A DNA stretch of 64,000 nucleotides, taken from a virus. The position numbers and the translations under genes are program-made. The notes under the pieces are model-generated. The model worked only from the letters and a program-made list of their open reading frames with translations. It was not told the origin of the DNA and made no database searches. The number at the start of each line of letters is the position of its first letter. Positions within the stretch are counted from its first letter, which is position 1. The DNA lies in UHGV virus genome UHGV-0179428. The stretch is one strand, 5' to 3'. Shown piece by piece: positions 1 to 64,000 of this stretch.

Positions 1-25
1 AAAAGCACGTTATTTAGAAGACAAC

Positions 26-2713
26 TTGAAACCGTATATCTCTTATACAGAGAACGGTCAAGCGCAGCTGCGTGGTTTGTCCGGTGACGACGTGAAGAAA
101 CTGGCCGAAGGGTTTGGTACTAACGTAGAAGACAAAGGCGAAATGCTGGCGTTTACCGCATTTATGCTACAACGTTTTGTGCCGATCTATTTGCGTTGGA
201 TTACAGCGTTACGTTCAATGGATAACGATATCGCGTTAGCTGACGTCGGTAATCCGTCGAAGGTATCAAAAGCAGACATGCTTACCATCTTTAACAAAAT
301 GAAGATGACAAAAGATGCACCTGCTTTTAAATCGCTGACGGACCCCCGTAAAGTTAACCAAGGTTGGTTCTCTAAAGCGTGGGATTTCGTGACCTTCACA
401 CCGGCAGAATTTTTGTCAGGCGAAGAAGTTGTCGAAGCACAAGATCGTGTTTTCCGTTCGATCAACATGCGCCGGGATGATAAGCGTAAGGAAACAACTG
501 GAACCGGCGCTGTGCCTGAAGGACATAAGGTTGCTTCTGTGGCAGAATCTTCGCAGGTACTCGCGAAGAACGATACCGAACGTAACGAAACTGTTGCTAA
601 AGCTGAGGGTTGGGAAGACGGTACTGAACAGGTTCAAATTCAAGTTGACTGGAGAGTATTACCTGAGAAGAAAGATTTGGACGCGATGGAATCCGTCCGT
701 TGGAAATCTTACGGTGTGAAATCTGTTAATGAGACAACACGTACCCTCTTTAGATTGCTTGAGAAAGAAGTGCTGAAAGACACGGATATCAAAAATTGCA
801 TTTATAAGGGCGATTGGAAGAAAGCAATTTCTGCGATTGCGCCTGATGCAATTGGCGGTCCAAAAGAGGAACGTTACAAGAACTGGTTCTATAATCGATT
901 CTTACCTGTATTCATGACCTACGTTTATGGTGTAAAACGCTACGTACCTCATGCAGATCCGTTGGATTTGAAACTCACAGGGGGGTTCCTCTATGAGCTG
1001 GCACTGATGATGCGTGGTGCTTACAACATGAAAGGGGGTATCCGTCAGTCTGTGTGGGAAATCGCATTTAACCCGTTAGGAGGCGATGCGAATACTGACG
1101 CAGGTTCGGTGAAGGAAGAATTAGCAACGTTGAAAGAGTTGTCTAAAGAACCCGATCTGGCTGTAAGGAATATGCTCAAAGAAACACCGAGCACACCTAA
1201 GCGTATGACATGGAAATCACCAGCGACAAACTCCAGTGTCCATCAGACGAATGAAGATAGTAAAGAGCGTTATAAGGGAATTAACAGCTACGGCGAAGCT
1301 TCAAACGATGGATACTTACCAAAAGGTGGTCAGTCCTACGGTACGCCAGGTGACTTATCACAAGTTGTTGGCGATATGGGTATAGGGAACTACGCGAAGT
1401 ATTCCACTGGACAATCTGGTATCACCCTCGGTGAGTTACAAGACGGTGATTACAAATCGTTAGTGACTAAATACCCAAGGGAAATGCTCGGTAAACCGAT
1501 GCAGTCAAATACCGAAGCCATCAAGTCATTGATTATCGACGCGGCAAACATGGTGGGTGTTCCGCCATCCGTTGCGATTGCAATGGCACAAGCAGAATCC
1601 GGCTTACAGTATGGCAACTATCCTGGCGCATCCTCTGGTAGACCGAGAAGCAATAAGATGTCTGCCGCTGGCCTGTTCCAATTTACCAATGGCACTTGGA
1701 ACGGGGTTATGAAGCAATACGCACGAAGATACGGTATTCCACAAACCGATCAGTTCGACCCGTGGGCTAACGCAATCTTAGGCGTTAACTTCATTAGAGA
1801 CAACATCAAGACCGCACAAAAGGATCTTGGTGGAATTGCCCCACCTCCGGCAGTGGCGTACCTATACCACTTCTTAGGTCCAGGTGGTGGTGCTGAGTTC
1901 CTTAAAGCCTGGAAAACCAATCCTAACGGGTCGCCCGACAAAGTGAAGTACATTACACCTGCCGTTCTTAACGGTAATGAAGGTGTTTTCTATATCATGA
2001 ACGGGAAGAAACGCGTTAGGATGCGTACGATCGGTGAGGTTGTCGAGGAACTGAACCGCCGTATGGGCGCGGTTGGAACTAACGAGATTGCAGCAAATCC
2101 TGCGTCTGCGAAAAACATGACAAAAGGGTTATCGCCAGTTCCATCGTCCCCTGCAATTGCTGCTGGCGCAGCTAACGATCCGTCTATTGCTGGTCCGGCA
2201 GATAACCTGCCAGCCGCGAACGAGGCGAATCGTGACTCCGCTTTAGCAGACAAAGGAGCGATGGGCGCTGAAGATATTAAAGCTGCAACGGGTGGTGGTC
2301 CGGCTGTGCCGAGTCCTGGCGGTGATGTCACGCCAAGTGATGCGTCTGTCGTTGTTGAAACGGTGGGTCAAAATGCGCGTGCTGACGGCTTGGGAGAAGA
2401 GGAAGTTGCCAAAGTAAAAGAAGGTGCTAGACAGCAAATGGAGAAAACAGCTCGTCCTGCACCAACGGTAACGTCTGATGCACAGACCGCGCCAACGGTG
2501 AACAGCGGTGATCCGATTAACGTACAACAGCTGGCGGTTGCAAAAGAGTCTGCGGGTTATCTGAGAGAGATTGTTACAATTCTTCGTCAGCGGCCACAGG
2601 CTATGCAGTCCTCCCCAGCGAGTTCGGCAGCTTCTGCCCCGGGGTCAGCATCACGTAACATCGCGGTTGAACAACCTGCCCGCCAACTCGACGTTGGTCG
2701 TAAACGGGCGTAA
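26..2713 (+). CDS. Virion-associated protein with family-1 lytic transglycosylase (SLT) domain; probably 5'-truncated by the window edge
   Basis: 895-aa ORF; frame is open from position 2 so the gene likely starts upstream (track start is a TTG). Central motif AQAESGLQY...SAAGLFQFTNGTW...DPWANAILGVNFIRDNI matches the SLT catalytic Glu-Ser and GLxQ signatures. C-terminal ~250 aa is Ala/Pro/Ser/Gly-rich low complexity. Confidence 0.65.
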   Translation: MKPYISYTENGQAQLRGLSGDDVKKLAEGFGTNVEDKGEMLAFTAFMLQRFVPIYLRWITALRSMDNDIALADVGNPSKVSKADMLTIFNKMKMTKDAPAFKSLTDPRKVNQGWFSKAWDFVTFTPAEFLSGEEVVEAQDRVFRSINMRRDDKRKETTGTGAVPEGHKVASVAESSQVLAKNDTERNETVAKAEGWEDGTEQVQIQVDWRVLPEKKDLDAMESVRWKSYGVKSVNETTRTLFRLLEKEVLKDTDIKNCIYKGDWKKAISAIAPDAIGGPKEERYKNWFYNRFLPVFMTYVYGVKRYVPHADPLDLKLTGGFLYELALMMRGAYNMKGGIRQSVWEIAFNPLGGDANTDAGSVKEELATLKELSKEPDLAVRNMLKETPSTPKRMTWKSPATNSSVHQTNEDSKERYKGINSYGEASNDGYLPKGGQSYGTPGDLSQVVGDMGIGNYAKYSTGQSGITLGELQDGDYKSLVTKYPREMLGKPMQSNTEAIKSLIIDAANMVGVPPSVAIAMAQAESGLQYGNYPGASSGRPRSNKMSAAGLFQFTNGTWNGVMKQYARRYGIPQTDQFDPWANAILGVNFIRDNIKTAQKDLGGIAPPPAVAYLYHFLGPGGGAEFLKAWKTNPNGSPDKVKYITPAVLNGNEGVFYIMNGKKRVRMRTIGEVVEELNRRMGAVGTNEIAANPASAKNMTKGLSPVPSSPAIAAGAANDPSIAGPADNLPAANEANRDSALADKGAMGAEDIKAATGGGPAVPSPGGDVTPSDASVVVETVGQNARADGLGEEEVAKVKEGARQQMEKTARPAPTVTSDAQTAPTVNSGDPINVQQLAVAKESAGYLREIVTILRQRPQAMQSSPASSAASAPGSASRNIAVEQPARQLDVGRKRA

Positions 2714-2721
2714 CAGTAATC

Positions 2722-2750
2722 GGGGGTAGGTAACTACCCCCTACTTTTTT
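2722..2750 (+). terminator. Rho-independent terminator (GGGGGTAG / CTACCCCC stem plus T-run)
   Basis: 8-bp GC-rich stem with GTAA loop followed by TACTTTTTT, directly after the stop of the 26..2713 gene. Confidence 0.55.
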
Positions 2751-2761
2751 AGAGGTATAAA

Positions 2762-4933
2762 GTGGACGCTAGAACAGCTAACGACTCAAGCTGGGTCAAA
2801 AGCCTCTTTAACGGCGTGTTGGATGGCCGAGATGAACGTTTCCTGGCCTTGCGACGCTACTCCAACGGTATGTTATCGTTCGAGGACACCACGTTAGGTG
2901 GCAGTAAAGCGATTAACACACCACCCCAATTTACATGGTTTGCAGATCCGCCATCGACTGGCGCATTTGCACAACCTGACAACCCGAGAGCCGAAACTAA
3001 AACATTCTCCAATAACCGAGAAACGGGTTCGTATAAACTCGGTACTTATTTCTACGAAAGTATTAATCAGAATTCGTTTTATGTTCACTGTCGGTTCGGT
3101 AAACCGAAATATCTGGGTATGGCCGCATTCTTTGCGAACATGTACGACTCCAACCTAGCGTACTTGGCTCGTACTGGTGACTATCCAGGTATGATGAGAA
3201 CGATGGTTTCGTATTTAGGTGCAGCAGCAATATGGGCCACTGTAGGTACCGTTGCCTTTGCGGTTATTCTTATTACACCACGAATTCTAAAAGCGGTGTT
3301 GAATAAACAAACTTCGCGTTACTATTACGTCAAACCAACGATGCATTTGTATTTGCGCGCCGTGCAAAACATTCTAAACACGCAACTCATTTATCGTCGT
3401 TTGGTTCCCACAGGCGTGCTCGGTAATTTCAAACTACAAGAAAATACCGATGATGGTACAAATTCATACAGCAATGATAAACAAGACTGGTATGCTTCGT
3501 TGCCTACTATCTGGAAAGATAACGGGGAGTTTGACGTTTATCGAATGATAAACCGCTATCAAACATTAGCGAATTATCAGACCAAAGCCATAGAGCAAAT
3601 GCGCATTGAAAGCGGTGGAGATGAAGAAGCATTTGCAAGAAAACTACGTGCGTTTTATAACGAAGGGATGTACTCCAAACGCGTTATTAATGATGCGGGT
3701 AGTTTCGAAGTTTCGTTGCATGACTTAGAAACGGTTGCTCAAAAAGACAACGCTTATAAAGCGCCTTTTGAAAATATTAACGATCAAGAGTCTAAGTTGG
3801 TTGAAGGGATCACTGGCACACTAACCGCTGGCGGTACCGCAGATGAAATTGATGCGAACACAAAGAAACTTCGAGAATCGATGGCAGCAAACATGGCTGC
3901 TGCGGAGAAGGCTGAAAACGAAATCGGTGGTGAGGATGTCCCCGATATAGCTAAGATACAAGAATGGGCAGATACGGGTTCTAAAGAAAATGTAGGGACC
4001 TTCTTTAAAGATTTCGTCGAAATGGGTAAAAACTATATCGACGGTATTAAGGAAAATGCGCTTTCTGAAATCCGTAATGGTTCGCAATGGGTGTCGTGGC
4101 GCATCGACGCTAAAGACACGGTTTCTCGTTCGTTCTCTAACTCTACTAAAGAGCCAGAGATTTCGGGTACCGTTAACTCGTTAACCGCGAAAGCACGTTC
4201 GTTAGAAGTCAACTTATCCGGCGGTCAAACGGGTTTCAGCGCTGTAGATGCTTTAGTTTCCGGGATTAAGTCCGCGATGCGTGGCGTTGCCGACACCTTA
4301 CATTTGACAGGGATCATGTCGCTGTACAACTCTTCGGTAATTGACTTTCCAGAAGTGTGGGACAGTTCGGATGCGTCGGGTGATGACATTACGTTAACGA
4401 TACCGTTACGCTGTTGGTCTGGCAACGATTTGGATATCTTCCAAGACTTGCTCGTTCCACTGTCATTCTGGATCGCTGCGGTTTGTCCGCTGGCTACAGG
4501 TAAACAATCTTTTACTCACCCGTTCTATTTAGAGTGTTACTCACAAGGACGCTTTTCTTTCCGTAATGCGATGGTGACGTCAATGTCATTGCAATTCGGT
4601 GTGGGTGGTTTAGGTTGGCGGCCAGGCGATTCCGTTCCACTGTCTTGCGATATCTCTGTTACTATTCGTGATTTGACTCGCGTTATGTACATGCCCATTG
4701 TTACCGACACAGGTGTGTGGGATGACGATAATAAATTTAGTGAATTTATGGCGTGTTTAGGTGGTGCTACGTTGTACGAGCGTACTAACGGTATTGCGCG
4801 TGCCAAGATTAATGCGAGCATCTGGGCACAAAACTGGGCATCCGCGTGGTCACAGGGTAGTTTTATTAACTCTGCACTGGATGTTATCCCAGCACGCCAG
4901 ATCGCGAACATCTTCTTGCCGCAAGCACGTTAA
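2762..4933 (+). CDS. Hypothetical protein (723 aa), possibly virion/ejection-associated
   Basis: Long ORF with GTG start 6 nt after AGAGG; internal hydrophobic segment (AAIWATVGTVAFAVILITP); co-oriented immediately downstream of the SLT-domain gene. Confidence 0.55.
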   Translation: MDARTANDSSWVKSLFNGVLDGRDERFLALRRYSNGMLSFEDTTLGGSKAINTPPQFTWFADPPSTGAFAQPDNPRAETKTFSNNRETGSYKLGTYFYESINQNSFYVHCRFGKPKYLGMAAFFANMYDSNLAYLARTGDYPGMMRTMVSYLGAAAIWATVGTVAFAVILITPRILKAVLNKQTSRYYYVKPTMHLYLRAVQNILNTQLIYRRLVPTGVLGNFKLQENTDDGTNSYSNDKQDWYASLPTIWKDNGEFDVYRMINRYQTLANYQTKAIEQMRIESGGDEEAFARKLRAFYNEGMYSKRVINDAGSFEVSLHDLETVAQKDNAYKAPFENINDQESKLVEGITGTLTAGGTADEIDANTKKLRESMAANMAAAEKAENEIGGEDVPDIAKIQEWADTGSKENVGTFFKDFVEMGKNYIDGIKENALSEIRNGSQWVSWRIDAKDTVSRSFSNSTKEPEISGTVNSLTAKARSLEVNLSGGQTGFSAVDALVSGIKSAMRGVADTLHLTGIMSLYNSSVIDFPEVWDSSDASGDDITLTIPLRCWSGNDLDIFQDLLVPLSFWIAAVCPLATGKQSFTHPFYLECYSQGRFSFRNAMVTSMSLQFGVGGLGWRPGDSVPLSCDISVTIRDLTRVMYMPIVTDTGVWDDDNKFSEFMACLGGATLYERTNGIARAKINASIWAQNWASAWSQGSFINSALDVIPARQIANIFLPQAR

Positions 4934-4949
4934 TGTTTGAGAGGAAATA

Positions 4950-5513
4950 ATGGCTAATACGCTATTAGGTAAATCAGGAAAACAACTGGTTTATGAGTTA
5001 TTAGTAAAAAAGAATCCTGGTTTGGTAGAGAAAGGTATTACAATCGATAAGTTGAATTTTGGTACACCGTCACATATTCCTGCGGTAGAAACACCAGAAA
5101 CTCAATTTACGCGATTAAATACCCAACTTAGCGTCCAGGGAATTATTGAACAGAAAACGTTTGGTAAAATTGACGTTATTTATCGTCGGTTGGATTTAGA
5201 GCACCTCTTAGGTGATTTTGTAGTTTCTGTTGCGGGTGTTAATGCGGCTACGGTATCTGAGGTACTACAGCTTTTTCGCACTAAGTACAATTTGCAGATT
5301 ACCGACGATGAAGTCGAGAACCCAACAGCTGCACCAGACAGCAAAGATAAAACCATCATTAACATGAATGGGACATCTTTGGCGTGGACAGGGCGGCTGG
5401 AGGTGTACTTAACAGAGCTGCCGTCTGACGGTAAGGATATTTCGAAGTTGATTAAAGTCACTGAACTTGACGGTTTGACGTATATCTCTTCTGGGATTGT
5501 TCCAGGCGCTTAA
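4950..5513 (+). CDS. Hypothetical protein (187 aa)
   Basis: ORF with RBS GAGAGGAAATAATG; followed by bidirectional terminator. Confidence 0.55.
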   Translation: MANTLLGKSGKQLVYELLVKKNPGLVEKGITIDKLNFGTPSHIPAVETPETQFTRLNTQLSVQGIIEQKTFGKIDVIYRRLDLEHLLGDFVVSVAGVNAATVSEVLQLFRTKYNLQITDDEVENPTAAPDSKDKTIINMNGTSLAWTGRLEVYLTELPSDGKDISKLIKVTELDGLTYISSGIVPGA

Positions 5514-5575
5514 AAAAAGAAAAAAATAAGAAAGTTAACCTACCTCCGAAAGGAGGTAGGTACTTTTATTTATTT
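5514..5575. terminator. Bidirectional Rho-independent terminator (CCTACCTCC / GGAGGTAGG stem)
   Basis: A-run, 9-bp stem with GAAA loop, then T-rich run; sits between convergent genes 4950..5513 (+) and 5570..6427 (-). Confidence 0.6.
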
Positions 5576-6427
5576 CGCCAGGTCTGCTTCTTTTACAAAG
5601 ATACCGTCGGCGTTCAGGTAACCTTTACGGTCTTTGATTTCGTGCCAGGCCAAAGAGAAACAATGACGAATGTCCAGTTTGTAATACAAGGCGATACGAG
5701 CAAGATGAGCTAAACCCAGGCTAACGAAATCGAAACCATGATCTTTGCCTTCCATAAAGGTTGTGGCAAAACTTTCAATAGCGTGAAGGTATTGTTGATG
5801 TGGGTATCCAGCGTTGTTTAAATTTTCTTCAACCTCAGCTACATCTTCCACGTTTAAGCGTAGACCAGACTCGATGCAGTCTTCTGCCACTGTAAGGTGA
5901 CCAGAATACGCATCCCCTAATTCGATTATGTTTACCAGAACCACCAACGCATCACCAATACCATCCATGATCAAATCAGGTTTGTTTTTACTGATACCCG
6001 CCGCAATTTCACCTAACTCTTCAAAGAACTTCGTGATTTGGGTTTCCAGTTTACCGTTATCGAGAATACCACGTTCTTTAGACCAACCTTTAACGAGTTT
6101 TACACATTTTGCGATCGTGCAAACTAGAACAGATTCTGTATGCATTACCGTGCCGTTGTAAACAGCATCGGTAAGCTTAATAGGCGCTACAATTGTTTCG
6201 ATGTCCAGTTCTTGATTACCGGTGTGGCGTTTACCTTCTACACGAATACGGTTGGTACCGGGGTTTACACCAATTGTGTAAATAGCATCGAACTGTACTG
6301 CATTCTCATTCAAAGCGCGCAGTTGTGCGTTAACTTCTTCCAGGTGCTGACCAGGATTAACTACGATGTTGTAAATAGTGTTGATGTCAAAACGTTCGCC
6401 CATTTTAAACTCCATTAGATTAAACAA
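5570..6427 (-). CDS. MazG-like nucleoside triphosphate pyrophosphohydrolase with N-terminal extension
   Basis: Motif FFEELGEIAAGI...DGIGDALVVLVNIIELGDA resembles the MazG/HisE EExxE...D metal-binding helix pair; second helical half near the C-terminus. Track start is TTG; an in-frame ATG with GGAG lies a few codons downstream. Confidence 0.5.
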   Translation of the reverse strand: MFNLMEFKMGERFDINTIYNIVVNPGQHLEEVNAQLRALNENAVQFDAIYTIGVNPGTNRIRVEGKRHTGNQELDIETIVAPIKLTDAVYNGTVMHTESVLVCTIAKCVKLVKGWSKERGILDNGKLETQITKFFEELGEIAAGISKNKPDLIMDGIGDALVVLVNIIELGDAYSGHLTVAEDCIESGLRLNVEDVAEVEENLNNAGYPHQQYLHAIESFATTFMEGKDHGFDFVSLGLAHLARIALYYKLDIRHCFSLAWHEIKDRKGYLNADGIFVKEADLAK

Positions 6428-6471
6428 AAGGAATAATGATTAGGGGTGCTACATAAGCACCCCAGGAACTG

Positions 6472-6615
6472 TTAAATTTTGCAAGCCCCGCCTGAGCAGT
6501 TATCGTCTTCCGTGGTCGGGTCGGCTCCTTTCTCTACGGTCGCTTCCGGGTCTAAGCCAGGGATTGCAAATTCATCAGTTTCTTTAACGGCTTCTACTTT
6601 AACTTCTTCAGTCAT
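6472..6615 (-). CDS. Small acidic protein (47 aa), not in ORF track
   Basis: ATG-initiated ORF MTEEVKVEAVKETDEFAIPGLDPEATVEKGADPTTEDDNCSGGACKI on the strand shared by all neighbours; weak RBS. Preferred over the antisense + ORF 6479..6700. Confidence 0.3.
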   Translation of the reverse strand: MTEEVKVEAVKETDEFAIPGLDPEATVEKGADPTTEDDNCSGGACKI

Positions 6616-6658
6616 TTTAGTTTCCAAATTTCTTACAAAGGGGTTAACAGTTTTGATT

Positions 6659-6841
6659 TTAAGGTTGGCGAATGTGAGACAGAAGCAGGCCCATCCGTAA
6701 TGGAACTGACGCGGTCATTGCCCTTTTATATTGCACAGTGCGTACTTTCGATTTACCAGGTCCCTTACGTACACGGTTGTAGCCAATAAAATATAGAGTA
6801 CCTGTAAAGAATCTGAGGTTATGAAAATATGGCTTCTTCAT
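6659..6841 (-). CDS. Small basic protein (60 aa), member of R-x-x-K-G-P-x-K family
   Basis: ORF; motif YNRVRKGPGKSKVRTVQY shared with two neighbouring small ORFs. Confidence 0.45.
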   Translation of the reverse strand: MKKPYFHNLRFFTGTLYFIGYNRVRKGPGKSKVRTVQYKRAMTASVPLRMGLLLSHIRQP

Positions 6842-7023
6842 TGTTCCTCCTTCTCGAATGGGTTAGATTCAAGGAACTTGGAATAATCAAATTGAATTAC
6901 TTGGAAACGTTTACGTCCTTTACGTGGCCCTTTGCACCAGCGCGTAACAATGGTACGGAACTTCTTCGGCTCGAAATACGTTATCGTGAAATTAAGAACA
7001 TCGTCTAACATATTACCCCCCAT
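6838..7023 (-). CDS. Small basic protein (61 aa), member of R-x-x-K-G-P-x-K family
   Basis: ORF; motif VTRWCKGPRKGRKRFQVIQF; overlaps stop/start with the downstream paralog. Confidence 0.45.
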   Translation of the reverse strand: MGGNMLDDVLNFTITYFEPKKFRTIVTRWCKGPRKGRKRFQVIQFDYSKFLESNPFEKEEQ

Positions 7024-7031
7024 AGTTCACC

Positions 7032-7421
7032 TTAATCGGTGTGCAAAGTGAGATAATTACTTTCAAAATCGAAAGTTTCGATTAGTCTTTGCAATTTTTC
7101 CAACGTGCGCTGTTTCCAGTCGTCTCGTGGCGTAGGCTGATCCAATTCTTCAATATATTGTTTAAAGGCGGTAAGTTGTTCTTTATTGATTGCGAACTCA
7201 CTGCTACCGCATACCGTCGTTATATTGAATTCGGATTTAAGTTTGTTAAATGCGTTCCAACAAAACGACAGCCTTTCCGTCCACATTAATTCACCCTGAT
7301 CGAATATTTCTCCGAGTATGTCGTCAACATGATCGACGTAATATTGGTGCTCCCAAGCCTGACGCACGGATTCTTTTACAGCGGATTTTGAGTATGAATA
7401 AACGTAGATATCGATTGACAT
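7032..7421 (-). CDS. Hypothetical protein (129 aa)
   Basis: ORF in the leftward operon; no recognisable motif. Confidence 0.5.
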   Translation of the reverse strand: MSIDIYVYSYSKSAVKESVRQAWEHQYYVDHVDDILGEIFDQGELMWTERLSFCWNAFNKLKSEFNITTVCGSSEFAINKEQLTAFKQYIEELDQPTPRDDWKQRTLEKLQRLIETFDFESNYLTLHTD

Positions 7422-7449
7422 AATGAATTTACTCCCTGAGTTAATTTAA

Positions 7450-7620
7450 TCAGTAAGGTCGGATTATAACCTTTTCGAAGTATTTATAAATAAACACCTT
7501 CTTGGTTTGATGTTTTCTTGGACCTTTCTTGATACGAGAGATCAAGATACGATCGATGTAACATTCTTTTATAACACGTCTTCTAGGAATGTAACAGGGA
7601 ACCGCCTCTAATTCTTCCAT
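7450..7620 (-). CDS. Small basic protein (56 aa), third member of R-x-x-K-G-P-x-K family; not in ORF track
   Basis: ATG ORF MEELEAVPCYIPRRRVIKECYIDRILISRIKKGPRKHQTKKVFIYKYFEKVIIRPY; motif conservation with 6659..6841 and 6838..7023 supports it despite a weak RBS. Confidence 0.35.
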   Translation of the reverse strand: MEELEAVPCYIPRRRVIKECYIDRILISRIKKGPRKHQTKKVFIYKYFEKVIIRPY

Positions 7621-7637
7621 ACAACTAACCCCACTGA

Positions 7638-8084
7638 TTAACCCATTAAATGTATTACAACGTCTTTAGTTACTGAGTTTGCTAGTAAGCGGAAAAACTT
7701 CATGTAACGGAAAATGCTAAAGAAAACCCCAGCGTTATCTACAATAACAAGACTGTATTTTTCTTTTTCTGTACCCATTTGGTAACCGATGATTTGGGTG
7801 ATATTCTCAGGTAAGTCTTCGAGACCCAAACGGAATATCACGTCGTCTTCTAAGAACCCTTTTGGGTTAACGAATAATACTTTCCCTTTATGGTTCTTAG
7901 CTAACTCGACACCGAAGTCTGTAAGTCCTGTCTGCCTGCCTGTACCGTAGCGGATAGTACGAAATTCAGATAAAGCTTTGGCTCCATAACGATCAGTAAA
8001 CGGATTATCTTTAGAATCCAGATCAGTTAAACCTTTTGATAATTCTTCTACTACGATGTTATAGTTAACATGAGTTTTAGACAT
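7638..8084 (-). CDS. Hypothetical protein (148 aa)
   Basis: ORF in the leftward operon. Confidence 0.5.
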   Translation of the reverse strand: MSKTHVNYNIVVEELSKGLTDLDSKDNPFTDRYGAKALSEFRTIRYGTGRQTGLTDFGVELAKNHKGKVLFVNPKGFLEDDVIFRLGLEDLPENITQIIGYQMGTEKEKYSLVIVDNAGVFFSIFRYMKFFRLLANSVTKDVVIHLMG

Positions 8085-8118
8085 TTCATTGTTCCTTTTA
8101 ATTACAAGCGAAATAACT

Positions 8119-8415
8119 TTATTGAAAATCTCGTTTGGCCTTGCTGATGATTTGAGATATTCGGCTTGGCGACACTCCGTGTATTTCGGCCAATTTCTTG
8201 TTACTTAGGCCACCCAATTTACCAACAAGAATATTCAATACACGTAAGTCTTTTAACGTTGCCGAAATCTTTTCTAAGATTTCGATATCACCTTGATCAA
8301 ACTTACCTTTGGTCTGCAATGCTATCCCAGCACGCTCGGTAATAGTTTTTAGCTCAGCTAATCGACTAATGCCGAAAGAAGTTAACTCCGCGTACGATTT
8401 CTCATTAATCATCAT
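8119..8415 (-). CDS. Small HTH protein resembling sigma-70 region 4 (possible transcription regulator or sigma-like factor)
   Basis: C-terminal LSNKKLAEIHGVSPSRISQIISKAKRDF resembles the region 4.2 helix-turn-helix of sigma-70 family proteins (pattern G-V-S-x-x-R-I-S-Q-I-x-x-K-A). Confidence 0.4.
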   Translation of the reverse strand: MMINEKSYAELTSFGISRLAELKTITERAGIALQTKGKFDQGDIEILEKISATLKDLRVLNILVGKLGGLSNKKLAEIHGVSPSRISQIISKAKRDFQ

Positions 8416-8422
8416 GTACCCC

Positions 8423-9457
8423 TTAGACAGCTATGGGAGCTTTAATTGTGTCGTGCGATTGATATCCAACCAATTCGAAGTCTTCGTATTTGTAATCGAA
8501 GATAGAATCAGGTTTACGTTTGATAACCAGCTTAGGTAGCGGGTAAGGTTCGCGTGTAAGTTGAAGTTTTGCCTGCTCCAGATGGTTAGAGTAAAGATGA
8601 ACATCTACGCCACTATAAACCAACTCGTCTGGAACCATATTGAGTTGTTGAGCAATCATGTGAGTTAACAACGCGTAAGAAGCGACGTTAAACGGTGCGC
8701 CAAGTAGGTAATCGTTGCTCCGCATCATGTAAAAACATGAAAGCTTACGGCGTGGAATGCCCTCACGATCTAAAGTTTCATGAAGTCGTTCTTCATCATC
8801 AATATCTTCGTGATTAATAAGTGGTGCGTTCGCAAATTTTTCCGGTTCGTTTACTTCGTACCAATCCAGTCGCTCAAGCAGTGACATTTCCGTTGTGTAG
8901 AATTGGAAATAGTTGTGGCATGGGTTAAGTGCCATATCGTCTAGGTCTGCTACATTCCAGGCACTAACGATAATACGGCGGGAGTCAGGGTCTTCACGAA
9001 GTTGCTGGATAACTTTACTGATCTGGTCATGTGCTTTTTCATAAACCAAATACGTCGTACCATCTTCCTTCATATTCCCAATATACTTGTAACCCCGCTG
9101 CATTAGTTGTTGTGTACGTCTTACGTCATGACACTCCACAACTTTACAGTCGCGCCATTCACGCCACTGGTGCCCGTAAACCGGACCTAAATCCCCTTCG
9201 TTGTTTGCCCATTCGTTCCAAATTTTTACCCCATTCTCTTGCAGGTACTTCACGTTAGTGTCACCGTTTAAGAACCACAGCAGTTCATGAATGATACTTT
9301 TCAGGTGAACCTTTTTCGTAGTAACTAATGGGAAACCTTCTTTCAGATCAAAACGTAGTTGACGGCCAAATACAGAAAGTGTCCCTACGCCTGTACGGTC
9401 TTTCTTGACAACACCGTTATCCAGAATGTCTTGCATTAACGCTAAATACTGTTTCAT
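8423..9457 (-). CDS. thyA: Thymidylate synthase (ThyA family) with two in-frame insertions
   Basis: N-terminus [15 protein letters not shown]...[12 protein letters not shown], catalytic-Cys motif [24 protein letters not shown] and C-terminus IKAPIAV are near-colinear with enterobacterial ThyA as I recall it. 344 aa versus ~264 aa because of two ~40-aa insertions (after WREW and after FQFYTTE). Confidence 0.85.
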
Positions 9458-9774
9458 TTGTTATTATTCCCCATTCGTTTCGTTAAAATATCTAAATTGC
9501 GCTGCGCTTGTTCAGGACTAAAAATAATGTTTTCCTGGCTATACGTTACATGAAAATGTTTTTTGTTAACAATGTCAACCTTAAGGCCACGAACTTCGAA
9601 TTGCCGTTTAGCCTCTTCAACCTTTTTTGGTGAGATTCTAAGAAGACCTGGAAATAGTTCGTCTGCGGGAACGTAGTATTTGATTTCCTTAGTCTCGGGA
9701 ATTAACTCGATTCTATCTAAACTGACGCTTATAATCTCGTCAATCTTTTTCTTGATATTGTCGTTCGCAACCAT
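9454..9774 (-). CDS. Hypothetical protein (106 aa)
   Basis: ORF with 4-nt overlap to thyA. Confidence 0.5.
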
Positions 9775-10082
9775 CAGATTTTGTCCCTTTCGAGTTCAGT
9801 TAAAATTTCAAACAGGTCTGCGTTGGATTGGAGTACGACTTCACTGCCTTCTGCTACAACGGTAATTGTTGGTTTCTTACCACGTAGCAAGAACTCCCAA
9901 CGCATGGTTCTTACGTGGCTGTCGAGTAACTGCTTTAATTTGTGGTTAACTTCGACTTCCAATTTGCCCAGTAACTGTGGTGTAATAGCTTCGCCTGAGT
10001 TTTTGTTATAAAGTGTACGCACTAAAGAACGTAAAGAATAACCAATGCACTGCGAAATTGCCCAACCCGAATAGTTTTCCAT
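9774..10082 (-). CDS. Hypothetical protein (102 aa)
   Basis: ORF, translationally coupled to neighbours. Confidence 0.5.
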   Translation of the reverse strand: MENYSGWAISQCIGYSLRSLVRTLYNKNSGEAITPQLLGKLEVEVNHKLKQLLDSHVRTMRWEFLLRGKKPTITVVAEGSEVVLQSNADLFEILTELERDKI

Positions 10083-10083
10083 G

Positions 10084-10629
10084 TTAATCCTTCAAAATGT
10101 CTTTAAGCTTTAGTTTTGTATAGAACGGAGAACTACTTAGTTCTTCTGTCCAACTTATACGTCCGTTCTGTAGAACCCGGTCGAAGATTAGGCCGTTCAT
10201 CTTTACAATTCTAGCCAACTGATAAAAGAGCGTCGTGAGGTGTAGTCGGCGTTCCATTTGTGCGCGTGCGGTACAACTGCGTACCGCTTTGATAGCAAGT
10301 ACCGCTTCTGGCATCAACGTCACCGCGATTGTCTCAGGATGTTCGTTTTTCCATTTCTTAATGGCTAGTAGTCTGTGTAACGATTTTTCAAGGGGACGTA
10401 AATCCCCGTTATTCATCACGTAAACCAAAGCAGCAATATCCCACAAGGCAATACCTACTGCTTTAGCAACAAACAACCCGTCGTGTGCTGTCGTGGATTC
10501 ACAGACTTTGCCAATACTTCCATAAACACGTGCGGTCCATACGTCTGTCTGTTCGCCGGGTTTTATACCCGCGTTATCCAGAAAGTGTTTAAACGTATTA
10601 ACGTGATCAGTTAACTGTATTTGTTTCAT
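10084..10629 (-). CDS. Hypothetical protein (181 aa)
   Basis: ORF. Confidence 0.5.
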   Translation of the reverse strand: MKQIQLTDHVNTFKHFLDNAGIKPGEQTDVWTARVYGSIGKVCESTTAHDGLFVAKAVGIALWDIAALVYVMNNGDLRPLEKSLHRLLAIKKWKNEHPETIAVTLMPEAVLAIKAVRSCTARAQMERRLHLTTLFYQLARIVKMNGLIFDRVLQNGRISWTEELSSSPFYTKLKLKDILKD

Positions 10630-10643
10630 TTCCGATACCCGAT

Positions 10644-11108
10644 TTAGTCACGAGACTTTATTTTAAGGTACGCAACCGCAGCTCCCACGATTGCAATCCC
10701 GGCACCCCAACCTATCTTTTCTATTACACCCATATCGTCCCATCTTTTCTCTTCGTTACGTCGTTTGGCCTCTTCTGCCCGTTCTCTCCACATCGCTTCG
10801 CGTTCCAGACAGCTGGGATTTATTTCCTCTTCACAACGTCGTTTCCGTTCTTCTTCCCCAATCAGTTCTTCTAAATAGAGCCTCGTTTCTTCCACAGCTT
10901 GTTCATAGACGTCTATGCGATCGGGAAGAACTCTCCTGTGAGCGGCTTTGTTGCGAACGGAAGCAATCATGTGGAGTTTCCGTTCGTATTTTGGTTCGAG
11001 AAGATGAGCTATGCTTTTGGTCTTCCCATGAAGCCCATGACCGGTACCGCCGAGTTTTTCCACAAGTTCTTCTACAGAAATTGCAAGATCGAGAATATAT
11101 CCACGCAT
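10644..11108 (-). CDS. HEPN-like (R-x4-H motif) protein with charged coiled region and C-terminal transmembrane anchor
   Basis: Start moved to the ATG at 11108 (GGAG 8 nt upstream). Motif ASVRNKAAHRR fits the HEPN R-x(4-6)-H signature; Glu/Arg-rich helix; C-terminal hydrophobic GWGAGIAIVGAAVAYL. Confidence 0.4.
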   Translation of the reverse strand: MRGYILDLAISVEELVEKLGGTGHGLHGKTKSIAHLLEPKYERKLHMIASVRNKAAHRRVLPDRIDVYEQAVEETRLYLEELIGEEERKRRCEEEINPSCLEREAMWRERAEEAKRRNEEKRWDDMGVIEKIGWGAGIAIVGAAVAYLKIKSRD

Positions 11109-11168
11109 AATTGTTTCTCCGCTTAAACGCAGTCTTGGGAGACATAAGTCTGTTCCCAACTGTAAAAA

Positions 11169-11537
11169 TCATTTCAACAAAACAAGATGAATTTGGTATT
11201 CGTCATCCGCAGGAGAAGAATAATCGCCAGTTACAGGTAACGTTATATCTCCCAGTATAGCGTGGAAGGGTAATCCACGAGCAGCCTCAACTGTTCGTAC
11301 AAGCGGAAAACCTGTTCTTTTAATCCAATTGTAATCAACAAACATAACGCCGCCAGGACTTCCCGAACCTTCCCACACACGAATTTCCACAGTCTTTCCC
11401 GAAAAGTTGGCAAGTACAGTGCGCAGCCCTAATTGCACATAACGGGGGAAGGGTACTTCAATAACTTGTTTTGGTAAAACAAATTCAGGGAATTTAAAAC
11501 CGAAACCTTTGGGTGTACTAAAAAACTGAGCTTGCAT
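11169..11537 (-). CDS. Hypothetical protein (122 aa)
   Basis: ORF with AGGAG RBS. Confidence 0.5.
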   Translation of the reverse strand: MQAQFFSTPKGFGFKFPEFVLPKQVIEVPFPRYVQLGLRTVLANFSGKTVEIRVWEGSGSPGGVMFVDYNWIKRTGFPLVRTVEAARGLPFHAILGDITLPVTGDYSSPADDEYQIHLVLLK

Positions 11538-11555
11538 GGTAATTCTCCTTTAGGG

Positions 11556-11594
11556 TAAAAAATGAAAATACCCTACTCCTAGTCAGGAGTAGGG
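11556..11594 (-). terminator. Rho-independent terminator (CCCTACTCCT / AGGAGTAGGG stem)
   Basis: 10-bp stem, AGTC loop, T-run on the minus strand; lies just after the stop of 11601..12260. Confidence 0.6.
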
Positions 11595-11600
11595 TAGGTG

Positions 11601-12260
11601 TTACATACGAGTAACTGAATCCCAGTAATCACGAAGATATTCTTGGTCTTCAGGATCTTTCGGTGTAGCCGGAATGTGGCCGTCAAACTCAAACGGAATT
11701 ACAGACAGAACATCCGCAATCTCGTAACGCTCGACTTCCAGTTCAACTTTCACCCAGTCACCGACGCTGGTACTACTACGCATCTCGGTGAGGAGATCGT
11801 TAAAGTCAGCCGAAACTTCAATTGCAGGGTGTCCGGTGGTGATAGTGAAAATATCAATATCCCAATGCTTAGCGCCTTCATCGGCTAATTCACCCGGTTC
11901 TAAGTGGATACGTTTCACCAGGTGAGCCAAATAACCGTCCTTGTAAAAAGAGAGTGCAGAACTAATACCGATATCCGAATTCTCTTCAACCTTTCCGTCC
12001 AGGAATTTACGCTTAAGCGTTAGCTGTGCTGTACCGTCTTCTTTAATACGGATACGACGACGCCCACCTTCTATCGGCATGAGAATGTCCATGAACATCT
12101 TAGCGGACTGTGCGTGTAACCAATCCCATCCCGCTTGCGTAGGTTTTACCCAAACACAATATTCCTTTTCCACTTCATGTTTAATGGATTCGCCTGCAAC
12201 GCGAATAACCTCTTCTTCCTGCGCTTTTTCCAATTGCGCAAGGGTATCGAATAATCCCAT
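11601..12260 (-). CDS. Hypothetical protein (219 aa); weak CYTH/triphosphate-tunnel-like residue pattern
   Basis: ORF. E-x-E-K near the N-terminus, RRRIRIK...LTLKRK, and ELEVE near the C-terminus loosely resemble CYTH/TTM signature strands; inference only. Confidence 0.5.
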   Translation of the reverse strand: MGLFDTLAQLEKAQEEEVIRVAGESIKHEVEKEYCVWVKPTQAGWDWLHAQSAKMFMDILMPIEGGRRRIRIKEDGTAQLTLKRKFLDGKVEENSDIGISSALSFYKDGYLAHLVKRIHLEPGELADEGAKHWDIDIFTITTGHPAIEVSADFNDLLTEMRSSTSVGDWVKVELEVERYEIADVLSVIPFEFDGHIPATPKDPEDQEYLRDYWDSVTRM

Positions 12261-13102
12261 TAGATTAATCCCATACTTTCACTGACGCTCGTAATGTCGA
12301 ACGCTGTGTCGTTAAAGTCGATGTTTTCTACAATAGAAACCACCAGATTAGGAAGCCATTCCGAATGGGGTGGTGTAATAACCCGGCCGTTCATAACGTA
12401 GTAGTGCAAGAACGGTAATCCCATCGAATGGCAGTACGATAACACATTCCCTAAGCAGCTTCCGTCAAACTTCAAGAGTCGGAGCTTACGCAGTAATGCG
12501 TTTTGAAATGCACCGTTCGCGTAATCGCTAAACTCGCCAGGCCGATAATCCGTGCCCCCGTAAATACTCGCCTTTAATCGTCGACCGCGTTGTATACATT
12601 CAGCCCCAGTCAGGGTGCGTAATAAACGGATGTCAGGATATTCAGTTTCCAAACGACCCAAAGCGTTTATTCCGTAACCTTTGTAGAACAGATAGTCTAC
12701 GATCCTTAAATAATGATAGTAGCCTTCTAACGTTAAAAACTGACCGTGAATCGTGTCGAATTTCGCACCGTTAGGTTGCGCGTAGAAGTTACTGATCATT
12801 TTCCCTACGGTAGTACGACCGTTAGAGTAAAGGTTAAGATGGTTGATACCATCGGTAAAAGGGAGTTTTTCGGGTAACGCACAAACGTAGCCTAAACGAC
12901 GAAGGTATAGGACATAAACAAAGCGCTCATCAGGAGTAAGCACGATGTTTGACGCGTTAACGTATCCATTAGGATTATTTTGGCCAGGTTGATAACCCAG
13001 CGTTAATGCCAAAGCGTGATTGTCTTCGCCCTGACTTTTGATCTTCTTTAATACGGAACGCAGTAATTGTGGTTCGGACATAACCGGCCTCTTAAATTGC
13101 AA
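12260..13102 (-). CDS. Hypothetical protein (280 aa)
   Basis: ORF. Confidence 0.5.
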   Translation of the reverse strand: MQFKRPVMSEPQLLRSVLKKIKSQGEDNHALALTLGYQPGQNNPNGYVNASNIVLTPDERFVYVLYLRRLGYVCALPEKLPFTDGINHLNLYSNGRTTVGKMISNFYAQPNGAKFDTIHGQFLTLEGYYHYLRIVDYLFYKGYGINALGRLETEYPDIRLLRTLTGAECIQRGRRLKASIYGGTDYRPGEFSDYANGAFQNALLRKLRLLKFDGSCLGNVLSYCHSMGLPFLHYYVMNGRVITPPHSEWLPNLVVSIVENIDFNDTAFDITSVSESMGLI

Positions 13103-14393
13103 AATAGTCTTCCACGATTTTATCGGTAGACTGGTAACTTACACTGCCTGCAGCAATCACGTAATTACGTTTCTCGGTGGTCAGTAGCGCCTGAATCGCA
13201 TTTACGCCCGCATAGGTGTAAAGTTTAAGTTCAGTCATTTCTGGCGTGATGTTTTTCGCTTTGTCCCATTTTGCATCTAATCCTTTAAATAGCGTTAATA
13301 GACGAGTGCCATACGTTTTGAAACTGACACCGGGTTCAACCCGAAGGTTAGCCATAAGGTTCTGGATAACGGTGGTTGCGATCTGAGTCCCTTGCCCCGG
13401 TTGGAGTTTATCCAGATAGTATTCCGTTGAATCCAGATTACCTGTCGCTGCTGCCTGAATCATCAGCTCGCCGTACAGTACCTCTTTCGCTTGTGCATCA
13501 GTAATCGCTTGAAGCATCGGTTCGATTTTAGCCGGTAAACCATAACTGTTCAGTTTAGTAGACAGGCCATAAATCAGCGCTGAAGAGGTATTAATGTCTA
13601 ACGTGGAGAAACTGTTGCTGCCTTTAAAGCTGTTAATCAGGTTATCGATGGCTAGGAAGTCGTCTAAGTCTTTGTAGCTGTCGAAAGTATGCTGTACGTC
13701 ATCAACGATCGAGGTGATTTGATAACGCATACTGTTGACTTCAGACATAAACCCGTTGACTTCTTGACTAACTTCCGAGGGGAGTTTAGCCAGTTGCCCA
13801 GCAATGTTCATCGTTCCTTCGAGACGTTTTTTCACCGAGTTAAAGTCAGTACCGATACCTGATAAAACAGAGTCGGTTAAGCTGCCGATGCTGTCCCACC
13901 CTTTATTTAACAGTTTCCCCATCCCACCCGGACTTAGGTAGTCTAACGCCTTTAGACCATCTTCATCCTTTTTCTTAAAAGGTTCAGAAACGTCACGCTT
14001 TTGCGGATCGAGGACAGGAAGTGTTTCTTTGGTATTAGATGCAAAACCGGGAACCTTTTGTCCTGGAGATACACCGGAAGCCGAACTCCCCGCAGTCTTA
14101 CTTCCGCCAATACTGGCGGTATCGCTACCGCCAAAAAGGTTACCAATTTTGCTGGTCAGCTCGTTGCCGCCGCCAATCAGTTTGTTGAATGTTTCACCAG
14201 CACGTTCTGATAATCGGTTGACGCTATCGACCGTGCTTTTAATACCACGCTCCGCATTCTCCACCGTCGATTGTACGCGGTTTGCGGCGTTCTTTGCCGT
14301 ATTAACGGAATTATCGATTGCTGACTGACCTTTATTTATCTGACTGGTTATTTGGTCTATTTTCATTCTGGTCTCCAATTTGGTATTCGTCAA
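13092..14393 (-). CDS. Hypothetical protein (433 aa) with low-complexity Ser/Gly/Asn-rich N-terminal region
   Basis: ORF; N-terminal ~150 aa polar repeats, possibly coiled or disordered. Confidence 0.5.
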   Translation of the reverse strand: MTNTKLETRMKIDQITSQINKGQSAIDNSVNTAKNAANRVQSTVENAERGIKSTVDSVNRLSERAGETFNKLIGGGNELTSKIGNLFGGSDTASIGGSKTAGSSASGVSPGQKVPGFASNTKETLPVLDPQKRDVSEPFKKKDEDGLKALDYLSPGGMGKLLNKGWDSIGSLTDSVLSGIGTDFNSVKKRLEGTMNIAGQLAKLPSEVSQEVNGFMSEVNSMRYQITSIVDDVQHTFDSYKDLDDFLAIDNLINSFKGSNSFSTLDINTSSALIYGLSTKLNSYGLPAKIEPMLQAITDAQAKEVLYGELMIQAAATGNLDSTEYYLDKLQPGQGTQIATTVIQNLMANLRVEPGVSFKTYGTRLLTLFKGLDAKWDKAKNITPEMTELKLYTYAGVNAIQALLTTEKRNYVIAAGSVSYQSTDKIVEDYFAI

Positions 14394-15177
14394 GGTTTAC
14401 CGTGACCTGAACTTCGTAGATTTTATTGTCTTTCTGACGCCTTAAGGTCAGAAGGATTTCGAAACTACGAACATCAATTGCCTTGAGTACCCTCATAAAC
14501 CATTTCCAGGAAAACTTCTTTTTTAACCTTAGATTGTGCTGCATGTTGTGCCGCAAATCATTTCGTTTCGACGGCGTCTGTTCACAGTTAGCAGGATCGT
14601 TAACGAAGTTTGTGGAAAGACGATACCACCAGTCCGCATTCATTTTCATGTTTGCGAAGATAGTCCAAGTTAACCGAGATAACGGATGTACCATCATCTT
14701 TGCGGTCTCACCACAGTTCTGGAAATAACGGTTCAATTGCGCAGTTGCAGACTCTTTAGGTCGTTCGTCGTTATCTTCGAACAAATCCCGAGCGAGATCT
14801 TCACGCACGCGTGTGGTAATTTCAGATACGGTTTTTGTTTTGAAGTGTCCTCGGTAAGTGGTTACACAAATCCGCAGTGTCTCCACTCCGGTAATCACCA
14901 ACCCTTCTGTAAAACCTCGCCAGGTAAGATCGACAGGTAGTGCAGGGATGTTACCTGAACTCAGCTTCGTGGAGATACGTTGTATTCGATCGTCCATCGT
15001 TGCTTTTGAACGTGTTTTAAATTCTGGAGACAGAATATGTTTGGCGACGGCGAGTTTATAATCCGAAGGCTTCCATCCGATCAATTCTTTATAATTCCAA
15101 TATAGTGTTTGAAGTGGTCCGCCTGCACGTTCGTCTTCAGCGTCCACGACCACACTTACTTTTTTGCTATCCATCAC
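14332..15177 (-). CDS. Hypothetical protein (281 aa)
   Basis: ORF. Confidence 0.5.
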   Translation of the reverse strand: MMDSKKVSVVVDAEDERAGGPLQTLYWNYKELIGWKPSDYKLAVAKHILSPEFKTRSKATMDDRIQRISTKLSSGNIPALPVDLTWRGFTEGLVITGVETLRICVTTYRGHFKTKTVSEITTRVREDLARDLFEDNDERPKESATAQLNRYFQNCGETAKMMVHPLSRLTWTIFANMKMNADWWYRLSTNFVNDPANCEQTPSKRNDLRHNMQHNLRLKKKFSWKWFMRVLKAIDVRSFEILLTLRRQKDNKIYEVQVTVNLDEYQIGDQNENRPNNQSDK

Positions 15178-15207
15178 ATCACCTTGTTACAAGGGGTTAC
15201 TGGTTTA

Positions 15208-15756
15208 TTAAATAGGACGTTCTAAAAGGTAGTGCTCAATCAACGTTTCCAGTTCCCGGAATAAATGCGCAGTTTGATTTACCAGCGCTTTGTCTTCGTC
15301 GGACTCCGGTTTAAGGAACGCCGATTCATAAGGTTGAATTAGCGCGAGTAATTTACCCAGCTTATAAGCGGCAACCTCAGGACTGGACGTCCCAAAATAA
15401 GTGTCTAGCCATCGGTATTCCGCCAAGTCGTTTCGTTTATTTAAAGCGTCAGGTAATGGCAGCCATTCGATTGAACTCCTGTTAATAGCTCGTTGGTATT
15501 CATTAATGAGAAATGCCAAACGTTGATAAACGAGGTCAATGTTATTAATACGCAATTCGAGGAAACCGCGAAGGCTGGGACGAAAGGGTTCTTCATTTAT
15601 GTTTAAAGGCAACGTAAGCAATTGTAAGCCGGTAAAGACTCTGACATAGGGGTTGTGGGTGTTCTTATGGAACTCCTGCTTCAGAGACTCTCTGAGGGCT
15701 TTTAAACGATTATTCTCTAACCGTTGTTTAAAACGAGTTATTATTCCTGTTAACAT
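15208..15756 (-). CDS. Hypothetical protein (182 aa)
   Basis: ORF. Confidence 0.5.
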   Translation of the reverse strand: MLTGIITRFKQRLENNRLKALRESLKQEFHKNTHNPYVRVFTGLQLLTLPLNINEEPFRPSLRGFLELRINNIDLVYQRLAFLINEYQRAINRSSIEWLPLPDALNKRNDLAEYRWLDTYFGTSSPEVAAYKLGKLLALIQPYESAFLKPESDEDKALVNQTAHLFRELETLIEHYLLERPI

Positions 15757-15827
15757 AATTCACTCCTAAAGAATGTCTCACGTAGATAATATCTGTCTGA
15801 CTTCTTTTTGAAATTGAGGTAGTAAGA

Positions 15828-16292
15828 ATGGCTGACGAAGAAGTGAAATATCAGGCGTTTGATGGAGATGTGGACGACGAAGAATCGCTTCTCCGCCAAA
15901 CGCAACAAGCCCGTGTACGGATTGTGAATCTCATCTTAGACGATCCACAAGCACACAAAGACTTGAAAACGGTAGACCGGTTAGGGTCTTTGCTTAACGA
16001 CGTTGATAAACAAATCATTTCCAAACGTCGCGTCGCTGCTGCACAGAAAAACAGCGAAGCTAACCAAGATTTGGCGAATGCACTTAATAGCATCCTCATG
16101 CAACGTGGTAATATCAAAATACGTCGCCACGATGAGGAAGTCGAAGAAACCCAGGGCTACCAGCCCCCCGTTCCTGTTATTCCTGATGTTGAAGTAACAG
16201 AAGGGGAGCTGGCACCAGTAGGCGAACAAATCGATGTTAGATCCATTATGACGGCGGCGTTTGCACGTCCTGAGCAGGGCGAGCAAGACTAA
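15828..16292 (+). CDS. Hypothetical acidic protein (154 aa)
   Basis: Rightward ORF inside the leftward block; Asp/Glu-rich; GAGGTAGTAAGAATG RBS. Confidence 0.5.
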   Translation: MADEEVKYQAFDGDVDDEESLLRQTQQARVRIVNLILDDPQAHKDLKTVDRLGSLLNDVDKQIISKRRVAAAQKNSEANQDLANALNSILMQRGNIKIRRHDEEVEETQGYQPPVPVIPDVEVTEGELAPVGEQIDVRSIMTAAFARPEQGEQD

Positions 16293-16968
16293 ATAAAGCG
16301 GCATCTCGTGGGTCGACACCGACCCACTCTGCCATAAACCGGATATGTTCCTTAAACGGGTTAACCCCGTCTTGTTTGATTTGTTCAACCAATTCCCCGG
16401 TCAGTTCTGGTGTGAGCATGGCAGGGTGTGTGATGGTAAAGCTTGGAATCGGTTTTTTCAAGTGTGTGGCGTTAAGCTTAATCCACTCGAACCAATCGTA
16501 CATTATCCAGCAATCCCACGCCAATGACAATCTCCCTGGTGTGAGATCTTCTAACGACCAAGACACTAATTCAACTTGCACGTTATTGTAGTACATCCGA
16601 AACAGATTCAAAAAGGCTTGAAGTTCTTCGCCCGTTAAATCCGTATAAGGCCACGTATTGATGGTCAGAGTGGGTTTTTCAATTGGCGAATGCATTTCGA
16701 TTTCAAGCAACATACACTCGAATTCGTTTTTCATTGTTGCCAATAATTCAGTAGGCTGCGCATTAATCAACGCGCGCTTATCCCGCTTCCGCCACTCTTC
16801 ATCCCATTTTTCAAATCCAAGTACGCCAGCCCAAGCTTCTGTATAGCGACGACGATAAACATCGTAGTCTAGCAATGCTAAGCTTTCGGGCTTAACGGCT
16901 TTTACCCAACCTAAACGCGTATCAAATAACGTATCAATATCGATTAAGAAACGCCGAGATAATCTCAT
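16246..16968 (-). CDS. Hypothetical protein (240 aa); possible HAD-like D-x-D-x-T motif near N-terminus
   Basis: ORF; N-terminal FLIDIDTLFD resembles HAD motif I; weak. Confidence 0.45.
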   Translation of the reverse strand: MRLSRRFLIDIDTLFDTRLGWVKAVKPESLALLDYDVYRRRYTEAWAGVLGFEKWDEEWRKRDKRALINAQPTELLATMKNEFECMLLEIEMHSPIEKPTLTINTWPYTDLTGEELQAFLNLFRMYYNNVQVELVSWSLEDLTPGRLSLAWDCWIMYDWFEWIKLNATHLKKPIPSFTITHPAMLTPELTGELVEQIKQDGVNPFKEHIRFMAEWVGVDPRDAALFSLARPAQDVQTPPS

Positions 16969-17633
16969 GACGGATGGCCTATGTTGTTACCGATATGCAT
17001 CGCTTTTAGGTACGCCGACCACGTACGCGTTGCTTTAGAACTCGTTCGCTCCGCTCCAGGCAAATCAATACGCCCTTTACCGGTTTGGCGCAGCGATTGA
17101 TAGAAAGCACGTTGTAGTGCGTCGTTACCACCACGCGCCCACAAGAACTCTTTCAGTGTCCAATCGTGACCATCGGAGTACATGATGTATGCTTCTGGGA
17201 AGGACACCCCGGATGCTTTGGAAGGTCCGACGACTTGACCGGAGAGTTTATCGCGAACTTTGTCGTTTTTCGCAACCGCCATTTTCTTTTCTTGCATCTG
17301 TGTCTGACGACGGACAGGCAAGCGTAAGACTAAGTGAGGGTAACGAGTACGATGATAAACGCCCGTTTTTGGTTCTGTTAACCAGAGTCGTTGCTCCAGG
17401 TTTACCCCGAGAATTTTGCACACCTCGATATTGCGCAGGTGATCAATTTCGACTTTACTTCCCACCGGGTTGTAAATAGGTAAACCGTTACGAAGTCGGT
17501 TAAACTGTTCGTCGGTCATTCGTGCGAAGGCTTTCTTCGCGGCTTCAGCATTAATGCCAGAAGGGTCTACCAACTTTAAGATTTGTAAGGCGTAGGCTTC
17601 CGCCTTTTTACGCCGCGCTGGTTCGAGTTTCAT
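16965..17633 (-). CDS. Hypothetical protein (222 aa)
   Basis: ORF. Confidence 0.5.
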   Translation of the reverse strand: MKLEPARRKKAEAYALQILKLVDPSGINAEAAKKAFARMTDEQFNRLRNGLPIYNPVGSKVEIDHLRNIEVCKILGVNLEQRLWLTEPKTGVYHRTRYPHLVLRLPVRRQTQMQEKKMAVAKNDKVRDKLSGQVVGPSKASGVSFPEAYIMYSDGHDWTLKEFLWARGGNDALQRAFYQSLRQTGKGRIDLPGAERTSSKATRTWSAYLKAMHIGNNIGHPS

Positions 17634-17907
17634 TGTCTACCGCCTTACGTAAATTGGATAACGTTTCTGCTTCAAGCAGGTCAATCCAGTAGCTGATAGC
17701 TTCCGTGTTTTCAGGAAGTTCGGAACGTACTGGCGCATACCCGTAACGTACTAATAGATTCGAGTAATACTCAGCGACCTTTAAACAAAAGGATTCCAGA
17801 TCGGGAAACGGGTGAGTGAAGGCTTCACGAAATTCGGCCGCTGTTTCTAAATTAACACTTGCCAATCCTTCACTTAAGCGTTCCACAATCTCCGTTTGAT
17901 AACGCAT
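17608..17907 (-). CDS. Hypothetical protein (99 aa)
   Basis: ORF with AAGGAG RBS. Confidence 0.5.
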   Translation of the reverse strand: MRYQTEIVERLSEGLASVNLETAAEFREAFTHPFPDLESFCLKVAEYYSNLLVRYGYAPVRSELPENTEAISYWIDLLEAETLSNLRKAVDNETRTSAA

Positions 17908-17922
17908 GATGACTCCTTAGGT

Positions 17923-17944
17923 CGGGTAGGGTAAACCCTACCCG
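17923..17944 (-). other. Intergenic stem-loop (CGGGTAGGG / CCCTACCCG) without T-run
   Basis: 9-bp stem between the stop of 17952..19448 and the RBS of 17608..17907; possible RNA-processing or attenuation site. Confidence 0.4.
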
Positions 17945-17951
17945 AGCCTAT

Positions 17952-19448
17952 TTATTTCTTTTTCGTCAGGAACTTCGGTTCTAGTCCATCGACAGCCATA
18001 CCCAGAATGGTACGTGCAGTCAGTGTACGTTTACCGCCTTTGGTTTCCTGGTCTTTAAACATCCAGTATTCTACCGTGTTGTCCAGAATTTCATTCCAGT
18101 CCCACTTCTCGTCAATCAGTTTGTAAATCTCACCCATGCTGAGATGATACTTCATTTCAAGACGATGGTAGTTGTTTTGCATATACGCAATTGCCGCAGT
18201 GATTTCTAAAGCGCGACGTAAGCGGGCGTTATCAGAAATCATATCACGGATCGTCGTGCGTTGGAATTTCACACCAGGTAGAATATCCAGTTCTTTGATG
18301 GAACCGCCACTACCGCTTGATGTGAAACCAAAGTCTGACTTCTTCAGCGTGTCACTTAAATAGTGCCACAGGCTCAGGTGATATAGCAGACCCATTTCCT
18401 GAGAGAAGATCATCTGAAATTTCACACCGGTGTGACCACCCTTCGCACGATACTGGGTAAAGGTGATAATCTTCAAGTCGTTTACCGACGCATTCATCGC
18501 TTTAGAACGTGACGTCGGATAAAGTTCTTCGTTAACACCGGTCTGTGCGTTATAGCTCTGGTCTTTCTTCAGTTCCCCTGATTTCGTCGCGACGATAAAA
18601 GAGTTTGTTAAAAAGCTAAGCTGACGGCGAGGAATACCTGCGAATTTGAGGTCATCGTTGGCGTCGTCGAGAATTTTTGCATTTGCTTTTTGTGCCTGTC
18701 GGCCACCCGCCATCGCTTTCCCAGAGTCATCGGCCATCTGTGCCACGAAGCCCATGTAAAAACCACCGCGTGCAAACGCAGACGGCCAGCGGCTCATCAT
18801 ATTCGATTTCTGCAGCGCATCGTGAGCGTTCAGGATGTTCTGATCAGAATCCCCGATATCCGTTTTTGCGTGTTTGTCTTCCAGCGAACTAGAATGCCAC
18901 TCTGACAGGGAGTCGATAGAATAAAGCCAGGGGTCCAGGATTTCTTTTAACTTGCGACGAACCGGATCGGGGAACGGTGTTACGCGGGTCTTACCAGACA
19001 TATACTGTTTGAAGCGTTTTTCAACTTCATCACGAATATAATCACTGTAATACTGTTCCCCAGGCATTACGTCAGAACCGACCAGGTTATAACGACCTTC
19101 GTGGATAAGTTCCAGTACGGTTGTTCCGTCGTCGATACCGTTGGCGTTCATGGCAGAGATGTACCCAGTTTCTAAACGATCGAGGGCAGCGGACACTTCT
19201 GTATCGTACTTAGAACCCCACTCTGCTTTATAACGTTGCAGGATTTGGAAGATACAGAAATCTAACAAGGTGGATTTAAAGGTGTTACCGCGACCTGCGA
19301 AACCCATGATGTGGGCAAAACCACCGTTAAGGTAGTACAAACCATCTTCACCTTTTTCGTAGTTACCTAAGGCATGATCCATGATGGTGTAAACGTTAAA
19401 ACGTGGACGAATTACTTCACCGATAACTTGCTTAGTTGGGCCTGCCAT
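17952..19448 (-). CDS. Hypothetical protein (498 aa)
   Basis: Long ORF; no confident motif. Confidence 0.55.
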   Translation of the reverse strand: MAGPTKQVIGEVIRPRFNVYTIMDHALGNYEKGEDGLYYLNGGFAHIMGFAGRGNTFKSTLLDFCIFQILQRYKAEWGSKYDTEVSAALDRLETGYISAMNANGIDDGTTVLELIHEGRYNLVGSDVMPGEQYYSDYIRDEVEKRFKQYMSGKTRVTPFPDPVRRKLKEILDPWLYSIDSLSEWHSSSLEDKHAKTDIGDSDQNILNAHDALQKSNMMSRWPSAFARGGFYMGFVAQMADDSGKAMAGGRQAQKANAKILDDANDDLKFAGIPRRQLSFLTNSFIVATKSGELKKDQSYNAQTGVNEELYPTSRSKAMNASVNDLKIITFTQYRAKGGHTGVKFQMIFSQEMGLLYHLSLWHYLSDTLKKSDFGFTSSGSGGSIKELDILPGVKFQRTTIRDMISDNARLRRALEITAAIAYMQNNYHRLEMKYHLSMGEIYKLIDEKWDWNEILDNTVEYWMFKDQETKGGKRTLTARTILGMAVDGLEPKFLTKKK

Positions 19449-19463
19449 TTAGCGCTCCGATAA

Positions 19464-19763
19464 TTAACGATTCTTGGTCGGAAGAAGGAGACGGCGGTTG
19501 TGCCAGAATTCAAAGTAGGTCTCTACCCACTCAGTAACTTCTTCCGCATTTTCAGGATAAGGGTTTTCAATAGACTCGAAACGGCGTTTATTACGCTCGT
19601 CAATTTCCAGTTCCATAACACGTTTACCGCTCGGGCACGACGTTACGCTCAAGACTTTTCCAACTTGAATAGGTTTACCGTTCTGACCTTTTTTAACAGG
19701 CGTCAGATAAATTTCCGGTTCTAAACGCGGTGTGGTGTTTCGAGTCAGTAATTTGATTTTCAT
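19464..19763 (-). CDS. Hypothetical protein (99 aa)
   Basis: ORF. Confidence 0.5.
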   Translation of the reverse strand: MKIKLLTRNTTPRLEPEIYLTPVKKGQNGKPIQVGKVLSVTSCPSGKRVMELEIDERNKRRFESIENPYPENAEEVTEWVETYFEFWHNRRLLLPTKNR

Positions 19764-19861
19764 CGAGCTTTACCTTTATGGAAGAGTCTCGGTCATAAGG
19801 TTTGGGTGAACTGTAAAAAGACTTTACTATGTAACCCTGACTTATAATCCGAGGTTTTAGA

Positions 19862-20617
19862 ATGAATGTAAATCCACTTGCAGCGTTATCTAGCTTCGCC
19901 GCTAAAGCGTCTGCAATCTTACCGAAAGGGTTTAGTGGCCCTCAACAAGAGATTGCATTAACCACTTATGACGAGATGTCGGACGTTTCCAAGTGGATGC
20001 AACAAGAAAAATTCCTACACTTTGCGGGAATGTTGGTTATCGTCCCACCTGGGTTTAATACCTACGTGATGGATCACTTGAACCGCTTAGAATCCGTATG
20101 GAGTTCACTACAAAACATCTATACGGGTATTCTGCTGCCGGTCGATAAACAACTTTCGGCCCTTACACATGATGTGGGGGTACTGTCATTACCGATTGGT
20201 TTCCGTTACAAAAATGTTAATTTGCCGTTACGTAATGTTAACCCGAAAGACCTGGTTAACTTATTAGCGAAATCGTACACTAATAACGTTATTGACCAGC
20301 GACCAATTGAGAAGACGTACCACAGCGCGTCTGAGATTGACGTTGCGTTCAATCGTGCTAAGGCACTGAACGTTGAAATTACGAAACGTTTACGGACGAA
20401 CATCGACAAGTCAATCGAGTCCATTCGCACCACGTCAGAAATCTTGTCTGAACAAAACATTCATCCGAATGTAGCAAAAGAACTGACGATGATGTTAGAT
20501 TTTGCATCCGATTGGGTGGAGTTGTTTGGTCTGTTCATGAAACAGGTTAACGAGTTAATCGAATGCCTGAACGTTACTGCCGAACGCTTAAAAGCGCTTA
20601 AGGCAAACAAAAAATAA
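19862..20617 (+). CDS. Hypothetical protein (251 aa)
   Basis: Rightward ORF in a divergent/convergent pocket; GAGG RBS. Confidence 0.5.
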   Translation: MNVNPLAALSSFAAKASAILPKGFSGPQQEIALTTYDEMSDVSKWMQQEKFLHFAGMLVIVPPGFNTYVMDHLNRLESVWSSLQNIYTGILLPVDKQLSALTHDVGVLSLPIGFRYKNVNLPLRNVNPKDLVNLLAKSYTNNVIDQRPIEKTYHSASEIDVAFNRAKALNVEITKRLRTNIDKSIESIRTTSEILSEQNIHPNVAKELTMMLDFASDWVELFGLFMKQVNELIECLNVTAERLKALKANKK

Positions 20618-20668
20618 AAAAGTAAAGTTACCCCTAGACCACACGGTCTAGGGGTAAACTATTTATTT
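20606..20668. terminator. Bidirectional Rho-independent terminator (13-bp stem TTACCCCTAGACC / GGTCTAGGGGTAA)
   Basis: A-run, long perfect stem with ACAC loop, then T-rich run; between convergent genes. Confidence 0.65.
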
Positions 20669-21562
20669 CCCACGATAAAATCCAGAAATGTAACTCGGCG
20701 CTATCCATCGCCATTCGCGCCAGCGCATTTCTGACATTTTACCACACCATACACGCTTCCAATGCGCACGACGGATATGTGCGGCGCAATAAATCGCCAA
20801 ACAAACCTCGTGTCCTTCCTTGCGCTGCTGCTCTATATCTTCCCATTGTACCGGACTTACATCTAAAACGACAGCTTCACTACGTGGGCGAATTTCTGTA
20901 TCAGGAACATAACGAATGGACCTTCCGCGAAATTCTTTCTTCTCGCGCTCAGTTCGTTTAATTCGCGATGAAAGATATAGCCCGATGTAGACCGCGTCGA
21001 GTAGTCGTTGATTCTCCTTAACCGAAGTAAGGAGCGGCTTTAACTCCACGAAATCGTCATTACTTTTATCGATTGTGTAAATCTCAAACTCCATGTATAC
21101 CGTCTCGTCATGTTCTTCGCATGACATCACAAAGAGAACTTCTTCACCTTCGTAAAGACGTCTTCCGATAAATAACGTGATTGGACTTTCGTCGAGATTT
21201 ACAGTAACCGAGAAAGTAAATGAAGGGATGGTTTCTATCCAGAAGTACGGGATATTTTTTAGTCTCTCAGTTTTTGCTAAGAGCGCCATCAATTCTTCAT
21301 CCGAGATGATTTCAACAGCGGCGTATTGCCATCCTAGTCCCAGGGACTGCTTAATCAGTCTTGGAATCTGTTCGGTAACGCCATACTCACGATAGGTCGG
21401 ATCTTTAACTGGCATAAACGTTACGGGTATTTGACGTTTATGCTCGTTAATGAACCGAATAAAGCGACACTGATCTAATCCGTGAATTGTTTGGTGTGCC
21501 TTTTCTATTTGTTCGCTCATGCGTCTTAGCGCTTTCCCGTAAAGTCTATTATTCGTTGTCAT
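20663..21562 (-). CDS. Hypothetical protein, paralog B of a tandem pair with conserved basic C-terminal H-I-R-R-A-H-W motif
   Basis: Start moved to the ATG at 21562 (AGGAG upstream), removing the overlap with the upstream paralog. C-terminus AAHIRRAHWKRVWCG...WIAPSYISGFY aligns with the C-terminus of 21588..22514. Confidence 0.55.
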   Translation of the reverse strand: MTTNNRLYGKALRRMSEQIEKAHQTIHGLDQCRFIRFINEHKRQIPVTFMPVKDPTYREYGVTEQIPRLIKQSLGLGWQYAAVEIISDEELMALLAKTERLKNIPYFWIETIPSFTFSVTVNLDESPITLFIGRRLYEGEEVLFVMSCEEHDETVYMEFEIYTIDKSNDDFVELKPLLTSVKENQRLLDAVYIGLYLSSRIKRTEREKKEFRGRSIRYVPDTEIRPRSEAVVLDVSPVQWEDIEQQRKEGHEVCLAIYCAAHIRRAHWKRVWCGKMSEMRWREWRWIAPSYISGFYRGK

Positions 21563-21587
21563 TTTAATACTCCTAAACACTTTTAGC

Positions 21588-22514
21588 TTAATTGTGGGGT
21601 ACGTAGCCACGGACAAAGGTAGGTGGAATCCAACAAAGTTTTCTCTTTCTTTCACCATTTCTAGGGCCGACCCAATATCTGCGCCAGTGAGCGCGACGGA
21701 TGTGGGCAGCCTTAGCATGTTTGATACCCTGCATGGTTTTCAAGTCAGTGTTAAACCCTTTTAGATAATTCACTTGTCCTGGCGTGATATCTATCTTAAC
21801 ATCGCGTTCACGAGGTTTAACGTCGTAACTAATACTACCGTTCTTTTTGATTTCCTTGAACTTAATATCATTAAAAGACTCCCTGTAATTGGGCGGGATT
21901 AGCGTACACAGAAAAATCATCGAAGTAGCGGCTTTGGCCAGAGATAGCCATAGCATCTTTTCTTGTTCGGTCCGTACGCCAGTTGTATAATCGATTTCAA
22001 CAAGCCCGTTTCCAACACTACATATCTCTAACGAGCAGGTGGCGATTGTGGTAACGCCTTCTGTTAACCCGTAATCAGTATTTGTAGCAATTATAATAAA
22101 CCTTCTCTTCCCGTTTTTTCGATAGCCGAGAAAGAAAGTCTCATCCTCTTTACCTACGTCGATTGCTACAGTCCATGTGGGTATAAAGTCCAACCATTCT
22201 TCAGGGAATTTACTGGGCATCTCAGTCTCGAAAACAAGTTCTCTAAGTGCTTGGTTGGATATTAAGGAAGCGCCACCGTATAGCCATCCAATTGCCAATG
22301 TTTGAGCGTGAAGGGAACGGGGATCTTTGAGACCTAACTCGGCGTCGTAGGGTATAAAGGCATTAGTTAAATGCTTACGATTCTTTTTTATCCATTTCGA
22401 GACGGGATTTTCTTTTGTTTGATTTTCTTCCATGACATTTTCTAGATGCTGACACCCCATTTGTCTAAGGCAGTCTTTAATACCTTTTACTTTTTTACTT
22501 TTGTACAAATACAT
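21588..22514 (-). CDS. Hypothetical protein, paralog A of tandem pair with conserved basic C-terminal H-I-R-R-A-H-W motif
   Basis: C-terminus AAHIRRAHWRRYWVG...WIPPTFVRGYV; central similarity to paralog B. Confidence 0.55.
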   Translation of the reverse strand: MYLYKSKKVKGIKDCLRQMGCQHLENVMEENQTKENPVSKWIKKNRKHLTNAFIPYDAELGLKDPRSLHAQTLAIGWLYGGASLISNQALRELVFETEMPSKFPEEWLDFIPTWTVAIDVGKEDETFFLGYRKNGKRRFIIIATNTDYGLTEGVTTIATCSLEICSVGNGLVEIDYTTGVRTEQEKMLWLSLAKAATSMIFLCTLIPPNYRESFNDIKFKEIKKNGSISYDVKPRERDVKIDITPGQVNYLKGFNTDLKTMQGIKHAKAAHIRRAHWRRYWVGPRNGERKRKLCWIPPTFVRGYVPHN

Positions 22515-22534
22515 GGTTTATTCTCCTAAAATGG

Positions 22535-22566
22535 TTAAAAATAAAGTAACCCTAGCCGAAGCTAGG
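22535..22566 (-). terminator. Rho-independent terminator (CCCTAGC / GCTAGGG stem)
   Basis: Stem with CGAA loop and T-run on the minus strand after 22574..23062. Confidence 0.5.
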
Positions 22567-22573
22567 GCGTGTA

Positions 22574-23062
22574 TTAGTCGATTTTGACGTAATCTGGATA
22601 ATTGGCTTTTAACCACTCCCATAGTTGCAGAGCAAGTTGGTTTTCGTTACGCTTGATGATTTCTACGATTTCGTTCAAGAGAGAGTCTTCAACCCAAATC
22701 CGGGTATAAAATTTTTCCCATTCCGGTTCTGTATAAGGGACTAGCGGAGTAGGGAATCGACCCATGTGGTACGCATCAGAAACTTTCTTTAAGAACTCGT
22801 TGCGACCATGGCGTAGACGTTGCCGAACGTCTGTTTCTGTTATGCGCTTGCTTGATGGATCGAAGAAGTCAAGTATGATAAATATGTATCCAAATAAGCT
22901 CTGAGAAGAAAAGTAGGACGCGGCGTAGTCCGCCATCCAGGGAGTGTCTACAACCAACGGAGTCAACTTTTCTTCAATTTCTTTTCTTACACGTGTTTCG
23001 TTATTGAGAAATTCATGTACGAAATCGGTGTCACGAATATCGAAGATATGATTTAAGTTCAT
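22574..23062 (-). CDS. Hypothetical protein (162 aa)
   Basis: ORF. Confidence 0.5.
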   Translation of the reverse strand: MNLNHIFDIRDTDFVHEFLNNETRVRKEIEEKLTPLVVDTPWMADYAASYFSSQSLFGYIFIILDFFDPSSKRITETDVRQRLRHGRNEFLKKVSDAYHMGRFPTPLVPYTEPEWEKFYTRIWVEDSLLNEIVEIIKRNENQLALQLWEWLKANYPDYVKID

Positions 23063-23063
23063 T

Positions 23064-23588
23064 TTATTGTCCTAATATTGGGGAGAGCCTGTCTGCGGTG
23101 ACTAACAACGCTTTTGTAATTTCGTGGTTGGTCTCTTTTAGGATGGCGCAGCAGAGAGTGGTATAAACCTCGATTGCTAACGCGATTTCTTGTTCAGTCA
23201 GGCACGGTTCGGTACCGTCAATCCCGTAACGTTGCGCCGCATACTCAATTTCAAGTTTCAAACGTTTTCGTAGTGCTTCGTCATCAGTTAAACGCGTACA
23301 CGCCCGATCGAAACGTCTATTGTAAGCCTCGATCTTGTGGACAATTTCACGTCGCAGTTGGTCGACATTTACGTTATCATCAAGAGTGATGGTGACGTTG
23401 TCAACTAAACAGTAATGCACTGTGTGTCGTAAGTTGTGTAATGTGGCGACAGTAACGACCCGCTCCTGATGGTCGCTAAAGCCGTGAGCACCACAGAGCT
23501 TGCGTGCAACTGCGCCGGAGATTTTCTCCTCTAGCGCTATCGGTGTGGCAATGGTTGTTTTCTTACGAAGCTGAATTAAAATATCCAC
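23064..23588 (-). CDS. Hypothetical protein (174 aa)
   Basis: ORF. Confidence 0.5.
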   Translation of the reverse strand: MDILIQLRKKTTIATPIALEEKISGAVARKLCGAHGFSDHQERVVTVATLHNLRHTVHYCLVDNVTITLDDNVNVDQLRREIVHKIEAYNRRFDRACTRLTDDEALRKRLKLEIEYAAQRYGIDGTEPCLTEQEIALAIEVYTTLCCAILKETNHEITKALLVTADRLSPILGQ

Positions 23589-23590
23589 GT

Positions 23591-24163
23591 TTATACTCCT
23601 TTAGGTTGACCGTATTTTGATGACAGGTAGATGAGCTCAGCATGGCAGATTTTCTCAACTAACCCGAGTGACTCAAGGAAAATATCCCGGATACGAGACA
23701 TTGTTTCGTTGGTAAGAATATCGCTCCAACACGTTGTGTCTATTATATCCGTCGTTGAAGATTGTCGCTGCAATATGGCGACATACACTTCATCGAGGGT
23801 ATCTGGAGCATTATTCTGTAAGTAATGCGCGGCATGTAGAAAGGCTTTCTCAAGAATCAGGTGAATATCCGTATCGGGATCAGTTACCCGCACTAAATGT
23901 GGGTATGTCATGGCCGAATGGATTTTTCGTTCTAACTGTTCAATGAGATTATTCACCATCGCTTCTGAATCCAGGATAGTAATTTCAACCCCACTGTGTT
24001 CTTCAGAAATCTTGTTCTCATGTACTGCTATCGCGTCGTGCAGTTCAAACGCAACGCGGCTACGCATCTCACTTAACAGTTTGTTTAATTTGCCCCGTGA
24101 CTCACTGAGTGAGAAATCGATAAGTATTTTCATGTTAATAGCCCTGATAAATGATGTCGTCAC
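23591..24163 (-). CDS. Hypothetical protein (190 aa)
   Basis: ORF. Confidence 0.5.
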   Translation of the reverse strand: MTTSFIRAINMKILIDFSLSESRGKLNKLLSEMRSRVAFELHDAIAVHENKISEEHSGVEITILDSEAMVNNLIEQLERKIHSAMTYPHLVRVTDPDTDIHLILEKAFLHAAHYLQNNAPDTLDEVYVAILQRQSSTTDIIDTTCWSDILTNETMSRIRDIFLESLGLVEKICHAELIYLSSKYGQPKGV

Positions 24164-24872
24164 GGTCTTTACGTAACTGGCAGTATGTTACGTCAGCACC
24201 GTTAGGGATTTGTACGCCAGCGTCTTCAAGATAAATAACACCAGTCTGATTACAGAAATAAAAAGACCACAAGTACGGATTGCCTTGACAACTGTTTTCA
24301 CGATGATCGAAGGGCCAATAACCACGATACAATTCGTCGTAATCACCACGCTCGATACCAAAAGCAACCATTTCTTTTTCCCACAATCTGCTTTCGGCGT
24401 CGTAAATCGAAAACCAGAAACCGACGAGGTTCTTTGTCCGTTTAACGTTCATTAAGTCGTTATAAATGGGGAAGAGTGCTTTATTGAAACTTTCTAACAT
24501 CTCTGGAGAGAGTAGAAAGTTCACGTAGTATTCTAGCCATTGATAAACGGCTTCCCAGACATCTTCAGAAGAGAAATGCTCGAATACGGCGTCATCACAA
24601 TCGTAGTTATCGAAGACCCCTGAGAGATCTATTATGACGTCGCGAAGGTCAAAGTTTCGGTTGGTATTGACAGCCTCAATAACTTCGGAGATAAGACGAG
24701 TAAAGACGTTTGTGCAGGCAGTCTGTGCGGTATAAAAGAATTCTCCTTGTACGGTTGACCACTTTGGGTCCTTCAAATGTTCATTGAAGTATTGTGGCCA
24801 AATTTTATAAAAGATTCCCTCGAACAACGAGGGATTGATACGTTGTAATTGAGGGACATAAACTTTCAGCAT
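24135..24872 (-). CDS. Hypothetical protein (245 aa)
   Basis: ORF. Confidence 0.5.
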   Translation of the reverse strand: MLKVYVPQLQRINPSLFEGIFYKIWPQYFNEHLKDPKWSTVQGEFFYTAQTACTNVFTRLISEVIEAVNTNRNFDLRDVIIDLSGVFDNYDCDDAVFEHFSSEDVWEAVYQWLEYYVNFLLSPEMLESFNKALFPIYNDLMNVKRTKNLVGFWFSIYDAESRLWEKEMVAFGIERGDYDELYRGYWPFDHRENSCQGNPYLWSFYFCNQTGVIYLEDAGVQIPNGADVTYCQLRKDRDDIIYQGY

Positions 24873-24908
24873 TTTAATAACTCCAATGGTGTTACACCTG
24901 GATAATAT

Positions 24909-25577
24909 CTATCTAAGAATATTTTTAGCGAAAAAAGGATCGACTGTAAACTCCTTCACCTGTGAGTCATAACCCGAATGTATCTGATCGCTACTGAGCA
25001 AATACTGGTCTAAATCGTGCGGAAGAATCCAAGAATCACCTTGCTTAAAAATACCATAATCTGTTGTTCCAGAGGAAAAAACGATTTCCTCTGGAGACGA
25101 ATAGATGTGGCGTAAGGCAAGATCGGACGGCTTTAACACGATTAATCTAACGGGATGTTGACTGACTGCCTCTTTAATAAACTGTTCACGATTAAACCAA
25201 ATTATTTTTTCGGGGTAAGTTTCGAATTCAGCCCATGTCCGCGTGATAACTAATTTGGAAATCTTTCTCAATTCTTCAGAATGCTCTGCGTAGCCGATAC
25301 ACTCCTTGCGCACTTCATGATTTTCTACCGATGCTGTGAATTTTTGGAATAGGTGTTGTTGGAAAAAGCCGTTCTCCGGGATATCACAACCCGCGTTGTA
25401 TAGTGCAATGATCTCCCACAACAACGAAAGAGAAAACACAAATGCTAACTTTTCCACAACTTCCCAATCTTCGGAGTAAGGGGCTTTAAAGCCCCAATAC
25501 TGCCGTGCGTTATACATAAAGTGAGTTTGTAAAAACCGAGGGGCTTTTGACAAGACCTCACTATAAACGATCAGCAT
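24909..25577 (-). CDS. Hypothetical protein (222 aa)
   Basis: ORF. Confidence 0.5.
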   Translation of the reverse strand: MLIVYSEVLSKAPRFLQTHFMYNARQYWGFKAPYSEDWEVVEKLAFVFSLSLLWEIIALYNAGCDIPENGFFQQHLFQKFTASVENHEVRKECIGYAEHSEELRKISKLVITRTWAEFETYPEKIIWFNREQFIKEAVSQHPVRLIVLKPSDLALRHIYSSPEEIVFSSGTTDYGIFKQGDSWILPHDLDQYLLSSDQIHSGYDSQVKEFTVDPFFAKNILR

Positions 25578-27091
25578 TCAAGCTCCTTATCCGTCAATAT
25601 TCGTTTGTTTGAATAATAGCCACACCACAAGCCATGATATTTTTCCCCAATATAAACCAACGCGTACTCGATATACTGCCGTTCTGGACGCCGTACCGCC
25701 ACGTAGAAACGCCCTTCTGGTTCTTTCATACGGTTGATTTCTGTACGCGTCGGTATGTCGATACCTCGAGTAAGGATGGTTTTAACCTTGTTTTTGCTAC
25801 CAGGGATATGGATGGTTACGTCAAAACCTTTATCTACATTACGATAAAAGTCTTTCTTCGGCTTACCTTTCTCATCGTAAAGCAGGTCAGTAATGTCGTT
25901 CATTACGACTGAGTTTTTCCCCTCCATGGCATCACGTAACCAACCTGCAAGCTCATCACGAATCGTAATGCAGCGATAAGACAATAACGCGGGACGAAGA
26001 ATTCGTGTAATCGAAAGATCTTCAAACATCCACAGGTTTTTGTCTTCGCTAAAATGCATCCGATCGACAGGAATACCGTTAGCTGCGGCTTCTGCGAACT
26101 TCTTACGTTTTACGAATAAGTTAAAAACAACGGCGATGGGATCAAACTGACGTAAACGGGGCACCCCTTCCCACGCTTTCGCAGAGTGGGTATTTACCAA
26201 CTCGTATACGTTGTTCCATGGTTCTTTGGTAAACATTACGCAGAATTGTGCATCTGGAATGTACTTACCAACGAAGACGATATCGTCCTTCTGTTTTGCA
26301 TGGTTCCCACCGAACATGTAATAAAGTTTATTACCGTTAACTGTAACAGTGGGATGGGGTTCGTTCACCATCGGGTAACAGAACTTCGTAACACAGATAT
26401 CGGGAAAAGCGGACAAATTGACACCCTCACCAACAACTTCTGGTTGCTGATCTTCCTCAGGCATCTCGTCTTTTGACCAATACGGCGTATAGTCTAGCCC
26501 CTCCCCTCGACCAGAGATACTTGAACCCTTCCGTGCTAACTCGTCGGCACGCTCATTTCCATAACGCCCAGAATGACCTTTAATTTTAAGGACACGAACG
26601 CCTTTCCCTTCTTTCTTTAACCGCTGTTTAACCTCCCACATCCGTTGGATTAATTCCAAGTTCGCAATAGGCGTACCGTCCGCACGACGCCAACCGCGCG
26701 CAGCCCAACCATCAATCCAATCGTTATACGTGTTGACAACGTAAGATGCGTCGATGTAGATAACATAGTTTTTGGCAACGAAAGGTGCGTGTTCGAAGAC
26801 GGTCAGGAAAGCCACGAGTTCCGCAACATCAGAGTGTGACATTTTTGGTACAGGCACAACACCGTCGATAAACTCCACGGTTTCTGGTAAAGGTGGAAGT
26901 TTTTCATCCTTGTTTATCTGGCGGTATCCTGACGTCGTAATCCCCTCAGGAATAGAAGGATGGCGGTAAACCCGACCATCCTCAATCGTTTCACGATTAA
27001 ATAAGTATCCATGAATCCCCGCTCCTGTACCGAGCGGGGAGGTCAAATGGCTACCATCCGTGTAAATTACTGCAACATCAACGTTCTTCAT
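25571..27091 (-). CDS. RNase HI-domain protein fused to a ~310-aa C-terminal domain of unknown function
   Basis: N-terminal ~190 aa match RNase HI: VIYTDGS, SDVAEL, IYIDASYVVN, WxxRGWRRADGTPIANLEL, KIKGHSGRYGNERADELAR. The remainder has no recognisable motif. Confidence 0.75.
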   Translation of the reverse strand: MKNVDVAVIYTDGSHLTSPLGTGAGIHGYLFNRETIEDGRVYRHPSIPEGITTSGYRQINKDEKLPPLPETVEFIDGVVPVPKMSHSDVAELVAFLTVFEHAPFVAKNYVIYIDASYVVNTYNDWIDGWAARGWRRADGTPIANLELIQRMWEVKQRLKKEGKGVRVLKIKGHSGRYGNERADELARKGSSISGRGEGLDYTPYWSKDEMPEEDQQPEVVGEGVNLSAFPDICVTKFCYPMVNEPHPTVTVNGNKLYYMFGGNHAKQKDDIVFVGKYIPDAQFCVMFTKEPWNNVYELVNTHSAKAWEGVPRLRQFDPIAVVFNLFVKRKKFAEAAANGIPVDRMHFSEDKNLWMFEDLSITRILRPALLSYRCITIRDELAGWLRDAMEGKNSVVMNDITDLLYDEKGKPKKDFYRNVDKGFDVTIHIPGSKNKVKTILTRGIDIPTRTEINRMKEPEGRFYVAVRRPERQYIEYALVYIGEKYHGLWCGYYSNKRILTDKELEC

Positions 27092-27093
27092 TC

Positions 27094-27828
27094 TTAATCC
27101 CTGGTTAATTGATCACGAATCTGCGGCGCAACATACTCGCCCGTTTTCAGTTCTTCGTGACAGGCTTTGGCGCGTTCAAACCCGTATTGGCGAGTGACCA
27201 AAGCGAGGTGGTAAATACGTGCCGTGGTGTAGGCTTCTTTTGCTGCATCCCACATTGCGTGGTGCTCAAAAGCGGGCTTACCGCGTGTCCAGTAAATTTG
27301 CTCTACGGTTAGGTCAGGCTCGAAACCAAATGCAAAGGCTAAACGTTCTGCGGTACGATCGCTATCCAGTGCACTGAATTTACGGAACTTCCCTGGCGGA
27401 ATATCACACTGTGCGAACGCGTTCATGAAAATCGGTGCATCGAAGTCAGGACCACGCATGGTAATAACAAATTCATGTTTTGCGGTAATCTCCCCGAGCC
27501 ATTTTTGCATCGCCCACAGTGCGTCCGGCAATGCTGTCGTCCCACCCCATGCTTCCGCATAGGCTTCACGAGACGGTGCGTATTCGGGTTCGCCTTTACC
27601 TTCCCACCAACCAACGGTTTGTGGGTCTTCGTGGAAAATGGCTTTTGCTTTAGGATCGTTAGGATCAATACGGATGTATGAGGAACCGACCATTTTCAAT
27701 GTAGGGACGTCAAAAGCCACTAAACCTGCACTTAACAGATAAGCATCGGGACGTAATGATTTGGTTTCAGCATCGGCACCAATAACCAGTGTCGGCGTGT
27801 ACGGGGTGACAATTTTTGGGTAGGTCAT
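27094..27828 (-). CDS. DnaQ-like (DEDDh) 3'-5' exonuclease
   Basis: Exo I-like VIGADAET, Exo II-like DFDAPIF, Exo III-like HHAMWDAAKEAYTTARIY (H-x4-D); immediately downstream of the RNase H gene. Confidence 0.5.
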   Translation of the reverse strand: MTYPKIVTPYTPTLVIGADAETKSLRPDAYLLSAGLVAFDVPTLKMVGSSYIRIDPNDPKAKAIFHEDPQTVGWWEGKGEPEYAPSREAYAEAWGGTTALPDALWAMQKWLGEITAKHEFVITMRGPDFDAPIFMNAFAQCDIPPGKFRKFSALDSDRTAERLAFAFGFEPDLTVEQIYWTRGKPAFEHHAMWDAAKEAYTTARIYHLALVTRQYGFERAKACHEELKTGEYVAPQIRDQLTRD

Positions 27829-27865
27829 GTTGAATTCTCCTGTTAGTCTACATTAAAATAGTTGC

Positions 27866-27913
27866 AAACGTTAAAAAGAAAGACCCTCCTGTACCTCGAA
27901 GGGTACAGGAGGG
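27866..27913 (-). terminator. Rho-independent terminator (12-bp stem CCCTCCTGTACC / GGTACAGGAGGG)
   Basis: Long GC stem and T-run on the minus strand after the stop of 27918..28376. Confidence 0.6.
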
Positions 27914-27917
27914 GGTG

Positions 27918-28376
27918 TCAGTACAAACACGATGTCAAGTATTGGTTATACGAATCGAGCAGCGCCTGACGGTCGGAACGGTAATTCCACAACAAATTAT
28001 TGAGTTTACGCGATAAATCACGGCTAATCTCCTGGGCCGTTAAAGAGCTCTCATCAAGAGACAAGCGTTCAGGTACAACGTGTAATTTCGGTAACTCATA
28101 GCGTTCACAAAGTGGAGCCAACATTGGTGGACTCCAGCCACGTTTAACGGCTTGCTGGTTTAAATTTCGAGTGTAGACATAAACGTAATAAGCATAGGTG
28201 TTGACATCTGCAACATACTCACGCATTGCATTCTTGTCAATTTTCCAATTCACCATTATTGGTGGTTCAGGAGGAAGTTCCAGTGGTCTATAAGCTGGAC
28301 GTTTAACTTCGTCACCGTAGCTATTACTCACCAACCCCACGAACACTACCATGATGAATAATAGCATTTTCATCAA
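27918..28376 (-). CDS. Secreted proline-rich protein with signal peptide (152 aa)
   Basis: N-terminal MMKMLLFIMVVFVGLVSNSYG-DEV signal peptide; Pro-rich mature N-terminus; no lipobox Cys. Confidence 0.5.
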   Translation of the reverse strand: MMKMLLFIMVVFVGLVSNSYGDEVKRPAYRPLELPPEPPIMVNWKIDKNAMREYVADVNTYAYYVYVYTRNLNQQAVKRGWSPPMLAPLCERYELPKLHVVPERLSLDESSLTAQEISRDLSRKLNNLLWNYRSDRQALLDSYNQYLTSCLY

Positions 28377-28880
28377 TCACTCCTTAGAAGACGATAGCGT
28401 CTTTATGATCTCCTGTCGAAAACTGTTCGCGTTTAAATTACCAACAGGTCTCGCCGAAGCCTCTTTACGTTGTTCTGGTGTTGAAGCCGGATTAACAGGA
28501 GTTTCTGGTTTTGCCGAGGACAGATCCTTCGTCGTACCGCTCGCTTTCGATGAATTAAACGTGCTTTCATATGGCGGTTTCTGGCCGAGGCAAACGAAGA
28601 GTCTGTCGTATAACTTCCCATTATCTTCTTTTAGTTTATCTCGATCTTGTTTCATCTCTTGGTAAGACTGCGACATATAAGTGTCATGAGACTGCACTGC
28701 AACGAGCGCGTGAAACTGTTGTACATAGGCGTAGGAGACGAAGCCAGAATACGACAACAAGATCGTGATGATTAAAGTCATTATCTTGCTTGCTCTTGAT
28801 ACGTTTTCTCCTTCTCCTGGTTTAAATGCTTCCATTAACATCTGAAGGAAGAACGGAAGCACTTTAAAAAATGAACCCAT
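28377..28880 (-). CDS. Membrane-anchored protein (N-terminal TM, predicted periplasmic domain), 167 aa
   Basis: Single TM IMTLIITILLSYSGFVSYAYV after a short cytoplasmic N-terminus; charged helical region then Ser/Thr/Pro-rich tail; stop/start abuts the secreted-protein gene. Confidence 0.5.
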   Translation of the reverse strand: MGSFFKVLPFFLQMLMEAFKPGEGENVSRASKIMTLIITILLSYSGFVSYAYVQQFHALVAVQSHDTYMSQSYQEMKQDRDKLKEDNGKLYDRLFVCLGQKPPYESTFNSSKASGTTKDLSSAKPETPVNPASTPEQRKEASARPVGNLNANSFRQEIIKTLSSSKE

Positions 28881-28905
28881 TGCTCACCTCGGAGTATTTT
28901 TAATT

Positions 28906-30279
28906 ATGTTAGACTTACAAGGTTTTATTCAGATACCGGCACTGTTTGACAATCAGGACGGCGTCACCGCTCCGGTGGGCGAGCTGTCGGATTTGACACT
29001 CTCGTACGCGAAGAGTAAACAGACGTTTACCAAAACCAATTTGCAAGTTCAATTGGTGACTTTTACGTCTAAACGAGAAAAACAGACGGTTGTTGTACCA
29101 GCCGAATTTTCTGATCATATTCTAACCGTTTCTCAATGGATATACCAGCAAGCCATCTTGGGGAATCTGAGAAATGACGAACTTGAATTCCAGCGCCTGT
29201 TACTAGGACAATTCCAATCAACCATTTCTGGCGTTCAGTCCGGTGCGATGATTCAGACGAACAGTAATTGGTTCCCACGCTGGGTGAGCTGGAAATATGA
29301 AGCAACAGCAGATCAAGTACAAGATGACACTGATGTAGATAATCAGATCATTGTTTGGTTCTCGGATGAAGACTTCGATCAAGATTACACAGGGTTCGAA
29401 ATCGAAGTACAGATGCCGATTTCACCAATCGACACATTTTTGTCGACCAAGTCAGTCGTTGAAAAGGCGATGGAAGGGTTTAACCTTACCGAACACCATA
29501 AGAAAATCAATGAGTTAATGGCAGGATTTCCTTACACCGCTATCCAAACCAACTACTATACTTGGCACGATCAAGAAAACTACGAGTCCACCCTAGTTGT
29601 CCCAATGTCGGTTATTATTTACGGCCGTGCGGGAAAAAACCCAACGAAAATAAAGCAAGCGTTGCGTGAACATATTCTCGCTAATTCTAGCTTTACTGTC
29701 CCCGTCGGGGTAAAGGTATTTCCTGAAATTTTCACTACCACGAAATTTACAATTGTTCCTGGATGGAAAATTCGTGGAATACCTAATGAGGAAGACGTAG
29801 CGGCGCTTTATTCCCCTATCCTTCCATATGATTTCTGGGTCAAAGCTATCAGTCGGTTTGGAGAATGGGCAGACCTGACGGTAGCAGAAAGAAATACTAA
29901 AACGATCAGTAAGCCTACGACAGATGTAACTGACTTACCAACCGTTTATAAATCGTTAAACTGTGTTGTAATCAGTGGGCCGGAAAACGATACGCGGAAA
30001 GCGACCTTACACGAAACTATCCCGGATTATGCGTTAATTGCGACGACTAATCCTGATATTGCGCGTATGTCGAAAACAACGACCGAATGGTTGGCGTTAT
30101 TCTTCCAGGCACTTATTGCTGCGGAAGAATACCACCCGTATCAAACCAGCTTAGACATTGTAAAACTGGTCGATGAGGCAGACCCTGATAACTATTTCTG
30201 GGTATTTGAGTACGATAATGTGGAATATCGAATCCTGTCTCGGAAAGCGAAATGGTACAGCGAGTTAGACGAGGAGTAA
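28906..30279 (+). CDS. Hypothetical protein (457 aa), possibly structural
   Basis: Rightward ORF. Confidence 0.55.
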   Translation: MLDLQGFIQIPALFDNQDGVTAPVGELSDLTLSYAKSKQTFTKTNLQVQLVTFTSKREKQTVVVPAEFSDHILTVSQWIYQQAILGNLRNDELEFQRLLLGQFQSTISGVQSGAMIQTNSNWFPRWVSWKYEATADQVQDDTDVDNQIIVWFSDEDFDQDYTGFEIEVQMPISPIDTFLSTKSVVEKAMEGFNLTEHHKKINELMAGFPYTAIQTNYYTWHDQENYESTLVVPMSVIIYGRAGKNPTKIKQALREHILANSSFTVPVGVKVFPEIFTTTKFTIVPGWKIRGIPNEEDVAALYSPILPYDFWVKAISRFGEWADLTVAERNTKTISKPTTDVTDLPTVYKSLNCVVISGPENDTRKATLHETIPDYALIATTNPDIARMSKTTTEWLALFFQALIAAEEYHPYQTSLDIVKLVDEADPDNYFWVFEYDNVEYRILSRKAKWYSELDEE

Positions 30280-30282
30280 TGA

Positions 30283-30906
30283 ATGGCTACGCGTTTACCA
30301 CTACAGGTACCAGTCAACACCACGGGTCTGTTTAAAGTAAAAACACCATTTACTTTAGCCGAGACAGTCATTTATACGGTAGAGGCATCGCGTACCTTCC
30401 CAGATTTAGTACGTCAGAATATCGACGTTTATAATTCGTATTACCAGCCAGCAGGGCTAGGGCGTGAAGAATATTTAGCAGATGCGAATGTTAGTGCGTC
30501 GATTTTGACATTTAAATCTCGTGATGGTCAAGTTGTATACATACCTGACACCTACCTGGAATCATACCCAGGTTTATCCGGGATCACGTATCAACGAAAT
30601 GTGTTAGTGGTAGATTTGGCACTAGTACCGGATTACGTGAAAGTGTCGTCTATAACAAAAGACGTTTCAGATATTCTCACGCATACTCTGGGGATTGAAC
30701 CGAAAGTTGAAATTACAACTCTCGAGTATGAGGGGAAGGTAACGGAGGAACAACACTTGCAGATGGAAGCGGCACGAAAAAATAAAATTCGTGAATCTAT
30801 TCCATTAGGTGAGAAAGTTGCTGCGTTGACAGAAGAAAACAAAAAATTAAAAGAGTTAAACAACCAGATGTTAGAGATTCTTAAAGCTAACGGGTTAGTT
30901 AACTAA
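30283..30906 (+). CDS. Hypothetical protein (207 aa) with C-terminal coiled-coil
   Basis: ORF with GGAG RBS; C-terminal EENKKLKELNNQMLEILKANG heptad-like segment. Confidence 0.55.
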   Translation: MATRLPLQVPVNTTGLFKVKTPFTLAETVIYTVEASRTFPDLVRQNIDVYNSYYQPAGLGREEYLADANVSASILTFKSRDGQVVYIPDTYLESYPGLSGITYQRNVLVVDLALVPDYVKVSSITKDVSDILTHTLGIEPKVEITTLEYEGKVTEEQHLQMEAARKNKIRESIPLGEKVAALTEENKKLKELNNQMLEILKANGLVN

Positions 30907-30950
30907 AAAAGATTACCCTACTCCCGAAGGAGTAGGGTAGCTTTTATTTT
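30904..30950. terminator. Bidirectional Rho-independent terminator (CCCTACTCC / GGAGTAGGG stem)
   Basis: A-run, 9-bp stem with CGAA loop, T-run; between convergent genes. Confidence 0.65.
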
Positions 30951-31497
30951 AAATGTCGACTTCTAGTTTACGGTAATCGATGACACCTTGAGCAATCATA
31001 GCAGCAACATCGTTCCAAGTACGAAAAATGAAGTAAACGGTATCCCCGTTTAAATAGATGTTGGATTCTTTATCCGGGAAATCATCTTCGCTAAGGTAAT
31101 AGTAGGGTCTGTCGAATGGGAAGTCACGTTCATCAGAGGAGCCAAGTACCGCATAACGATTGCCACAATCAAACAGAATCTTCCAACCAGACATTTCACT
31201 ATTAATGTCAATACGATCGGCGATTTCAACGGTAATAGGGGAATGATCAAGAAAACTGATCGTAATGTCTCCGTTATAACGTTTGAATCGCCAAATATCT
31301 GTAGGTACGATTTCAGACGCCGCTATAAGGGAATAAAGTTGTGTTGAGGTGATCTTTTTGTAAACGTTAGTTCCATCTCCAAAGTGGTTATATAAGAAAT
31401 TAGCCAGGAAATTTATATCCTTTAAACGTGAGCGGAAAACAGAACCACGGCGAATACCGTAAGCCAGATGAGTTAAATATTCAGACGATGGAAACAT
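30949..31497 (-). CDS. Hypothetical protein (182 aa), short paralog of 31560..32492
   Basis: Shares N-terminal (FPSE...RR...FL.N.F) and C-terminal (GDTVYFIFRTWNDV vs GGVVYFILSNWAHV) segments with the upstream gene. Confidence 0.5.
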   Translation of the reverse strand: MFPSSEYLTHLAYGIRRGSVFRSRLKDINFLANFLYNHFGDGTNVYKKITSTQLYSLIAASEIVPTDIWRFKRYNGDITISFLDHSPITVEIADRIDINSEMSGWKILFDCGNRYAVLGSSDERDFPFDRPYYYLSEDDFPDKESNIYLNGDTVYFIFRTWNDVAAMIAQGVIDYRKLEVDI

Positions 31498-31513
31498 TTT
31501 AATACTCCTAAGA

Positions 31514-31551
31514 TGGAAAAAAGAATTAACCCTACTCCCGGAGGAGTAGGG
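31514..31551 (-). terminator. Rho-independent terminator (CCCTACTCC / GGAGTAGGG stem) between paralogs
   Basis: Same stem sequence as the 30904..30950 and 11556..11594 terminators; T-run on the minus strand. Confidence 0.6.
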
Positions 31552-31559
31552 GACTTAAA

Positions 31560-32492
31560 TTATTTTTTGGTTTGGCCCAGCTTTTCAAGAACCAGTTCAC
31601 GAATGTACTTTTGAGTACGTTTCTTCGGTGGTAAAGCCATAAGGGTGTCAACGATTTCCTGGCCGCTGATAACCTTGCTGACGAGTTGTTGAACTTGGAA
31701 GAGTTCCGCTTCTTCGTCGCTAATTTCGCTAGATTGATCTTTCTGACACAATGCTTCTACCAGGTCAGCTACGGATATTTCATTTTCGTCACCAGGGAAA
31801 TCCAGGTTTAACGATTCGAAAACATCACGCTTAACGAGCACAGATTTCAGATCGTCGTAGTTTTCACAAACGGCGACTTCTGTGCCAGGTACTGTTTCTT
31901 CTTCGTCTTGAACTTTATTCTCAGCGGAGAAGTAACTTACTTTTGTTGCATGGAATGTTGCGTCAGCTTTTCTCAGGACGTGGCTCACATGCGCCCAGTT
32001 GCTCAGGATGAAGTAGACAACACCCCCATTTAATCCGATGTTACCCTGTCGAAGTTCGAGAGCAATTTCCAGGGGACGTGAAATCTCCCCCAAACCAAAG
32101 AAAGATTCGTCGTGCGCCGCAACAACTTCGTACTTATTCACGCCTTGTTCTACAACAACGAACCAGTTATCCGACACTGGATACGGATTGCGCATGAAAG
32201 AATGTTCGATCCCCACGCTTGGGTCAACAGTAACGGTTGTATGGCGCATTCCCATGGCGAAGTTGAACGTATCCCCATTTTGAACCGCAATTGCACAGTC
32301 AATCGGAAGAATATCGGTGGTTCGATCGATAGAGAAAATCGTTTCCTGCGTAATTGAAGACTGATTGCTGCCTAGGAAATGGTTACGCAGAAAAGCAGCG
32401 GTTGGACCTACGCTGGTTTGCAGCATATGGTAGCTATAACGACGACGTAGAGTGTTAGCCAGTTCGTAAATTACTTCAGATGGAAAAGTCAT
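31560..32492 (-). CDS. Hypothetical protein (310 aa), long paralog of 30949..31497
   Basis: ORF; paralogy as above; acidic C-terminal tail. Confidence 0.5.
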   Translation of the reverse strand: MTFPSEVIYELANTLRRRYSYHMLQTSVGPTAAFLRNHFLGSNQSSITQETIFSIDRTTDILPIDCAIAVQNGDTFNFAMGMRHTTVTVDPSVGIEHSFMRNPYPVSDNWFVVVEQGVNKYEVVAAHDESFFGLGEISRPLEIALELRQGNIGLNGGVVYFILSNWAHVSHVLRKADATFHATKVSYFSAENKVQDEEETVPGTEVAVCENYDDLKSVLVKRDVFESLNLDFPGDENEISVADLVEALCQKDQSSEISDEEAELFQVQQLVSKVISGQEIVDTLMALPPKKRTQKYIRELVLEKLGQTKK

Positions 32493-32545
32493 TTTAATAG
32501 TCCTCTTTTAGGTTTGTTCAAATCAACTAAGGGTTATGTAAAAAG

Positions 32546-33025
32546 TTAAAACAGTGGTAAGTTACGCCATTGACCTACCGAGTAAAAAGCTTTTGGATGT
32601 TTACGGATATACGCTTTCGCTTCTTCTGGCAACCAACGATTGCCTACCAGTTTTTGTTGCGCAACAATTACCGCCAACAGCAAATACGGGTTTTTCGCGC
32701 CGGGGAACTTTGCATTGGTTTCTAGCGCAATATCTAACATTGACGACCAGCCCAGTAATTTACGTTGCGCCGGTAAACGTTCTTCAATAAACATTAACCA
32801 GTCCATGATTTGTCTAGGTTTATACGGACACGTATAATTCGCCCAACTTACCATCCCGAACTTAATAGCCTTCGCAATAACCCATACAGGAACTGCCACG
32901 AAAAGACAGAAAATGGTCAACTGTGAGGCAGGTGCATCGATAAAAGTAACCGCTACAAGAACCATACACAGTTCAAGCACCACAAACCAAAAACGTGTTG
33001 GATAACGCCAAATGAATTTTATCAT
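32546..33025 (-). CDS. Membrane protein (two N-terminal TM helices), 159 aa
   Basis: Hydrophobic FWFVVLELCMVLVAVTFI and TIFCLFVAVPVWVIA segments followed by a soluble domain. Confidence 0.5.
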   Translation of the reverse strand: MIKFIWRYPTRFWFVVLELCMVLVAVTFIDAPASQLTIFCLFVAVPVWVIAKAIKFGMVSWANYTCPYKPRQIMDWLMFIEERLPAQRKLLGWSSMLDIALETNAKFPGAKNPYLLLAVIVAQQKLVGNRWLPEEAKAYIRKHPKAFYSVGQWRNLPLF

Positions 33026-33043
33026 ATCTCTGTTCCTTTAGGG

Positions 33044-33086
33044 AATGAAAATAAAAGTACCCCTTACTCCGTAAAGGGTAAGGGGT
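33044..33086 (-). terminator. Rho-independent terminator (CCCCTTAC / GTAAGGGG stem)
   Basis: 8-bp stem and T-rich run on the minus strand after 33092..33601. Confidence 0.5.
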
Positions 33087-33091
33087 AGAGG

Positions 33092-33601
33092 TTAGAAGAA
33101 CGGCTGATTTGGAATGACAGCGTACTCTAAAATGAACATGTGCTCTGGGGCGTCTTCTTTACGCCAGACTTTGTGTGTTATCACAAGTTTTTCCAGAATC
33201 GTTAGAAAACTACGCTGGCAGTATGTGTTTTCGCCAAGTAGCAGTTTCTGAAGTTCTACAGTAGCGTCCATATACGCCTGTTTAAAGACTAAGCTACGGT
33301 TATACTGTCCAGTAAAATTCCAAAGCAAGACTTTCCCTTCTTCGGTTTCTTTTACCGTTGGTCGTAAACCACAAATCCACAGCAAGGCAAGGTTGACGTT
33401 CCAGTCAAACTCTAAACCTTCTTCTTCGTCATCACCGAATGCTGTAGGTAAAGCATCGTAAAATTCGTGCTTCTCTGCGAACTCTTCATCCGATTTAATC
33501 TCGTCTTCGATGCTGCTTCGGACGATACCGTAAATGTCTTTCGCGGTTAGCTGTGCGGCCTTTGTAATGCCTTTATACCAATCGGTTACAACGATGCTCA
33601 A
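33092..33601 (-). CDS. Hypothetical protein (169 aa)
   Basis: ORF. Confidence 0.5.
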   Translation of the reverse strand: MSIVVTDWYKGITKAAQLTAKDIYGIVRSSIEDEIKSDEEFAEKHEFYDALPTAFGDDEEEGLEFDWNVNLALLWICGLRPTVKETEEGKVLLWNFTGQYNRSLVFKQAYMDATVELQKLLLGENTYCQRSFLTILEKLVITHKVWRKEDAPEHMFILEYAVIPNQPFF

Positions 33602-34323
33602 AGGGTAACTCCTCTATCGGTTGGAAAACTCATGTTTATTGTATCCCAAATTTTACTAACTTCCGCCAATTGAATCTGACGTGATGTTTTCTTCGCAAAC
33701 GCAAGCTGACGTGGGGCCGAGCCCACAACAACAGGCACATCGATTTTCGCGCTATAGAACGCGGCATCTTTCATAAAGCCTGCCATTTCTCGTTGTGCTG
33801 CTCGAGATTTGCTTTTGATTCGCGTGTGAGCGCCACTTTCACCCCAGTGGTAAGCTAACGCAACTTCAGCCATGGTGGGCTTGCGTTTGAGTCGTTTGGT
33901 TAACCCCTTCTCAAGATGTTTAACATACGCGGTAGCCAGCAAAACAGCGTTACGCGGATTATACAAATCGGTGTTCTGACTAAGACCTAATTCTTTTCCA
34001 TAAAGCTTTAGCAGATTGCGCTTGGTACTTGGAAGCATCTGTACCAGGCTGTGCGCTCGTGTGCTTTTGTTGTAAGCCTTGGGATCAAAACGTGATTCGC
34101 GATAAATCAGCGTAATCATCAGTTTAGGATCAACGCCTTGTTTTCGTGAGATTTCCACAATTAACGGACTGACTTTTTCGAACCGATGTTGGATTTGTGT
34201 AAACTCACGCTGATGCTTAGAATGTGGCGTTGACGTTGACGCCTGTGCGTTAAACGCGAAAAGTGTTACCAGTAAAAGAAAGAAGATACGAAACATTTTG
34301 TTTCTCCAGTTGGATTTATACAT
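33598..34323 (-). CDS. Secreted lytic transglycosylase (SLT domain) with signal peptide; candidate endolysin
   Basis: Signal-like MFRIFFLLLVTLFAFNAQA; SLT motifs YRESRFDPKAY...AHSLVQMLPST and YNPRNAVLLATAYVKHL. Confidence 0.6.
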   Translation of the reverse strand: MYKSNWRNKMFRIFFLLLVTLFAFNAQASTSTPHSKHQREFTQIQHRFEKVSPLIVEISRKQGVDPKLMITLIYRESRFDPKAYNKSTRAHSLVQMLPSTKRNLLKLYGKELGLSQNTDLYNPRNAVLLATAYVKHLEKGLTKRLKRKPTMAEVALAYHWGESGAHTRIKSKSRAAQREMAGFMKDAAFYSAKIDVPVVVGSAPRQLAFAKKTSRQIQLAEVSKIWDTINMSFPTDRGVTL

Positions 34324-34396
34324 TTCCGTATTCCGTAAGACGAAATGACGGCGCGGACAGCTAATACTCCTTTGTTGTGTGCCCTAATGATAATAT

Positions 34397-34957
34397 CTAT
34401 TTAAAAGAGTTTGGAATTAATGACTCTGCTTCTCGATACAACCTATCGGGTAAGTATAACGTGTAGTGTTGCCTCCTCGGTTCAAGTTTTTTGTAAAGCC
34501 ACAAGAAGATTTCTTGTCTTTCCCAGGAATCTAACCACCCATTTGCCATTCCCAGTGGAGGGATAGCAACGCTGGTATCCAGCTCCTCAACACAATCTGC
34601 TAATGCGGTAATGCCCGCAGTAACATAAGAAACCTGGGACTTTAAACGCCAATGTGTTTTCGTTGGGAGCAAGATGCACTTTTCATCAGGGTAAACGTAA
34701 ACGCTTCCAATCTTAATTTCGTCTTCACGACACCGCTTACGGTAATCTTGATATAGGTTGGGGTAGCGTTCACGGCACGCCAGCGCAATACCGCGGCCCA
34801 TTGCTCCTACACAGTTAATGGTAACGACTTTATAGTCTTCGGGCGCATTAAAAAGATCGCTACCAATTTCAGATTCTTTACGTACCGTTAACATAACGAA
34901 TCGGCCGCAGTTGATGTGTAGTATTAAAACGTGTACCGCCGATTGATAACTCGACAA
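34397..34957 (-). CDS. Macrodomain protein of the TARG1/DarG-like type (ADP-ribose glycohydrolase candidate)
   Basis: Motif GSDLFNAPEDYKVVTINCVGAMGRGIALACRERYP resembles the DLF...MG-x-GIA core of TARG1/DarG macrodomains. Real start probably the internal MLTVRKE. Confidence 0.45.
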   Translation of the reverse strand: MSSYQSAVHVLILHINCGRFVMLTVRKESEIGSDLFNAPEDYKVVTINCVGAMGRGIALACRERYPNLYQDYRKRCREDEIKIGSVYVYPDEKCILLPTKTHWRLKSQVSYVTAGITALADCVEELDTSVAIPPLGMANGWLDSWERQEIFLWLYKKLEPRRQHYTLYLPDRLYREAESLIPNSFK

Positions 34958-34981
34958 GTATAGCGATATACGTTTTACCCA

Positions 34982-35350
34982 TTAGCGATTTTTTGTAATC
35001 CATTGTTTGACCGCCGTTTCTAAACCTTCGTGTTGTAAGCCCAGGCGTTGCATAGCCAGTGCCAAGTTGAGCGTGTGTACAACCTGTTCACGGAACTGAT
35101 GATCGTTCATGCGGTCCCAGACCTTCTCTACCGAAATATTGTGTTTCCAGAGCAAATAAGCTTCGCGACACGATGCGCGACGAACCAAGCTGGGTTTAAC
35201 AAAAGGCAGCTCGATTTCAGGTAAGTAACCTAAAAGCTTAACTAGCTGTGTTACCTGTGTCTTACCAAAGTCGTCACACTGATAACAAATTTGTAGAATG
35301 TCAAATTCATTCAACGGTATGCCGTAAATTGATGGGTTCTCTGTGAACAT
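34982..35350 (-). CDS. Hypothetical protein (122 aa)
   Basis: ORF. Confidence 0.5.
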   Translation of the reverse strand: MFTENPSIYGIPLNEFDILQICYQCDDFGKTQVTQLVKLLGYLPEIELPFVKPSLVRRASCREAYLLWKHNISVEKVWDRMNDHQFREQVVHTLNLALAMQRLGLQHEGLETAVKQWITKNR

Positions 35351-35552
35351 TCATATTCTCCTCAGGCTCGAAATGTGTTTCGGGTGGCAACGTTCCTAAA
35401 GCCCCTTGGATACAAGCCGTCAGTGAAGGTTTGCCGAAACATACCTTACCTATTGTCCCCATATTGGGATGCTGTAAGAACGCTTTCGCACGTTCGTATT
35501 CTTTCCAACAAATACTCGTATCCAAACCACCCACTCCGTACGATTTTAACAT
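35307..35552 (-). CDS. Hypothetical protein (81 aa)
   Basis: ORF overlapping the downstream gene by 44 nt; fills the gap before the GNAT gene. Confidence 0.35.
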   Translation of the reverse strand: MLKSYGVGGLDTSICWKEYERAKAFLQHPNMGTIGKVCFGKPSLTACIQGALGTLPPETHFEPEENMNVHREPINLRHTVE

Positions 35553-35618
35553 AATTAGCTCTCCTGACGTAAATTTCTCACACTCATAGTGAAGTACGCC
35601 AAGAGAGCTTTATTGTTT

Positions 35619-36068
35619 TTAGAATGTTTTGCTAAAATCGACCCACTCACGATCGTGTGAGTAAACCGCCTGATAGCCGCGTCGGATGAAATACTCTTTT
35701 GCTTCTTTACATTTCGCATACATGCCAGTAACAATCTCGCCGAAAACTTCATCAGCTGCAATTGCTTTGAAAATCTCTTTCATTACACCCCGTTGACGAT
35801 AGTCTGGGAGCACGTATACCGAACGTATCTTAAGTGAACCGTTACGATTCCGATAACTACAGTATCCTACCGCGACATCATCCTGATACACCAGAACTAT
35901 GCAGTTACCTTCGATCAGCTGTCGCGCATTTAACTTCGGCACCGACGTTTTGATTTTCAGTAACGTGGCCTGGTGGTCTAAGTAACGGTAGTGTAGTTTG
36001 AGTAAATCGGCAGCTTGTCGCTCACCGACTTTAGAAGATGCGTTCAACAAATAAATTTCCATTTGCAA
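35619..36068 (-). CDS. GNAT-family N-acetyltransferase
   Basis: Motif A-like SVYVLPDYRQRGVMKEIFKAI (R/Q-x-x-G-x-G/A acetyl-CoA binding loop); 149 aa, typical GNAT size. Confidence 0.55.
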   Translation of the reverse strand: MQMEIYLLNASSKVGERQAADLLKLHYRYLDHQATLLKIKTSVPKLNARQLIEGNCIVLVYQDDVAVGYCSYRNRNGSLKIRSVYVLPDYRQRGVMKEIFKAIAADEVFGEIVTGMYAKCKEAKEYFIRRGYQAVYSHDREWVDFSKTF

Positions 36069-36093
36069 ACCTTAGAGACGCAAAAAAGTAAAA

Positions 36094-36222
36094 TTAAAAC
36101 CAACGCGCGATGACGAAAGCCGCAGCGGCTAATATGGCTGTGGTGATTATCAATCCACCCCATGAAAGTTCCGCGTCGTATAGTGCGGATATCGCTACAT
36201 TCGTAGCGTTTATCGTGGTCAT
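36094..36222 (-). CDS. Small hydrophobic peptide (42 aa), not in ORF track
   Basis: ATG ORF with AGGAG 5 nt upstream: MTTINATNVAISALYDAELSWGGLIITTAILAAAAFVIARWF. Confidence 0.35.
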   Translation of the reverse strand: MTTINATNVAISALYDAELSWGGLIITTAILAAAAFVIARWF

Positions 36223-36388
36223 TTTCTGCTCCTGTCAATACCCTCACACCGGAGGGTATCTTCTGGACTATTTGGGTGGTTAATCTTCGAATGCCCAACG
36301 GTGACGTTTAATCAGCCAGTTTAAACCTTTACCAATTAACCACAACGAGCCAAGTGTTAACAGAACCCCTACAACCATATCCCCTCTC

Positions 36389-36574
36389 CTAATTCCGCCA
36401 TTCGCATTCGCGTTGACGCCAAATTGAACCCCACGATAGTTTAATCAGATAAGATGAAACTACCCATAAAATCATCACCACACAAAACATGACATAAAGA
36501 ACCGCTAGAATGGACATGAAGCCAAACCCTGCCGCATCCACAATACGACGGAACCAATCAGTTTGCATAAACAA
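36389..36574 (-). CDS. Small membrane protein (61 aa)
   Basis: Hydrophobic FGFMSILAVLYVMFCVVMILWVV; start overlaps the stop of the upstream ATPase gene. Confidence 0.4.
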   Translation of the reverse strand: MFMQTDWFRRIVDAAGFGFMSILAVLYVMFCVVMILWVVSSYLIKLSWGSIWRQRECEWRN

Positions 36575-39062
36575 TTTTTACTCCTTCGTTATACACCGCA
36601 GGCAATGTCACCCCTTCCGGTTCGATGACACAGTACGATGCTTCATTAAGTTTAGAATGAACCTCGGCTTCGTGGGAGACTACCAACAGTTGAGAAAATT
36701 CTCCCGAGTTTGCTAACGTTTTAATAAAGCCGACCAGGTTGTTACGGTGCTCCTCATCCATACCTTCCGAAGGCTCATCCAAAAGCAATGGAAACTGATG
36801 CAACTTCAGCGCTTTGTACGCGGTCAGCCTGAACATCAGATTAAATATCGCACGCTGCGCCTTAGACCCTTTACGCACGTCAGGAACAGGCTCAGGATGC
36901 GTTTTTAGCTGGACAGGAAAAGTATAATCCAAATCACCGTCAGTGAGATCGCAAGGCATGACGCGCATGGGGTACGTCCAGACCTGTTCGATATAACGCG
37001 TCATTAACTCTGTGATTCTAACGATAGCGTTGTAAAAATACTTTCTAAGCACACCCTTTTCTGGCGAGAAGGCTTGAATCATCAGTTTGTTATTGAACTG
37101 CTGGGCTTGCAAGTCAGCAAGTTCGCGTTCCAAACTGTTGAGCTGATTCAATTCATTTTCCATCTGACGATAACGTTCGCGTGCGGTTGTAAAAGCATCC
37201 AGCTTCCCTTCTCGTGCACGTAAGAGTTCCTCGACGACTGTATTTGTCAACGTAACCTTAACATCACTCTCTAACCGTTCGAATAACGCACTGAAATCAT
37301 CTACAGCACGTTTAACATTCACCAGATAGGTAAGTGTCGTGTTAGCCAGTTCGTGCTCTCTACGACGCATTGAGAGCATCTCTGTGGCTTTACCTAATCG
37401 CGACTGTTGGAAAGCGATTTTCTGTTGTAAAGCACCATCGACGTTACCAACGGCCGCTACGGCATCCTGCCATTCTTTTTCCGCTTTCACTAACCGTTGT
37501 CGGGTTTCATGGTACTCAATAGCAGAGTACAACTCACTGTCAAACGCTGCGCATAGGCTCCCGAACTGCTCGCGTGATTCTGTGAAAACGTTACGTTCTT
37601 GCAAACGCTTAAAGAACATGCTCAATACCGGGTCCTTTGAATACGTCAGTACAATCTCACGAACCTGTCGCATATAAGTTACATCGGATTCTAACTCAAC
37701 ACGATCGCGTAATAGGGCCTCTAACTGCGTTTGTAGTTCCGTGCGCTGCTGTTGTTGTCCGCGAATCGAAGACTCAAGTTCAGGTAAAGAACGTGTAACA
37801 CCAGGCCGAAACTTAAACCGACACTGCGGACAATCCACTTCTGCTGTTTCTAAGTAGTGATTACGCTCATGATTTAAATTCTGTAAAACGTTCTCCACTC
37901 GCTGGAGTCTATCCCGCAACCCTGCGGTTTTTTGATCCATCACCAGAAGCCGTTCTTCCAAAACATTGAGTTTTTCGGTTGAATGAATTGCGTCCAGTGT
38001 TGTTCCTAACCGTTGCCCCCAGACACGCGCATCGGTAGCCGCACGAAGTTGGTCTAAATTGACGTTGTCGTTAAATAGACCCGGAAAGAGATGCTCGGTG
38101 TCCCATTTGGTAAGTAACTCACGTAAACGTGCCAGCGTATTCTTGAGACCTTCGTGATTCCGCATCAGGTAGTCTTGTCGTGTCGACTCATCCATTAATA
38201 ACGACAAGTCTTTATTCAACATCGATACCTCTGTTTCAGTAGAAACAACAGCTTCGCGGGCGGTCGCTTCGTTTTGTCGCGCGACCAGTATCTGTTCATC
38301 AGTAGGCAATCCACCACGATGTTGTAATATTGCGTCGATGGTTGGACCCAAGCTGTTTAATAACGCTTGGATTGTTTCGATGGTGACGGCACGATTTAAT
38401 CCTGGCAACTGTTCGATTTCTCGGTTCAGTTCACGTAAATCCGATTCCAAACCTTTTAATCTCGTCGCTAACTGCTGCCGTTCTTCCTCGTTCTCAATAA
38501 CGCGCGTCCGTAATTCGGCGATCTTACGGCTGGTGATTTCAATACCCCCATTTAAAGCAGTAAGGTTTTTACGCAAACGTTGATAAAACCCTAACGCGTA
38601 AGTGAGGTCAGAGGTACTTAAACGGTAAAACCACTTGCGGCGTAGTTCGGTTCCCGCGTCAGTTAACAACACCTCACCATTTAATAGTTCTTTAATCTCT
38701 TTCGTAATACCCGTGATTTCTTCAACACGGGAGTTGTAGACTTTCGCATTACCTTGCTCGACGATCTTTGTCCCCGTGGTCAAGTTCTCAATATCACAAA
38801 CCAGTGAGTTGCCTTTACGGGCAACTTTGAATCGATAGCGTTGATCGCCAACTAAACAGTAGTTTGTGTAAGAACCTCCGTCCCTGAATTCGGTTTTAGC
38901 CGGTGCTAAGGGTAAGAACACAGACAGTAGACTGGTTTTCCCGCAGCCGTTCCCACCCAGGATAATTGTTGTCGGTGACTGGATAGTGAAATCGAAGGTT
39001 TCAATTTCATGTAACCCCATCCCCGTAAAACCTTTGAGTATAATGCGTTCAACTTTTAGCAT
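36558..39062 (-). CDS. Rad50/SbcC-like coiled-coil ABC ATPase with zinc-hook CxxC
   Basis: Start moved to the ATG at 39062 (GGAGGTGGGT upstream). Walker A GGNGCGKTSLL, long helical middle with CPQC, Walker B/D-loop LLLDEPSEGMDEE, H-loop VVSHE. Confidence 0.65.
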   Translation of the reverse strand: MLKVERIILKGFTGMGLHEIETFDFTIQSPTTIILGGNGCGKTSLLSVFLPLAPAKTEFRDGGSYTNYCLVGDQRYRFKVARKGNSLVCDIENLTTGTKIVEQGNAKVYNSRVEEITGITKEIKELLNGEVLLTDAGTELRRKWFYRLSTSDLTYALGFYQRLRKNLTALNGGIEITSRKIAELRTRVIENEEERQQLATRLKGLESDLRELNREIEQLPGLNRAVTIETIQALLNSLGPTIDAILQHRGGLPTDEQILVARQNEATAREAVVSTETEVSMLNKDLSLLMDESTRQDYLMRNHEGLKNTLARLRELLTKWDTEHLFPGLFNDNVNLDQLRAATDARVWGQRLGTTLDAIHSTEKLNVLEERLLVMDQKTAGLRDRLQRVENVLQNLNHERNHYLETAEVDCPQCRFKFRPGVTRSLPELESSIRGQQQQRTELQTQLEALLRDRVELESDVTYMRQVREIVLTYSKDPVLSMFFKRLQERNVFTESREQFGSLCAAFDSELYSAIEYHETRQRLVKAEKEWQDAVAAVGNVDGALQQKIAFQQSRLGKATEMLSMRRREHELANTTLTYLVNVKRAVDDFSALFERLESDVKVTLTNTVVEELLRAREGKLDAFTTARERYRQMENELNQLNSLERELADLQAQQFNNKLMIQAFSPEKGVLRKYFYNAIVRITELMTRYIEQVWTYPMRVMPCDLTDGDLDYTFPVQLKTHPEPVPDVRKGSKAQRAIFNLMFRLTAYKALKLHQFPLLLDEPSEGMDEEHRNNLVGFIKTLANSGEFSQLLVVSHEAEVHSKLNEASYCVIEPEGVTLPAVYNEGVKIVYAN

Positions 39063-39091
39063 ACCCACCTCCATAAAGACGGAGTGTGGTG

Positions 39092-39137
39092 TAAAAAGAA
39101 AAAAAAATAAAGAAAGGGAGAACCCGAAGGTTCTCCC
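39092..39137 (-). terminator. Rho-independent terminator (GGGAGAACC / GGTTCTCCC stem)
   Basis: 9-bp stem with CGAA loop and long T-run on the minus strand after 39143..39751. Confidence 0.6.
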
Positions 39138-39142
39138 AAACG

Positions 39143-39751
39143 TTATTTGGTGTAGAGGTGATAACCCATTGAAGTCCAATAATCGACGTTCTTCGTGTTT
39201 TCTACCCAAACCTGTCCCGCCTTTGTGGCTAAGACTTCCATTGTCAATGTACAGATCAGATTTGTTACCGGGATACAATTTCCAGGTGTAACATCATCCA
39301 GATAAACCGGGTATAAAAACGGCGATTTAATGGATTGGTACGGGTAAGAATAGTGGCTACCGACCTTCCACCCTTCTTCTACAGGACAGAGATTAAAAGT
39401 GCGTGTTTCAGGAACTGCGTTTTCAGAGATCCAGTTAACAACATCGGCTTTAATTCGATCGTGGTCGATATAGTAGAACACAACACGTTGTGGGATACTT
39501 GTGGTACCAGCCGGGTCTAAAGCCTCCAACGCCTTAAAAGGCGACGTTAACAATGTTGTACTGTTCTCAAGCGCGTAAACCAACTTTTCGTAAGCAGTCG
39601 GTGTTTTACGTTTAAAATATTCCCGTAAGCGAGGGTATGCCAGGAATCCCTCTACTTCTTCTTCCATTAAGTCAATGAATAAAGGCGTATGCGAAAAACG
39701 CTCTGCATTTTGCATCGCTTCAAGAAAACGAACTAATGTAATTTCGTTCAT
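39143..39751 (-). CDS. Hypothetical protein (202 aa)
   Basis: ORF. Confidence 0.5.
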   Translation of the reverse strand: MNEITLVRFLEAMQNAERFSHTPLFIDLMEEEVEGFLAYPRLREYFKRKTPTAYEKLVYALENSTTLLTSPFKALEALDPAGTTSIPQRVVFYYIDHDRIKADVVNWISENAVPETRTFNLCPVEEGWKVGSHYSYPYQSIKSPFLYPVYLDDVTPGNCIPVTNLICTLTMEVLATKAGQVWVENTKNVDYWTSMGYHLYTK

Positions 39752-39807
39752 CTGGTCTTTCCTTTTAGATCAAAAAAAGAAGCCCCGAGTAAACGGGGCC
39801 GGGCTAA

Positions 39808-40284
39808 TTACAGCCCTAAGTGCGTGAGTGATAAAATAGGTTGTGTTTCACCTTTAATCGTCGCGAAGGAACGATACATTTCTGCGTTACTTGAAAAAAC
39901 TTCGTTAGCAACGATACATTCACCCGTCTCTAAAGAAAGGAGATAAATGTAGTCGCTCCATACGCTTTGTACCAACACCCACTCAAGTGCGGTATCATTT
40001 TCGCGTGTTGTTCGCAGGTGGTGAAAGTAAGGACGGATTGCATCAACTGCCGCATTAAAACGACGGTGATAAATTCGGGTTAAATCAAAGGTCCAGATTG
40101 TTTCCAGGTCGACTGGATGTAGTGTGCGCACCGTTTCGATAATCGTCGACTGATCGTTAAGGCGCGAGGCTTCGGCGATACGTAGCAGTTTCCAGGCCAC
40201 CGTTAAGTTGTGGCGAATTTGTTCAGGTTTAGCCGACAGGTCATGATGAAATTGCGCAGCTTGGTAAACGTTAGATAATTGCAT
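39808..40284 (-). CDS. Hypothetical protein (158 aa)
   Basis: ORF. Confidence 0.5.
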   Translation of the reverse strand: MQLSNVYQAAQFHHDLSAKPEQIRHNLTVAWKLLRIAEASRLNDQSTIIETVRTLHPVDLETIWTFDLTRIYHRRFNAAVDAIRPYFHHLRTTRENDTALEWVLVQSVWSDYIYLLSLETGECIVANEVFSSNAEMYRSFATIKGETQPILSLTHLGL

Positions 40285-40310
40285 TTTAATACTCCTTTAG
40301 GTAAACATGT

Positions 40311-40340
40311 CGTAAAAAGGACCCCGGACGTACCGGGGTC
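40311..40340 (-). terminator. Candidate terminator hairpin (GACCCCGG / CCGGGGTC)
   Basis: 8-bp GC stem with short T-run on the minus strand after 40351..40740. Confidence 0.4.
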
Positions 40341-40350
40341 AAGACTACAC

Positions 40351-40740
40351 TCAATGATCTAATTCAATAGCACCAGCCATCTTGCCCCGTTCTTCGATAA
40401 CGATCAGATAACGGTCGCGAGATTTGCTTTTAGCGAGAGTTAAGACAACGGTAGGGTCGCACGTTTTCGTGGTGATAGGAAGAACCTCTCTTGCGACGGA
40501 ATCGAGCAGAAAGTAATAACCTGCGGGACACATTGTGCCACCGTCAGCTTTTACCAGAATATAGCGCCCGTCTGCGCCGACTTCTTGGCAGATTGTTTCA
40601 CCGACTTCGCAAACTTCAAACCCCGGAGGATTGTACTGATAATCGGTATTGTTGTTTGGGGTTAGCAGTAAATCGTTAACTTGGGTAGATGCTGCTACAC
40701 TCAGGGAGAAGAAGAATGCTAAAACGCAGACGAGACGCAT
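40351..40740 (-). CDS. Secreted small protein with signal peptide, Cys-containing (129 aa)
   Basis: MRLVCVLAFFFSLSVAAST signal-like N-terminus; four Cys in the mature part. Confidence 0.5.
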   Translation of the reverse strand: MRLVCVLAFFFSLSVAASTQVNDLLLTPNNNTDYQYNPPGFEVCEVGETICQEVGADGRYILVKADGGTMCPAGYYFLLDSVAREVLPITTKTCDPTVVLTLAKSKSRDRYLIVIEERGKMAGAIELDH

Positions 40741-40750
40741 GAGTTACTCC

Positions 40751-41161
40751 TTAAATTTTAAGTTTATCCATAGCTACAACGATAGGTTTTTCCGAAGTGT
40801 CTAATATCCCTACCATTGGCACACCATCTACGACTTCGAAGAATGGTTTGTTATTACCAGAGCACAGACGTTTGTCGTTGTATTCGAGACGCTGGGCCTT
40901 CCACGTTTCGAGGTTGAGTACGGACATTGGGCTGTCGTAGCACCAGGCACCACCCTGCTCAACGATGAATACGTATCTGCTACCTTTGTATTTAAACAGA
41001 CTCTTTGCCTGACAGTACAAGCCGTCGATTTCCGTACAATAGAAATCATCGGTGCTATTGACGTACTTAATATTGTCTGGCAACTGTATTGTTTTTGCTG
41101 TAGTGTTGACAGAGAATAGAACAGCCATTGCAATGAGGAGAGTATTAATGATAGTTTTCAT
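40751..41161 (-). CDS. Secreted small protein with signal peptide, Cys-containing (136 aa)
   Basis: MKTIINTLLIAMAVLFSVNTTA signal-like N-terminus; several Cys. Confidence 0.5.
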   Translation of the reverse strand: MKTIINTLLIAMAVLFSVNTTAKTIQLPDNIKYVNSTDDFYCTEIDGLYCQAKSLFKYKGSRYVFIVEQGGAWCYDSPMSVLNLETWKAQRLEYNDKRLCSGNNKPFFEVVDGVPMVGILDTSEKPIVVAMDKLKI

Positions 41162-41172
41162 GATAAAAGTCC

Positions 41173-41658
41173 TTAGTATTTAGATTGTTCTACGTACTTC
41201 TTAACCAGGTAAGCGAATTCGGCAACACCGATATCACCGAACCAAATCAGATAACCGGGGTCGATGTTGTAGTAATAGCCGACGAGTTTCTTGGTGTGTG
41301 GGTTGTATAGCGTTACGATGTATTCCCAACCACAAGCGTTAGCTTTACAACCGCCACTTTCAATCCAGATTTTGTTGTTGATGTTTACCGGATACATGTT
41401 ACCGCCAGGGCCATCCATGTAACCTTTAGAGCCGAACATACCATCCAGCCCCACAGGGTCTAATGTTTTATCAACAACGGCTTTAAACGACTTATCGGTA
41501 TCGTACAAGTCGTTGATGTTTGGGCACGCATTTGGCTGACCTTCCCAAGCGTTTCCATCACAGGTAAGCAGTTCGTCTACGGAGGCCGCATCTACACTTG
41601 GTGTGGCACCGATAAACAAGAAAACCAGAAAGAACATCAGTGTGTGTAAACGTTTCAT
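41173..41658 (-). CDS. Secreted small protein with signal peptide (161 aa)
   Basis: MKRLHTLMFFLVFLFIGATPSVDAA signal-like N-terminus; Cys pairs. Confidence 0.5.
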   Translation of the reverse strand: MKRLHTLMFFLVFLFIGATPSVDAASVDELLTCDGNAWEGQPNACPNINDLYDTDKSFKAVVDKTLDPVGLDGMFGSKGYMDGPGGNMYPVNINNKIWIESGGCKANACGWEYIVTLYNPHTKKLVGYYYNIDPGYLIWFGDIGVAEFAYLVKKYVEQSKY

Positions 41659-41676
41659 TGTAACTACTCCTTTAGA

Positions 41677-42069
41677 TTATTCGGCAGGACGATTTAAGGT
41701 AACGCGTCCGATTAATTCGGCGTTGTGAAAGAAGTCCACAGCGGTATAGTTACCAACTGATAGCGGATGGATACTAACTGACATTACCTTTGGTTGTTCG
41801 CAAGCGATATCCGTCAGACGTTGGTAGACTTGTGCACGGGTGTCAGCAATGAGTAATCCCGTACACGTTTCACCACGCACTAAACGATAAACTTGCAGTT
41901 TACCGAAACTGCGCATTAACGTAGGCGTCTCGTCCGGGTTGATAATCGGTGAGTCAGGAGCCGGTTCGTAATAGCGGACATCCGAATCACCGAAAGCATA
42001 AGTGCCAGTAATTCCGACTGCACAGAAAATAATGATAGTATAAAGTATAGTTCTGATATTCATTTTCAC
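41677..42069 (-). CDS. Secreted small protein with signal peptide (130 aa)
   Basis: MKMNIRTILYTIIIFCAVGITGTYAFG signal-like N-terminus. Confidence 0.5.
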   Translation of the reverse strand: MKMNIRTILYTIIIFCAVGITGTYAFGDSDVRYYEPAPDSPIINPDETPTLMRSFGKLQVYRLVRGETCTGLLIADTRAQVYQRLTDIACEQPKVMSVSIHPLSVGNYTAVDFFHNAELIGRVTLNRPAE

Positions 42070-42091
42070 GCACTCTAAAAAAGATTAATAG

Positions 42092-42553
42092 TTATTTGTT
42101 AGGACGGGTGTGTCCACAGTTCTGGAAGAAAGTTTCAGACAGACGTTCGCCTTCTACGGTAAAGTTAGCGGCATCGTTACCATTGATACTCACACTGAAA
42201 GTTTTGGCATTACCGATAGCATTAACGAAAGCAACCCAAGCGTGTTCTGCTTTGTCACTACCGTCCACGGTAGGGATGTTATAGGTTTTGCCGTTTACGA
42301 CAATATCCATCGTGTTATCTTCAGCGTTAGTTGCACCTACGGGTTCACCGTAATACCAGACCATGCGACCGTAAAATTTGCGATTCGCAGTTTCAGTGTC
42401 ACAGTTGATAGACAGTCCGTTTCCGGCGGTGTCTTCAATTTCGTAAACTGCCTGGCCAGGGTTTTGTATTTGTTCCCAGCTGTTGATAGCGGCGTGTGCA
42501 GTATTGAGGCCGAAAGTTAAAATGGTTATTAAGAAAGTGATAAAGGTTTTCAT
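42092..42553 (-). CDS. Secreted small protein with signal peptide (153 aa)
   Basis: MKTFITFLITILTFGLNTAHAA signal-like N-terminus. Confidence 0.5.
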   Translation of the reverse strand: MKTFITFLITILTFGLNTAHAAINSWEQIQNPGQAVYEIEDTAGNGLSINCDTETANRKFYGRMVWYYGEPVGATNAEDNTMDIVVNGKTYNIPTVDGSDKAEHAWVAFVNAIGNAKTFSVSINGNDAANFTVEGERLSETFFQNCGHTRPNK

Positions 42554-42599
42554 TGAAATGCTCCTTCGGGTTATGGGGAAATTCCCACAAATTATGAAA

Positions 42600-42971
42600 T
42601 TAAATAACTGTGTTGGGTAATGCTTTAATCTGTGTATAACTATCTCCGATACCTCTTATCATTTCCAGACGCTCTTCTGTAGAAAGGCTTTGGTTAATGT
42701 CTTTGTCAAGATTGAACAGTGTCAAGAGTTTTGCAATTGCAACCGTCAGGTTGTCGGACAGCTCGTTGTTTTTACGCCATTCTTCGTTACGGAAAATAGA
42801 GATAAGGTCTTTCGCCTGGCCTTCAGCGTGTGGTTTGGCTAACTGCGCGTCACGCTGTTCGATAAGGTATGCTTCGTTAGTAAGTAAACGTTTCAGGTTT
42901 TCTGGGTTAGTGGCAGCGCGAGTAACGATCATTAATACAACAAACGGGTCTTTAAATAATTCGTTTTTCAT
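42600..42971 (-). CDS. Hypothetical protein (123 aa)
   Basis: ORF with AGGAG RBS. Confidence 0.5.
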   Translation of the reverse strand: MKNELFKDPFVVLMIVTRAATNPENLKRLLTNEAYLIEQRDAQLAKPHAEGQAKDLISIFRNEEWRKNNELSDNLTVAIAKLLTLFNLDKDINQSLSTEERLEMIRGIGDSYTQIKALPNTVI

Positions 42972-43020
42972 CTTTAGTTCTCCTAAAATGGTTTTAGTTA
43001 AGTGAGTGCTTTTGTACTCT

Positions 43021-43045
43021 CACCTAAGTAATATATATCTGAAAT
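43021..43045. promoter_or_regulatory. Conserved 25-nt motif CACCTAAGTAATATATATCTGAAAT (copy 1 of 2); candidate phage promoter or regulatory site
   Basis: 23/25 identical to 47308..47332; lies ~50 nt upstream of the minus-strand gene starting at 42971 and next to the terminator of 43102..43680. Confidence 0.4.
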
Positions 43046-43063
43046 TATTTTTAATATTAACGA

Positions 43064-43097
43064 ACAAAAAAATAAAAGGTGGGGGTTTACCCCCACC
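43064..43097 (-). terminator. Rho-independent terminator (GGTGGGGG / CCCCCACC stem)
   Basis: 8-bp stem with TTTA loop and T-run on the minus strand after the stop of 43102..43680. Confidence 0.6.
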
Positions 43098-43101
43098 GAT
43101 G

Positions 43102-43680
43102 TTATACATCGAACCGGTACTGCCGGGAGTTAATGAGGAATTCGGTATTCAGCTCAATCCATTCGAGTAAATCACCCAACGGTAATCGGTTTGGGTTTTC
43201 TAACTCAATAGACGCTACCGGATAAGAGTTTACTAATTCCGTAATTGCCTCAATACCCTCTTGCGTTCCGTCGTCTTCTAAGGTGATTGTAAACGGCATA
43301 TCGGTACGTCCCGCATTAGGATTGTACAAACTGACTTTCGTTGCTTGCACAAACGCAGTCAGGTCGTCTCGCATAATGCGAATATCCGGCGCTAGAACCA
43401 CCCAGAGATGTTGCCCTGGCTGGAGTTTACGTTTTGCGTAATTTAAGAAAGGACTTGCCGTCAAGTTCTCTAAACTACAACAGATGTTACGTAAATGGAT
43501 TCCGCGTGGATCTTTGTAATCCACGTCGAAAATCCCCACAGGTTCATTCGCTGCCTGTTTTATCAGAAAGGCTAATACCGTGTCCGCTCTTTCTGGTAAG
43601 GAAAGCTCTATTCCCTCAAGCTCCCCATCGACGAGATTTTCTAACCAAACGTCTTTTCGCATTTCTATTAATCGGTACAC
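43102..43680 (-). CDS. Hypothetical protein (192 aa)
   Basis: ORF. Confidence 0.5.
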   Translation of the reverse strand: MYRLIEMRKDVWLENLVDGELEGIELSLPERADTVLAFLIKQAANEPVGIFDVDYKDPRGIHLRNICCSLENLTASPFLNYAKRKLQPGQHLWVVLAPDIRIMRDDLTAFVQATKVSLYNPNAGRTDMPFTITLEDDGTQEGIEAITELVNSYPVASIELENPNRLPLGDLLEWIELNTEFLINSRQYRFDV

Positions 43681-43692
43681 GGTTCCACCTCA

Positions 43693-44466
43693 CTAATAAT
43701 TAAGTTTTACATCGGCAATAAACAGCAACTGTTTACCGTGTTGCTGCACTTCTTTCCAACCTAGCTTCATAGCAGCGTCAACAACATCTATCATGCTGTA
43801 ACGAGACATCAACGCGGTTGATTTTGTTCCTGACATTAAGTAAAGCGGCTCGTTGGGGCAACGGTCGCGTGCATCAGGAAGTTCCCGAGAGACTGCTGAG
43901 CCTTCGGGTACGGTAACAACATGAATCACGGTAAATGGTCTTTTGTGGGTTAAATAAATACGAAACCCAACGTGTTCAGACTCATGAAAGACTTTTTTCA
44001 CAACCACATCTTTTAGTGTCGTCTGAACATCAATCCCAGGTAATATCATGGATTCGCGAGAAACAAAACAACGACTATTTTCAACCGTGGAGAAATAATT
44101 ACGTATCGGCAAACTGGCGTTATGATCGTGCAGTTTTTTGCTCAGTAGATCGAAGTTCAGTTCTTTAACTTTCTCTAGCCATTCTTTGGCTTGTTGTATG
44201 TAATAACTACCAACGGTGCGATAAGTCAATACCTTACCTGTGCTTACTTTCCAAAGTTTAACGCTTAGTGAATTCGGCTTATAGCGACGATACTCACCCC
44301 GCGTATAGTTGATGCGCTCGTAACGCTCTACATCGTCAACGGGCGCAGATTCGATCGATTGTAATTGCAACGTACGATCTAATCTATCGGCGAATAGTAG
44401 TGATGTTAGCGGACCTTCGATCAAATACGGTTCGGTTTTAAAGATATCATCTAGATGGATTTTCAT
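43693..44466 (-). CDS. Member 4 of a tandem paralog family with conserved C-terminal G-W...G-x-Q-L-L-F-x-A module
   Basis: C-terminus ALMSRYSMIDVVDAAMKLGWKEVQQHGKQLLFIADVKLNY. Confidence 0.55.
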   Translation of the reverse strand: MKIHLDDIFKTEPYLIEGPLTSLLFADRLDRTLQLQSIESAPVDDVERYERINYTRGEYRRYKPNSLSVKLWKVSTGKVLTYRTVGSYYIQQAKEWLEKVKELNFDLLSKKLHDHNASLPIRNYFSTVENSRCFVSRESMILPGIDVQTTLKDVVVKKVFHESEHVGFRIYLTHKRPFTVIHVVTVPEGSAVSRELPDARDRCPNEPLYLMSGTKSTALMSRYSMIDVVDAAMKLGWKEVQQHGKQLLFIADVKLNY

Positions 44467-44533
44467 TTCTATTTCCTTCTTAACAAAAGCCGCGACTAAA
44501 GCGCGGCAGTTAGAGAAAGTGTATTTTCACTTA

Positions 44534-45685
44534 TTAGAGGTCAGCAACAAACAACAGCTGACTGCCGTATTTTTGCACGTCAGCCCAACCGTAGTCTTTC
44601 CCGATTATAGGTAGATGTAAAGCATCCAGCTTCTCGTCTTTCGCCTTCAGTTTCGCCATTAACGCATTGGACTCCTCAGCACTGAGCAGTAATGCGGGTT
44701 CTTTTTCAGTACGTCCTTCTGCGGTCGGGAAGAAATCGTAATAGCTGCGAGTAGGTAAATCGACAGAAAAACTACGATTGCCTATTGTGATGAAGAACGC
44801 AACTCCTTCACAGTTAGCGTCTACACTACACGACCACCCCGCCTCTGTTAAAAGGTCTTTTAACAGACACCACACTTTAAGTTGGTTCTTAGAAAGTGTA
44901 CGGTAAATAGCAAGATGGTCAGGAAGTAAATGCACACCCATAACCACGTTTTCAGATTTCTCGTCAAGCAACTCTGGATGTTGAATCGGGAATAATAATT
45001 CACTGATACCCACGCTATCAATTTTGTTAACAAAATCAGTTAATTCATCTTTTAAGGTACGCACGGATTTTTCTCCTTCGACTTCAATAATCTGGTGGGG
45101 TTCGCCGCTAATTAAAATGTGGTAAACGATATCGTCGGTAGAACGGTAAGTGAGTTTGATAGCTTTATCACTTAACATTTCGTAGCGGAAGAAACTTTCG
45201 TACCAAGTTGACCCGAAATCGTTTCGTGTAAGTTCCTGCTCAACTTTGATGGTTTTTGCTTCAAAGCCGATTAACCCGCTTAATAACGCGAGTTCTGGTT
45301 TAGTTAAAATGTCCGCGCCGTGAAAGGGCACTTTCTCAAGCTGAAGACATAAATTACTGACTTTACCACTTGGGAAGACCTTAAACATAATCTTCCGGCT
45401 GCTACTCTTTTCCCTAACAACGAGTTTACGGTAATTTAGTCCACAATTTGTGTAAACCGCGAACTTGTAACCTTCAATTTCTTCATCGTAAGTACAGACA
45501 TCGACAGGCGCGATAATCTCATTGTATTCAGTAAGTACACAGCAGCCCAAGTTATAACCAAACAACTCACGTTGTAATGAAGACTCGATGGTTAAGCTTG
45601 GTAGCGACCAAGTCCGATTATAGCATCTGTCCATCAGTTCTTTTAGGATTTTGACATGTCCCGGTTTAGAAATAATATTTCGCAT
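44534..45685 (-). CDS. Member 3 of the tandem paralog family (383 aa)
   Basis: C-terminus ALMAKLKAKDEKLDALHLPIIGKDYGWADVQKYGSQLLFVADL. Confidence 0.55.
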   Translation of the reverse strand: MRNIISKPGHVKILKELMDRCYNRTWSLPSLTIESSLQRELFGYNLGCCVLTEYNEIIAPVDVCTYDEEIEGYKFAVYTNCGLNYRKLVVREKSSSRKIMFKVFPSGKVSNLCLQLEKVPFHGADILTKPELALLSGLIGFEAKTIKVEQELTRNDFGSTWYESFFRYEMLSDKAIKLTYRSTDDIVYHILISGEPHQIIEVEGEKSVRTLKDELTDFVNKIDSVGISELLFPIQHPELLDEKSENVVMGVHLLPDHLAIYRTLSKNQLKVWCLLKDLLTEAGWSCSVDANCEGVAFFITIGNRSFSVDLPTRSYYDFFPTAEGRTEKEPALLLSAEESNALMAKLKAKDEKLDALHLPIIGKDYGWADVQKYGSQLLFVADL

Positions 45686-45714
45686 TTTTACTCTCCTTTA
45701 GGTTTTTTCGTTAC

Positions 45715-46269
45715 TTAAGCAGGGTAAGCTAAGAACAACAGCTGCTGGCCGATTTTACGTACGGTATACCAACCGTGGGCTTTAGCGACCGCGATCAACG
45801 TTTCCCAGTCGTCAACATCGCACTGTTCATTCCGAAGTCTCGTAAAGAGTGCTTCGGCTTCGCTTTGGTTTAATAACTTACCTGGGTTGTCTGGGGTACA
45901 GTCAGTAGGGGTTGGAAAGAAAGCATACTGACGCGCTAAGAGAAAATCGACCAGATACTTGGTGTTCTCTTTATAAACCAGCGTGGAAGTCTTCCCTTCG
46001 TGGAAGAAGCTGCCTGTTTTCCAAACGCTATCTTTCAGTAGGCTTTGAAAGTAATCTGTAAAACCCGTTCTAAACGGGATATGGGCTTTACGTGTGATGT
46101 TGCGACGCAGTGGGGTTTCCTCCACAGCTTGTACACTTACCCCTACTATCATCGCACCTGGCTGAATAATGGTATTGGTCAGTACGGTATAAGGACGGAC
46201 AAAGAAATGTTCGCCTACGCCCTTTTCAAGGGTTTGGATAATTTCATTTTTCAGTTCAGTTTGAAACAT
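45715..46269 (-). CDS. Member 2 of the tandem paralog family (184 aa)
   Basis: C-terminus EALFTRLRNEQCDVDDWETLIAVAKAHGWYTVRKIGQQLLFLAYPA. Confidence 0.55.
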   Translation of the reverse strand: MFQTELKNEIIQTLEKGVGEHFFVRPYTVLTNTIIQPGAMIVGVSVQAVEETPLRRNITRKAHIPFRTGFTDYFQSLLKDSVWKTGSFFHEGKTSTLVYKENTKYLVDFLLARQYAFFPTPTDCTPDNPGKLLNQSEAEALFTRLRNEQCDVDDWETLIAVAKAHGWYTVRKIGQQLLFLAYPA

Positions 46270-46298
46270 GGTATATTCTCCTTTTTCGGTTTTCTTAA

Positions 46299-47036
46299 TT
46301 ACGCGGTTTTAATTAACAGCAGATAGTCCTTCGTAATCTCAGCACAACCCCACCCTCTCATCGCGGCGATTTTACGAAGATCAATTTTCTCGTGATATTT
46401 CAATAAGGGATCATCTGAGTTAATCTCAACCAGGTGGGTGGCTTTAGAAATCGTTTCTACATCAGGGATCTGTTTTGCTAAGTCTGATGCAATTAACTCG
46501 ATGATACGGTATCCCTCTAACACAGAAACATAAATGCGTAAACCATATAGCGTGCCCTCGTCTTCTAATGGACAAAGATCGATGCCGGGTCCAAGCAGTG
46601 ATAACTCGACGTTATCGGGAAGGTTTTCCGCATTTCGGAGTAACCCTATCCCATTTCTAAACAGAGGGAAGTAAGAGAATAGTGGTGGTAAAGCCCAACC
46701 GTTCCCAATAAGCACATCGGCGATACTAGTAGGTGTGTTCGCAAGGAGACGAATGTGGTCAGCCACAACTTCAAGTTCGGCGTCACTGATCAACTTATAG
46801 ATTAACATGACACTGGTTTCGGTATTAATAACAAAGAAGACGCGGTTGGCGTAACTGCCTATCACGTATTCGTCAATCATACAGTCGATAACGTCACTGT
46901 CTGGATAATCTTCAGGTTTAATTGTTCCAGCATCGATTAACTTAGCAGGTTGCGATTGTTTTATTAGTTCGTTAACCACCGTAGAAGAAAGTTCTAAACT
47001 GGTGTTGGTAAAGATATCGTCTAGTAATTCTCTCAT
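46299..47036 (-). CDS. Member 1 of the tandem paralog family (245 aa), divergent C-terminal module
   Basis: C-terminus DLRKIAAMRGWGCAEITKDYLLLIKTA retains G-W and LLL-x-x-A; first gene of the leftward block. Confidence 0.5.
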   Translation of the reverse strand: MRELLDDIFTNTSLELSSTVVNELIKQSQPAKLIDAGTIKPEDYPDSDVIDCMIDEYVIGSYANRVFFVINTETSVMLIYKLISDAELEVVADHIRLLANTPTSIADVLIGNGWALPPLFSYFPLFRNGIGLLRNAENLPDNVELSLLGPGIDLCPLEDEGTLYGLRIYVSVLEGYRIIELIASDLAKQIPDVETISKATHLVEINSDDPLLKYHEKIDLRKIAAMRGWGCAEITKDYLLLIKTA

Positions 47037-47357
47037 GATTTACTCGCTAATCCCAAAGAAGGGAAGGCTATTATTATGGATTGTAAAGGAGGTATAAGGA
47101 AGTCACTACGTTCCTCTGGGAAGAGTATGTCGGTATACTCCGTATACCTCCGCTATTTATATCCGTATACATAATGCCCCCTACCCCCTACCGGTATCCC
47201 GAGTAGCAGAATAAAGGGTCATAATGTAATTTTTTAGTAACCTTTAACGAAAGGTACTAAAAGGGTAACGTGTCCGTAGGGACTGAAGTACCAGTTCAGT
47301 CCCTATTCACTTAAGTAAAATATATCTGAAATCAATTCCGATCTAAGGAACGTCCCG
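47037..47357. promoter_or_regulatory. 320-bp divergent intergenic control region with inverted repeats, direct repeats and a strong hairpin
   Basis: Separates the leftward block (start 47036) from the rightward tail-fibre module (start 47358). Contains GGAGGTATA / TATACCTCC inverted repeat (47088-47096 and 47152-47160), TCCGTATAC direct repeats, an 11-bp perfect stem TAGGGACTGAA / TTCAGTCCCTA (47277-47305) and the conserved 25-nt motif (47308-47332). Confidence 0.5.
47308..47332. promoter_or_regulatory. Conserved 25-nt motif CACTTAAGTAAAATATATCTGAAAT (copy 2 of 2)
   Basis: 23/25 identical to 43021..43045; ends 25 nt upstream of the ATG at 47358. Confidence 0.4.
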
Positions 47358-48323
47358 ATGGAGAAATCCAGTGTTGATTTTTTCTCAATTGGTATCGTCG
47401 CGGAAGACAAACCCCGTGGTACAGATCGGGTAAAAGTGATACCAATTGAAACCAACTTTGCTAACCCTACCGTGGTGCAATCTGTTTCTTCAGCAACTGA
47501 AAAGACGCATGAAACATCCGGTGCAACAGATAACCTAACCATTAAGACGGGAAACACGATAACAGCAAAGTGGTGGAAGTTTAACTCCAACCGAATTAAT
47601 TCCCCTGACGTTAAACGAGAAGACTACGTTATCTTGTTACGTTTGGGGAAAACCGATATTTATTTTTGGATTGATCTGAACTTCGCTAACGTTAAGCGAT
47701 TAGAAGATGCGGTTTATGCGTGGTCGGCTGACCCTGAAAACCAAATGGCGGATGACTTGTCCAATGCGTATGTGTTGAACGTTTCGACGATTGACAAACA
47801 TATCACGCTAAGAACGAGTATGGTGAATGGCGAGAAAGCGGCGTGGTTGTTTCAGTTTGATAATGCAAACGGTACGTGGCAGTGCGTTGACCATAAAGGA
47901 AACAAGTATTACATTAACTCGGTTGAAGATGATCTCGGGTTTGAGAATGCGATGCTTTCAAAAGTGAACATCAACAAAGAAGATGCGTTCATTTATTCAA
48001 AGCGTTCTATTAACCTGGAAACGAAAACGATTAATGAAAAATGCGAAGTCCGCAATACGGAAGCAGCGAGTTCCGTTACGTTTAAAACACAAACCTGGTT
48101 AACAGAAGCGGGCAGTTCGACAACGTTTAAAACGCCGAACTTTAAACAGGAAGGGAAGGAAGCGATGTTCACCGGTAATTTGGAAGTCGCTAAGAACTTC
48201 AAATACGGTGGTACGGGTGAGGGTGTGGGTGTCTTTACGGTTAAAGATGCCATTATTTCCGGTATTACCTTTAGCGTTCACATTCACCAAGGTAAACATG
48301 GCCCGACATCACCTCCGCAATAA
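47358..48323 (+). CDS. Hypothetical protein (321 aa) at the head of the tail-fibre module
   Basis: ORF with AAGGAA RBS; Thr/Asn/Lys-rich, beta-rich composition. Confidence 0.55.
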   Translation: MEKSSVDFFSIGIVAEDKPRGTDRVKVIPIETNFANPTVVQSVSSATEKTHETSGATDNLTIKTGNTITAKWWKFNSNRINSPDVKREDYVILLRLGKTDIYFWIDLNFANVKRLEDAVYAWSADPENQMADDLSNAYVLNVSTIDKHITLRTSMVNGEKAAWLFQFDNANGTWQCVDHKGNKYYINSVEDDLGFENAMLSKVNINKEDAFIYSKRSINLETKTINEKCEVRNTEAASSVTFKTQTWLTEAGSSTTFKTPNFKQEGKEAMFTGNLEVAKNFKYGGTGEGVGVFTVKDAIISGITFSVHIHQGKHGPTSPPQ

Positions 48324-48511
48324 TTCCCCTTTTTCTTACGTTGTGTTTATATATTGTGACCTGACGTTGGTAAAGCTTTTTTATCAACACTTTTCTTAAA
48401 CCCATCGTTTAGTTAAGCAGGCCACTTTTTCGCGCACTCTACTCCTCCCTACGGGGAGGAGCTATCTTATGCTTCGGTTGTAACACACGTCGGTCTTAGA
48501 CCACCTTCCTT

Positions 48512-48739
48512 TTGAAATGGAGAGCTGTTATGTCTATTAAAGAGTTCTCTTCTGCTGAGCATATTCCAGAAGAGTTTAAGAAAATCGGTAACGTTAGCGC
48601 CTTCGGCGACACCGTTGATCATGTAACGGGTAAGCTGGCTGCTGAAGCTGAAAAAATTGGCGGCGACGCATTCAAAGTTATCGGTATTTCCGGCAACAAC
48701 AAACTGCACGGTAACGCAATTGTCTACAAAAAAGACTAA
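48512..48739 (+). CDS. Small protein (75 aa) bracketed by an upstream hairpin and a strong downstream terminator
   Basis: ORF with GGAGAG RBS; preceded by a 188-bp leader containing CTCCTCCC / GGGAGGAG stem (48440-48460). Confidence 0.5.
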   Translation: MKWRAVMSIKEFSSAEHIPEEFKKIGNVSAFGDTVDHVTGKLAAEAEKIGGDAFKVIGISGNNKLHGNAIVYKKD

Positions 48740-48741
48740 GC

Positions 48742-48800
48742 GAAAAAAAAAACGTGCTACTCCTACCCTCTAAGAGGGTAGGAGGTTACTTTATTTTTTT
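48742..48800. terminator. Bidirectional Rho-independent terminator (CTCCTACCCT / AGGGTAGGAG stem)
   Basis: A10 run, 10-bp stem, T-run; between the + gene ending at 48739 and the - gene ending at 48791. Confidence 0.65.
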
Positions 48801-50053
48801 CGTGCTCTAAAGCGATGCATTTCTAAATACACTTTTTCCCAGGGACCGAATGGACCGACGATTGCTTGCGCGTCGTTAATCTTCTTCTGATTATACCACC
48901 GGGCTTCACGAAAGACGTAGTTTTGACTGTCGAATTCGGTGGTGTTAAATACCCACTCACCCTCCTCCCATGTAGGCCAATAGCCCACCGTCTTTCCGAA
49001 ACGATTATTTAAGTACCCTAATGGTTTTTCAGAATCAGGATCGCTAGGGTCCTTGAGATAACAACGTCCCCAAACTGCGTTATGCGATACACCCACAACC
49101 TCTTCTTCTAAATACGGATTATCTACCGTAAAGATAAACGAAGACTCGTGGAGTAAAAGCGCCTTTAATGTTTCGGGGTTGCGAATACGTTGGACATTAG
49201 TAGGTGTTGATAAATCCCCTACACCGATGGCGTCCCAGTCGTAATAGCGGCGGGTTTCCAGAACGGTCCGCGCAAGATCAAAATTCGGTAAAGAAATCAT
49301 GATCGCACGGTCGGAGAAATAACCGCCCGGAGGCAACCAACGTAACAGTCCACCGATGACGAAACCCACCGTTTTTCCCGTGATAGATTCTGGCAGCGAA
49401 ATCATTAGCGTGGAGTAATAGTCACGTGTAGTGTCGAGCTTGTTTAGGGTAAGGTTGGCAATGGGGTAAGTTTTAACATTCCCTAACTGACCAAAAACCA
49501 TACAGCCGATATCTGGCGTACAGGCTCTTCGTACGATTTTACCGGCTCCAGGTAATCGCACACCTACGGTATCTGTCTGATGCGGTACCCATTGACCGTT
49601 AATGTTGTACAGTACACTATTACGGTATTTGTCCTTCCACTTGTCCTCACAAACGATGACAACGTCATCAGCATCGTCTAAGCTGAAATCTTGACTGTGG
49701 TGGTACCCAGGCGGACACAGATATGTTTCAACGGGTACGTCGGCATTAATCGATTGGTAATGTGCCCAACTGAATTCGAGTTTCGGCAATCCGGCCCTTA
49801 GAGTGGGGATGACGTTTCCGGCTTTTTCATTTAACCAATCTTGTAAAGTGTCTGTTCGGTTTTGTAGTTCGGCAAGATGGTATTGGCTGACTAACGTATA
49901 GTCTTTACCAAGTGCACTTAAACCGATCTCAAAGGTGTGGTAGTCTGAACACAACGTATTTAAGGGTTGCGTGACATCGATGGCTCCCCAGGTACGGGAC
50001 TCTCGAGAGAAGCCAAAAGCGCTGTCGGGCCGCACTTGATAAGCAGTAGTCAC
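48791..50053 (-). CDS. Hypothetical protein (420 aa), opposite strand within the tail-fibre module
   Basis: Long ORF. Confidence 0.55.
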   Translation of the reverse strand: MTTAYQVRPDSAFGFSRESRTWGAIDVTQPLNTLCSDYHTFEIGLSALGKDYTLVSQYHLAELQNRTDTLQDWLNEKAGNVIPTLRAGLPKLEFSWAHYQSINADVPVETYLCPPGYHHSQDFSLDDADDVVIVCEDKWKDKYRNSVLYNINGQWVPHQTDTVGVRLPGAGKIVRRACTPDIGCMVFGQLGNVKTYPIANLTLNKLDTTRDYYSTLMISLPESITGKTVGFVIGGLLRWLPPGGYFSDRAIMISLPNFDLARTVLETRRYYDWDAIGVGDLSTPTNVQRIRNPETLKALLLHESSFIFTVDNPYLEEEVVGVSHNAVWGRCYLKDPSDPDSEKPLGYLNNRFGKTVGYWPTWEEGEWVFNTTEFDSQNYVFREARWYNQKKINDAQAIVGPFGPWEKVYLEMHRFRARKK

Positions 50054-50121
50054 AGCTCTTTTCCTCTATAGATTCAAGTCATAGTATGAACTTCGACGCC
50101 CACGGACTATAGGAGTAGAGA

Positions 50122-53100
50122 ATGGCTGTCGTCCTAGACCCACACTTCAAAAAACCGGGGAATAAAATAACCGGTGAAGCGGTCGCCGTCATTGGTACGA
50201 AATACCGAATGTTGGTACCTGCCCACGCCCCTTTTTTCACCACATCCCTGGTGGTCAAGAGCGGCGGCAAAACACTGACCTTAGGCGACGATTACATTAT
50301 TACACACCCGTACGAGACCGGTATGTTGCGCACAGCCTATCTCATTCACGGGATGATTTGGATTGTTAATGACAAATACAAATCGAATTTTACGGTAGAT
50401 TACCACGCCGTTGGTTGTGGTCAGGCTACCCAACAACAGATTACCGCAGAACGCGAACTCAATAAAGATAAATACCCGACTACGTGTCAGTGGGACACCG
50501 TCATCGGGGACGTTTACTTTCCGCCGGTCGATATCCAGTTCGATTGGGAGAATTGGAAAGGCGAACTGGAGTTAATGCAGGCTATTGCTGGATTAGGCGA
50601 TTCGTTAGGGGAAGTCGTGAGTCGACTTAACCCCATCGCACGCAATACCCTGGATTTAGAATACCGTGCTAACAGCAAGGTTATCACTTCCGAGCAGTAT
50701 GCCGTATACGACAATAAAGGTGGTTTCACCTACAACACTACCCGTCATCGTTATAGCTTGAGTTATAAAACTGCAACCTTTAACGACTACGTCCTGTCCG
50801 TGAAACACAGAATTCCTGCTATTCTGCCAGACATGACGAAATTGAATCCAAACGAACAGATCGATTGGATGCTCTGTTATGCTAACGGCGGTGCAAGCAT
50901 TCTACGGTTGCAGCTAAAACAGCGCAAAATCTCACTGGTCTTAACGGTCGCTATTGGCAGCGGTTCAACAAACTACGATTATACGTTAATCAACGGTTTA
51001 ACTGACGATGAGTTAAAAAACGATATCGATTTTAGTGTAACCCGTCAACCCGGAAACGGTGTTTACGTCATCGTAGTAAAAACAAATAAACAGACCATGG
51101 ATTACACATTCAACGTCGATACGCCGCCTGATGAGTTCTCGGCAGGGTATTCGAAAACGGATGTTGCTAAATGGTTGAAGTTTAAAACGAACATTAATCT
51201 AAACTGGTATGCGGCCGAAAACGATTATATTCAAATTCGTTCTTTACCCGGCGCACCAGAACCTGACGTCGATAATGATGTTTACCAGTTAATAGTCAAA
51301 TACCATCAGTTAGTTGAGCAGCTGTATCGTAACGCGCCTGCACACGAACACGTTACACGTAAGGACAACCCGCACACCGATACGTGGGGACCGATCCGTG
51401 CGTTAGAGCTGAATGGTATTGCGTCGGATGCCGCGTTAGCTTACGGGAAAACGAAACAGCAGTTAACGGATTACGTTAATGCTAAGTACCCAACACAAGC
51501 AACGTTAACCGCACAGAAAAAACTGCTTCGTGAATCGGCGAGCAAGAACGTTAACGGCACGATTACCACACTTCCGGGTTTTACTTCGTTCACGACGGAA
51601 GTTGATCCGGTTTCGATGTCGAAATACGTGAGTCCTTATTTTAGCGAAAGCTATGTTAGTAGTGGTCACAGATATCACGGCGCGCTTCGTTACACAGGAA
51701 CGAAAAGCGGTTTCAGTGCTAACTTTAATGCGGTGCCTGCCAACCTGCAAGATATTGACTTTATTGTTACTGGACGTAAAACAGCGTCTGGTAATGAAGC
51801 GGTCGGTAGGGTTGGTTTACGTTTCTACCAAAATCCTGGTAGTAACTCCGGTAAGTACGTAGAGATTACCGGTGAAATCTGGTCCGGTACTCTTACTATC
51901 GAACTGGCGTTGCACGGTTACGGTAGTCCGGTACCGGCAGTTCGGTATATTTCACAAGCTCCTAACCCGGCAATACCGGATGGGGATTTTACGCTACGTT
52001 TTCAACTGAAGCGTACAGGGAATGTGTTTGACGTCGTTATTACCGTAAACAGTAAAACGTATAGCGGTCGGATTAACTTCAATAACATGGACGCTGCGTT
52101 AGAAGCATTAGAGAATCAGCACCACTTTAAATCGCTGATTAATAATGTTGCCGACGCCGTTACCATTAGTTCGCAAAACAAAGGTAACACAGTTACCATT
52201 AAGAAAGCACCGGATGTTGTTGACGAGACACGTTTAGGCGCTCAGTTTGTCGTTGATCCGAAATCCATTAAGTTCATCGGTCAAGGTTCTACTGATGTTA
52301 ACGTGGGTAACAACCCCGTAACGTTCCAAGCAGGTACTAACCAGCTTGTGCTATACCCCGATGACCGAGGATTGTTGTGGCGTGGTAAAAAACTCTTAGA
52401 CCCCACCACCGTAGCCCCGTATCTGCCAGGCAATACCGCAGGTGGTACAGGTTTATTCTACGCAAACTCGACAACAACGGTTACGATCACCGGTAGCGGG
52501 ATAAAAGCCTCGCCGTTCGTAGCGACCTTTATTCTTCCTACCGCGACCGATACAACAGCTCTGGCGGCTTGGCAGTTGACCGATGAGTTTGGTACCGCTG
52601 AAAACCTTGCAGCAACGCCAGCACTGATTGAAAAACTCGATGCGGAGTTCACCGGTAAGTTAGTTGCAGTTAAATCGTACATTAACGACATGCAACTTAC
52701 CAGCTCGGTTACTATCGATAAGATTACCTTTGGTTTAGGTAATGTTGCGAATACGCCTGATGTTGATTTACCGATTTCTACAGCACAACGTGCGGAGTTA
52801 GATAAATACTCGCCTAAAGTTCACCAACACCCGTTTACCGCTTTTGGTACAGGGAACGCAACCACAGCGAAACGTGGTCTGATTAAATTTGGTCTGGATG
52901 TGGATGATGCGACTTTAGCACTCGATGGGAGTGTGGTAATGGCGCAGACTTCCCAGATTGAAAAATTGGAGCGCGCTGTCAGCGGTGTTGACTCGGAGGC
53001 ACGTCTTGACATTATACGTTTTGGTGAGTCTGGTAACGACTTAATAGACCTTACGGTCAAAGACAAAATTCTGGTCACGCTTCCAGCTTCAACGTATTTT

Positions 53101-54444
53101 ATCGGTGGTGAAACATACGACGTTCCGTTGATGACGATTAACGTCAGTGAACGTTTTCCGAAATTGAATACAGAAATCTACGCAGGGATTTTTGTTGATA
53201 TTGTTGACAACAAAGCGAAGTATATTGTCCATGACAGCTACAGTCAGGCTGAAACGGATACCATGACGCGTGTAGGGTTGATTGGTGTTAACGACATTTC
53301 TGAGGTGTTCGTTACGGAGATGCGTAATGTCACACGGTTGGGTGATTTCCGTGAACTGAAAGATCATAAAGCCGATGACAACGCACACATTCAGCGCTCC
53401 GCGTCACGTGCAGCGCTTGGGTTAGCTAACTTAACCGTAGGCGCGCCTTGCTGGGCTTCTGGACTCCAGGCAGTAGTACGCGGTGAAGCAGATTGGCGTT
53501 ATGTTGCCGGTGGGCAGTATAAAGCTTTAGACGGGGTGAAATACGACCAACTCGCATCAAAGTGGATTTTTGACGCGAAAGGGGTAAGCGATAACCTACA
53601 CGGGTTTATCCACAACATGTTCCCAGCTTTTAAGAACGCAGGAATGCGGGTAAGTTGGGAAACAGAAAGCAACGCAAAAACCGGCACGGTGTTAGAAACT
53701 GTTTTAGGTTGTTGGAAAAACACCGACGGCGAGTTTATGCGGTTGTCGTTACTTATCACTCGTGGTTATCGTTTAACTGACAGCAATGGTGAATATTGTT
53801 ACGCAGGGTTCGGTTTGAACTTCGGTAGCGGGAAATCGGTAGTGGTAGGTTTCACACCAACGAAGCGTGTTACGCCTGCACCGTGGAATACGTTACAACC
53901 TGACGTAACGTTTACCCACACCCGTGCTGCAAACAACGCAATAACGTTTAACGCAACACTGACCTTAGCGGGCACTACGTATACCATCGTGGTGTTTTTA
54001 TCTGCGACAGATAAATACGTAAGCTGCACGGCAGCAGGGGGAGCTACGCAGAAAATCCCTCTAACTGACCGTTTAACAGGGTTCAATATCGCACCTATCG
54101 TTAACGATCCGTATACCCCTATTTACTACGGTTTAGGGGGACTTTATGAGGATGAGGTTCGTGCCAACATCCGTTCTACGGCAGACAGCGCAACCTCGAA
54201 TAAAGTCTATGGTACGTTGTTAGACTATATTAGCAACTATTCCTCATTAAATCGTGTGCGCGTTATGGAATTGACCGGTGTCAGTTCAGACCCCGAAACG
54301 CTTAATGCGTTAGTGGCAACTGAATTTAATAACAACCTGGCGGATTACGCTGCGTTACCGATACCTCCTTATCTTAACAAGGAGCGCGTAATGTCGTTTA
54401 TCGACACCAACAATAAAGTGCAGGCGGTAATCATTCGCGATTAA
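50122..54444 (+). CDS. Long tail fibre protein (1440 aa) with phage tail-fibre repeat motif
   Basis: AGGAG RBS; internal FGLGNVANTPDVDLPISTAQRAELDKYSPKVHQH resembles the conserved phage tail-fibre repeat (G-x-x-N-V-x-N-T-x-D-x-D-x-P-x-S) followed by a His cluster; Thr/Gly/Asn-rich. Confidence 0.7.
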   Translation: MAVVLDPHFKKPGNKITGEAVAVIGTKYRMLVPAHAPFFTTSLVVKSGGKTLTLGDDYIITHPYETGMLRTAYLIHGMIWIVNDKYKSNFTVDYHAVGCGQATQQQITAERELNKDKYPTTCQWDTVIGDVYFPPVDIQFDWENWKGELELMQAIAGLGDSLGEVVSRLNPIARNTLDLEYRANSKVITSEQYAVYDNKGGFTYNTTRHRYSLSYKTATFNDYVLSVKHRIPAILPDMTKLNPNEQIDWMLCYANGGASILRLQLKQRKISLVLTVAIGSGSTNYDYTLINGLTDDELKNDIDFSVTRQPGNGVYVIVVKTNKQTMDYTFNVDTPPDEFSAGYSKTDVAKWLKFKTNINLNWYAAENDYIQIRSLPGAPEPDVDNDVYQLIVKYHQLVEQLYRNAPAHEHVTRKDNPHTDTWGPIRALELNGIASDAALAYGKTKQQLTDYVNAKYPTQATLTAQKKLLRESASKNVNGTITTLPGFTSFTTEVDPVSMSKYVSPYFSESYVSSGHRYHGALRYTGTKSGFSANFNAVPANLQDIDFIVTGRKTASGNEAVGRVGLRFYQNPGSNSGKYVEITGEIWSGTLTIELALHGYGSPVPAVRYISQAPNPAIPDGDFTLRFQLKRTGNVFDVVITVNSKTYSGRINFNNMDAALEALENQHHFKSLINNVADAVTISSQNKGNTVTIKKAPDVVDETRLGAQFVVDPKSIKFIGQGSTDVNVGNNPVTFQAGTNQLVLYPDDRGLLWRGKKLLDPTTVAPYLPGNTAGGTGLFYANSTTTVTITGSGIKASPFVATFILPTATDTTALAAWQLTDEFGTAENLAATPALIEKLDAEFTGKLVAVKSYINDMQLTSSVTIDKITFGLGNVANTPDVDLPISTAQRAELDKYSPKVHQHPFTAFGTGNATTAKRGLIKFGLDVDDATLALDGSVVMAQTSQIEKLERAVSGVDSEARLDIIRFGESGNDLIDLTVKDKILVTLPASTYFIGGETYDVPLMTINVSERFPKLNTEIYAGIFVDIVDNKAKYIVHDSYSQAETDTMTRVGLIGVNDISEVFVTEMRNVTRLGDFRELKDHKADDNAHIQRSASRAALGLANLTVGAPCWASGLQAVVRGEADWRYVAGGQYKALDGVKYDQLASKWIFDAKGVSDNLHGFIHNMFPAFKNAGMRVSWETESNAKTGTVLETVLGCWKNTDGEFMRLSLLITRGYRLTDSNGEYCYAGFGLNFGSGKSVVVGFTPTKRVTPAPWNTLQPDVTFTHTRAANNAITFNATLTLAGTTYTIVVFLSATDKYVSCTAAGGATQKIPLTDRLTGFNIAPIVNDPYTPIYYGLGGLYEDEVRANIRSTADSATSNKVYGTLLDYISNYSSLNRVRVMELTGVSSDPETLNALVATEFNNNLADYAALPIPPYLNKERVMSFIDTNNKVQAVIIRD

Positions 54445-54454
54445 GGAGAATTTT

Positions 54455-57400
54455 TTGATGAAAGCGTATCCTTACGATCCTCGGGGGACGAAAGCCGAGA
54501 ATCACTTCTTAGAGGAGCGTATCATCGGGTCAGAGAACAACAACGATCGGGTGGTGATTTTAGACCACCGCCCGTTCTTTGAAGATTTGGTCGTCAGACA
54601 ACCAGGTTCAACCACCCCACTGAGTCGTGGGGTGGACTACGAACTGCAATATCAGCTGACGGAACTGGATGACTCGGTAGCAGCCAACGTGTATTGTGGG
54701 GTACACCTTATCAACCCATCCATCAAGGGTATCGTAACCTTTGAAGGACAAATGCTCGGCGGTACGTTCTACGACCCGTTTGTTGATATTCTCGATGAAC
54801 TGGTGAAATATTTGAATAACCCAGTCAGTGCTGACTGGTTGTTATTAGACGGTAGACCATCGTTATATCCAGCGACGCCAGCAGCAACGTCCTGGGCGGA
54901 TTTGCTGAACAAAAAATATTTAGCGTCGGCAGTTCACGACATTGAATTGAAAACCGACGACGCTAACCAATTAATTAAAGACAAATTAGCTGAAGTTAAA
55001 GCGTTAGTGACTGCGTTGGGTAAAGAAATCGAAGCATTTAACTACCCAGCACATATCGCAGCGAAGAACCCGCACGAAACCACATCCGCGCAGATTAACG
55101 CGCATCCTGTTAACTTGAAAACCCCCGACACCTTTATGGCGTACGGGTTAAAGTTGAAAGCACTGACGGATGAGCTGAAAGCGTTTCGTTTACCCCAGTC
55201 AGTTATCGACACGTATATCTCTCACTGGATTTCTTCGGAAGTACGGGGCGTGTTTAACTGTACGGTGTCAGGAAACCGCGCACAGTTCCGTTCGAAAAAC
55301 GGTGAGTCAGAAATCATTTTTGCCAACGATGGCTTTACGTTAAAATCCAACGGTTCTGTGGTATTAGCGGTAGGACATCTGGAAGGCACAGGTGCAGGAC
55401 GTTACATTAATTGGCGTGCTGGTAAAAACACCTTACGTATCGAGTCAACCGGCGATGCTTTAGGGATGAACAAACTCACCCTGAATGGTAACCCGTTACT
55501 GACTACCACAGCTTTGATGGAATACCAACAAGATCCTGATGCTGGCGGGAGCGGCGGCGGTGATCCTGATGACTCGAAGGTGTACATCGAAGGCCGTAAT
55601 GGGATTAGCTTCACCGGTAAAGGCTCTCGGACCGATCCTATCGTGGGTACTATCGACCCGACGAAAGCGACAACCGCTGAAAAAGGTGTTGTTAAGCTTA
55701 AAACTGGTAAAGGTACAGAAACGGTTGGGGTTGCAGCAACGCCAGCGTCATTAACACCTTATTCGACCGACCTATCAGGGTATGTGGCTAAAACGACCAT
55801 GATTAACGGTAAGCCAATGAATGACGGCTCCAGGACAATCACGAAAGCTGACCTGGGGTTAGGGCAAGCGGATAACACCGCAGACCTTGACAAACCGTTG
55901 TCAACCGAGTTAACTAAGGCGGTTAGCGGTCTAGCAGATGTAGGCCATCATCACGATTGGTCGGAGTTAGGCATTTATAAAGCTTCTCAATCTGTTTACG
56001 GTATTGGTCGTTATGCAACTAACCAGAACGGTTTGGTTGAAAACCGTGCAGTGGTACCGAACATCTTAAAAGAGCTTTCGGCACGTTTAAGTGTGGTCGC
56101 TGCGGCAATTGCAAATGCGAAAGAAGGAACAGTCACGGATTTCGCTGCTGTAAAAGGCGCAGACTGGCGATTTAATAGCCAGGGTACGGCAATCTCCGTT
56201 CAGGATTTGAAATATTTCTATTTGCTGGACGGCACGAAAGGTGACAGTACCGTTACCGGTGCGATTGACCTGCAAACCACCCCGATGTTTAACTGGTTCT
56301 CACCGAACAACCAACTTGAGCTGACTTGGGCTACGGGTAAGGTGAGTAACGGTACGGGAATCAACTGGACGGGTATTGAAGAACCGCCATTGATGGGGTT
56401 CCAGTCTGTCCCGGTAGGTAAGACTGCTACACAGATGGGTGACCAGTCAGTTGTTACTGTATTGGCAAAAACGCGTGTAAAAGCATACCAACCGAAGCTC
56501 TGGGTTTATGCTGCTGGGGGTGGTCCGGTTACGGTTTACATTAACGGTATCCAGGCAGCCACAGGCCAGTCTCCACTCGTCGCGGTGTATGAAACGTCGT
56601 CAGACGTTGAAAATTACACAGTGGCGGTTAAAGCCGAGTGTAGCGACACGACTAAATCCGCAGCGGTACAGTTCGAAGTTTACGATGGTGACTACCCCGT
56701 TTATTTCAGTGGCCCTGAAACGCGCGTAGAGCTTCTCCAGGAGTTTGTTACAACGCACGTAGGGGTTCGTCACTATTTGTACGTTAACATGCTCACAGGC
56801 TCTCTGTATTCGCGTGCTGAACCGATTCAGAGTATTGCCGTCGACCCAGAACGCGGTTATATCGGTTATGTTGATATCGTTCCTGGTCAGTCTTACGCGA
56901 ATAAAACTGTGGGATTTGAAACCACGTTTGATTTCGGGAAAAGTGCGGAAGTTAGCGAGCACATCAGCACTCGTAAGGCACACGGTCTCAGCGCTGTTGA
57001 CTGGGCGTTAACGGATAACCCACGGTTGCCGTTATTAAACCGTGCTATTGCTGAACCAAGAGCGTGTATCTTTAGGAAACCGTTAGCAACCGCTACAGGG
57101 GATGTTTTCCATCTTGTCAGTCGTGGCCTTTATACCTACGCACACAACCAAAACGTGAAGTCGAGTCTTCAATACGTTGTGATACCTGAAGGTGCTACGC
57201 CGTATTGTTGGTTTACACCATTTAACCCGAAAGAAAACAACGCACCGACATTCGAAGGCTCGTTTGCGTTCGATGTTGACGATGTTGGTGGAACGCAAGC
57301 CCTTGCTGCTGCGCCGGATTTGGTTCTATGCACGTCAACGCAAGGTAGCAGCGTTAAACGTCGCTATCTGCGCATTGACCTAACTACCAAAACCTGTAAG

Positions 57401-58639
57401 TTGGGGATTGGTTCCCGTTCAGATTCTGCTGTTACGGATATTCCGTTAGTGATGGAGGAGTCTGGGGAAACGGCAGTGGCCGCAACGTTTAAGGATGTGT
57501 TGTTCAACGGTGAGGAAACCAACGCGGCGACGCTCGACTTGATAGGTTGGGGTGCCAGCCGAGATAAAATTCCTGCAAACCATGCACCTCGTGGCATGAT
57601 TCGCTATCGTTACAACGTAAACAGTCGGGTATTACGTTTAGCACTGACGTTCTCACAGTTCGGAACGACAACAGTTAAACATCGACAGCTGGAGATTCAA
57701 TTCCCGTTCGATTTAGTGGATTATTTCACTGGCGACGGTGTGGGATTGTCGTTTAAAGAACTGTCTGCGAAATGTCGTGTAACGATTAGTCACGCGCTGA
57801 TTGATCCGGCTACGAGTAACGTCGACATTGATAAGTACCATTACTTACGTTCGTTGTTCGAATCGTATCTGGATTCGTCCGTTGGGTATTTGGCTGATAC
57901 CAAAGACGTTGATTTTAGTCAGTCTGTGATTGACCCTGCGACTTATGAGGTTAGTCAAAAATACCGCGTTACAGAAAGCATCGCGCTGCCAACCGGCCAG
58001 GGAAGTGTTGCTGTTTCCCATGACGGTCAGTTGCCTGCGCAGTTCTTTGACCGTAAGCTGTCTCGTGGTGCCTTGATGGCCAAGAAAGGTGAACTCAACG
58101 CTTCCTGGAATAATGAGTGGAGCACGACTAAAGCTGCTGCGAGTCGTTATCGCCATAAACTCATTCTACGCTTTGCACAAGGTGCTGATAAACAGCAGTA
58201 TCGCGTTGCAAAAGTGGCCGGGACGGTGAAGTCTAACTGGCCGGGTAAAGTGATTATCGGTGATGCCGGGAAGGACCCGTATGTATCGGCTATTGATAGC
58301 GTATCTTTTGCGCTTTCGACCGCCTCTGATACAGGTAAAGCGATTACTCTTACGCCAAAGGACTTACGTGTAGGTCAAGACATTTATATTGTCTTAGAAC
58401 CGCCCGGCAATAATCCAGAAGGTTATGAACTTAACTTCACTTGTTCGTTAGATGTCACTGACGAGAAAAGTGTCCGTCAAGATCAACTCAATGCACAGAG
58501 TTTCGAACTCCGTAGCGGCGAAAGTCAGTTCTTAATGGAGAAACGCAACCCGTACCACATCACGAGTAAAGCGTGGAAGTGGATTCTGGCTGTACTGAAA
58601 CGAGAACTTAACGGGAAGCAGTTAGGGGATCGTACTTAG
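54455..58639 (+). CDS. Long tail fibre protein (1394 aa) with phage tail-fibre repeat motif
   Basis: ADLGLGQADNTADLDKPLSTELTKAVSGLADVGHHHDW motif; abuts the upstream fibre gene. Confidence 0.7.
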   Translation: MMKAYPYDPRGTKAENHFLEERIIGSENNNDRVVILDHRPFFEDLVVRQPGSTTPLSRGVDYELQYQLTELDDSVAANVYCGVHLINPSIKGIVTFEGQMLGGTFYDPFVDILDELVKYLNNPVSADWLLLDGRPSLYPATPAATSWADLLNKKYLASAVHDIELKTDDANQLIKDKLAEVKALVTALGKEIEAFNYPAHIAAKNPHETTSAQINAHPVNLKTPDTFMAYGLKLKALTDELKAFRLPQSVIDTYISHWISSEVRGVFNCTVSGNRAQFRSKNGESEIIFANDGFTLKSNGSVVLAVGHLEGTGAGRYINWRAGKNTLRIESTGDALGMNKLTLNGNPLLTTTALMEYQQDPDAGGSGGGDPDDSKVYIEGRNGISFTGKGSRTDPIVGTIDPTKATTAEKGVVKLKTGKGTETVGVAATPASLTPYSTDLSGYVAKTTMINGKPMNDGSRTITKADLGLGQADNTADLDKPLSTELTKAVSGLADVGHHHDWSELGIYKASQSVYGIGRYATNQNGLVENRAVVPNILKELSARLSVVAAAIANAKEGTVTDFAAVKGADWRFNSQGTAISVQDLKYFYLLDGTKGDSTVTGAIDLQTTPMFNWFSPNNQLELTWATGKVSNGTGINWTGIEEPPLMGFQSVPVGKTATQMGDQSVVTVLAKTRVKAYQPKLWVYAAGGGPVTVYINGIQAATGQSPLVAVYETSSDVENYTVAVKAECSDTTKSAAVQFEVYDGDYPVYFSGPETRVELLQEFVTTHVGVRHYLYVNMLTGSLYSRAEPIQSIAVDPERGYIGYVDIVPGQSYANKTVGFETTFDFGKSAEVSEHISTRKAHGLSAVDWALTDNPRLPLLNRAIAEPRACIFRKPLATATGDVFHLVSRGLYTYAHNQNVKSSLQYVVIPEGATPYCWFTPFNPKENNAPTFEGSFAFDVDDVGGTQALAAAPDLVLCTSTQGSSVKRRYLRIDLTTKTCKLGIGSRSDSAVTDIPLVMEESGETAVAATFKDVLFNGEETNAATLDLIGWGASRDKIPANHAPRGMIRYRYNVNSRVLRLALTFSQFGTTTVKHRQLEIQFPFDLVDYFTGDGVGLSFKELSAKCRVTISHALIDPATSNVDIDKYHYLRSLFESYLDSSVGYLADTKDVDFSQSVIDPATYEVSQKYRVTESIALPTGQGSVAVSHDGQLPAQFFDRKLSRGALMAKKGELNASWNNEWSTTKAAASRYRHKLILRFAQGADKQQYRVAKVAGTVKSNWPGKVIIGDAGKDPYVSAIDSVSFALSTASDTGKAITLTPKDLRVGQDIYIVLEPPGNNPEGYELNFTCSLDVTDEKSVRQDQLNAQSFELRSGESQFLMEKRNPYHITSKAWKWILAVLKRELNGKQLGDRT

Positions 58640-58676
58640 GACAGACTGCCTGCGGGCAGTTGTGTGTCCGTAGGTA

Positions 58677-58713
58677 ACCCCTCCCTGTAATGGGGAGGGG
58701 TATCCATTTTATT
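58677..58713 (+). terminator. Rho-independent terminator (ACCCCTCCC / GGGAGGGGT stem plus T-run)
   Basis: 9-bp stem with TGTAATG loop followed by TCCATTTTATTT; between the second and third fibre genes. Confidence 0.55.
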
Positions 58714-58733
58714 TAAAAGTAGGAGTCTTTACG

Positions 58734-61700
58734 ATGCCGAGAGAAGACGCGGCGCAGTTTAACGGTACGCTAAGCACAGTGACGTACCCTAACCGATTTA
58801 ACGTGGTCATTCCGCCTGAAGGACCTTTTTATCGTATCGGATTAAAACTCACAGTAGCCGACGATACCGCGCCTAACGGACGTCGTACTCTGATTGAGGG
58901 GTTGGACTACTATTTAGGCTATTACTTTAAAGAACTCGCAGAAGCTGAACAAGATCAGATTTATGGCGGGTTTATGTTGCTTACTGCAACAGAAATCGAA
59001 TATGAGATTTTAGGGGTAGCACGGCAGTATCGTGTACCGCAATCTGAAATCGGGAAGTTCTTAGTTCGTACTGACCTGAAAGACCCACGTAACGTGGACT
59101 GGTCGGAGTTAATGGCGTACGCGCCGGTTATTCAACCAATCGACCCCCCTGCTAACTTAGAAGAAGCTATTCTGAGGGACGAGGTCGTTAAAGCGTTGAA
59201 CGATATCCGCAAGAAAATCATTCAGCGTTCAACAGAGTTAGATGCGGCCTTCACCGAAGTCACTAACCTGATTTACGAGAACGGTAAAAAGATTTTCGAT
59301 GAAGAACTATACCAACACCACCTTAATCCTAACGCTCACCAGTATACGACCAATGACGTTGGGGCCCTTCCGGTTTTAGGACGTGCTGTTGACGCTACAA
59401 AAGCGTTTGGGTTGACAATTGACCAACTGGCTACGCTGATGGGTTCGGCGGGCATTGAGCAATCAGACGTTGAACAGTTAATGGGCGAAGCCCTCGGTAC
59501 CGTTTACGGTCGTTGGGGTACCACGAACGGTAATGAACTAACGTTTAAAACACCGGGTGGACACATCATCAGCATCCGTGGTGATAAGTGGTTAATTACT
59601 TCACCACAACCGTTAGTGATTAAAGCAGACCAAGACAACAACGAATCCGGTTTGGCGGTTGAGTTTAGTGCGGGGCTGAATACGCTTTGGGTACACTCTG
59701 GGTCAGAACAGGATGTATTAGCACCGGTCTATAACTCTGTGTATTTGGTTACACCAGAAATGGTGAACATGTACCTGACGTCTGTAACGTTACTTGAAGC
59801 GAACGCCTATTTCAAATCGTCTGACACCGTAAAACCGTACGGTACAGCGAAGCAGTCTAACCCACTAACGTTGAATGCGAATATTCCCACAGCAACCGAG
59901 TCGGTTTATGGGGTGTTTTCGATTACGAATATCGCAACCTCTGTAGCGCTAGGCACTGCTATTTCCCAAAAGGCTGTGACCGAGTTAAAAAACCGGTTGG
60001 ACTTGTACGTTGATGATAGCTACACGGTTAACGGTAAAGGGTTTGTTAAGACAGGCGACAACATGGTGTTAACCTTAACGAAGGCCGATTTCGGTATCGA
60101 TAAGATGAATAACACCACACCCATCGCTAAACCGGTAACAAAAGCATTAGCGAACGTGCTGAAAAATAAAAGTTTGAAGGTACACACGCACACTACCGCT
60201 GATTTGGATAATGTCCCGATTGGTAGCGCAACAGTGGACGGTATCTTACAGCTGTGGGATGCGATTGATACCACGAATGATAAAGCCGTTACATCACGCC
60301 AAGGGTGGTTGTTCGCAAAAGAGATTAAGAAGGTCTCTGATAAACTGAATACCCTCTTGCCCGCATGGACAACGGCCGGGAGCAAATATACCAACAATTC
60401 GATATTGCCGATCTTGTCGATGGGTAATTACGAAGGTTATGGTAAAAACATGGATGCGCTCCAGATGGTTATAGGGGTACAACAAGGTAAGCTTTACGCT
60501 TTAATTAGTTCTAAATCTGCCCTTCCGGGAACTGAGGGTATTTATTACGCTGTTGCTGGGTTAAAAAACGACAAAAGTCTCGGTGAAATTTACAAAACAA
60601 CTTTCCGTTATAAGCCGAAAGGGTTAGAGACGAATTATCCGGGGGTGGAACTAAAAGAAATTACCGTTACTGGTACCGAAGCATTTATAGCGAAGGGCAG
60701 CGACGATAATTATTATTTAGTTAAACTGAACGGTTCAATGGATTACACCAAACATACCGATGTCAGGTTGGTAACTTTCTCAGAATTTGTTTCAGAAACA
60801 ACATGGGAATTTGTGCCGAATATGTTCATGGATCGTGTGGTCATAGCCGATAACGGCGTCTATGTTTTGCGTACGATGCTAATGGCCGATCTGAAAAACA
60901 ATAGTCTGGTGGACTACATTAAGGATACTCCGCAACCTATGTTCCGTGTTGGGTTATTGCGGCTTAATAAAACCGATCGGTTTGAACAGGTTGATTTAAG
61001 CTCTACACGAAAAATCGGTAAGTGTGCCGATTTGGTTGAACCTGGCGCGTTCGATGTAGATAATCCGAATACGAAGCGTCTTGCCTACTTCACTGCGGAA
61101 GGCAAAGCGTTGTGGACAGTGAATTTACAATTAACTAGAGGGGTGTCAAGATGGATAACGCCCGTTGTTAAGGACGGTCACTTGTTAACCGTCGGCGTGT
61201 CTGGCGTTTGTCTTGGTTTTTCTTCAACGAAAGGTACCACATTCGGGCCATGGAATGGTGCTTATCGTCTCGACCTATTAACCGGGGAGGTTGGGTTAGA
61301 GACAACTAACATCTTCCCAATCAAAATCGATACTACAGGTTGCTACTTAAAAGACGGAACAAAAATAGAGCTGAAATGGAAATGGGCTACTCGAAGTTCT
61401 GGCTATATGACCGACAATAGAATCTGTGTCGGTGATATGGTTTATTCTTGCTGCTGTTCGACAGAAAAACAACTTGCACCATCTCTCCATTACCAGAAAC
61501 TCCCAGAAGGAGTTAGTTATCTGGACTATGTTAAGTTGAGTGCGGGGTATGAGGGGCAATCTACGTTTGAAAATCGGATAAACCCTGTGGTGGGTTCGGT
61601 GTGGAAACCGTCTATGACCTTCCCATTGTTCTTCCCAGGAACAAACAAAGTATGGCTTAAACATCAAAAAACGGCTTATTTCATTGAAGCCGAATATGAT

Positions 61701-63920
61701 AAAGATACGACTTATGGTTATCCTGGATACGGCGGGTTTGGACCAACATCCCGCCGTGTTGAAAAAAAAGCGAACGAATACGGCGTATTGACAAATATAC
61801 CGCTGGTTGTTACGCCAGACATACCGAAAGGTCTACTAGATGGGGCTTACTTTATCGGTGCTGAAAGTAAACCATGTAAAGTTGTTTACGGTACCACTAC
61901 GGTGGCTAGTGATCGGTTGTCTATCGATGCGGCAGAATGGGCGAAGTTGACTAATATTGTTCAGTCCAGCCAGTTCTCTGGGGCTTCTAACGGCAACGCC
62001 TATGAGCGGATTAGCGTAGCTAAGACCAAAAAGAACAACTACAGTTTGTCCTTTTGGGTGCTTGGTCAAACGATGTCTGGTGGTCCGCTTTGTATCGCGA
62101 TAGTGAGTCTTATCTATAAAGACACTGACGGGGTAAATAAGTTTGCTTTTTACTTCTTTCAGGTAAAACCGACTATAACCAACGGGGTCATAAGGTTCGT
62201 TAGTTCGGAAGCGAGAATGATGACGTTCAGGGAAAAAGTGGCCAGTAACGCCATTAATCTCTCACCCACAGCTTTTAATGGTGAACTTAAACAACGCTCC
62301 GGTCAAGTTTTCCTTTATTCGCAAGACGGACAAAAGTTCAGATTCTCAATACATAACCTGGTTGGCGGGAATCTTGTAGGATCAGAGATTTCTTTTGCTT
62401 TTGGGATAAACTTGACTAAAAAAGGAGAATGGTTTACCGGCGAAATTCATCGGGCGTGGGGCTATACGTATACGCTGAATAATACATCTGAAGTCTATAT
62501 ACCCGATCTCTCGGGCATCGCGCTATTGACTTGTAACTCGGAAGATTTAAACGAGTTGTATCTCGGTGGCGAACAGTATAGAATCTCTGATTTGTTTAAC
62601 AAAAAATATACTGTTATCGATAAGATTATTATTGGCGGCGTACAAACACAGAGCGGTTGGAATTTCTATCTGACGGAGGAAACCGAGTTAAGTTTTGGAA
62701 ATAAAAGATATACCGTTCCAAGATGGTCCGTTGATTTAAGCGATGAATTCCCGACTAATCACGCTAACCAGACATTCTACGTTTATGCTGAAGTGGTCGG
62801 TTCTACTGCCCAATACCGCATCGGTTTAGAGCAGTTAGCTGATACCTCGTCGAGACTGTTTGTTGGGACAGTAACCACTGATTCGAACCGTATTACGGAT
62901 ATCAGTATCGATAAAGTAAAACGGTTAGGTCGTGTAAAAGAGCTGGAAAATCATGCCTCGGTTGTTGATCAGCACGATGTGGCGCAGGCGTTCGACAGGA
63001 AAACTGGTCCACTATTAACAGTGGTTAATAAACCCGTTAAAGCCATTACAGCATCTGCGAGCAAGGGTGCTGGGTATGTCGATGGTCAGAAATGGAATAC
63101 GTTGTCCGGGATTGCAACGCGGCCCAGGTTGCCGGTACAGGAAACCTATTCAGGTTATAAAAGTATCAGCAGGGTGGCGTATGAGAACTGCGCTGACCAG
63201 TTCTGGCAGAAAGCGGTTGCTGCGAACGTTGCAGCGGCTACTGCTTCTGAGAACAAACAAGCAGCAACCGCGAACATGAAGTGGTTGGGTGCGTATACGA
63301 AACCGACTACCGGCGAGTATGCATATCTGGCATTGAGTCTGCGTGTTAAAGTACCTGGCGATCCTGGTACTACTAATCGTCGACTGAAAATCAGGCTTGC
63401 GGCCCCGACAGGTATAACTCAAGTTCGTTACGGGCTAAATCAGTCTGGCGGTACGATGACTGAACAGACAGTAACATTAACTGCTAACAGCTATCTGGAA
63501 AAAGAACACGCCGGATTTAAGCCAGCCGAAGAAGTCCGTGTACATGCTACGTTTGTCATTCCAAAAAATGAATACGATAGCTACCGTACGAAGTTCGGTG
63601 CTGTTCAGCTGATTGACGTTGAGTCGAACACTGTCATTAAACAGACAGATATCGACACACCGTTTATCGTGTATACCGACACGGAGTTAGCAGCACAATC
63701 TGGTTTGGTGTATAAAGCGGTTAAGGGTCAGTTCCATCAACTCCCGTCTCAACCTGTCGTCATTGTAACTGATGGACAGACAGGGACTACGCCACCGGTG
63801 AAAACCTCGTTTGCTGACGGGACATTAACGGTCTACGTGGCAACCACGTACGACGCGGTGAATCCAGCACAAACGCGCGATATCGATAAGCTCCAGTTCA
63901 ATCTTATGTTTACATCTTAA
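58734..63920 (+). CDS. Long tail fibre protein (1728 aa) with phage tail-fibre repeat motif
   Basis: AGGAG RBS; motif ADFGIDKMNNTTPIAKPVTKALANVLKNKSLKVHTH; largest ORF in the window. Confidence 0.7.
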   Translation: MPREDAAQFNGTLSTVTYPNRFNVVIPPEGPFYRIGLKLTVADDTAPNGRRTLIEGLDYYLGYYFKELAEAEQDQIYGGFMLLTATEIEYEILGVARQYRVPQSEIGKFLVRTDLKDPRNVDWSELMAYAPVIQPIDPPANLEEAILRDEVVKALNDIRKKIIQRSTELDAAFTEVTNLIYENGKKIFDEELYQHHLNPNAHQYTTNDVGALPVLGRAVDATKAFGLTIDQLATLMGSAGIEQSDVEQLMGEALGTVYGRWGTTNGNELTFKTPGGHIISIRGDKWLITSPQPLVIKADQDNNESGLAVEFSAGLNTLWVHSGSEQDVLAPVYNSVYLVTPEMVNMYLTSVTLLEANAYFKSSDTVKPYGTAKQSNPLTLNANIPTATESVYGVFSITNIATSVALGTAISQKAVTELKNRLDLYVDDSYTVNGKGFVKTGDNMVLTLTKADFGIDKMNNTTPIAKPVTKALANVLKNKSLKVHTHTTADLDNVPIGSATVDGILQLWDAIDTTNDKAVTSRQGWLFAKEIKKVSDKLNTLLPAWTTAGSKYTNNSILPILSMGNYEGYGKNMDALQMVIGVQQGKLYALISSKSALPGTEGIYYAVAGLKNDKSLGEIYKTTFRYKPKGLETNYPGVELKEITVTGTEAFIAKGSDDNYYLVKLNGSMDYTKHTDVRLVTFSEFVSETTWEFVPNMFMDRVVIADNGVYVLRTMLMADLKNNSLVDYIKDTPQPMFRVGLLRLNKTDRFEQVDLSSTRKIGKCADLVEPGAFDVDNPNTKRLAYFTAEGKALWTVNLQLTRGVSRWITPVVKDGHLLTVGVSGVCLGFSSTKGTTFGPWNGAYRLDLLTGEVGLETTNIFPIKIDTTGCYLKDGTKIELKWKWATRSSGYMTDNRICVGDMVYSCCCSTEKQLAPSLHYQKLPEGVSYLDYVKLSAGYEGQSTFENRINPVVGSVWKPSMTFPLFFPGTNKVWLKHQKTAYFIEAEYDKDTTYGYPGYGGFGPTSRRVEKKANEYGVLTNIPLVVTPDIPKGLLDGAYFIGAESKPCKVVYGTTTVASDRLSIDAAEWAKLTNIVQSSQFSGASNGNAYERISVAKTKKNNYSLSFWVLGQTMSGGPLCIAIVSLIYKDTDGVNKFAFYFFQVKPTITNGVIRFVSSEARMMTFREKVASNAINLSPTAFNGELKQRSGQVFLYSQDGQKFRFSIHNLVGGNLVGSEISFAFGINLTKKGEWFTGEIHRAWGYTYTLNNTSEVYIPDLSGIALLTCNSEDLNELYLGGEQYRISDLFNKKYTVIDKIIIGGVQTQSGWNFYLTEETELSFGNKRYTVPRWSVDLSDEFPTNHANQTFYVYAEVVGSTAQYRIGLEQLADTSSRLFVGTVTTDSNRITDISIDKVKRLGRVKELENHASVVDQHDVAQAFDRKTGPLLTVVNKPVKAITASASKGAGYVDGQKWNTLSGIATRPRLPVQETYSGYKSISRVAYENCADQFWQKAVAANVAAATASENKQAATANMKWLGAYTKPTTGEYAYLALSLRVKVPGDPGTTNRRLKIRLAAPTGITQVRYGLNQSGGTMTEQTVTLTANSYLEKEHAGFKPAEEVRVHATFVIPKNEYDSYRTKFGAVQLIDVESNTVIKQTDIDTPFIVYTDTELAAQSGLVYKAVKGQFHQLPSQPVVIVTDGQTGTTPPVKTSFADGTLTVYVATTYDAVNPAQTRDIDKLQFNLMFTS

Positions 63921-63960
63921 CGCCACGAGACAAGGACGTCTCGGATTAAGGAGAGTGGCC

Positions 63961-64000
63961 ATGGCCTCCATTGTATACCAATACCCTTTAGATTTAACGG
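63961..64000 (+). CDS. 5' end of a further rightward gene (truncated by window edge)
   Basis: ATG at 63961 preceded by AGGAGAG; reading MASIVYQYPLDLT continues out of the window. Confidence 0.35.
   Translation, partial: MASIVYQYPLDLT

Follow-up and report, generated by a model that had tools for sequence, protein, structure and literature searches.

Three short reading frames on the minus strand of an uncultured jumbo phage, here called W1, W2 and W3, are genuine protein-coding genes of one family, the KGP-loop proteins. They lie within a 64-kb stretch of DNA, the whole of which was analysed and which we call the window (Table 1). Four genes of the E. coli phage Goslar, gp102 and gp137-139, now belong to the same family as the three window ORFs. 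What is new is a previously unrecognised orphan family, while its category, small lineage-specific early phage proteins, is known. Our best explanation, to which we assign a probability of about 45%, is that the members are early accessory proteins whose basic loop and hairpin faces would bind a polyanion, with RNA or DNA as the most plausible ligand.

Table 1. Features of the window around the KGP-loop genes, and the family members of phage Goslar.
Feature	Position	Strand	Description
thyA	8423-9457	minus	Gene of the minus-strand operon
98-aa HTH protein	8119-8415	minus	Between thyA and the 148-aa gene
148-aa gene, phrog_2586	7638..8084	minus	Upstream border of the slot; orthologues Caitlin gp245, SPN3US gp233, Asesino gp254
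W3	7450..7620	minus	56 aa, pI 9.95, net charge +9, loop IKKGPRKH; orthologue of Goslar gp137
R-x-x-K-G-P-x-K motif of W3	7513..7536	minus	Predicted hairpin loop
129-aa gene	7032..7421	minus	Acidic, pI 4.7; in the slot, not a family member
W2	6838..7023	minus	61 aa, loop CKGPRKGRKR, C-terminal NPF; nearest to Goslar gp139
R-x-x-K-G-P-x-K motif of W2	6919..6942	minus	Predicted hairpin loop
W1	6659..6841	minus	60 aa, pI 11.7, net charge +13, loop VRKGPGKSK
R-x-x-K-G-P-x-K motif of W1	6752..6775	minus	Motif match
51-aa gene	6472..6627	minus	Acidic, end DDNCSGGACKI; downstream border of the slot; orthologues Caitlin gp246, SPN3US gp234, Asesino gp255
MazG	5570-6427		In the operon, downstream of the 51-aa gene
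Goslar gp139 (QBO63932)			48 aa, KNKKGPRKGKWRY; annotated as hypothetical protein
Goslar gp138 (QBO63931)			67 aa, KHKKGCNKGKRF; annotated as hypothetical protein
Goslar gp137 (QBO63930)			65 aa, VKRGPGKGRQKKV; annotated as hypothetical protein
Goslar_00102 (gp102)	MK327938 112303-112512 (L010 12503-12712, minus)		69 aa, ...NRCKKGPGKGKVKII...; annotated as hypothetical protein

The first-pass annotation had described three ORFs with a common K-G-P core, and its coordinates and peptides proved correct, with all three ORFs on the minus strand. Translated in six frames, the 64 kb contain exactly three matches to the pattern K-G-P-[RGK]-K, one each in W1, W2 and W3. On the basis of amino-acid frequencies 0.12 matches would be expected, and Markov-1 random sequences contained 0.09 on average; a count of three was reached by none of 200 randomisations. 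At the invariant Arg, Lys, Gly and Pro positions the copies differ by synonymous codons (CGT/CGC/CGT, AAG/AAA/AAA, GGA/GGG/GGT, CCT/CCA/CCA), and a repeat finder detected no direct repeat over the motif in the three genes. A nucleotide repeat, which the same annotation had named as a possible source of the shared core, therefore does not account for it, and the conservation is at the protein level. In comparison with orthologues in the related contigs L002-L005, pN/pS was 0.30 for W3 (L002), 0.27-0.58 for W2 and 0.24-0.58 for W1, and 0.03-0.11 for the neighbouring 148-aa gene. The values of the three ORFs show that they are coding but fast-evolving, with purifying selection on each reading frame.

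Signals for translation are present as well. The strong Shine-Dalgarno sequence AAGGAGG precedes W1 and AAGGTG is found upstream of the W2 start at 7023, while the stop codon of W2 and the start codon of W1 overlap as ATGA. Most W2 orthologues begin at an internal Met, which corresponds to a protein of 57 aa starting from 7011 in the window. A scan for promoters and terminators yielded fewer sigma-70-like sites than were found in shuffled sequences. A DNA alignment with L004 and L005 revealed that W1 of the window is shortened at its C-terminus by a +1 frameshift relative to a 74-aa form ending in ...NPFVRNLETKK. The NPF tail is common to W2; within the W1 group it is kept by the unframeshifted 74-aa orthologues only.

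The view that the window ORFs form a paralogous, locally amplified family with protein-level conservation was borne out by HMM searches in both directions between the two phage lineages. Searches of phage records by tblastn gave no match for the W1 and W2 peptides and a single marginal one for W3 (E=0.4), to Goslar gp137, that was later confirmed by profiles. In a forward test, the window was split into its 1385 stop-to-stop segments, and all of these were searched with HMMs built from Goslar-lineage sequences only. The gp137 HMM returned W3 as best match (E=8.6e-9) and W1 as the second (E=0.024); with the gp139 HMM, W3 reached E=1e-3 and W2 was second-best with E=4.5e-3. In the reverse test, an HMM built from the window's lineage only was run against the 7015 six-frame segments of the complete Goslar genome, and the top three were gp137 (8.4e-5), gp102 (1.1e-4) and gp139 (5.9e-3). 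Thus gp102 is a fourth Goslar family member, previously unlinked to the others and located 18 kb from the gp137-139 triplet. A family HMM detected no extra copies in the rest of the 64-kb window; as with the dispersed gp102, further copies may exist in the window's phage beyond this stretch.

Profile-profile comparison by hhalign gave probabilities of 95% for W3-gp137, 89% for W2-gp139, 86% for W3-gp139 and 62% for W2-W3, and weak links for W1 and gp138. The likeness of W1 to W2 and W3 is limited to ~14-21 residues around the motif (hhalign P 0.003-0.015). In statistical terms, the case for W1 and gp138 as family members is weak, and we place W1 in the family because of its motif, position and basic composition and the NPF of its 74-aa orthologues. 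W3 had been thought to be supported by the motif alone, but turned out to be the best-supported member, both in the forward test and by hhalign, and has an orthologue in L002. All three window ORFs show an [RK]-x-[KR]-[KR]-G-[PC]-x-K loop, a length within 48-80 aa and a pI above 9.5. The Goslar proteins gp137, gp139, gp138 and gp102 are true homologues with the same size and charge as the window ORFs and the same [RK][KR]G[PC]xKG[RK] loop. Across the family, alternating hydrophobic residues stand on both sides of a near-invariant stretch, [RK]-[KR]-G-P-x-K-G-[RK], and the N- and C-termini diverge fast. In the gp138 group the Pro is replaced by Cys, Tyr or Val (KKGCNKGK).

A word-indexed profile search retrieved 105 unnamed cluster representatives (90% identity), all on contigs of up to 220-250 kb. 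These proteins form six orthologue groups (W1, W2, W3, gp137, gp138 and gp139), and W2 orthologues make up 29 clusters. A 463-aa protein clustered with W2 (P0114) was rejected as an unrelated clustering artefact, and the exact W3 sequence was absent from the contig index. An exhaustive HMMER search of 1.84 billion representative proteins led to 10 clusters (50% identity) at E<=0.001, all from the lineages of Goslar and the window. In the sequence collections searched, the KGP-loop family is restricted to these two enterobacterial jumbo-phage lineages, that of Goslar and the uncultured ~225 kb lineage of the window. No Pfam match was obtained for W1-W3, gp137 and gp139 at E<=10, and gp138 gave only a sub-threshold match to DUF7439 (E 0.14, 12.7 bits vs a cutoff of 27). 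PHROGs returned nothing but noise at E>0.1, a profile run against every PDB sequence yielded chance matches only (TubZ, PTPRZ; E>0.7), and fold-library searches revealed no significant neighbour for the family. Literature searches found nothing on Goslar gp137-139 or on the motif strings.

The phage from which the window derives had no match and no near-identical record when the region was compared by megablast with 50,697 GenBank phage records. Relatives were found among IMG/VR contigs, four of which (L002-L005, 107-225 kb) encode a 148-aa gene product 95-99% identical to that of the window. Another contig of the window's lineage, L015 (226 kb), lies within a Salmonella enterica assembly. The 723-aa structural protein of the window shares 67-68% identity with those of the Erwinia phages phiEaH2, Stratton and Asesino and of SPN3US-like phages of Salmonella and E. 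coli. Because of these closest named relatives, the window phage probably represents an uncultured, roughly genus-level lineage of chimallivirus-type jumbo phages.

The operon runs from thyA via the HTH protein, the 148-aa gene, the small ORFs and the acidic 51-aa gene to MazG. SPN3US, Asesino and Caitlin carry the 148-aa and 51-aa orthologues side by side, with 8-12 bp between them, and no family member is detectable in these regions. Since the flanking genes adjoin in these phages, the family constitutes an inserted cassette of 2-3 copies in the window's lineage. Nine genomes of this lineage (the window, L002-L005 and L014-L017) exhibit five arrangements of the slot, whose borders are the 148-aa gene and the 47/51-aa gene. 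It holds W3, the 129-aa gene, W2 and W1 in the window; W3, W2 and a divergent W1 (79 aa) in L002; W2 and W1 in L003; a variant W2 (55 aa) and W1 (74 aa) in L004 and L005; and the 129-aa gene, W2 and a divergent W1 in L014-L017. Genes of the W2 and W1 type are thus present in all nine genomes, W1 in two divergent allelic types, and W3 in two (the window and L002), being missing from L003-L005 and L014-L017. Conservation of the third ORF in relatives, proposed earlier as a check, is therefore a mixed result: W3 is kept across the deep split to Goslar, but missing from 7 of the 9 close relatives examined. The term tandem likewise applies in part. It describes W2 and W1, which overlap, but not W3, which is set apart by the unrelated 129-aa gene (7032-7421).

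Gene order is not collinear between the lineages, with 139-138-137 in Goslar and the gp137-like W3, the gp139-like W2 and W1 in the window. The Goslar triplet starts ~0.4 kb downstream of Goslar thyA, and its neighbouring ORFs overlap. Its order is shared by L013, the single divergent Goslar-like relative examined, whereas the window cassette differs among near-identical genomes. Other genes of the region vary too. The 129-aa gene is present in the window and L014-L017 and absent in L002-L005; it forms 20 clusters, found in this phage lineage only, and its product has no Pfam or PHROG match. The 98-aa gene occurs in the window, L002 and L014 and is absent from L003-L005 and L015-L017, and its product shows a weak C-terminal HTH or sigma-70 region-4-like signal (Pfam E ~1e-3, below cutoffs). 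The ten consecutive genes further upstream in the same operon (9454-15756, minus strand, 102-433 aa) gave no Pfam match at E<=0.001.

In L005 (6618-6980) W1 has lost its stop codon and continues in frame into the 51-aa NrdA-tail-like gene, resulting in a protein of 120 aa, which was also found as P0109. The junction of W1 and the 51-aa gene is mutationally unstable, with this fusion in L005 and the +1 frameshift in the window (6628-6680). The very short ORFs, the frameshift, the fusion and the frequent lack of W3 could be taken as signs of chance or decaying reading frames, with a motif derived from a nucleotide-level repeat or a regulatory element. This explanation is scarcely credible, since the motif codons differ synonymously and no DNA repeat underlies them, pN/pS is below 1, the ribosome-binding sites are good and the Goslar homologues are transcribed. 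In addition, the protein homology connects two lineages that have no detectable DNA similarity in this region. Some copies of the family may nevertheless be decaying. The function is presumably an accessory one, because the Pro is replaced in gp138, the tail of W1 is lost in the window and W3 is dispensable in most relatives.

The turnover of the cassette raises the question of whether the proteins act in an arms race, as protein-binding effectors for host takeover or anti-defence whose basic loop would dock onto an acidic patch on a protein of the host or the phage. A hotspot of presence and absence beside other variable accessory genes, a pN/pS raised in comparison to the neighbouring gene, the two allelic types of W1, the narrow distribution and the early-looking transcription in Goslar are all in line with such effectors. 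However, strict conservation is confined to a generic Lys/Arg/Gly loop, better suited to a conserved polyanion than to a co-evolving surface, no match was found in Pfam or PHROGs, and the genomic context suggests no partner. We therefore consider effectors of this kind, the main alternative to our explanation, somewhat unlikely.

All family members are basic, with a pI of 9.5-11.7 and a net charge of +4 to +16, and the neighbouring genes encode neutral or acidic products. The KGPxKG[RK] loop and its adjoining strands form the most conserved segment in each orthologue group, and the termini vary. The AF2 models of W3 (mean pLDDT 62.7; strands 5-9, 18-30 and 39-51; loop 31-38, KKGPRKHQ) and W2 (mean pLDDT 60.2; strands 9-14, 23-31 and 38-47; loop GPRKGR) are both of low confidence, and most of the input alignment was common to the two runs. 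They have the same topology, in which a short N-terminal strand is combined with a long beta-hairpin and the motif makes up the hairpin loop. The models suggest that KGP-loop proteins are three-stranded beta-meanders with the invariant basic Gly-Pro stretch as hairpin loop.

We propose that synthesis takes place early in infection and that each protein would fold as a small beta-meander, the long hairpin of which displays the basic Gly-Pro loop. Contact with a groove or the phosphate backbone would be made by this loop and by the basic faces of the strands, while the fast-evolving termini may set the specificity for partners or targets among the paralogues. It is the charge together with the predicted exposed loop that points to nucleic-acid binding. 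Against binding of a polyanion stands that Pfam, PHROGs, PDB sequences and fold libraries revealed no likeness in sequence or fold to any known nucleic-acid-binding family.

Several known proteins may nevertheless serve for comparison. HU and IHF (PF00216) possess beta-ribbon arms, and a proline at the tip inserts into the DNA minor groove. Their antiparallel beta-ribbon with a conserved Pro in a Lys/Arg-rich tip is a working analogy only, as the topology of the KGP-loop proteins is predicted and neither a PF00216 match nor a DNABII fold was found for the window ORFs. In Cren7 a flexible K/R/G-rich loop contacts DNA. Cren7 and Sul7d (Sso7d/Sac7d) are, like the KGP-loop proteins, ~60 aa long, very basic and all-beta, but this analogy is a loose one, and no likeness in sequence or fold to the solved structures was found. 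The AT-hook (PF02178), in which G-R-P is flanked by K/R, and SPKK-type minor-groove motifs are likewise short basic motifs that contain Gly and Pro. The AT-hook is a disordered segment, whereas the KGP-loop core is K-G-P-R/G-K and lies in a predicted hairpin; moreover, G-R-P occurs in no family member, and no Pfam match was obtained.

An association with the ribosome, which the first-pass annotation had offered as an alternative to nucleic-acid binding, did not gain support from any test: Pfam, PHROGs, PDB sequences and fold libraries contained no ribosomal family match. In size, charge and beta-hairpin character the KGP-loop proteins do resemble small ribosomal proteins, and uS17, bL21 and Hfq are among their fold neighbours, although without significance. 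Even so, small ribosome-associated proteins with a hairpin that binds rRNA and modulates host translation early in infection appear quite improbable to us. A more far-reaching version of nucleic-acid binding, which we regard as unlikely, would be that the proteins are chimallivirus-specific "mini-histones" or RNA chaperones. Made from the early infection vesicle, they would coat or organise the injected phage genome, its early transcripts or the host nucleoid via a new beta-hairpin module, and rapid swapping of tandem paralogues would tune their specificity. If this were true, they would represent a new fold class among viral proteins that organise nucleic acids, linked to the life cycle of nucleus-forming phages.

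Expression data are available for the Goslar homologues. RNA-seq at 30 min, a measure of transcription and not of translation, recorded 174-222 raw reads for gp137 and gp138 and 62-92 for gp139 (10.1101/2023.09.20.558163). Per nucleotide, the reads of gp137-139 are similar to those of thyA (10.1101/2023.09.20.558163, Supplementary Table 2). Knockdown of ChmA left gp137-139 unchanged (log2FC ~0.2-0.45, with gp139 being noisy), and the authors linked ChmA-insensitive levels to an early programme that is transcribed before the nucleus is present (10.1101/2023.09.20.558163). This fits early expression of the Goslar homologues. In the part of the Goslar virion mass-spectrometry table that was covered, gp135 is named and gp137-139 are not, which speaks weakly against a role in the virion.

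Since Goslar is a nucleus-forming chimallivirus and Asesino, among the closest named relatives of the window phage, also forms a nucleus, the basic loop might be a targeting signal for the phage nucleus, the early infection vesicle or packaging, and not a ligand-binding site. The superficial resemblance of the motif to a lysine/arginine-rich localisation signal would agree with this. However, the motif is found nowhere else in the six-frame translation of the window, and in Goslar it is present only in the four small family members and is lacking from proteins presumed to reside in the phage nucleus. As gp137-139 are also not among the virion proteins in that part of the table, a targeting signal is very doubtful.

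Goslar is one of the main experimental models of nucleus-forming jumbo phages, and the majority of its genes are annotated as hypothetical. As W3 demonstrates, ORFs under the usual 60-aa cutoff in jumbo-phage genomes can turn out to be the best conserved of their family. Should the predicted hairpin module bind nucleic acid, the KGP-loop proteins would add a novel kind of small nucleic-acid-binding protein to those of viruses; otherwise they would be one more lineage-specific accessory family.

The 51-aa protein encoded at the downstream border of the slot (6472-6627, minus strand) has the C-terminal end ...TTEDDNCSGGACKI, and the corresponding end is DD[NG]C[STA]GGACKI in the orthologues from SPN3US, Asesino, Caitlin and CR5. 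The C-terminal end of NrdA, the E. coli class Ia ribonucleotide reductase (RNR), is ...IQDDGCESGACKI, and this tail carries the redox-shuttle cysteines C754/C759. By its sequence, the 51-aa protein looks like a free-standing mimic of the C-terminal tail of the RNR alpha subunit, and could tap or block the electron relay from thioredoxin or glutaredoxin to RNR. The tail-like protein is conserved across enterobacterial chimalliviruses, where it is encoded between thyA and MazG. A perfect 7-bp GC-rich hairpin (GGGGTGC-TACATAA-GCACCCC) is located at 6443-6463, between the 51-aa gene and MazG. In a blastn search of the region, matches were restricted to ~6433-6565, which covers the 51-aa gene and the hairpin, with 76-80% identity to jumbo phages of Erwinia, Salmonella and Cronobacter. 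The hairpin may be a conserved RNA element or a terminator without a T-run.

Follow-up and report, generated by a model that had tools for sequence, protein, structure and literature searches.

Toxin-antitoxin, CRISPR and abortive-infection systems rely on RNases of the HEPN superfamily as central effectors. A membrane-associated group within this superfamily was described computationally by Anantharaman et al. 2013 (PMC3710099), who reported DUF4145 domains "fused to zinc ribbon, TM and SH3" as well as proteins, for example from Planctomyces, in which an N-terminal HEPN domain is followed by TM helices and a C-terminal Zn-ribbon. These TM-HEPN proteins were predicted to process RNA on the inner face of the membrane, and an analogy with Ire1 was drawn (PMC3710099). 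No experimental study of this family was found in the literature searched. The HEPN domain is a four-helix up-and-down bundle consisting of two α-hairpins, often with an insert between helices 2 and 3, and the Rx4-6H motif is located at the end of helix 3 or at the start of the loop leading to helix 4, the residue that follows the arginine usually being N, D or H (PMC3710099). In the published model catalysis is carried out by the R and H residues of two apposed subunits (PMC3710099).

Several other described systems can be compared with the protein reported here. RAZR, or PD-T7-4, includes a DUF4145-type HEPN domain that cleaves ssRNA and tRNA, an activity for which R and H are required (PMC13017515); the protein is soluble, has an N-terminal Cys4 zinc finger, and is activated by assembly around phage ring proteins. 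In the type II toxin-antitoxin systems HepT-MntA (HEPN-MNT; 5yep, 6m6u, 7ae2) a minimal nucleotidyltransferase antitoxin is found adjacent to the HEPN toxin, which carries the motif Rx4HxY. Csx28, an accessory protein of type VI-B2 CRISPR systems whose gene neighbors cas13b, is located at the inner membrane and forms an octameric pore dependent on Cas13b; its single TM helix comes first and is followed by a cytoplasmic, divergent and non-catalytic HEPN-like four-helix bundle. Tha and HepS are prophage-encoded HEPN defences (PMC11087260; PDB 9oik), both soluble, carried by temperate phages and activated by incoming tail proteins.

The window analyzed here, a 64,000-nucleotide stretch of the virus genome UHGV-0179428, includes a gene for a 154-amino acid protein that is a minimal, tail-anchored and phage-borne member of the known membrane-HEPN family. 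The CDS (154 amino acids plus stop) occupies nucleotides 10644 to 11108 of the minus strand, with the ATG at 11108 and the stop codon at 10644-10646, in exact agreement with the initial annotation; it is defined by the list of ORFs, the sequence itself, 57 orthologues and dN/dS values. A Shine-Dalgarno sequence, GGAG (11117..11120, minus strand), is located 8 nt upstream of the ATG within the upstream sequence ...GCGGAGAAACAATTATG. A longer version of the ORF starting at a TTG at position 11159 is possible, but the ATG at 11108 is favored because of the GGAG located 8 nt upstream of it and because all 57 of the 57 orthologues start with the dipeptide MR. The HEPN portion of the gene shows dN/dS values of 0.27-0.33 against the orthologues, which indicates purifying selection, and the ORF is thus a real gene under selection. 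A 139-amino acid ORF on the plus strand (10691-11110) was considered and rejected as the antisense shadow of a Glu/Arg-rich gene.

The initial annotation had singled out the sequence SVRNKAAHRR, which corresponds to residues 50-59, as a match to the R-x4-6-H signature. By itself this signature carries no weight, as its presence is not above chance: it appeared in 82% of the shuffled versions of the 154-amino acid sequence, and 52 of the 106 long stop-free stretches in the window contained it as well, while the stricter pattern R[NDH]x3H appeared in 4.6% of the shuffles. Since the motif alone is at chance level, the weight must rest on conservation and structure. Residues R52, N53 and H57 are invariant across the orthologues, and each of them is 98% conserved in an alignment of 209 domains from 198 distant proteins.

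Two AlphaFold2 runs carried out with different alignments, one of 21 orthologues and the other of 14 diverse relatives, gave models with identical helices (residues 2-18, 25-32, 39-57, 65-94, 98-125 and 128-153). The first four of these (H1 to H4) form a minimal HEPN four-helix domain, residues 1-95 (10824..11108, minus strand), which is an up-and-down bundle like that of the superfamily and has pLDDT values of about 90 in the first run and 95-98 in the second. In both models the sequence R52-N53-K54-A55-A56-H57 (10938..10955, minus strand), the predicted catalytic Rx4H, forms the end of helix 3, from which the chain passes into the loop connecting it to helix 4, the position that defines the motif in HEPN proteins, and the residue that follows the arginine, N53, is polar. 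Conservation and both models therefore bear out the proposal of a HEPN-type domain with a canonical R-N-x3-H, the motif being part of the four-helix bundle, at the point where helix 3 ends, and not outside it. HEPN domains have a conserved acidic residue N-terminal to the motif, typically in helix 2 as Ex3[KR]. Possible candidates for it in the family are E13, which is in helix 1 and 99% conserved, and the helix-2 residue E28, which is 79% conserved, this latter position being occupied by Gly in the window protein and by Ser in the 136-amino acid orthologues.

HEPN proteins dominated both fold searches. In one of them superfamily members as listed in PMC3710099 accounted for 11 of the first 15 matches; the matches in this search included HepT and other HEPN toxins, the sacsin HEPN domain, Roquin, DrrA, HepS, MtlR and Csm6. 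HepT toxins took the top rank in Foldseek with a probability of 0.97 but an E-value of 0.15, which is not significant. A Foldseek comparison to viral structures (BFVD) produced nothing significant, and searches of PDB sequences by phmmer with the protein and by hmmsearch with the family profile gave no sequence-level match to a solved HEPN structure. Two PDB matches were dismissed, that to Cas13b (E 0.29) as it aligns the charged linker instead of the motif, and that to TAF3 as a product of low complexity.

The HEPN domain is followed by a Glu/Arg-rich helical spacer, residues 96-127 (10728..10823, minus strand), that includes the predicted helix 98-125 and is of variable length. The charged helix reported in the initial annotation is indeed present, as 12 K+R and 14 D+E are found among residues 86-128 (26 charged residues out of 43). 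Its length, however, shifts by in-frame insertions and deletions: it is missing in the 136-amino acid orthologues, it is also extended in those of 175-191 amino acids, and it is about 37 residues longer in the 191-amino acid ones, while among the orthologues hardly any variation is seen in the first 85 residues or in the C-terminal helix. On account of this variation the charged helix must be considered a spacer rather than a conserved functional domain. The C-terminal portion, residues 128-154 (10647..10727, minus strand), consists of a juxtamembrane W-D-D-x4-E-K motif, a Gly/Ala-rich TM helix and a KIKSRD tail, all but the very end being covered by the predicted helix 128-153. The hydrophobic segment IGWGAGIAIVGAAVAYL (residues 132-148) has a Kyte-Doolittle value of 1.82 over 17 residues and includes four small-xxx-small motifs, and it is therefore just marginally hydrophobic when taken alone; the protein ends 6 residues past it. 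The C-terminal membrane anchor proposed earlier is thus corroborated by the hydrophobic helix, by the structure prediction and by the common occurrence of TM helices in the relatives. Taken together, it is highly probable that the protein combines a HEPN fold with a membrane anchor. No zinc-finger pattern was found in the 154-amino acid protein, which has two Cys in all, and no Zn-ribbon or SH3 module is present beyond the TM helix.

A search for orthologues over 5.8 billion proteins resulted in 57 clusters, almost all of them from contigs of 221-226 kb or fragments thereof, and the source labels, where given, were Salmonella, Shigella and E. coli. When a profile of these orthologues was compared to 1.84 billion representative proteins, 281 relatives were detected at E<=1e-3. 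The family alignment of distant proteins, in which the numbering of the window protein is used, is characterized by two motifs, G-x-G-[RK]-G-L-H-E-K and R-N-K-x-x-H-E. The former, whose fuller consensus is G-[AG]-x-G-[RK]-G-L-H-E-K, corresponds in the window protein to G-G-T-G-H-G-L-H-G, residues 20-28 (11025..11051, minus strand), in the loop between H1 and H2 and the start of H2, with K29 coming next. E13, G25 (conserved in 97% of the domains), H27 (88%), K29 (88%) and A49 (93%) are all retained in the window protein. At four other positions it departs from the consensus: H replaces R/K24 (87%), G replaces E28, H replaces R46 (84%), and R replaces E58 (75%). The activity could therefore be weakened or altered, and the window allele, as far as its residues indicate, may be an attenuated or retuned variant.

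A TM helix or helices after the HEPN domain were found in 151 of the 198 distant relatives (about 78%), and the arrangement of an N-terminal HEPN domain followed by a TM region described by Anantharaman et al. 2013 is that of the phage protein as well. The closest architecture, one HEPN domain, one TM helix and a short tail, was found in 49 of the 198; in 64 the single TM helix leads into additional C-terminal sequence, at least two TM helices are present in 32, another 11 carry tandem HEPN domains within a single chain, and in 2 the TM helix is N-terminal to HEPN. No TM helix was seen at the threshold used in the remaining 40. The domains that occur beyond the TM helix are Excalibur, in Acinetobacter, and SH3_3, in Pyrinomonadaceae; relative P0241 has an SH3_3 module. 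Excalibur and SH3_3 are usually extracytoplasmic, which puts the HEPN domain on the cytoplasmic side. Another relative, P0078, has a double zinc ribbon (DZR) between HEPN and the C-terminal TM helix. The juxtamembrane motif, W-[SD]-[DE]-x4-E-[KR], is common to the phage protein and the short tail-anchored relatives.

Among curated models the window protein had no match in PHROGs, PADLOC (E<=0.1) or NCBIfam, and in Pfam it reached at most a sub-threshold match to DUF4145 (PF13643): 13.2 bits and E 0.096, with residues 11-59 aligned to profile positions 21-72, below the gathering threshold of 23.1 bits. The same family was matched at E<=1e-3 by 6 of 61 relatives, one of which, P0059, scored exactly 23.1 bits, and the best E-value was 5.5e-07. 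Some relatives also reached the Pfam families HEPN_RiboL-PSP and HEPN_Apea, the curated families touched being HEPN ones only, and their sub-threshold matches in PADLOC and NCBIfam sit on the HEPN motifs of Csm6, Cas13b/d and CARF-HEPN proteins. The link to DUF4145 suggested in the initial annotation is hence real, being much clearer for the relatives, but it is weak for the window protein, which is DUF4145-like at the superfamily level and is not called a Pfam member.

The features in common with the family of Anantharaman et al. extend beyond domain order. DUF4145 is the sole Pfam family touched by the window protein, and the relatives identified here include HEPN-TM-SH3_3, HEPN-TM-Excalibur and HEPN-Zn-ribbon-TM proteins, many of them from Planctomycetota, as in that family. 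On the other hand, the phage protein is minimal, has a single C-terminal tail anchor without an extracytoplasmic or Zn-ribbon domain, falls below the Pfam threshold and is borne by a jumbo phage. The differences from the other systems are larger. RAZR has R146 and H154 eight positions apart, whereas the phage protein has R-x4-H, and the PADLOC model for RAZR, PDLC04109, did not match the window protein at E<=0.1. Unlike HepT, the phage protein is membrane anchored, has no nucleotidyltransferase gene beside it and lacks the tyrosine of Rx4HxY, the sequence being H57-R58-R59; no sequence-level similarity to HepT-MntA was found. It shares with Csx28 one TM helix and a cytoplasmic HEPN-like bundle at the inner membrane, in the opposite order; no Cas matches for the window protein were found in PADLOC or NCBIfam, nor CRISPR genes in the phage gene context. 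With the KEN domains of Ire1 and RNase L, eukaryotic HEPN RNases that oligomerization activates, it would have in common, by analogy only and as a prediction for the phage protein, a membrane-tethered HEPN RNase (single-pass in Ire1) with an active site formed by self-association, but the phage protein has no kinase domain and no lumenal sensor, and its HEPN domain is not circularly permuted. Tha and HepS have no sequence relation to it.

A taxonomic scan of one genome per species, done with a profile from the 14-sequence alignment, found the family mostly in Planctomycetota, and also in Pseudomonas, Moraxellaceae, Campylobacterota, Lentisphaerota, Cloacimonadales and others. The bacterial copies are solitary and found in ordinary neighborhoods, such as those formed by a cold-shock protein gene and a LysR regulator in Acinetobacter, by sugar-metabolism genes, or by FabF/HxlR in Pseudomonas. 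Because no nucleotidyltransferase, antitoxin, defence gene or recurrent partner was found beside the bacterial relatives examined, this genomic context yields no functional lead. In viral data the family is otherwise rare. One copy (L011) is a moron inserted between genes for a minor tail protein and for tail assembly in a siphovirus-like prophage, beside a small lipoprotein-like gene, and a TM-less copy (L012) in another prophage has a hol-like gene on one side and the integrase on the other.

The window belongs to a jumbo phage related to Seoulvirus. Its ThyA is 64% identical to those of SPN3US-like phages, and PHROG matches in the window include a tail fibre, virion proteins, a UvsX-like recombinase, an SbcC-like protein and MazG. 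Megablast analysis of the locus against 50,697 phage genomes gave no match, and tblastn against the same genomes, plaque-isolated Seoulvirus relatives included, did not detect the HEPN-TM protein; two distant family members likewise had no match in this collection by megablast/tblastn. Matches at 85-88% were found in two circular "plasmids" of bacterial isolates, one from E. coli 98232 (NZ_CP173450.1; 221,873 bp) and the other from Enterobacter ludwigii (222,441 bp), in which the orthologue is annotated by PGAP as "hypothetical protein". "Persistent" Seoul-like, chimallin-encoding jumbo phages have been reported within bacterial assemblies, and the plasmid matches fit the assignment of the host phage to this Seoul-like, nucleus-forming "persistent" clade.

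Gene order at the locus is fixed in the clade, with genes for proteins of 219 and 117-122 amino acids followed by the HEPN-TM gene, genes for 181 and 102 amino acids and thyA; loci with the 154-amino acid variant, including the window, have an extra ORF of 105/106 amino acids before thyA. The HEPN gene is co-oriented with thyA and MazG and lies between virion-protein genes; the early block to which the initial annotation assigned it is putative. Upstream of it is a 122-amino acid ORFan (11169..11537, minus strand) that is always adjacent in the phage clade and has homologues solely in the same 221-226 kb clade; it matched no Pfam or PHROG model and nothing in the 50,697 phage genomes. By adjacency alone, a functional link between the two genes is possible. 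Directly upstream of the ORFan a pattern scan revealed a terminator-like hairpin (11569..11596, minus strand), with a 12-bp stem followed by TTTTCATTTT, which as a consensus match only could be the boundary of a transcription unit. A scan for sigma-70 promoters found fewer sites than in shuffled sequences and was uninformative for this phage type.

Comparison with the Seoulvirus JN03 defines the slot occupied by these genes. The 219-amino acid gene of the window matches phrog_7768, and JN03 has a gene of equal length at the same position, a correspondence of length and position only; the phrog_10269 homologue is conserved in JN03 (E 3e-06). Between these two genes JN03 carries two small ones unrelated to the window pair, and the HEPN gene and the ORFan therefore constitute a clade-specific islet of about 1 kb. 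A diverged HEPN homologue in the same JN03 slot was considered and rejected (E 0.64), and the ORFan did not resemble its positional counterpart in JN03. The phage neighbors are ORFans or genes that are conserved in Seoulvirus phages lacking the HEPN gene, and a search among them for a partner or antitoxin found none conserved, no NTase and no significant Pfam family.

The explanation that we favor, and consider somewhat probable, is that the 154-amino acid protein is a membrane-tethered HEPN RNase. It would be a tail-anchored inner-membrane protein whose N-terminal portion of about 95 residues is cytoplasmic and constitutes a minimal DUF4145-like HEPN domain with an intact R52-N53-x3-H57, the charged spacer of variable length joining it to the Gly/Ala-rich C-terminal TM helix. 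By analogy with characterized HEPN enzymes a single subunit would be inactive. Association of two subunits in the plane of the membrane, to which the juxtamembrane motif and the small-xxx-small TM helix would contribute, would create a composite RNase site, independent of metals, at which RNA close to the membrane is cut; the 11 tandem-HEPN relatives fit the idea of a dimer. Tethered through the flexible spacer, the enzyme would be kept at the inner face of the membrane, and its activity would depend on lateral association through the TM helix. It counts against the model that an RNase lacking a tether and active at all times would cut the cytoplasmic mRNAs of the phage itself as well.

As to its origin, the gene was probably captured from the widespread bacterial membrane-HEPN family by the Seoul-like, nucleus-forming jumbo phage clade, in which it is found as a solo accessory gene. 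Its most plausible function would be an attack at the membrane on RNA, either that of the host or that of superinfecting rival phages, with the resident phage spared. A role in inter-phage competition is proposed because the gene is present in persistently infecting phages and was not detected by tblastn in the phage collection, and because relatives occupy moron positions in prophages; we regard it as tentative, with the balance of probability on the other side. The biological role is the weakest step of the model. Turnover of host RNA is a possible and equally mechanical function, and the toxin-like host shutoff put forward in the initial annotation is one of several possible roles. A related scheme is a sensor-RNase like Ire1, in which the monomers are silent until the envelope is disturbed, for example by injection of rival DNA or depolarization, whereupon clustering of the TM helices leads to RNA cleavage; such a device for superinfection exclusion or persistence, made of the single gene or of the gene together with the 122-amino acid ORFan, is unlikely.

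Other explanations dispense with RNA cleavage. If the protein worked as a membrane permeabilizer in the manner of Csx28, the HEPN-like bundle would be an oligomerization module assembling into a face-to-back ring, and a pore made by the TM helices would depolarize the membrane. The combination of one TM helix with a HEPN-like four-helix bundle, as in Csx28, speaks for it, as do the four small-xxx-small motifs, which are typical of helix-helix packing, and the loss in the window protein of the usually conserved E28, R/K24 and R46. Yet the motif of Csx28 is degenerate, its domain order is the opposite one, and it was missing from both fold searches, which leaves this mechanism quite unlikely. 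It is nonetheless the alternative of greatest interest. Non-catalytic functions can also be envisaged, in which the protein tethers RNA or ribosomes to the membrane or acts as a decoy or antitoxin by forming dead heterodimers with host HEPN defence proteins. E. coli possesses C-tail-anchored ribosome-binding proteins, ElaB and YqjD, that would be a precedent for such a tether. Furthermore, HEPN domains dimerize, some members of the superfamily are non-catalytic binders (PMC3710099), and the acidic E28 is absent from the window variant. A non-catalytic function is opposed by the strict conservation (98%) of R, N and H among phage and bacterial members, a hallmark of HEPN RNases that are active.

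The decoy or antitoxin, which had been suggested in the initial annotation, finds no support in these data, since the catalytic triad is strictly kept and no cognate partner was found. Most relatives are chromosomal and have no phage or defence context, so that an anti-defence decoy is not the ancestral role; this mostly bacterial, non-defence distribution is unfavorable to such a function, and PADLOC and NCBIfam revealed no similarity to any specific host HEPN system. We consider the non-catalytic functions as a whole very unlikely. There is finally the view that the R-x4-H is a product of chance and that the small helical membrane protein has no relation to HEPN, being for instance a lysis protein of the holin/antiholin type. 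The frequency of the signature in shuffled sequences would allow it, and so would the small size of the protein, its single TM helix and its lack of recognition by any curated model. A motif that is invariant over hundreds of distant homologues and found at the position that defines HEPN proteins is, however, hard to reconcile with chance, as is the prevalence of HEPN proteins in both fold searches, and the gene is not beside recognizable lysis genes. This view is effectively excluded. The membrane-tethered HEPN RNase is accordingly the reading retained here; in it, RNase activity, activation by dimerization and an orientation with the N-terminus inside the cell are features that we infer, as is the biological role.

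The protein is small (154 amino acids), standalone and has the candidate catalytic residues R52, N53 and H57, and it thus offers a convenient entry point for testing an RNase gated by clustering in the membrane. The HEPN-TM gene, moreover, belongs to the small set of clade-specific accessory genes by which the "persistent" Seoul-like jumbo phages found inside bacterial isolates differ from their plaque-isolated relatives, and this status makes it a candidate for a part in inter-phage competition or in the persistent lifestyle. Should the protein turn out to be a sensor-RNase resembling Ire1, it would be the first member through which the function of the entire bacterial TM-HEPN family could be approached; if it is merely another HEPN toxin, the result would be a better annotation for several hundred "hypothetical proteins". 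The finding is of moderate interest, mainly in that it provides a tractable model and a gene by which the persistent Seoul-like jumbo phages can be recognized.

The gene located directly upstream of the HEPN-TM gene is a 122-aa ORFan (nucleotides 11169 to 11537, minus strand), with a strong terminator-like hairpin upstream of it on the same strand (nucleotides 11569 to 11596). The ORFan falls into neither a Pfam nor a PHROG family, and sequenced phages yielded no match; its homologues were found only in the phage clade of the window, and in every case they adjoin the HEPN-TM gene. The 122-aa ORFan is a possible partner or regulator.

The minus strand also includes two adjacent ORFs of 181 aa (nucleotides 10084 to 10629) and 102 aa (nucleotides 9774 to 10082), separated by 1 nt, each of which shows a part-length match to phrog_10269. 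The matches fall on the N-terminal part of this 299-position family in one case and on the C-terminal part in the other, and the counterpart of the two ORFs in the sequenced Seoulvirus isolate JN03 is a single 286-aa protein. As two ORFs match one PHROG that corresponds to one protein in JN03, the phrog_10269 gene is split in the clade of the window; the same split is found in the related phage loci L002 and L005. The family additionally matches part of the MazG protein encoded at nucleotides 5570 to 6427. Between the split gene and thyA there is a 106-aa ORF (nucleotides 9454 to 9774, minus strand), which the window shares with the loci carrying the 154-aa HEPN variant (L005 to L007) and which is missing from those with the 136-aa variant (L002, L099, and L100). 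This ORF is a further small presence/absence difference within the thyA-HEPN block.

The window allele of the HEPN-TM gene (nucleotides 10644 to 11108, minus strand) and cluster P0001 share four residues that are uncommon in the wider family: H24 (R/K in 87% of the family), G28 (E in 79%), H46 (R in 84%), and R58 (E in 75%). Most other orthologues in the phage clade retain R24 and E28. Judging from these substitutions, the window allele may be attenuated or retuned.

Relatives were also identified outside this clade. The closest full-length bacterial relative lies in Pseudomonas danubii (NZ_CP116502.1, locus L075, nucleotides 4920 to 5413), where a frameshift breaks it into ORFs of 101 and 97 aa; it is a pseudogene unless the frameshift is a sequencing error. 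Some tandem-HEPN relatives (P0096 and P0205) include R-N-x3-H in the first copy only; the second copy reads R-S-x-A-A-N, with both N and H lost, an arrangement that looks like an asymmetric pseudo-dimer. In a siphovirus-like prophage (locus L011), a 137-aa HEPN-TM gene (nucleotides 424 to 837) is paired with a small lipoprotein-like gene, phrog_914 (nucleotides 905 to 1315), between a gene for a minor tail protein and that for the tail assembly protein, a classic moron position. The Acinetobacter sp. LF10 chromosome includes an HEPN-TM-Excalibur gene (locus L013, nucleotides 5518 to 6708), and in two independent assemblies the Acinetobacter gene is directly downstream of a gene encoding a cold-shock-domain protein, a possible RNA-related link.

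The window belongs to a clade of Seoulvirus-related jumbo phages of about 222-226 kb. Membership of the whole window was probed with the segment 8000 to 14500, which found no megablast-level match in the phage-genome collection; two circular sequences submitted as "plasmids" of isolates, from E. coli 98232 (NZ_CP173450.1) and Enterobacter ludwigii (NZ_CP134650.1), showed 87.5% and 85% identity to it, respectively. The same clade is also present in Salmonella and Shigella assemblies, and it matches the "persistent virulent jumbo phages" described in bioRxiv 10.1101/2024.12.31.630880.

Follow-up and report, generated by a model that had tools for sequence, protein, structure and literature searches.

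Known members of the AcrVA2/FinQ family

AcrVA2 (PDB 7CI1/7CI2; Pfam PF26125, "AcrVA2-like") is an anti-CRISPR encoded next to acrVA1 in a Moraxella bovoculi prophage, and its authors describe it as the first prokaryotic protein that destroys a specific mRNA after recognising the polypeptide under translation (bioRxiv 10.1101/2022.11.29.518452, preprint). In its presence cas12a mRNA and protein fall by more than a factor of ten, and the effect needs translation and the N-terminal amino-acid sequence of Cas12a (LSKT motif), not its nucleotide sequence (bioRxiv 10.1101/2022.11.29.518452). In the same preprint E98, D129 and D195 are reported to contact the Cas12a peptide, mutations of W79 and D89 cause a moderate loss of function only, and H286A, R288A and H291A abolish the downregulation while Cas12a binding is kept. 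According to Marino et al. the members of the family mostly occur where Cas12a is absent (bioRxiv 10.1101/2022.11.29.518452).

Another member of this family is FinQ, the fertility inhibition protein of IncI1 and related plasmids. It is an inhibitor borne on a mobile element, which blocks F-plasmid transfer and is reported to lower the mRNA of specific targets, the F tra genes, that is, the transfer operon of another plasmid (bioRxiv 10.1101/2022.11.29.518452). Homologues in "megaphages" and huge phages have also been noted earlier (bioRxiv 10.1101/2022.11.29.518452 among the sources). The AcrVA2/FinQ family (PF26125), the C-terminal motif as its functional signature and its occurrence in very large phages are already known. 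The third set of relatives comprises PHROG 6160 and the single-copy homologues in Seoulvirus and Erskinevirus (EC001 MGA_211, Asesino gp235, ChrisDB, AD1 and others), all of them annotated "hypothetical protein". Seoulvirus, the genus of Salmonella phage SPN3US, belongs to the nucleus-forming Chimalliviridae, and nucleus-forming jumbo phages were reported to be without verified anti-CRISPRs in a BLASTP-based survey. In view of the "hypothetical protein" labels and of this survey, an annotation of such genes is useful even though the family as such is known.

A tandem gene pair in a jumbo phage related to SPN3US

The two genes that we describe here lie in a 64,000-nucleotide stretch of the viral genome UHGV-0179428 (the window). 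The window comes from a jumbo phage related to SPN3US; its 1440-aa virion protein is 52–54% identical to the counterparts in the SPN3US group. Megablast of the locus against our phage collection gave no match, and hence this collection holds no close sequenced isolate. Synteny with the window is found in Enterobacter ludwigii, in a circular "plasmid" of 222 kb (NZ_CP134650.1) in which both genes are present and annotated as hypothetical. This "plasmid" is most likely a persisting phage genome and hints at Enterobacter as host; the phage probably infects Enterobacter or relatives. Known relatives of the phage infect Salmonella, E. coli and Erwinia.

The genes, which we call A and B, occupy the minus strand in head-to-tail order, at the positions given in the earlier note, with the following features:

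21588..22514, minus strand: gene A, 308 aa, AcrVA2/FinQ-family protein (PF26125), the upstream copy
20663..21562, minus strand: gene B, 299 aa, the second AcrVA2/FinQ-family paralogue
22523..22527, minus strand: Shine-Dalgarno AGGAG of gene A, 8 nt upstream of its ATG, from the sequence
21570..21574, minus strand: Shine-Dalgarno AGGAG of gene B, 7 nt upstream of ATG 21562, from the sequence
22549..22568, minus strand: putative terminator-like hairpin with T-rich tail in the interval that separates gene A from the upstream 162-aa gene (consensus scan, pattern match only)
20628..20657, either strand: palindrome with 13-bp stem between the convergent ends of gene B and a plus-strand 251-aa gene, terminator-like on both strands (pattern match only)

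The open reading frame that contains gene B (20663–21718) overlaps gene A by 131 nt. Translation truly begins at ATG 21562 and not at the ATG at 21718, in agreement with the earlier note, which had proposed an internal ATG with AGGAG. With this start the N-terminus lines up with those of two homologues, P0005 and P0004 (299 aa and 98% identical), and the protein has the 299 aa that were called on the source contig. From this start the overlap disappears and leaves a 25-nt spacer after the TAA stop of gene A. With putative hairpins just upstream of A and just downstream of B, these pattern matches suggest that the pair forms its own small transcription unit. A consensus scan for sigma-70 promoters returned fewer sites than in shuffled sequence and so is uninformative for such a phage.

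The order of genes around the pair is conserved: RNase H comes first, followed by a block of five or six small genes, the one or two genes of AcrVA2 type, the convergent 251-aa gene, a 99-aa gene and UvsX. The locus is flanked by UvsX-like, RNase H-like and split RNAP beta-subunit genes, and a 3'-5' exoribonuclease gene is also found in the surroundings. The immediate neighbours are small unannotated proteins with no Pfam, PADLOC or helix-turn-helix match. Six-frame translation searched with the family profile and the motif revealed no third family copy in the window, and no tRNAs were found in it.

Family assignment from sequence and structure

Genes A and B are genuine, diverged paralogues along most of their length. 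BLASTP aligns them over 286 columns at 25% identity (E=2e-22), a likeness far beyond chance and not limited to the motif, which bears out the tandem paralogue pair put forward in the earlier note. That note could place the proteins in no known family; we find that both are members of the AcrVA2/FinQ family, PF26125. The precomputed PF26125 label is attached to both genes in the source contig and in all close relatives, and PHROG 6160 (function unknown) matches both.

In a sequence search of the PDB, A on its own finds AcrVA2 (7ci1, E=4.5e-4) through a C-terminal alignment placed exactly over the HIRRxHW stretch, while B on its own gives noise only (phmmer against the PDB) and is tied to AcrVA2 via A (E=2e-22), the family profile and its structure model. 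A profile built from 18 homologues (A1) matches 7ci1 at E=2e-23 (profile positions 37–281, chain residues 34–317) and, by hmmsearch, the FinQ ORF of the IncI1 plasmid pHNRD174 at E=1e-41 (130 bits, profile positions 9–281). With AcrVA2 as query, finQ-annotated genes are retrieved on hundreds of conjugative plasmids. FinQ is reached only in these two ways, by profile or from AcrVA2, since tblastn of gene A against plasmids recovered the Enterobacter "plasmid" only and no FinQ. Scans of A and B with Pfam-A, NCBIfam and PADLOC revealed nothing relevant; our Pfam-A copy is also blank for P0001–P0003, which carry the precomputed PF26125 label, and therefore probably is without the PF26125 model.

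The predicted structures lead to the same assignment. AlphaFold2 models of A (pLDDT 81, pTM 0.83) and B (pLDDT 82, pTM 0.84) contain the three-domain fold of AcrVA2, which is the sole significant structural neighbour of both (Foldseek for model A: E=3e-10, probability 1.0). Sequence identity to AcrVA2 is 12–17% for the two proteins. Exhaustive phmmer collected 305 cluster representatives at E <= 0.001, most of them 300–380 aa long and matching only via the C-terminal 35–60 residues, which fits a family whose tail is conserved while the rest of the protein diverges. Pairwise similarity to FinQ is confined to the C-terminal 30–40 residues, where FinQ reads PHIRRGHWHTYWTG...IWLPP; FinQ differs in being plasmid-borne and longer (its ORF allows up to 363 aa). 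The Seoulvirus and Erskinevirus homologues are closer (25–30% identical) and orthologous. They are single copies at the same position, with the small genes that follow RNase H on one side and the 251-aa gene, the 99-aa gene and UvsX on the other.

The C-terminal motif and the residues aligned with the Cas12a contacts

The C-terminal ends quoted in the earlier note are exact: A ends in ...AAHIRRAHWRRYWVGPRNGERKRKLCWIPPTFVRGYVPHN and B in ...AAHIRRAHWKRVWCGKMSEMRWREWRWIAPSYISGFYRGK. The signature that these ends share is conserved, as the HxR..H motif columns are invariant in 18 of 18 aligned homologues. HIRRAHW is the family's known functional HxR..H motif, and it falls within the C-terminal domains as follows:

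21600..21722, minus strand: C-terminal beta-strand domain of A, about residues 265–305
21684..21704, minus strand: HIRRAHW in A, residues 271–277
20678..20791, minus strand: C-terminal domain of B, about residues 258–295
20759..20779, minus strand: HIRRAHW in B, residues 262–268

In the profile alignment H271, R273 and H276 of A and H262, R264 and H267 of B fall on H286, R288 and H291 of AcrVA2, the three residues essential for downregulation. Of the two positions with moderate effects, W79 is present in both proteins (W77 in A, W78 in B) and D89 is D88 in B but N87 in A. The residues reported to contact the Cas12a peptide lie in the aligned central region, with E98 at its start, D195 inside it and D129 in an insertion. 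Only E98 has an equivalent in both proteins (E98 in A, E99 in B); the insertion carrying D129 is absent from both, and D195 is not conserved, being E in A and S in B.

The earlier note had allowed for the motif turning out to be part of a known nuclease or recombinase family with a standard function. The family has proved to be a known one but its function is not a standard one, so that only half of this applies. A reading along the lines of the note, with unplaced new proteins in which the tail, rich in His, Arg and Trp, would itself bind or cleave nucleic acid or bind a metal, has in its favour that the tail is very basic and aromatic (8 R, 5 K, 4 H and 3 W in the last 50 residues of A; 7 R, 3 K, 3 H and 5 W in those of B) and that the H/R/H residues needed for AcrVA2-dependent mRNA loss could be catalytic or RNA-binding. 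Taken as a whole we regard this reading as highly improbable; the motif as such may bind nucleic acid or a metal. Structural searches of the two models detected no nuclease-like fold.

Copy number and allele variation

The number of AcrVA2-like copies at this locus differs between related phages:

SPN3US: 0 copies, a 63-bp gap
EC001 (classified in the SPN3US species): 1 copy
Erwinia phage Asesino: 1 copy
Window and close relatives: 2 copies

Gene A is somewhat closer than B to the single-copy genes (123 versus 79 bits to Asesino). The distance between A and B is about equal to their distance from the single-copy genes, which dates the duplication or second acquisition far back. Unrelated viral contigs also carry two members of the family within 8 kb, and therefore the multi-copy arrangement is not unique to this phage.

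The alleles vary as well. Among near-identical relatives distinct A and B alleles share 63–73% identity, and the 14 loci compared show four combinations, made up of at least three types of A and two of B. Between two of these loci, L008 and L004, the neighbouring genes are mostly 97–100% identical, while gene A is 73% and the upstream 162-aa gene (g162) 71% identical. The window and L008 have the same A type (94%) and different B genes (64%). The differences are concentrated in the middle of the proteins:

21885..22154, minus strand: central beta-sheet/helix region of A, residues 121–210, the most variable between alleles, aligning around AcrVA2 D195
21023..21127, minus strand: central region of B, about residues 146–180, the least conserved between the two B alleles

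Between L008 and L004 the identity of A is 93–100% in residues 211–311, about 70% in residues 1–120 and only 40–50% in residues 121–210, and we presume that this last segment, by analogy with AcrVA2, is the target-recognition region. In B, residues 146–180 of the window and of L008 are 30% identical at the amino-acid level and 43% at the nucleotide level.

Within type both genes are under purifying selection, with dN/dS of 0.08 for A (window versus L008) and 0.10 for B (L008 versus L004). Between the B alleles dS is saturated. Between A types dN/dS is highest in the central domain, 0.27 as against 0.08 in the C-terminal part, and it stays below 1 everywhere, the central domain of A included; what is demonstrated is localised divergence with recombination and not positive selection. 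A recombination tract underlies part of the divergence between L008 and L004, and since it also covers g162, domain-specific diversifying selection is not proven. From these comparisons the locus is a recombination-prone accessory island, in which the effector-like C-terminus stays constant and the central domain changes. Such a pattern fits target-driven diversification and may be the signature of an arms race.

Proposed function and alternatives

Extrapolating from AcrVA2 across an identity of 12–17%, we consider it fairly likely that A and B are polypeptide-specific, translation-coupled mRNA silencers, with different targets other than Cas12a. The N-terminal and central variable domains would bind a specific polypeptide, probably the nascent chain on the ribosome, and the conserved basic C-terminal domain (HxRRxHW...W...W-I/L-P-P) would then trigger the loss of the mRNA being translated, so that the synthesis of one chosen protein would be switched off. 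As A and B have different central domains, the two copies would be expected to have two different targets. The likely hosts are Enterobacteriaceae, from which, to our knowledge, Cas12a is not known, and so these targets would most probably be host defence or competitor proteins and not Cas12a. Translation-coupled action in the cytoplasm would suit a phage of this kind, in which the DNA is presumably shielded and the cytoplasm is where phage and host mRNAs are translated.

An alternative that we consider unlikely is a role like that of FinQ in competition between mobile elements, in which the pair would silence plasmids present in the same cell or superinfecting phages, and not the defences of the host. 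FinQ, a member of the family, inhibits F transfer and lowers tra mRNA, the SPN3US-like phages persist in bacterial isolates, where plasmids and other phages are met, and the profile score is better for FinQ (E=1e-41) than for AcrVA2 (E=2e-23), although the databases searched differed in size. On the other hand, pairwise similarity to FinQ is undetectable outside the C-terminal domain.

The genomic setting raises the possibility of host takeover or of regulation of the phage's own genes, in which abundant host housekeeping mRNAs or phage mRNAs would be silenced as a temporal switch, since the pair sits among genes of replication and RNA metabolism (RNase H, the 3'-5' exoribonuclease, UvsX and the RNAP beta subunit). 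SPN3US does without the gene, however, and close relatives differ in their copy number and alleles. An accessory gene of conflict accounts for this better than a core regulator would, and we regard this role as improbable.

That A, B or both act as genuine Cas12a anti-CRISPRs in the manner of AcrVA2 would agree with their family, their fold and the retained E98 equivalent, but is very improbable in view of the low identity to AcrVA2, the missing D129 insertion and the replaced D195, the enterobacterial hosts of the relatives, the occurrence of most homologues without Cas12a (Marino et al.) and the place of the SPN3US genus in the nucleus-forming Chimalliviridae, since phages that form a nucleus are reported to evade DNA-targeting Cas enzymes anyway. 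The context differs too: in place of a Moraxella prophage with the gene beside acrVA1 we have two tandem copies in a jumbo phage that is lytic and has enterobacterial phages as its closest isolated relatives, and no acrVA1-like neighbour or other acr or aca genes were found beside A and B. The target of A and B almost certainly differs from Cas12a, the target of AcrVA2.

Implications

What the locus adds to the known family is modest: the assignment of "hypothetical" genes of SPN3US-like phages to AcrVA2/FinQ, a conserved tandem pair with zero, one or two copies at one locus, and alleles, divergent mostly in their central domain, that are shuffled independently. It offers natural material for studying the mechanism of AcrVA2 and the targets of its homologues, since diverged copies stand side by side and alleles are found in otherwise similar genomes, in a group of phages for which relatives and hosts can be cultured (Salmonella, E. 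coli, Erwinia and probably Enterobacter). Beyond the silencing activity as such, we tentatively suggest, as a possible though rather doubtful extension, that the pair may be a dual-specificity, polypeptide-guided mRNA-silencing module of a jumbo phage from a nucleus-forming lineage. Each copy would join a constant C-terminal effector domain to a fast-evolving central recognition cassette, and the independently recombining alleles would track changing targets in the cytoplasm, for example host defence proteins other than Cas12a. If this is true, co-translational silencing of the AcrVA2 type would be a general viral counter-defence, retargeted by nature, and the locus would provide matched allele sets for decoding the specificity of silencing.

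Variable genes and hairpins around the paralogue pair

The region upstream of A, the first of the two tandem AcrVA2/FinQ-family paralogues (A and B), contains three small genes, for which Pfam and PADLOC searches returned no match.

22574–23062, minus strand, 162-aa gene
23591–24163, minus strand, 190-aa gene
24909–25577, minus strand, 222-aa gene

Between the window and its relatives, the products of these genes share 39–67% amino acid identity, in contrast to 85–96% for the flanking RNase H, UvsX and 251-aa genes. The 162-aa gene varies even among contigs of close relatives that are otherwise near-identical (L008 versus L004, 71%; L008 versus L007, 40–49% at the nucleotide level). The entire stretch of small genes upstream of A behaves as a variable accessory island.

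Two similar hairpins are found around the pair.

20628–20657, perfect palindrome with a 13-bp stem (TTACCCCTAGACC...GGTCTAGGGGTAA), between the convergent B and 251-aa genes
22549–22568, CCCTAGC...GCTAGGG hairpin, upstream of A

The palindrome receives a terminator score on both strands and, since the hairpin upstream of A resembles it, terminators with ‘CTAGGG’ stems may be a type that recurs in this phage.

Family members on plasmids and unrelated viruses

FinQ, the plasmid fertility inhibition protein of the same family, is encoded by pHNRD174 (NZ_KX246268.1) at 1318–2409, where the RefSeq annotation gives 259 aa while the frame is open from the first ATG for up to 363 aa. The 363-aa product aligns to the family profile, built from 18 homologues of A and B, from profile position 9 with E = 1e-41, as compared to 2e-36 for the annotated form, so the annotated start may be too far downstream. 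Pairs of AcrVA2-family ORFs, no more than a few kb apart, also occur on unrelated viral contigs from IMG/VR (L050 and the L054–L071 group); in the L054–L071 group the second ORF is short (about 118 aa) and matches only part of the profile.

Related phage genomes in bacterial isolates

The EC001-type single-copy homologue (protein cluster P0011) is found on ~240 kb contigs in many Salmonella enterica isolate assemblies, with one listed member alone seen on 122 contigs (the longest 243,535 bp), indicating that SPN3US-like phage genomes occur in bacterial isolate assemblies. Enterobacter ludwigii strain 51A:C, isolated from gull cloaca, has a circular ‘plasmid’ of 222,441 bp (NZ_CP134650.1) that is non-mobilizable. 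Region 26517–41434 of this sequence is syntenic with about 15000–29000 of the window, the shared genes being those for the exoribonuclease, RNase H, UvsX and two AcrVA2-like proteins. The sequence is evidently that of a jumbo phage, entered in the database as a plasmid, and its origin from Enterobacter ludwigii hints at the host. This entry fits published reports of virulent jumbo phages that are persistent in bacterial isolates.

Follow-up and report, generated by a model that had tools for sequence, protein, structure and literature searches.

The 506-aa protein encoded by rhc in the virus genome UHGV-0179428 is very probably the Rhc subunit of a chimallivirus DNA polymerase, in which RNase H is carried on a clamp-like domain and, in this genome, is accompanied by a coupled accessory exonuclease. 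The protein is a new copy of the Rhc family, which was characterised very recently, and is real and no longer mysterious. The genome itself is that of an uncultivated phage related to Salmonella phage SPN3US and Erwinia phage Asesino. The window (the whole stretch of 64,000 nucleotides that was analysed) contains the following features in and around rhc.

24135..24872, minus strand: 245-aa ORF (phrog_8219) of unknown function, the second ORF downstream of rhc
24909..25577, minus strand: 222-aa ORF (phrog_9472) of unknown function, downstream of rhc
25571..27091, minus strand: rhc, ORF of the 506-aa RNase H-clamp protein, orthologue of PhiKZ155/Nlp2 and Goslar gp190
25574..26425, minus strand: predicted C-terminal clamp-like domain of Rhc, aa 223-506 (~284 aa), from the structural model and fold search
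26426..26506, minus strand: acidic flexible linker of variable length, aa 196-222, from pLDDT and the family alignment
26507..27091, minus strand: RNase HI domain, aa 1-195, from Pfam, PDB alignments and catalytic residues
27094..27828, minus strand: predicted DEDDh 3'-5' exonuclease, Rv2179c-like, 244 aa, from Pfam, phrog and catalytic residues
27884..27913, minus strand: terminator-like hairpin with a 12-bp stem (8 G-C pairs) and a T-tract, from a pattern scan

As the protein matches phrog_3265 from end to end (E 1e-168) and clustering of the fusion family at 50% identity leaves more than 120 representatives, the RNase H fusion, judged by sequence comparison, is not peculiar to the UHGV-0179428 genome. 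BLASTP aligns the protein colinearly from end to end with the studied orthologues (E 3e-30 and 1e-25) at 23–25% identity, and identity rises to 66–67% with Asesino and pEa_SNUABM_29, the closest phages in culture. The two-domain architecture is that of PhiKZ155/Nlp2, PhiPA3 gp176 and Goslar gp190, as are the length, the linker and the catalytic set. The phage type and gene neighbourhood are also those of chimallivirus Rhc, with a UvsX-like gene on one side of rhc and a divergent virion structural protein on the other, and the C-terminal model obtained here is clamp-like.

An earlier sequence-only reading of this DNA had ascribed to the N-terminal part the RNase HI motifs, including DEDD catalytic positions and a KGH...NERADELA helix, and this assignment is borne out. 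In Pfam, aa 81-190 hit the RNase_H family (PF00075) with 75.8 bits where 25.8 would suffice (E 5e-21), RNase HI chains from the PDB align over aa 90-191 including KGH...NERADELA, and D12/E91/D114/D183 together with H173 align with D10/E78/D102/D171/H161 of PhiKZ155, so that the full catalytic set is kept. Substitution of a catalytic residue, which that reading had named as evidence against itself, was checked by alignment and none was found. All four RNase H positions are retained in 117 of 123 family members, which argues that RNase H catalysis is under selection in nature. Catalytic residues are missing from the natural variants P0071, P0074, P0078, P0110, P0160 and P0171. The best PDB sequence matches of this part are the E. 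coli, Thermus and human RNase H1 enzymes (E ~1e-11), and it shares with E. coli-type RNase HI (rnhA) the DEDD and histidine active site as well as the basic protrusion (W125...W129...W134...N144). Unlike rnhA, Rhc has a ~45-aa insertion after the first beta-hairpin (aa 30-80, with conserved T52/G55/Y56) and a ~310-aa C-terminal extension. The protein scores well below the NCBIfam rnhA equivalog cutoffs (65 bits against 160 for NF001236; 50.9 against 280 for NF005116), and with 506 aa and an extra domain it departs from the single-domain rnhA size of ~155 aa.

The sequence-only reading had described the remainder as an unrecognised C-terminal domain of 310 aa. The lack of a recognisable sequence match stands, and the extent is revised to a folded part of ~284 aa that follows a linker of ~27 aa. 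In the full-length model pLDDT falls below 50 at aa 209-222, the pTM is 0.56 compared with 0.90 for the C-terminal domain alone, and the segment containing the linker (aa 196-235) varies from 13 to 71 aa across the family. Searches with the C-terminal domain gave no meaningful match and no clamp family in Pfam (20 family members, E up to 10), no match in NCBIfam, and no meaningful match and no clamp among PDB profiles (alignments A2 and A4). The top sequence matches, influenza PA (E 0.1) and a designed protein (E 0.9), were treated as chance. Sequence profiles from Pfam and the PDB thus do not place the domain in the canonical ring-clamp families (PCNA, beta, gp45). Because clamp families have hardly any sequence linkage to one another, a negative result of profile against clamp would say nothing. 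Comparison of the N-terminal and C-terminal halves of the domain with hhalign gave no duplication signal, a result that is uninformative for clamps. The median pI of ~6.3, neither acidic as in PCNA nor basic as in UL42, is uninformative as well.

The C-terminal domain is confidently modelled as a two-lobed alpha/beta fold whose nearest matches in fold searches are DNA sliding-clamp protomers, with PCNA, 9-1-1, T4/RB69 gp45 and bacterial beta as the best structural neighbours and matches spanning 135–181 residues. On this predicted model the fold is related to sliding clamps. The herpesvirus processivity factors UL42, UL44 and PF-8 score lower than the 9-1-1 proteins and PCNA; they differ from Rhc in having no fused RNase H, and belong to an unrelated lineage with no sequence similarity. 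Foldseek against BFVD returned RNase H proteins with TMq of 0.66–0.94, including those of the jumbo phages Wellington, Noxifer and RP12. The most conserved residues of the domain are Y239, G262, G275, P367, D399, T401, D445, P447 and R449.

A clamp-like topology might also conceal an unrecognised enzyme, such as the missing primase, another nucleotidyl-transferase or a nuclease. We consider this improbable, as the fold matches include no primase, polymerase or nuclease, enzyme-like matches span only ~70–80 residues compared with 135–181 for clamps, and no enzyme family gave a profile match. The D-x-T and D-x-P-x-R motifs lie at predicted helix starts, where they would fit structural capping, and the abstract of a cryo-EM preprint assigns the domain a DNA-binding and not a catalytic role.

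The suggestion that the C-terminal domain might occur as a stand-alone gene in other phages did not hold. When 1.84 billion representatives were searched exhaustively with phmmer and a profile search was added, neither a stand-alone copy nor any other architecture emerged and RNase H fusions alone were returned; within these searches the domain is restricted to the Rhc family and always fused to RNase H. Two 290-aa matches (P0077 and P0136) that looked like stand-alone domains were rejected, as their ORFs are cut by contig ends. By tblastn the domain alone finds PhiKZ (E 8e-5) and Goslar (E 3e-8), and also PCH45, Moabite and RSF1.

What such a domain does has been addressed in recent work on the orthologues. 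According to preprint abstracts, Rhc of PhiKZ (PhiKZ155) and Goslar (gp190) binds both DNAP-C and duplex DNA through its sliding-clamp-derived C-terminal domain and stimulates the split B-family polymerase. A preprint further reports, in summary, one Rhc subunit per polymerase and that a sliding clamp has not been identified in chimalliviruses; in a comparative-genomics survey, clamp loaders are recorded solely under other groups of jumbo phages. The ORFs scanned in this DNA did not include genes for DNAP-N or DNAP-C, which probably lie outside the window. The earlier proposal that the fusion partner places RNase H in the replisome is therefore supported by the orthologue preprints and by the clamp-like fold. 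The accompanying idea of a targeting element was too narrow, as the domain is more than a tag and is described in these abstracts as a DNA-binding, processivity-type polymerase subunit.

We also considered whether nuclear import or docking at the shell could be the main task of the C-terminal domain, which would then present a PicA/Imp1 surface or a periphery anchor and have no direct role at the fork. PhiKZ155/Nlp2 is indeed an Imp1-dependent cargo that enters the phage nucleus through PicA/Imp1, and when tagged with GFP it is seen as a punctum at the nuclear periphery, as PicA is; a stable interaction has been proposed. However, a domain of this kind is absent from the imported proteins Nlp1, Nlp3 and Nlp4, the interface by which Imp1 recognises its cargo differs from one cargo to another, and the Rhc C-terminal domain is confined to the Rhc family and modelled with a DNA-clamp-like fold. 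Together with the DNAP-C and DNA binding and the boost to synthesis given in the abstracts, this makes an exclusively import-related function rather unlikely, though somewhat less so than a concealed enzyme. An import role and a polymerase role of the domain are not mutually exclusive.

Returning to Rhc as a polymerase subunit, the organisation of the locus places a second nuclease next to it. The exonuclease and rhc are both on the minus strand and the exonuclease gene thus lies upstream of rhc, not downstream as the sequence-only reading had it. The DEDDh motifs which that reading recognised are real. The TAA stop of the exonuclease is followed after 2 nt by the ATG of rhc, and an AGGAG ribosome-binding site lies 8 nt 5' of the exonuclease ATG. 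The hairpin at 27884..27913 occupies the gap that separates the preceding 152-aa ORF from the exonuclease gene. Its stem is the longest by far in the pattern scan, in which the number of sites in the region does not exceed the shuffled expectation, and it is probably the 5' limit of the exonuclease-rhc transcription unit. At the other end the 222-aa ORF, which probably shares the operon, has a 7-nt overlap with the rhc stop.

The exonuclease matches Pfam PF16473 (Rv2179c-like) over aa 19-203 (E 2.5e-11, 44 bits against a gathering threshold of 27) and phrog_255, annotated 'exonuclease' (E 3.8e-44). The Exo I (DxE), Exo II (D) and Exo III (Hx4D) residues are all present, and in an alignment D19, E21, D130, H189 and D194 do not vary between the window protein, Asesino gp225 and pVa-21 gp139. 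It shares the Pfam match and the complete DEDDh set with the Rv2179c-like exoribonucleases and differs from them in being a phage protein; a PDB sequence search found no close relative that has been solved or assayed. Homologues lie directly upstream of rhc in Asesino (gp225), SPN3US-like phages, CR5 and pVa-21, and the pairing is found only in this SPN3US/Erwinia/Cronobacter/Vibrio pVa-21 subclade; beyond the clade, the closest exonucleases are those that small temperate Vibrio and Stx phages encode. Unlike the lineage studied here, PhiKZ, Goslar and RSF1 have rhc with no coupled upstream exonuclease, and on this gene distribution the exonuclease is accessory to Rhc rather than one of its core partners. 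The primer-processing pair proposed in the sequence-only reading is therefore real as an operon arrangement, but it is limited to the subclade and the exonuclease is not a required partner.

A further proposal held that the fusion serves a defence-related RNA:DNA hybrid, which in its fuller form makes the gene pair a defence or anti-defence module destroying immunity hybrids such as retron, CRISPR or Argonaute intermediates. RNase H and DEDDh exonuclease domains are found in some defence and counter-defence systems. A PADLOC scan of both proteins and of the C-terminal domain, however, found no family at E up to 0.01, and among nucleus-forming phages the RNase H gene counts as core, belonging to the core replication set of chimalliviruses in a conserved replication/recombination neighbourhood. 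Moreover, depletion of PhiKZ155 blocks genome amplification itself and arrests the phage nucleus at the nascent stage; the essential role of PhiKZ155 survived mutation of the RNase H active site. We regard a defence function as very improbable, the least likely of the readings considered.

Taken together with the orthologue literature, these data suggest how Rhc as a polymerase subunit would work. Once made, Rhc would be imported into the phage nucleus via PicA/Imp1. There, following the preprint abstracts, one clamp-derived domain would bind DNAP-C and, with the polymerase thumb, grip the duplex DNA exiting the active site, so that synthesis would be strongly stimulated with neither a ring nor a clamp loader. 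RNase H, on its flexible tether, would degrade RNA hybridised to the template, either primers or R-loops. The logic is that of ring clamps and their PIP-box partners RNase HII and FEN1, in which the clamp keeps a primer-removal nuclease at the fork. In this subclade the DEDDh exonuclease appears to be translationally coupled and co-expressed with Rhc and would most likely act in the same nucleic-acid processing, by 3'-end trimming, by trimming RNA left over by RNase H, or by proofreading in trans. We speculate, with some reserve, that it may be a lineage-specific fourth accessory replisome factor in the SPN3US/Erskinevirus/CR5/pVa-21 lineage, working physically with Rhc and the polymerase in parallel to the partnership of epsilon (DnaQ) and the beta clamp in bacteria. 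Such a factor could be a trans-acting 3'-5' proofreader, or it could clear what the tethered RNase H leaves behind, either RNA fragments or terminal ribonucleotides.

The coupled exonuclease is the sole element of this locus that published work so far does not explain. As a divergent orthologue at ~25% identity, the protein described here shows which architecture and catalytic residues are family-wide and yields a short list of conserved C-terminal residues (Y239 to R449) as targets for mutagenesis, and the retention of the catalytic set in 117 of 123 members bears on the experimental disagreement between PhiKZ and Goslar. Nucleus-forming jumbo phages were previously thought to be devoid of a sliding clamp, a clamp loader and a primase, and the Rhc family supplies their long-missing processivity factor.

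The sequence-only reading of this locus described an RNase HI paired with a DEDDh exonuclease gene, and this description is correct apart from the gene order, with the catalytic residues of both RNase H and DEDDh types intact. The features concerned are as follows:

24909-25577, minus strand, ORF next downstream of rhc, overlapping the rhc stop by 7 nt
25571-27091, minus strand, rhc (RNase H-clamp), a 506-aa ORF call
27094-27828, minus strand, exonuclease gene, a 244-aa ORF call
27884-27913, minus strand, terminator-like hairpin (12-bp stem with 8 G-C pairs, T-tract) between a 152-aa ORF (27918-28376) and the exonuclease gene

Residues 81-190 of the 506-aa protein match Pfam RNase_H (E 5e-21), and PDB RNase HI and H1 chains align with residues 86-191 at E of about 1e-11, the KGH...NERADELA segment included. 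A 123-sequence family alignment places D12, E91, D114, D183 and H173 opposite D10, E78, D102, D171 and H161 of PhiKZ155. The domain has an E. coli-type basic protrusion and an insertion of ~45 aa after its first hairpin. The NCBIfam rnhA equivalog cutoffs were not reached by the protein, which scores far lower; it is an RNase HI domain within a larger protein and not a stand-alone rnhA.

End to end, the 506-aa protein matches phrog_3265 (E 1e-168). Its nearest cultured relatives are gp226 of Erwinia phage Asesino (67% identity) and proteins of SPN3US-like Salmonella phages (63%), followed by full-length but more distant matches in PhiKZ-like, Serratia and other jumbo phages. BLASTP with the full-length protein returned PhiKZ155 (E 3e-30, 25% identity, aa 5-494) and Goslar gp190 (E 1e-25, 23% identity, aa 68-497), and searching with only the C-terminal 312 aa recovers PhiKZ (within locus PHIKZ155), Goslar, PCH45, RSF1 and others. 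A 145-kb metagenome contig encodes the identical protein sequence, and the contigs recorded for a 99%-identical cluster representative reach 177 kb. Upstream of rhc, the window shares with PhiKZ, Goslar, RSF1 and pVa-21 a gene for a divergent virion structural protein; beyond it comes a PhiKZ152-type (UvsX-like) gene in the window, in PhiKZ and, by position, in Goslar. Besides an SbcC-like nuclease, a thymidylate synthase and large virion proteins, the window encodes a UvsX-like recombinase:

17952-19448, minus strand, UvsX/RecA-like recombinase (phrog_97, E 1e-55)

This gene is the likely counterpart of PhiKZ152/Nlp1, making the recombination/replication block syntenic with PhiKZ 152-165. We conclude that the source phage is a chimallivirus, i.e. 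a nucleus-forming jumbo phage, and that the 506-aa protein adds a new and divergent member to the Rhc family, which was characterised recently.

Several other features of the window were recorded:

26-2713, plus strand, 895-aa tail-fibre-like protein with a transglycosylase module (phrog_4067), cut by the window start
33598-34323, minus strand, 241-aa stand-alone protein with a transglycosylase module (phrog_4067)
50122-54444, 54455-58639 and 58734-63920, plus strand, consecutive genes for giant virion structural proteins of 1440, 1394 and 1728 aa

The three giant proteins cross-match phrog_7557, 8078 and 7449 and have an N-terminal phrog_2163 module in common, a mutual relatedness that identifies a paralogous array. 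Adjacent minus-strand ORFs at 20663-21718 and 21588-22514 both match phrog_6160 (unknown function) and are thus tandem paralogues; since they overlap by ~130 nt as listed, the downstream ORF has probably been given the wrong start.

The C-terminal domain (aa 223-506) was followed by sequence and by structure. When 1.84 billion representatives were searched exhaustively with phmmer, 127 proteins matched; almost all are 450-585 aa long, with the matching region at the C-terminus. Two seemingly stand-alone 290-aa proteins are truncations that begin at the first bases of their own contigs. The suggested search for this domain as a separate gene in other phages thus returned only RNase H fusions, and a profile built from 32 diverse C-terminal domains likewise found nothing beyond them, which makes the domain exclusive to the Rhc family.

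The full-length model, although confident (pLDDT 90.5), has a pTM of 0.56 and is disordered at residues 209-222, and this indicates two domains on a flexible tether. Modelled alone, aa 223-506 reached pLDDT 91.3 and pTM 0.90. The top PDB Foldseek matches to this model are PCNA (E 3.6e-3, probability 0.57). In BFVD, family members rank first (TMq 0.66-0.94), followed by weak matches, mostly to proteins of about 230-260 aa that are unnamed or uncharacterised; herpesvirus accessory factors, viral PCNA and DnaN are among those with names. These clamp-fold scores are modest, and Pfam and PDB profile searches tie no clamp to the domain, so that from the present data alone a predicted clamp relation is a consistent lead and not proof. 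Outside the Rhc family, the nearest structural neighbours are two unnamed, stand-alone viral proteins in BFVD, I1VX43 (233 aa, E 1.4e-9, probability 1.0) and G4KKB4 (247 aa, E 3.3e-4), which have the size of a clamp protomer and could be free-standing relatives or an ancestral clamp.

Studies of orthologues point in the same direction. PhiKZ155 (Nlp2) belongs to the core genes that nucleus-forming phages share, and its product is found in the phage nucleus, imported via Imp1/PicA. Antisense knock-down blocked genome amplification and stopped the nucleus from maturing. Although the protein has RNase H activity in vitro, a D102N mutant still complemented. A comparative-genomics survey found nucleus-forming phages to lack a classical sliding clamp or primase and always to have RNase H1. 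The name Rhc comes from two preprints dated October 2026. They report that cryo-EM in PhiKZ shows one Rhc subunit, whose sliding-clamp-related C-terminal domain holds duplex DNA together with the polymerase thumb; Rhc strongly boosts primer extension, and its RNase H domain is attached flexibly. For Goslar they report that Rhc binds DNAP-C, that neither RNase H catalysis nor the clamp-derived domain can be spared in replication, and that Rhc also aids late transcription, probably via R-loop resolution.

Our predicted fold agrees independently with these findings, and the earlier proposal that the fusion partner targets RNase H to a replisome was right in spirit. Its alternative, a defence-related role, is without support, a PADLOC scan having given no matches. 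A role of the C-terminal domain confined to import fits neither the fold nor the reported DNA and polymerase binding. The most conserved positions of the domain (Y239, G262, G275, P367, D399, T401, D445, P447 and R449) form a pattern that would also be compatible with a hidden enzyme, but neither fold nor profile evidence backs that reading. The same positions are candidate contacts with DNA or DNAP-C, or candidate structural caps.

The full set of four catalytic residues is kept in 117 of the 123 Rhc-family members. Such retention speaks for natural selection on catalysis, in better agreement with the Goslar result than with the PhiKZ complementation result. The other six (P0071, P0074, P0078, P0110, P0160 and P0171 in the alignment) have lost one or more catalytic residues and kept the C-terminal domain; P0078, at 585 aa, also has a Macro domain at its N-terminus (Pfam E 8e-11). 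These natural catalysis-dead variants bear on the dispensability of the nuclease activity.

Because both genes are on the minus strand, the exonuclease gene lies upstream of rhc and not downstream as first described. With the order corrected, the operonic arrangement is reasonable. Only two bases separate the exonuclease TAA stop from the rhc ATG, and the purine-rich ribosome-binding site of rhc lies within the 3' end of the exonuclease gene. The hairpin at 27884-27913, the sole strong terminator-like hairpin near the pair, is sited just upstream of the exonuclease gene and suggests that a new transcription unit begins in the 55 nt preceding the exonuclease ATG; with the 7-nt overlap downstream, it favours an operon. 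A second terminator-like hairpin (24816-24834, minus strand) falls within the first 20 codons of a 245-aa ORF (24135-24872); the true start of this ORF may be further downstream and the operon may end at this hairpin.

The exonuclease belongs to Pfam PF16473 (Rv2179c-like family, above gathering score) with D19, E21, D130, H189 and D194 in place. Gene tables place homologues upstream of rhc in Asesino and pVa-21, and tblastn coordinates do so in SPN3US-like phages and in further Erwinia phages, Phobos for example; CR5 also carries the exonuclease. PhiKZ, Goslar and RSF1 have rhc without the exonuclease. Its more distant relatives, exonucleases too, come from small temperate Vibrio and Stx phages. 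In several Salmonella phage SPFM records (P0051-P0055 and P0188; LR5359xx), rhc and the exonuclease gene are fragmented or frameshifted, their pieces labelled 'hypothetical proteins' and matching in many short pieces, which looks like assembly or sequencing error and not biology. The patchy distribution indicates an accessory gene acquired by one subclade and placed in the rhc operon, where its product might act alongside Rhc in proofreading or the clearing of RNA fragments.
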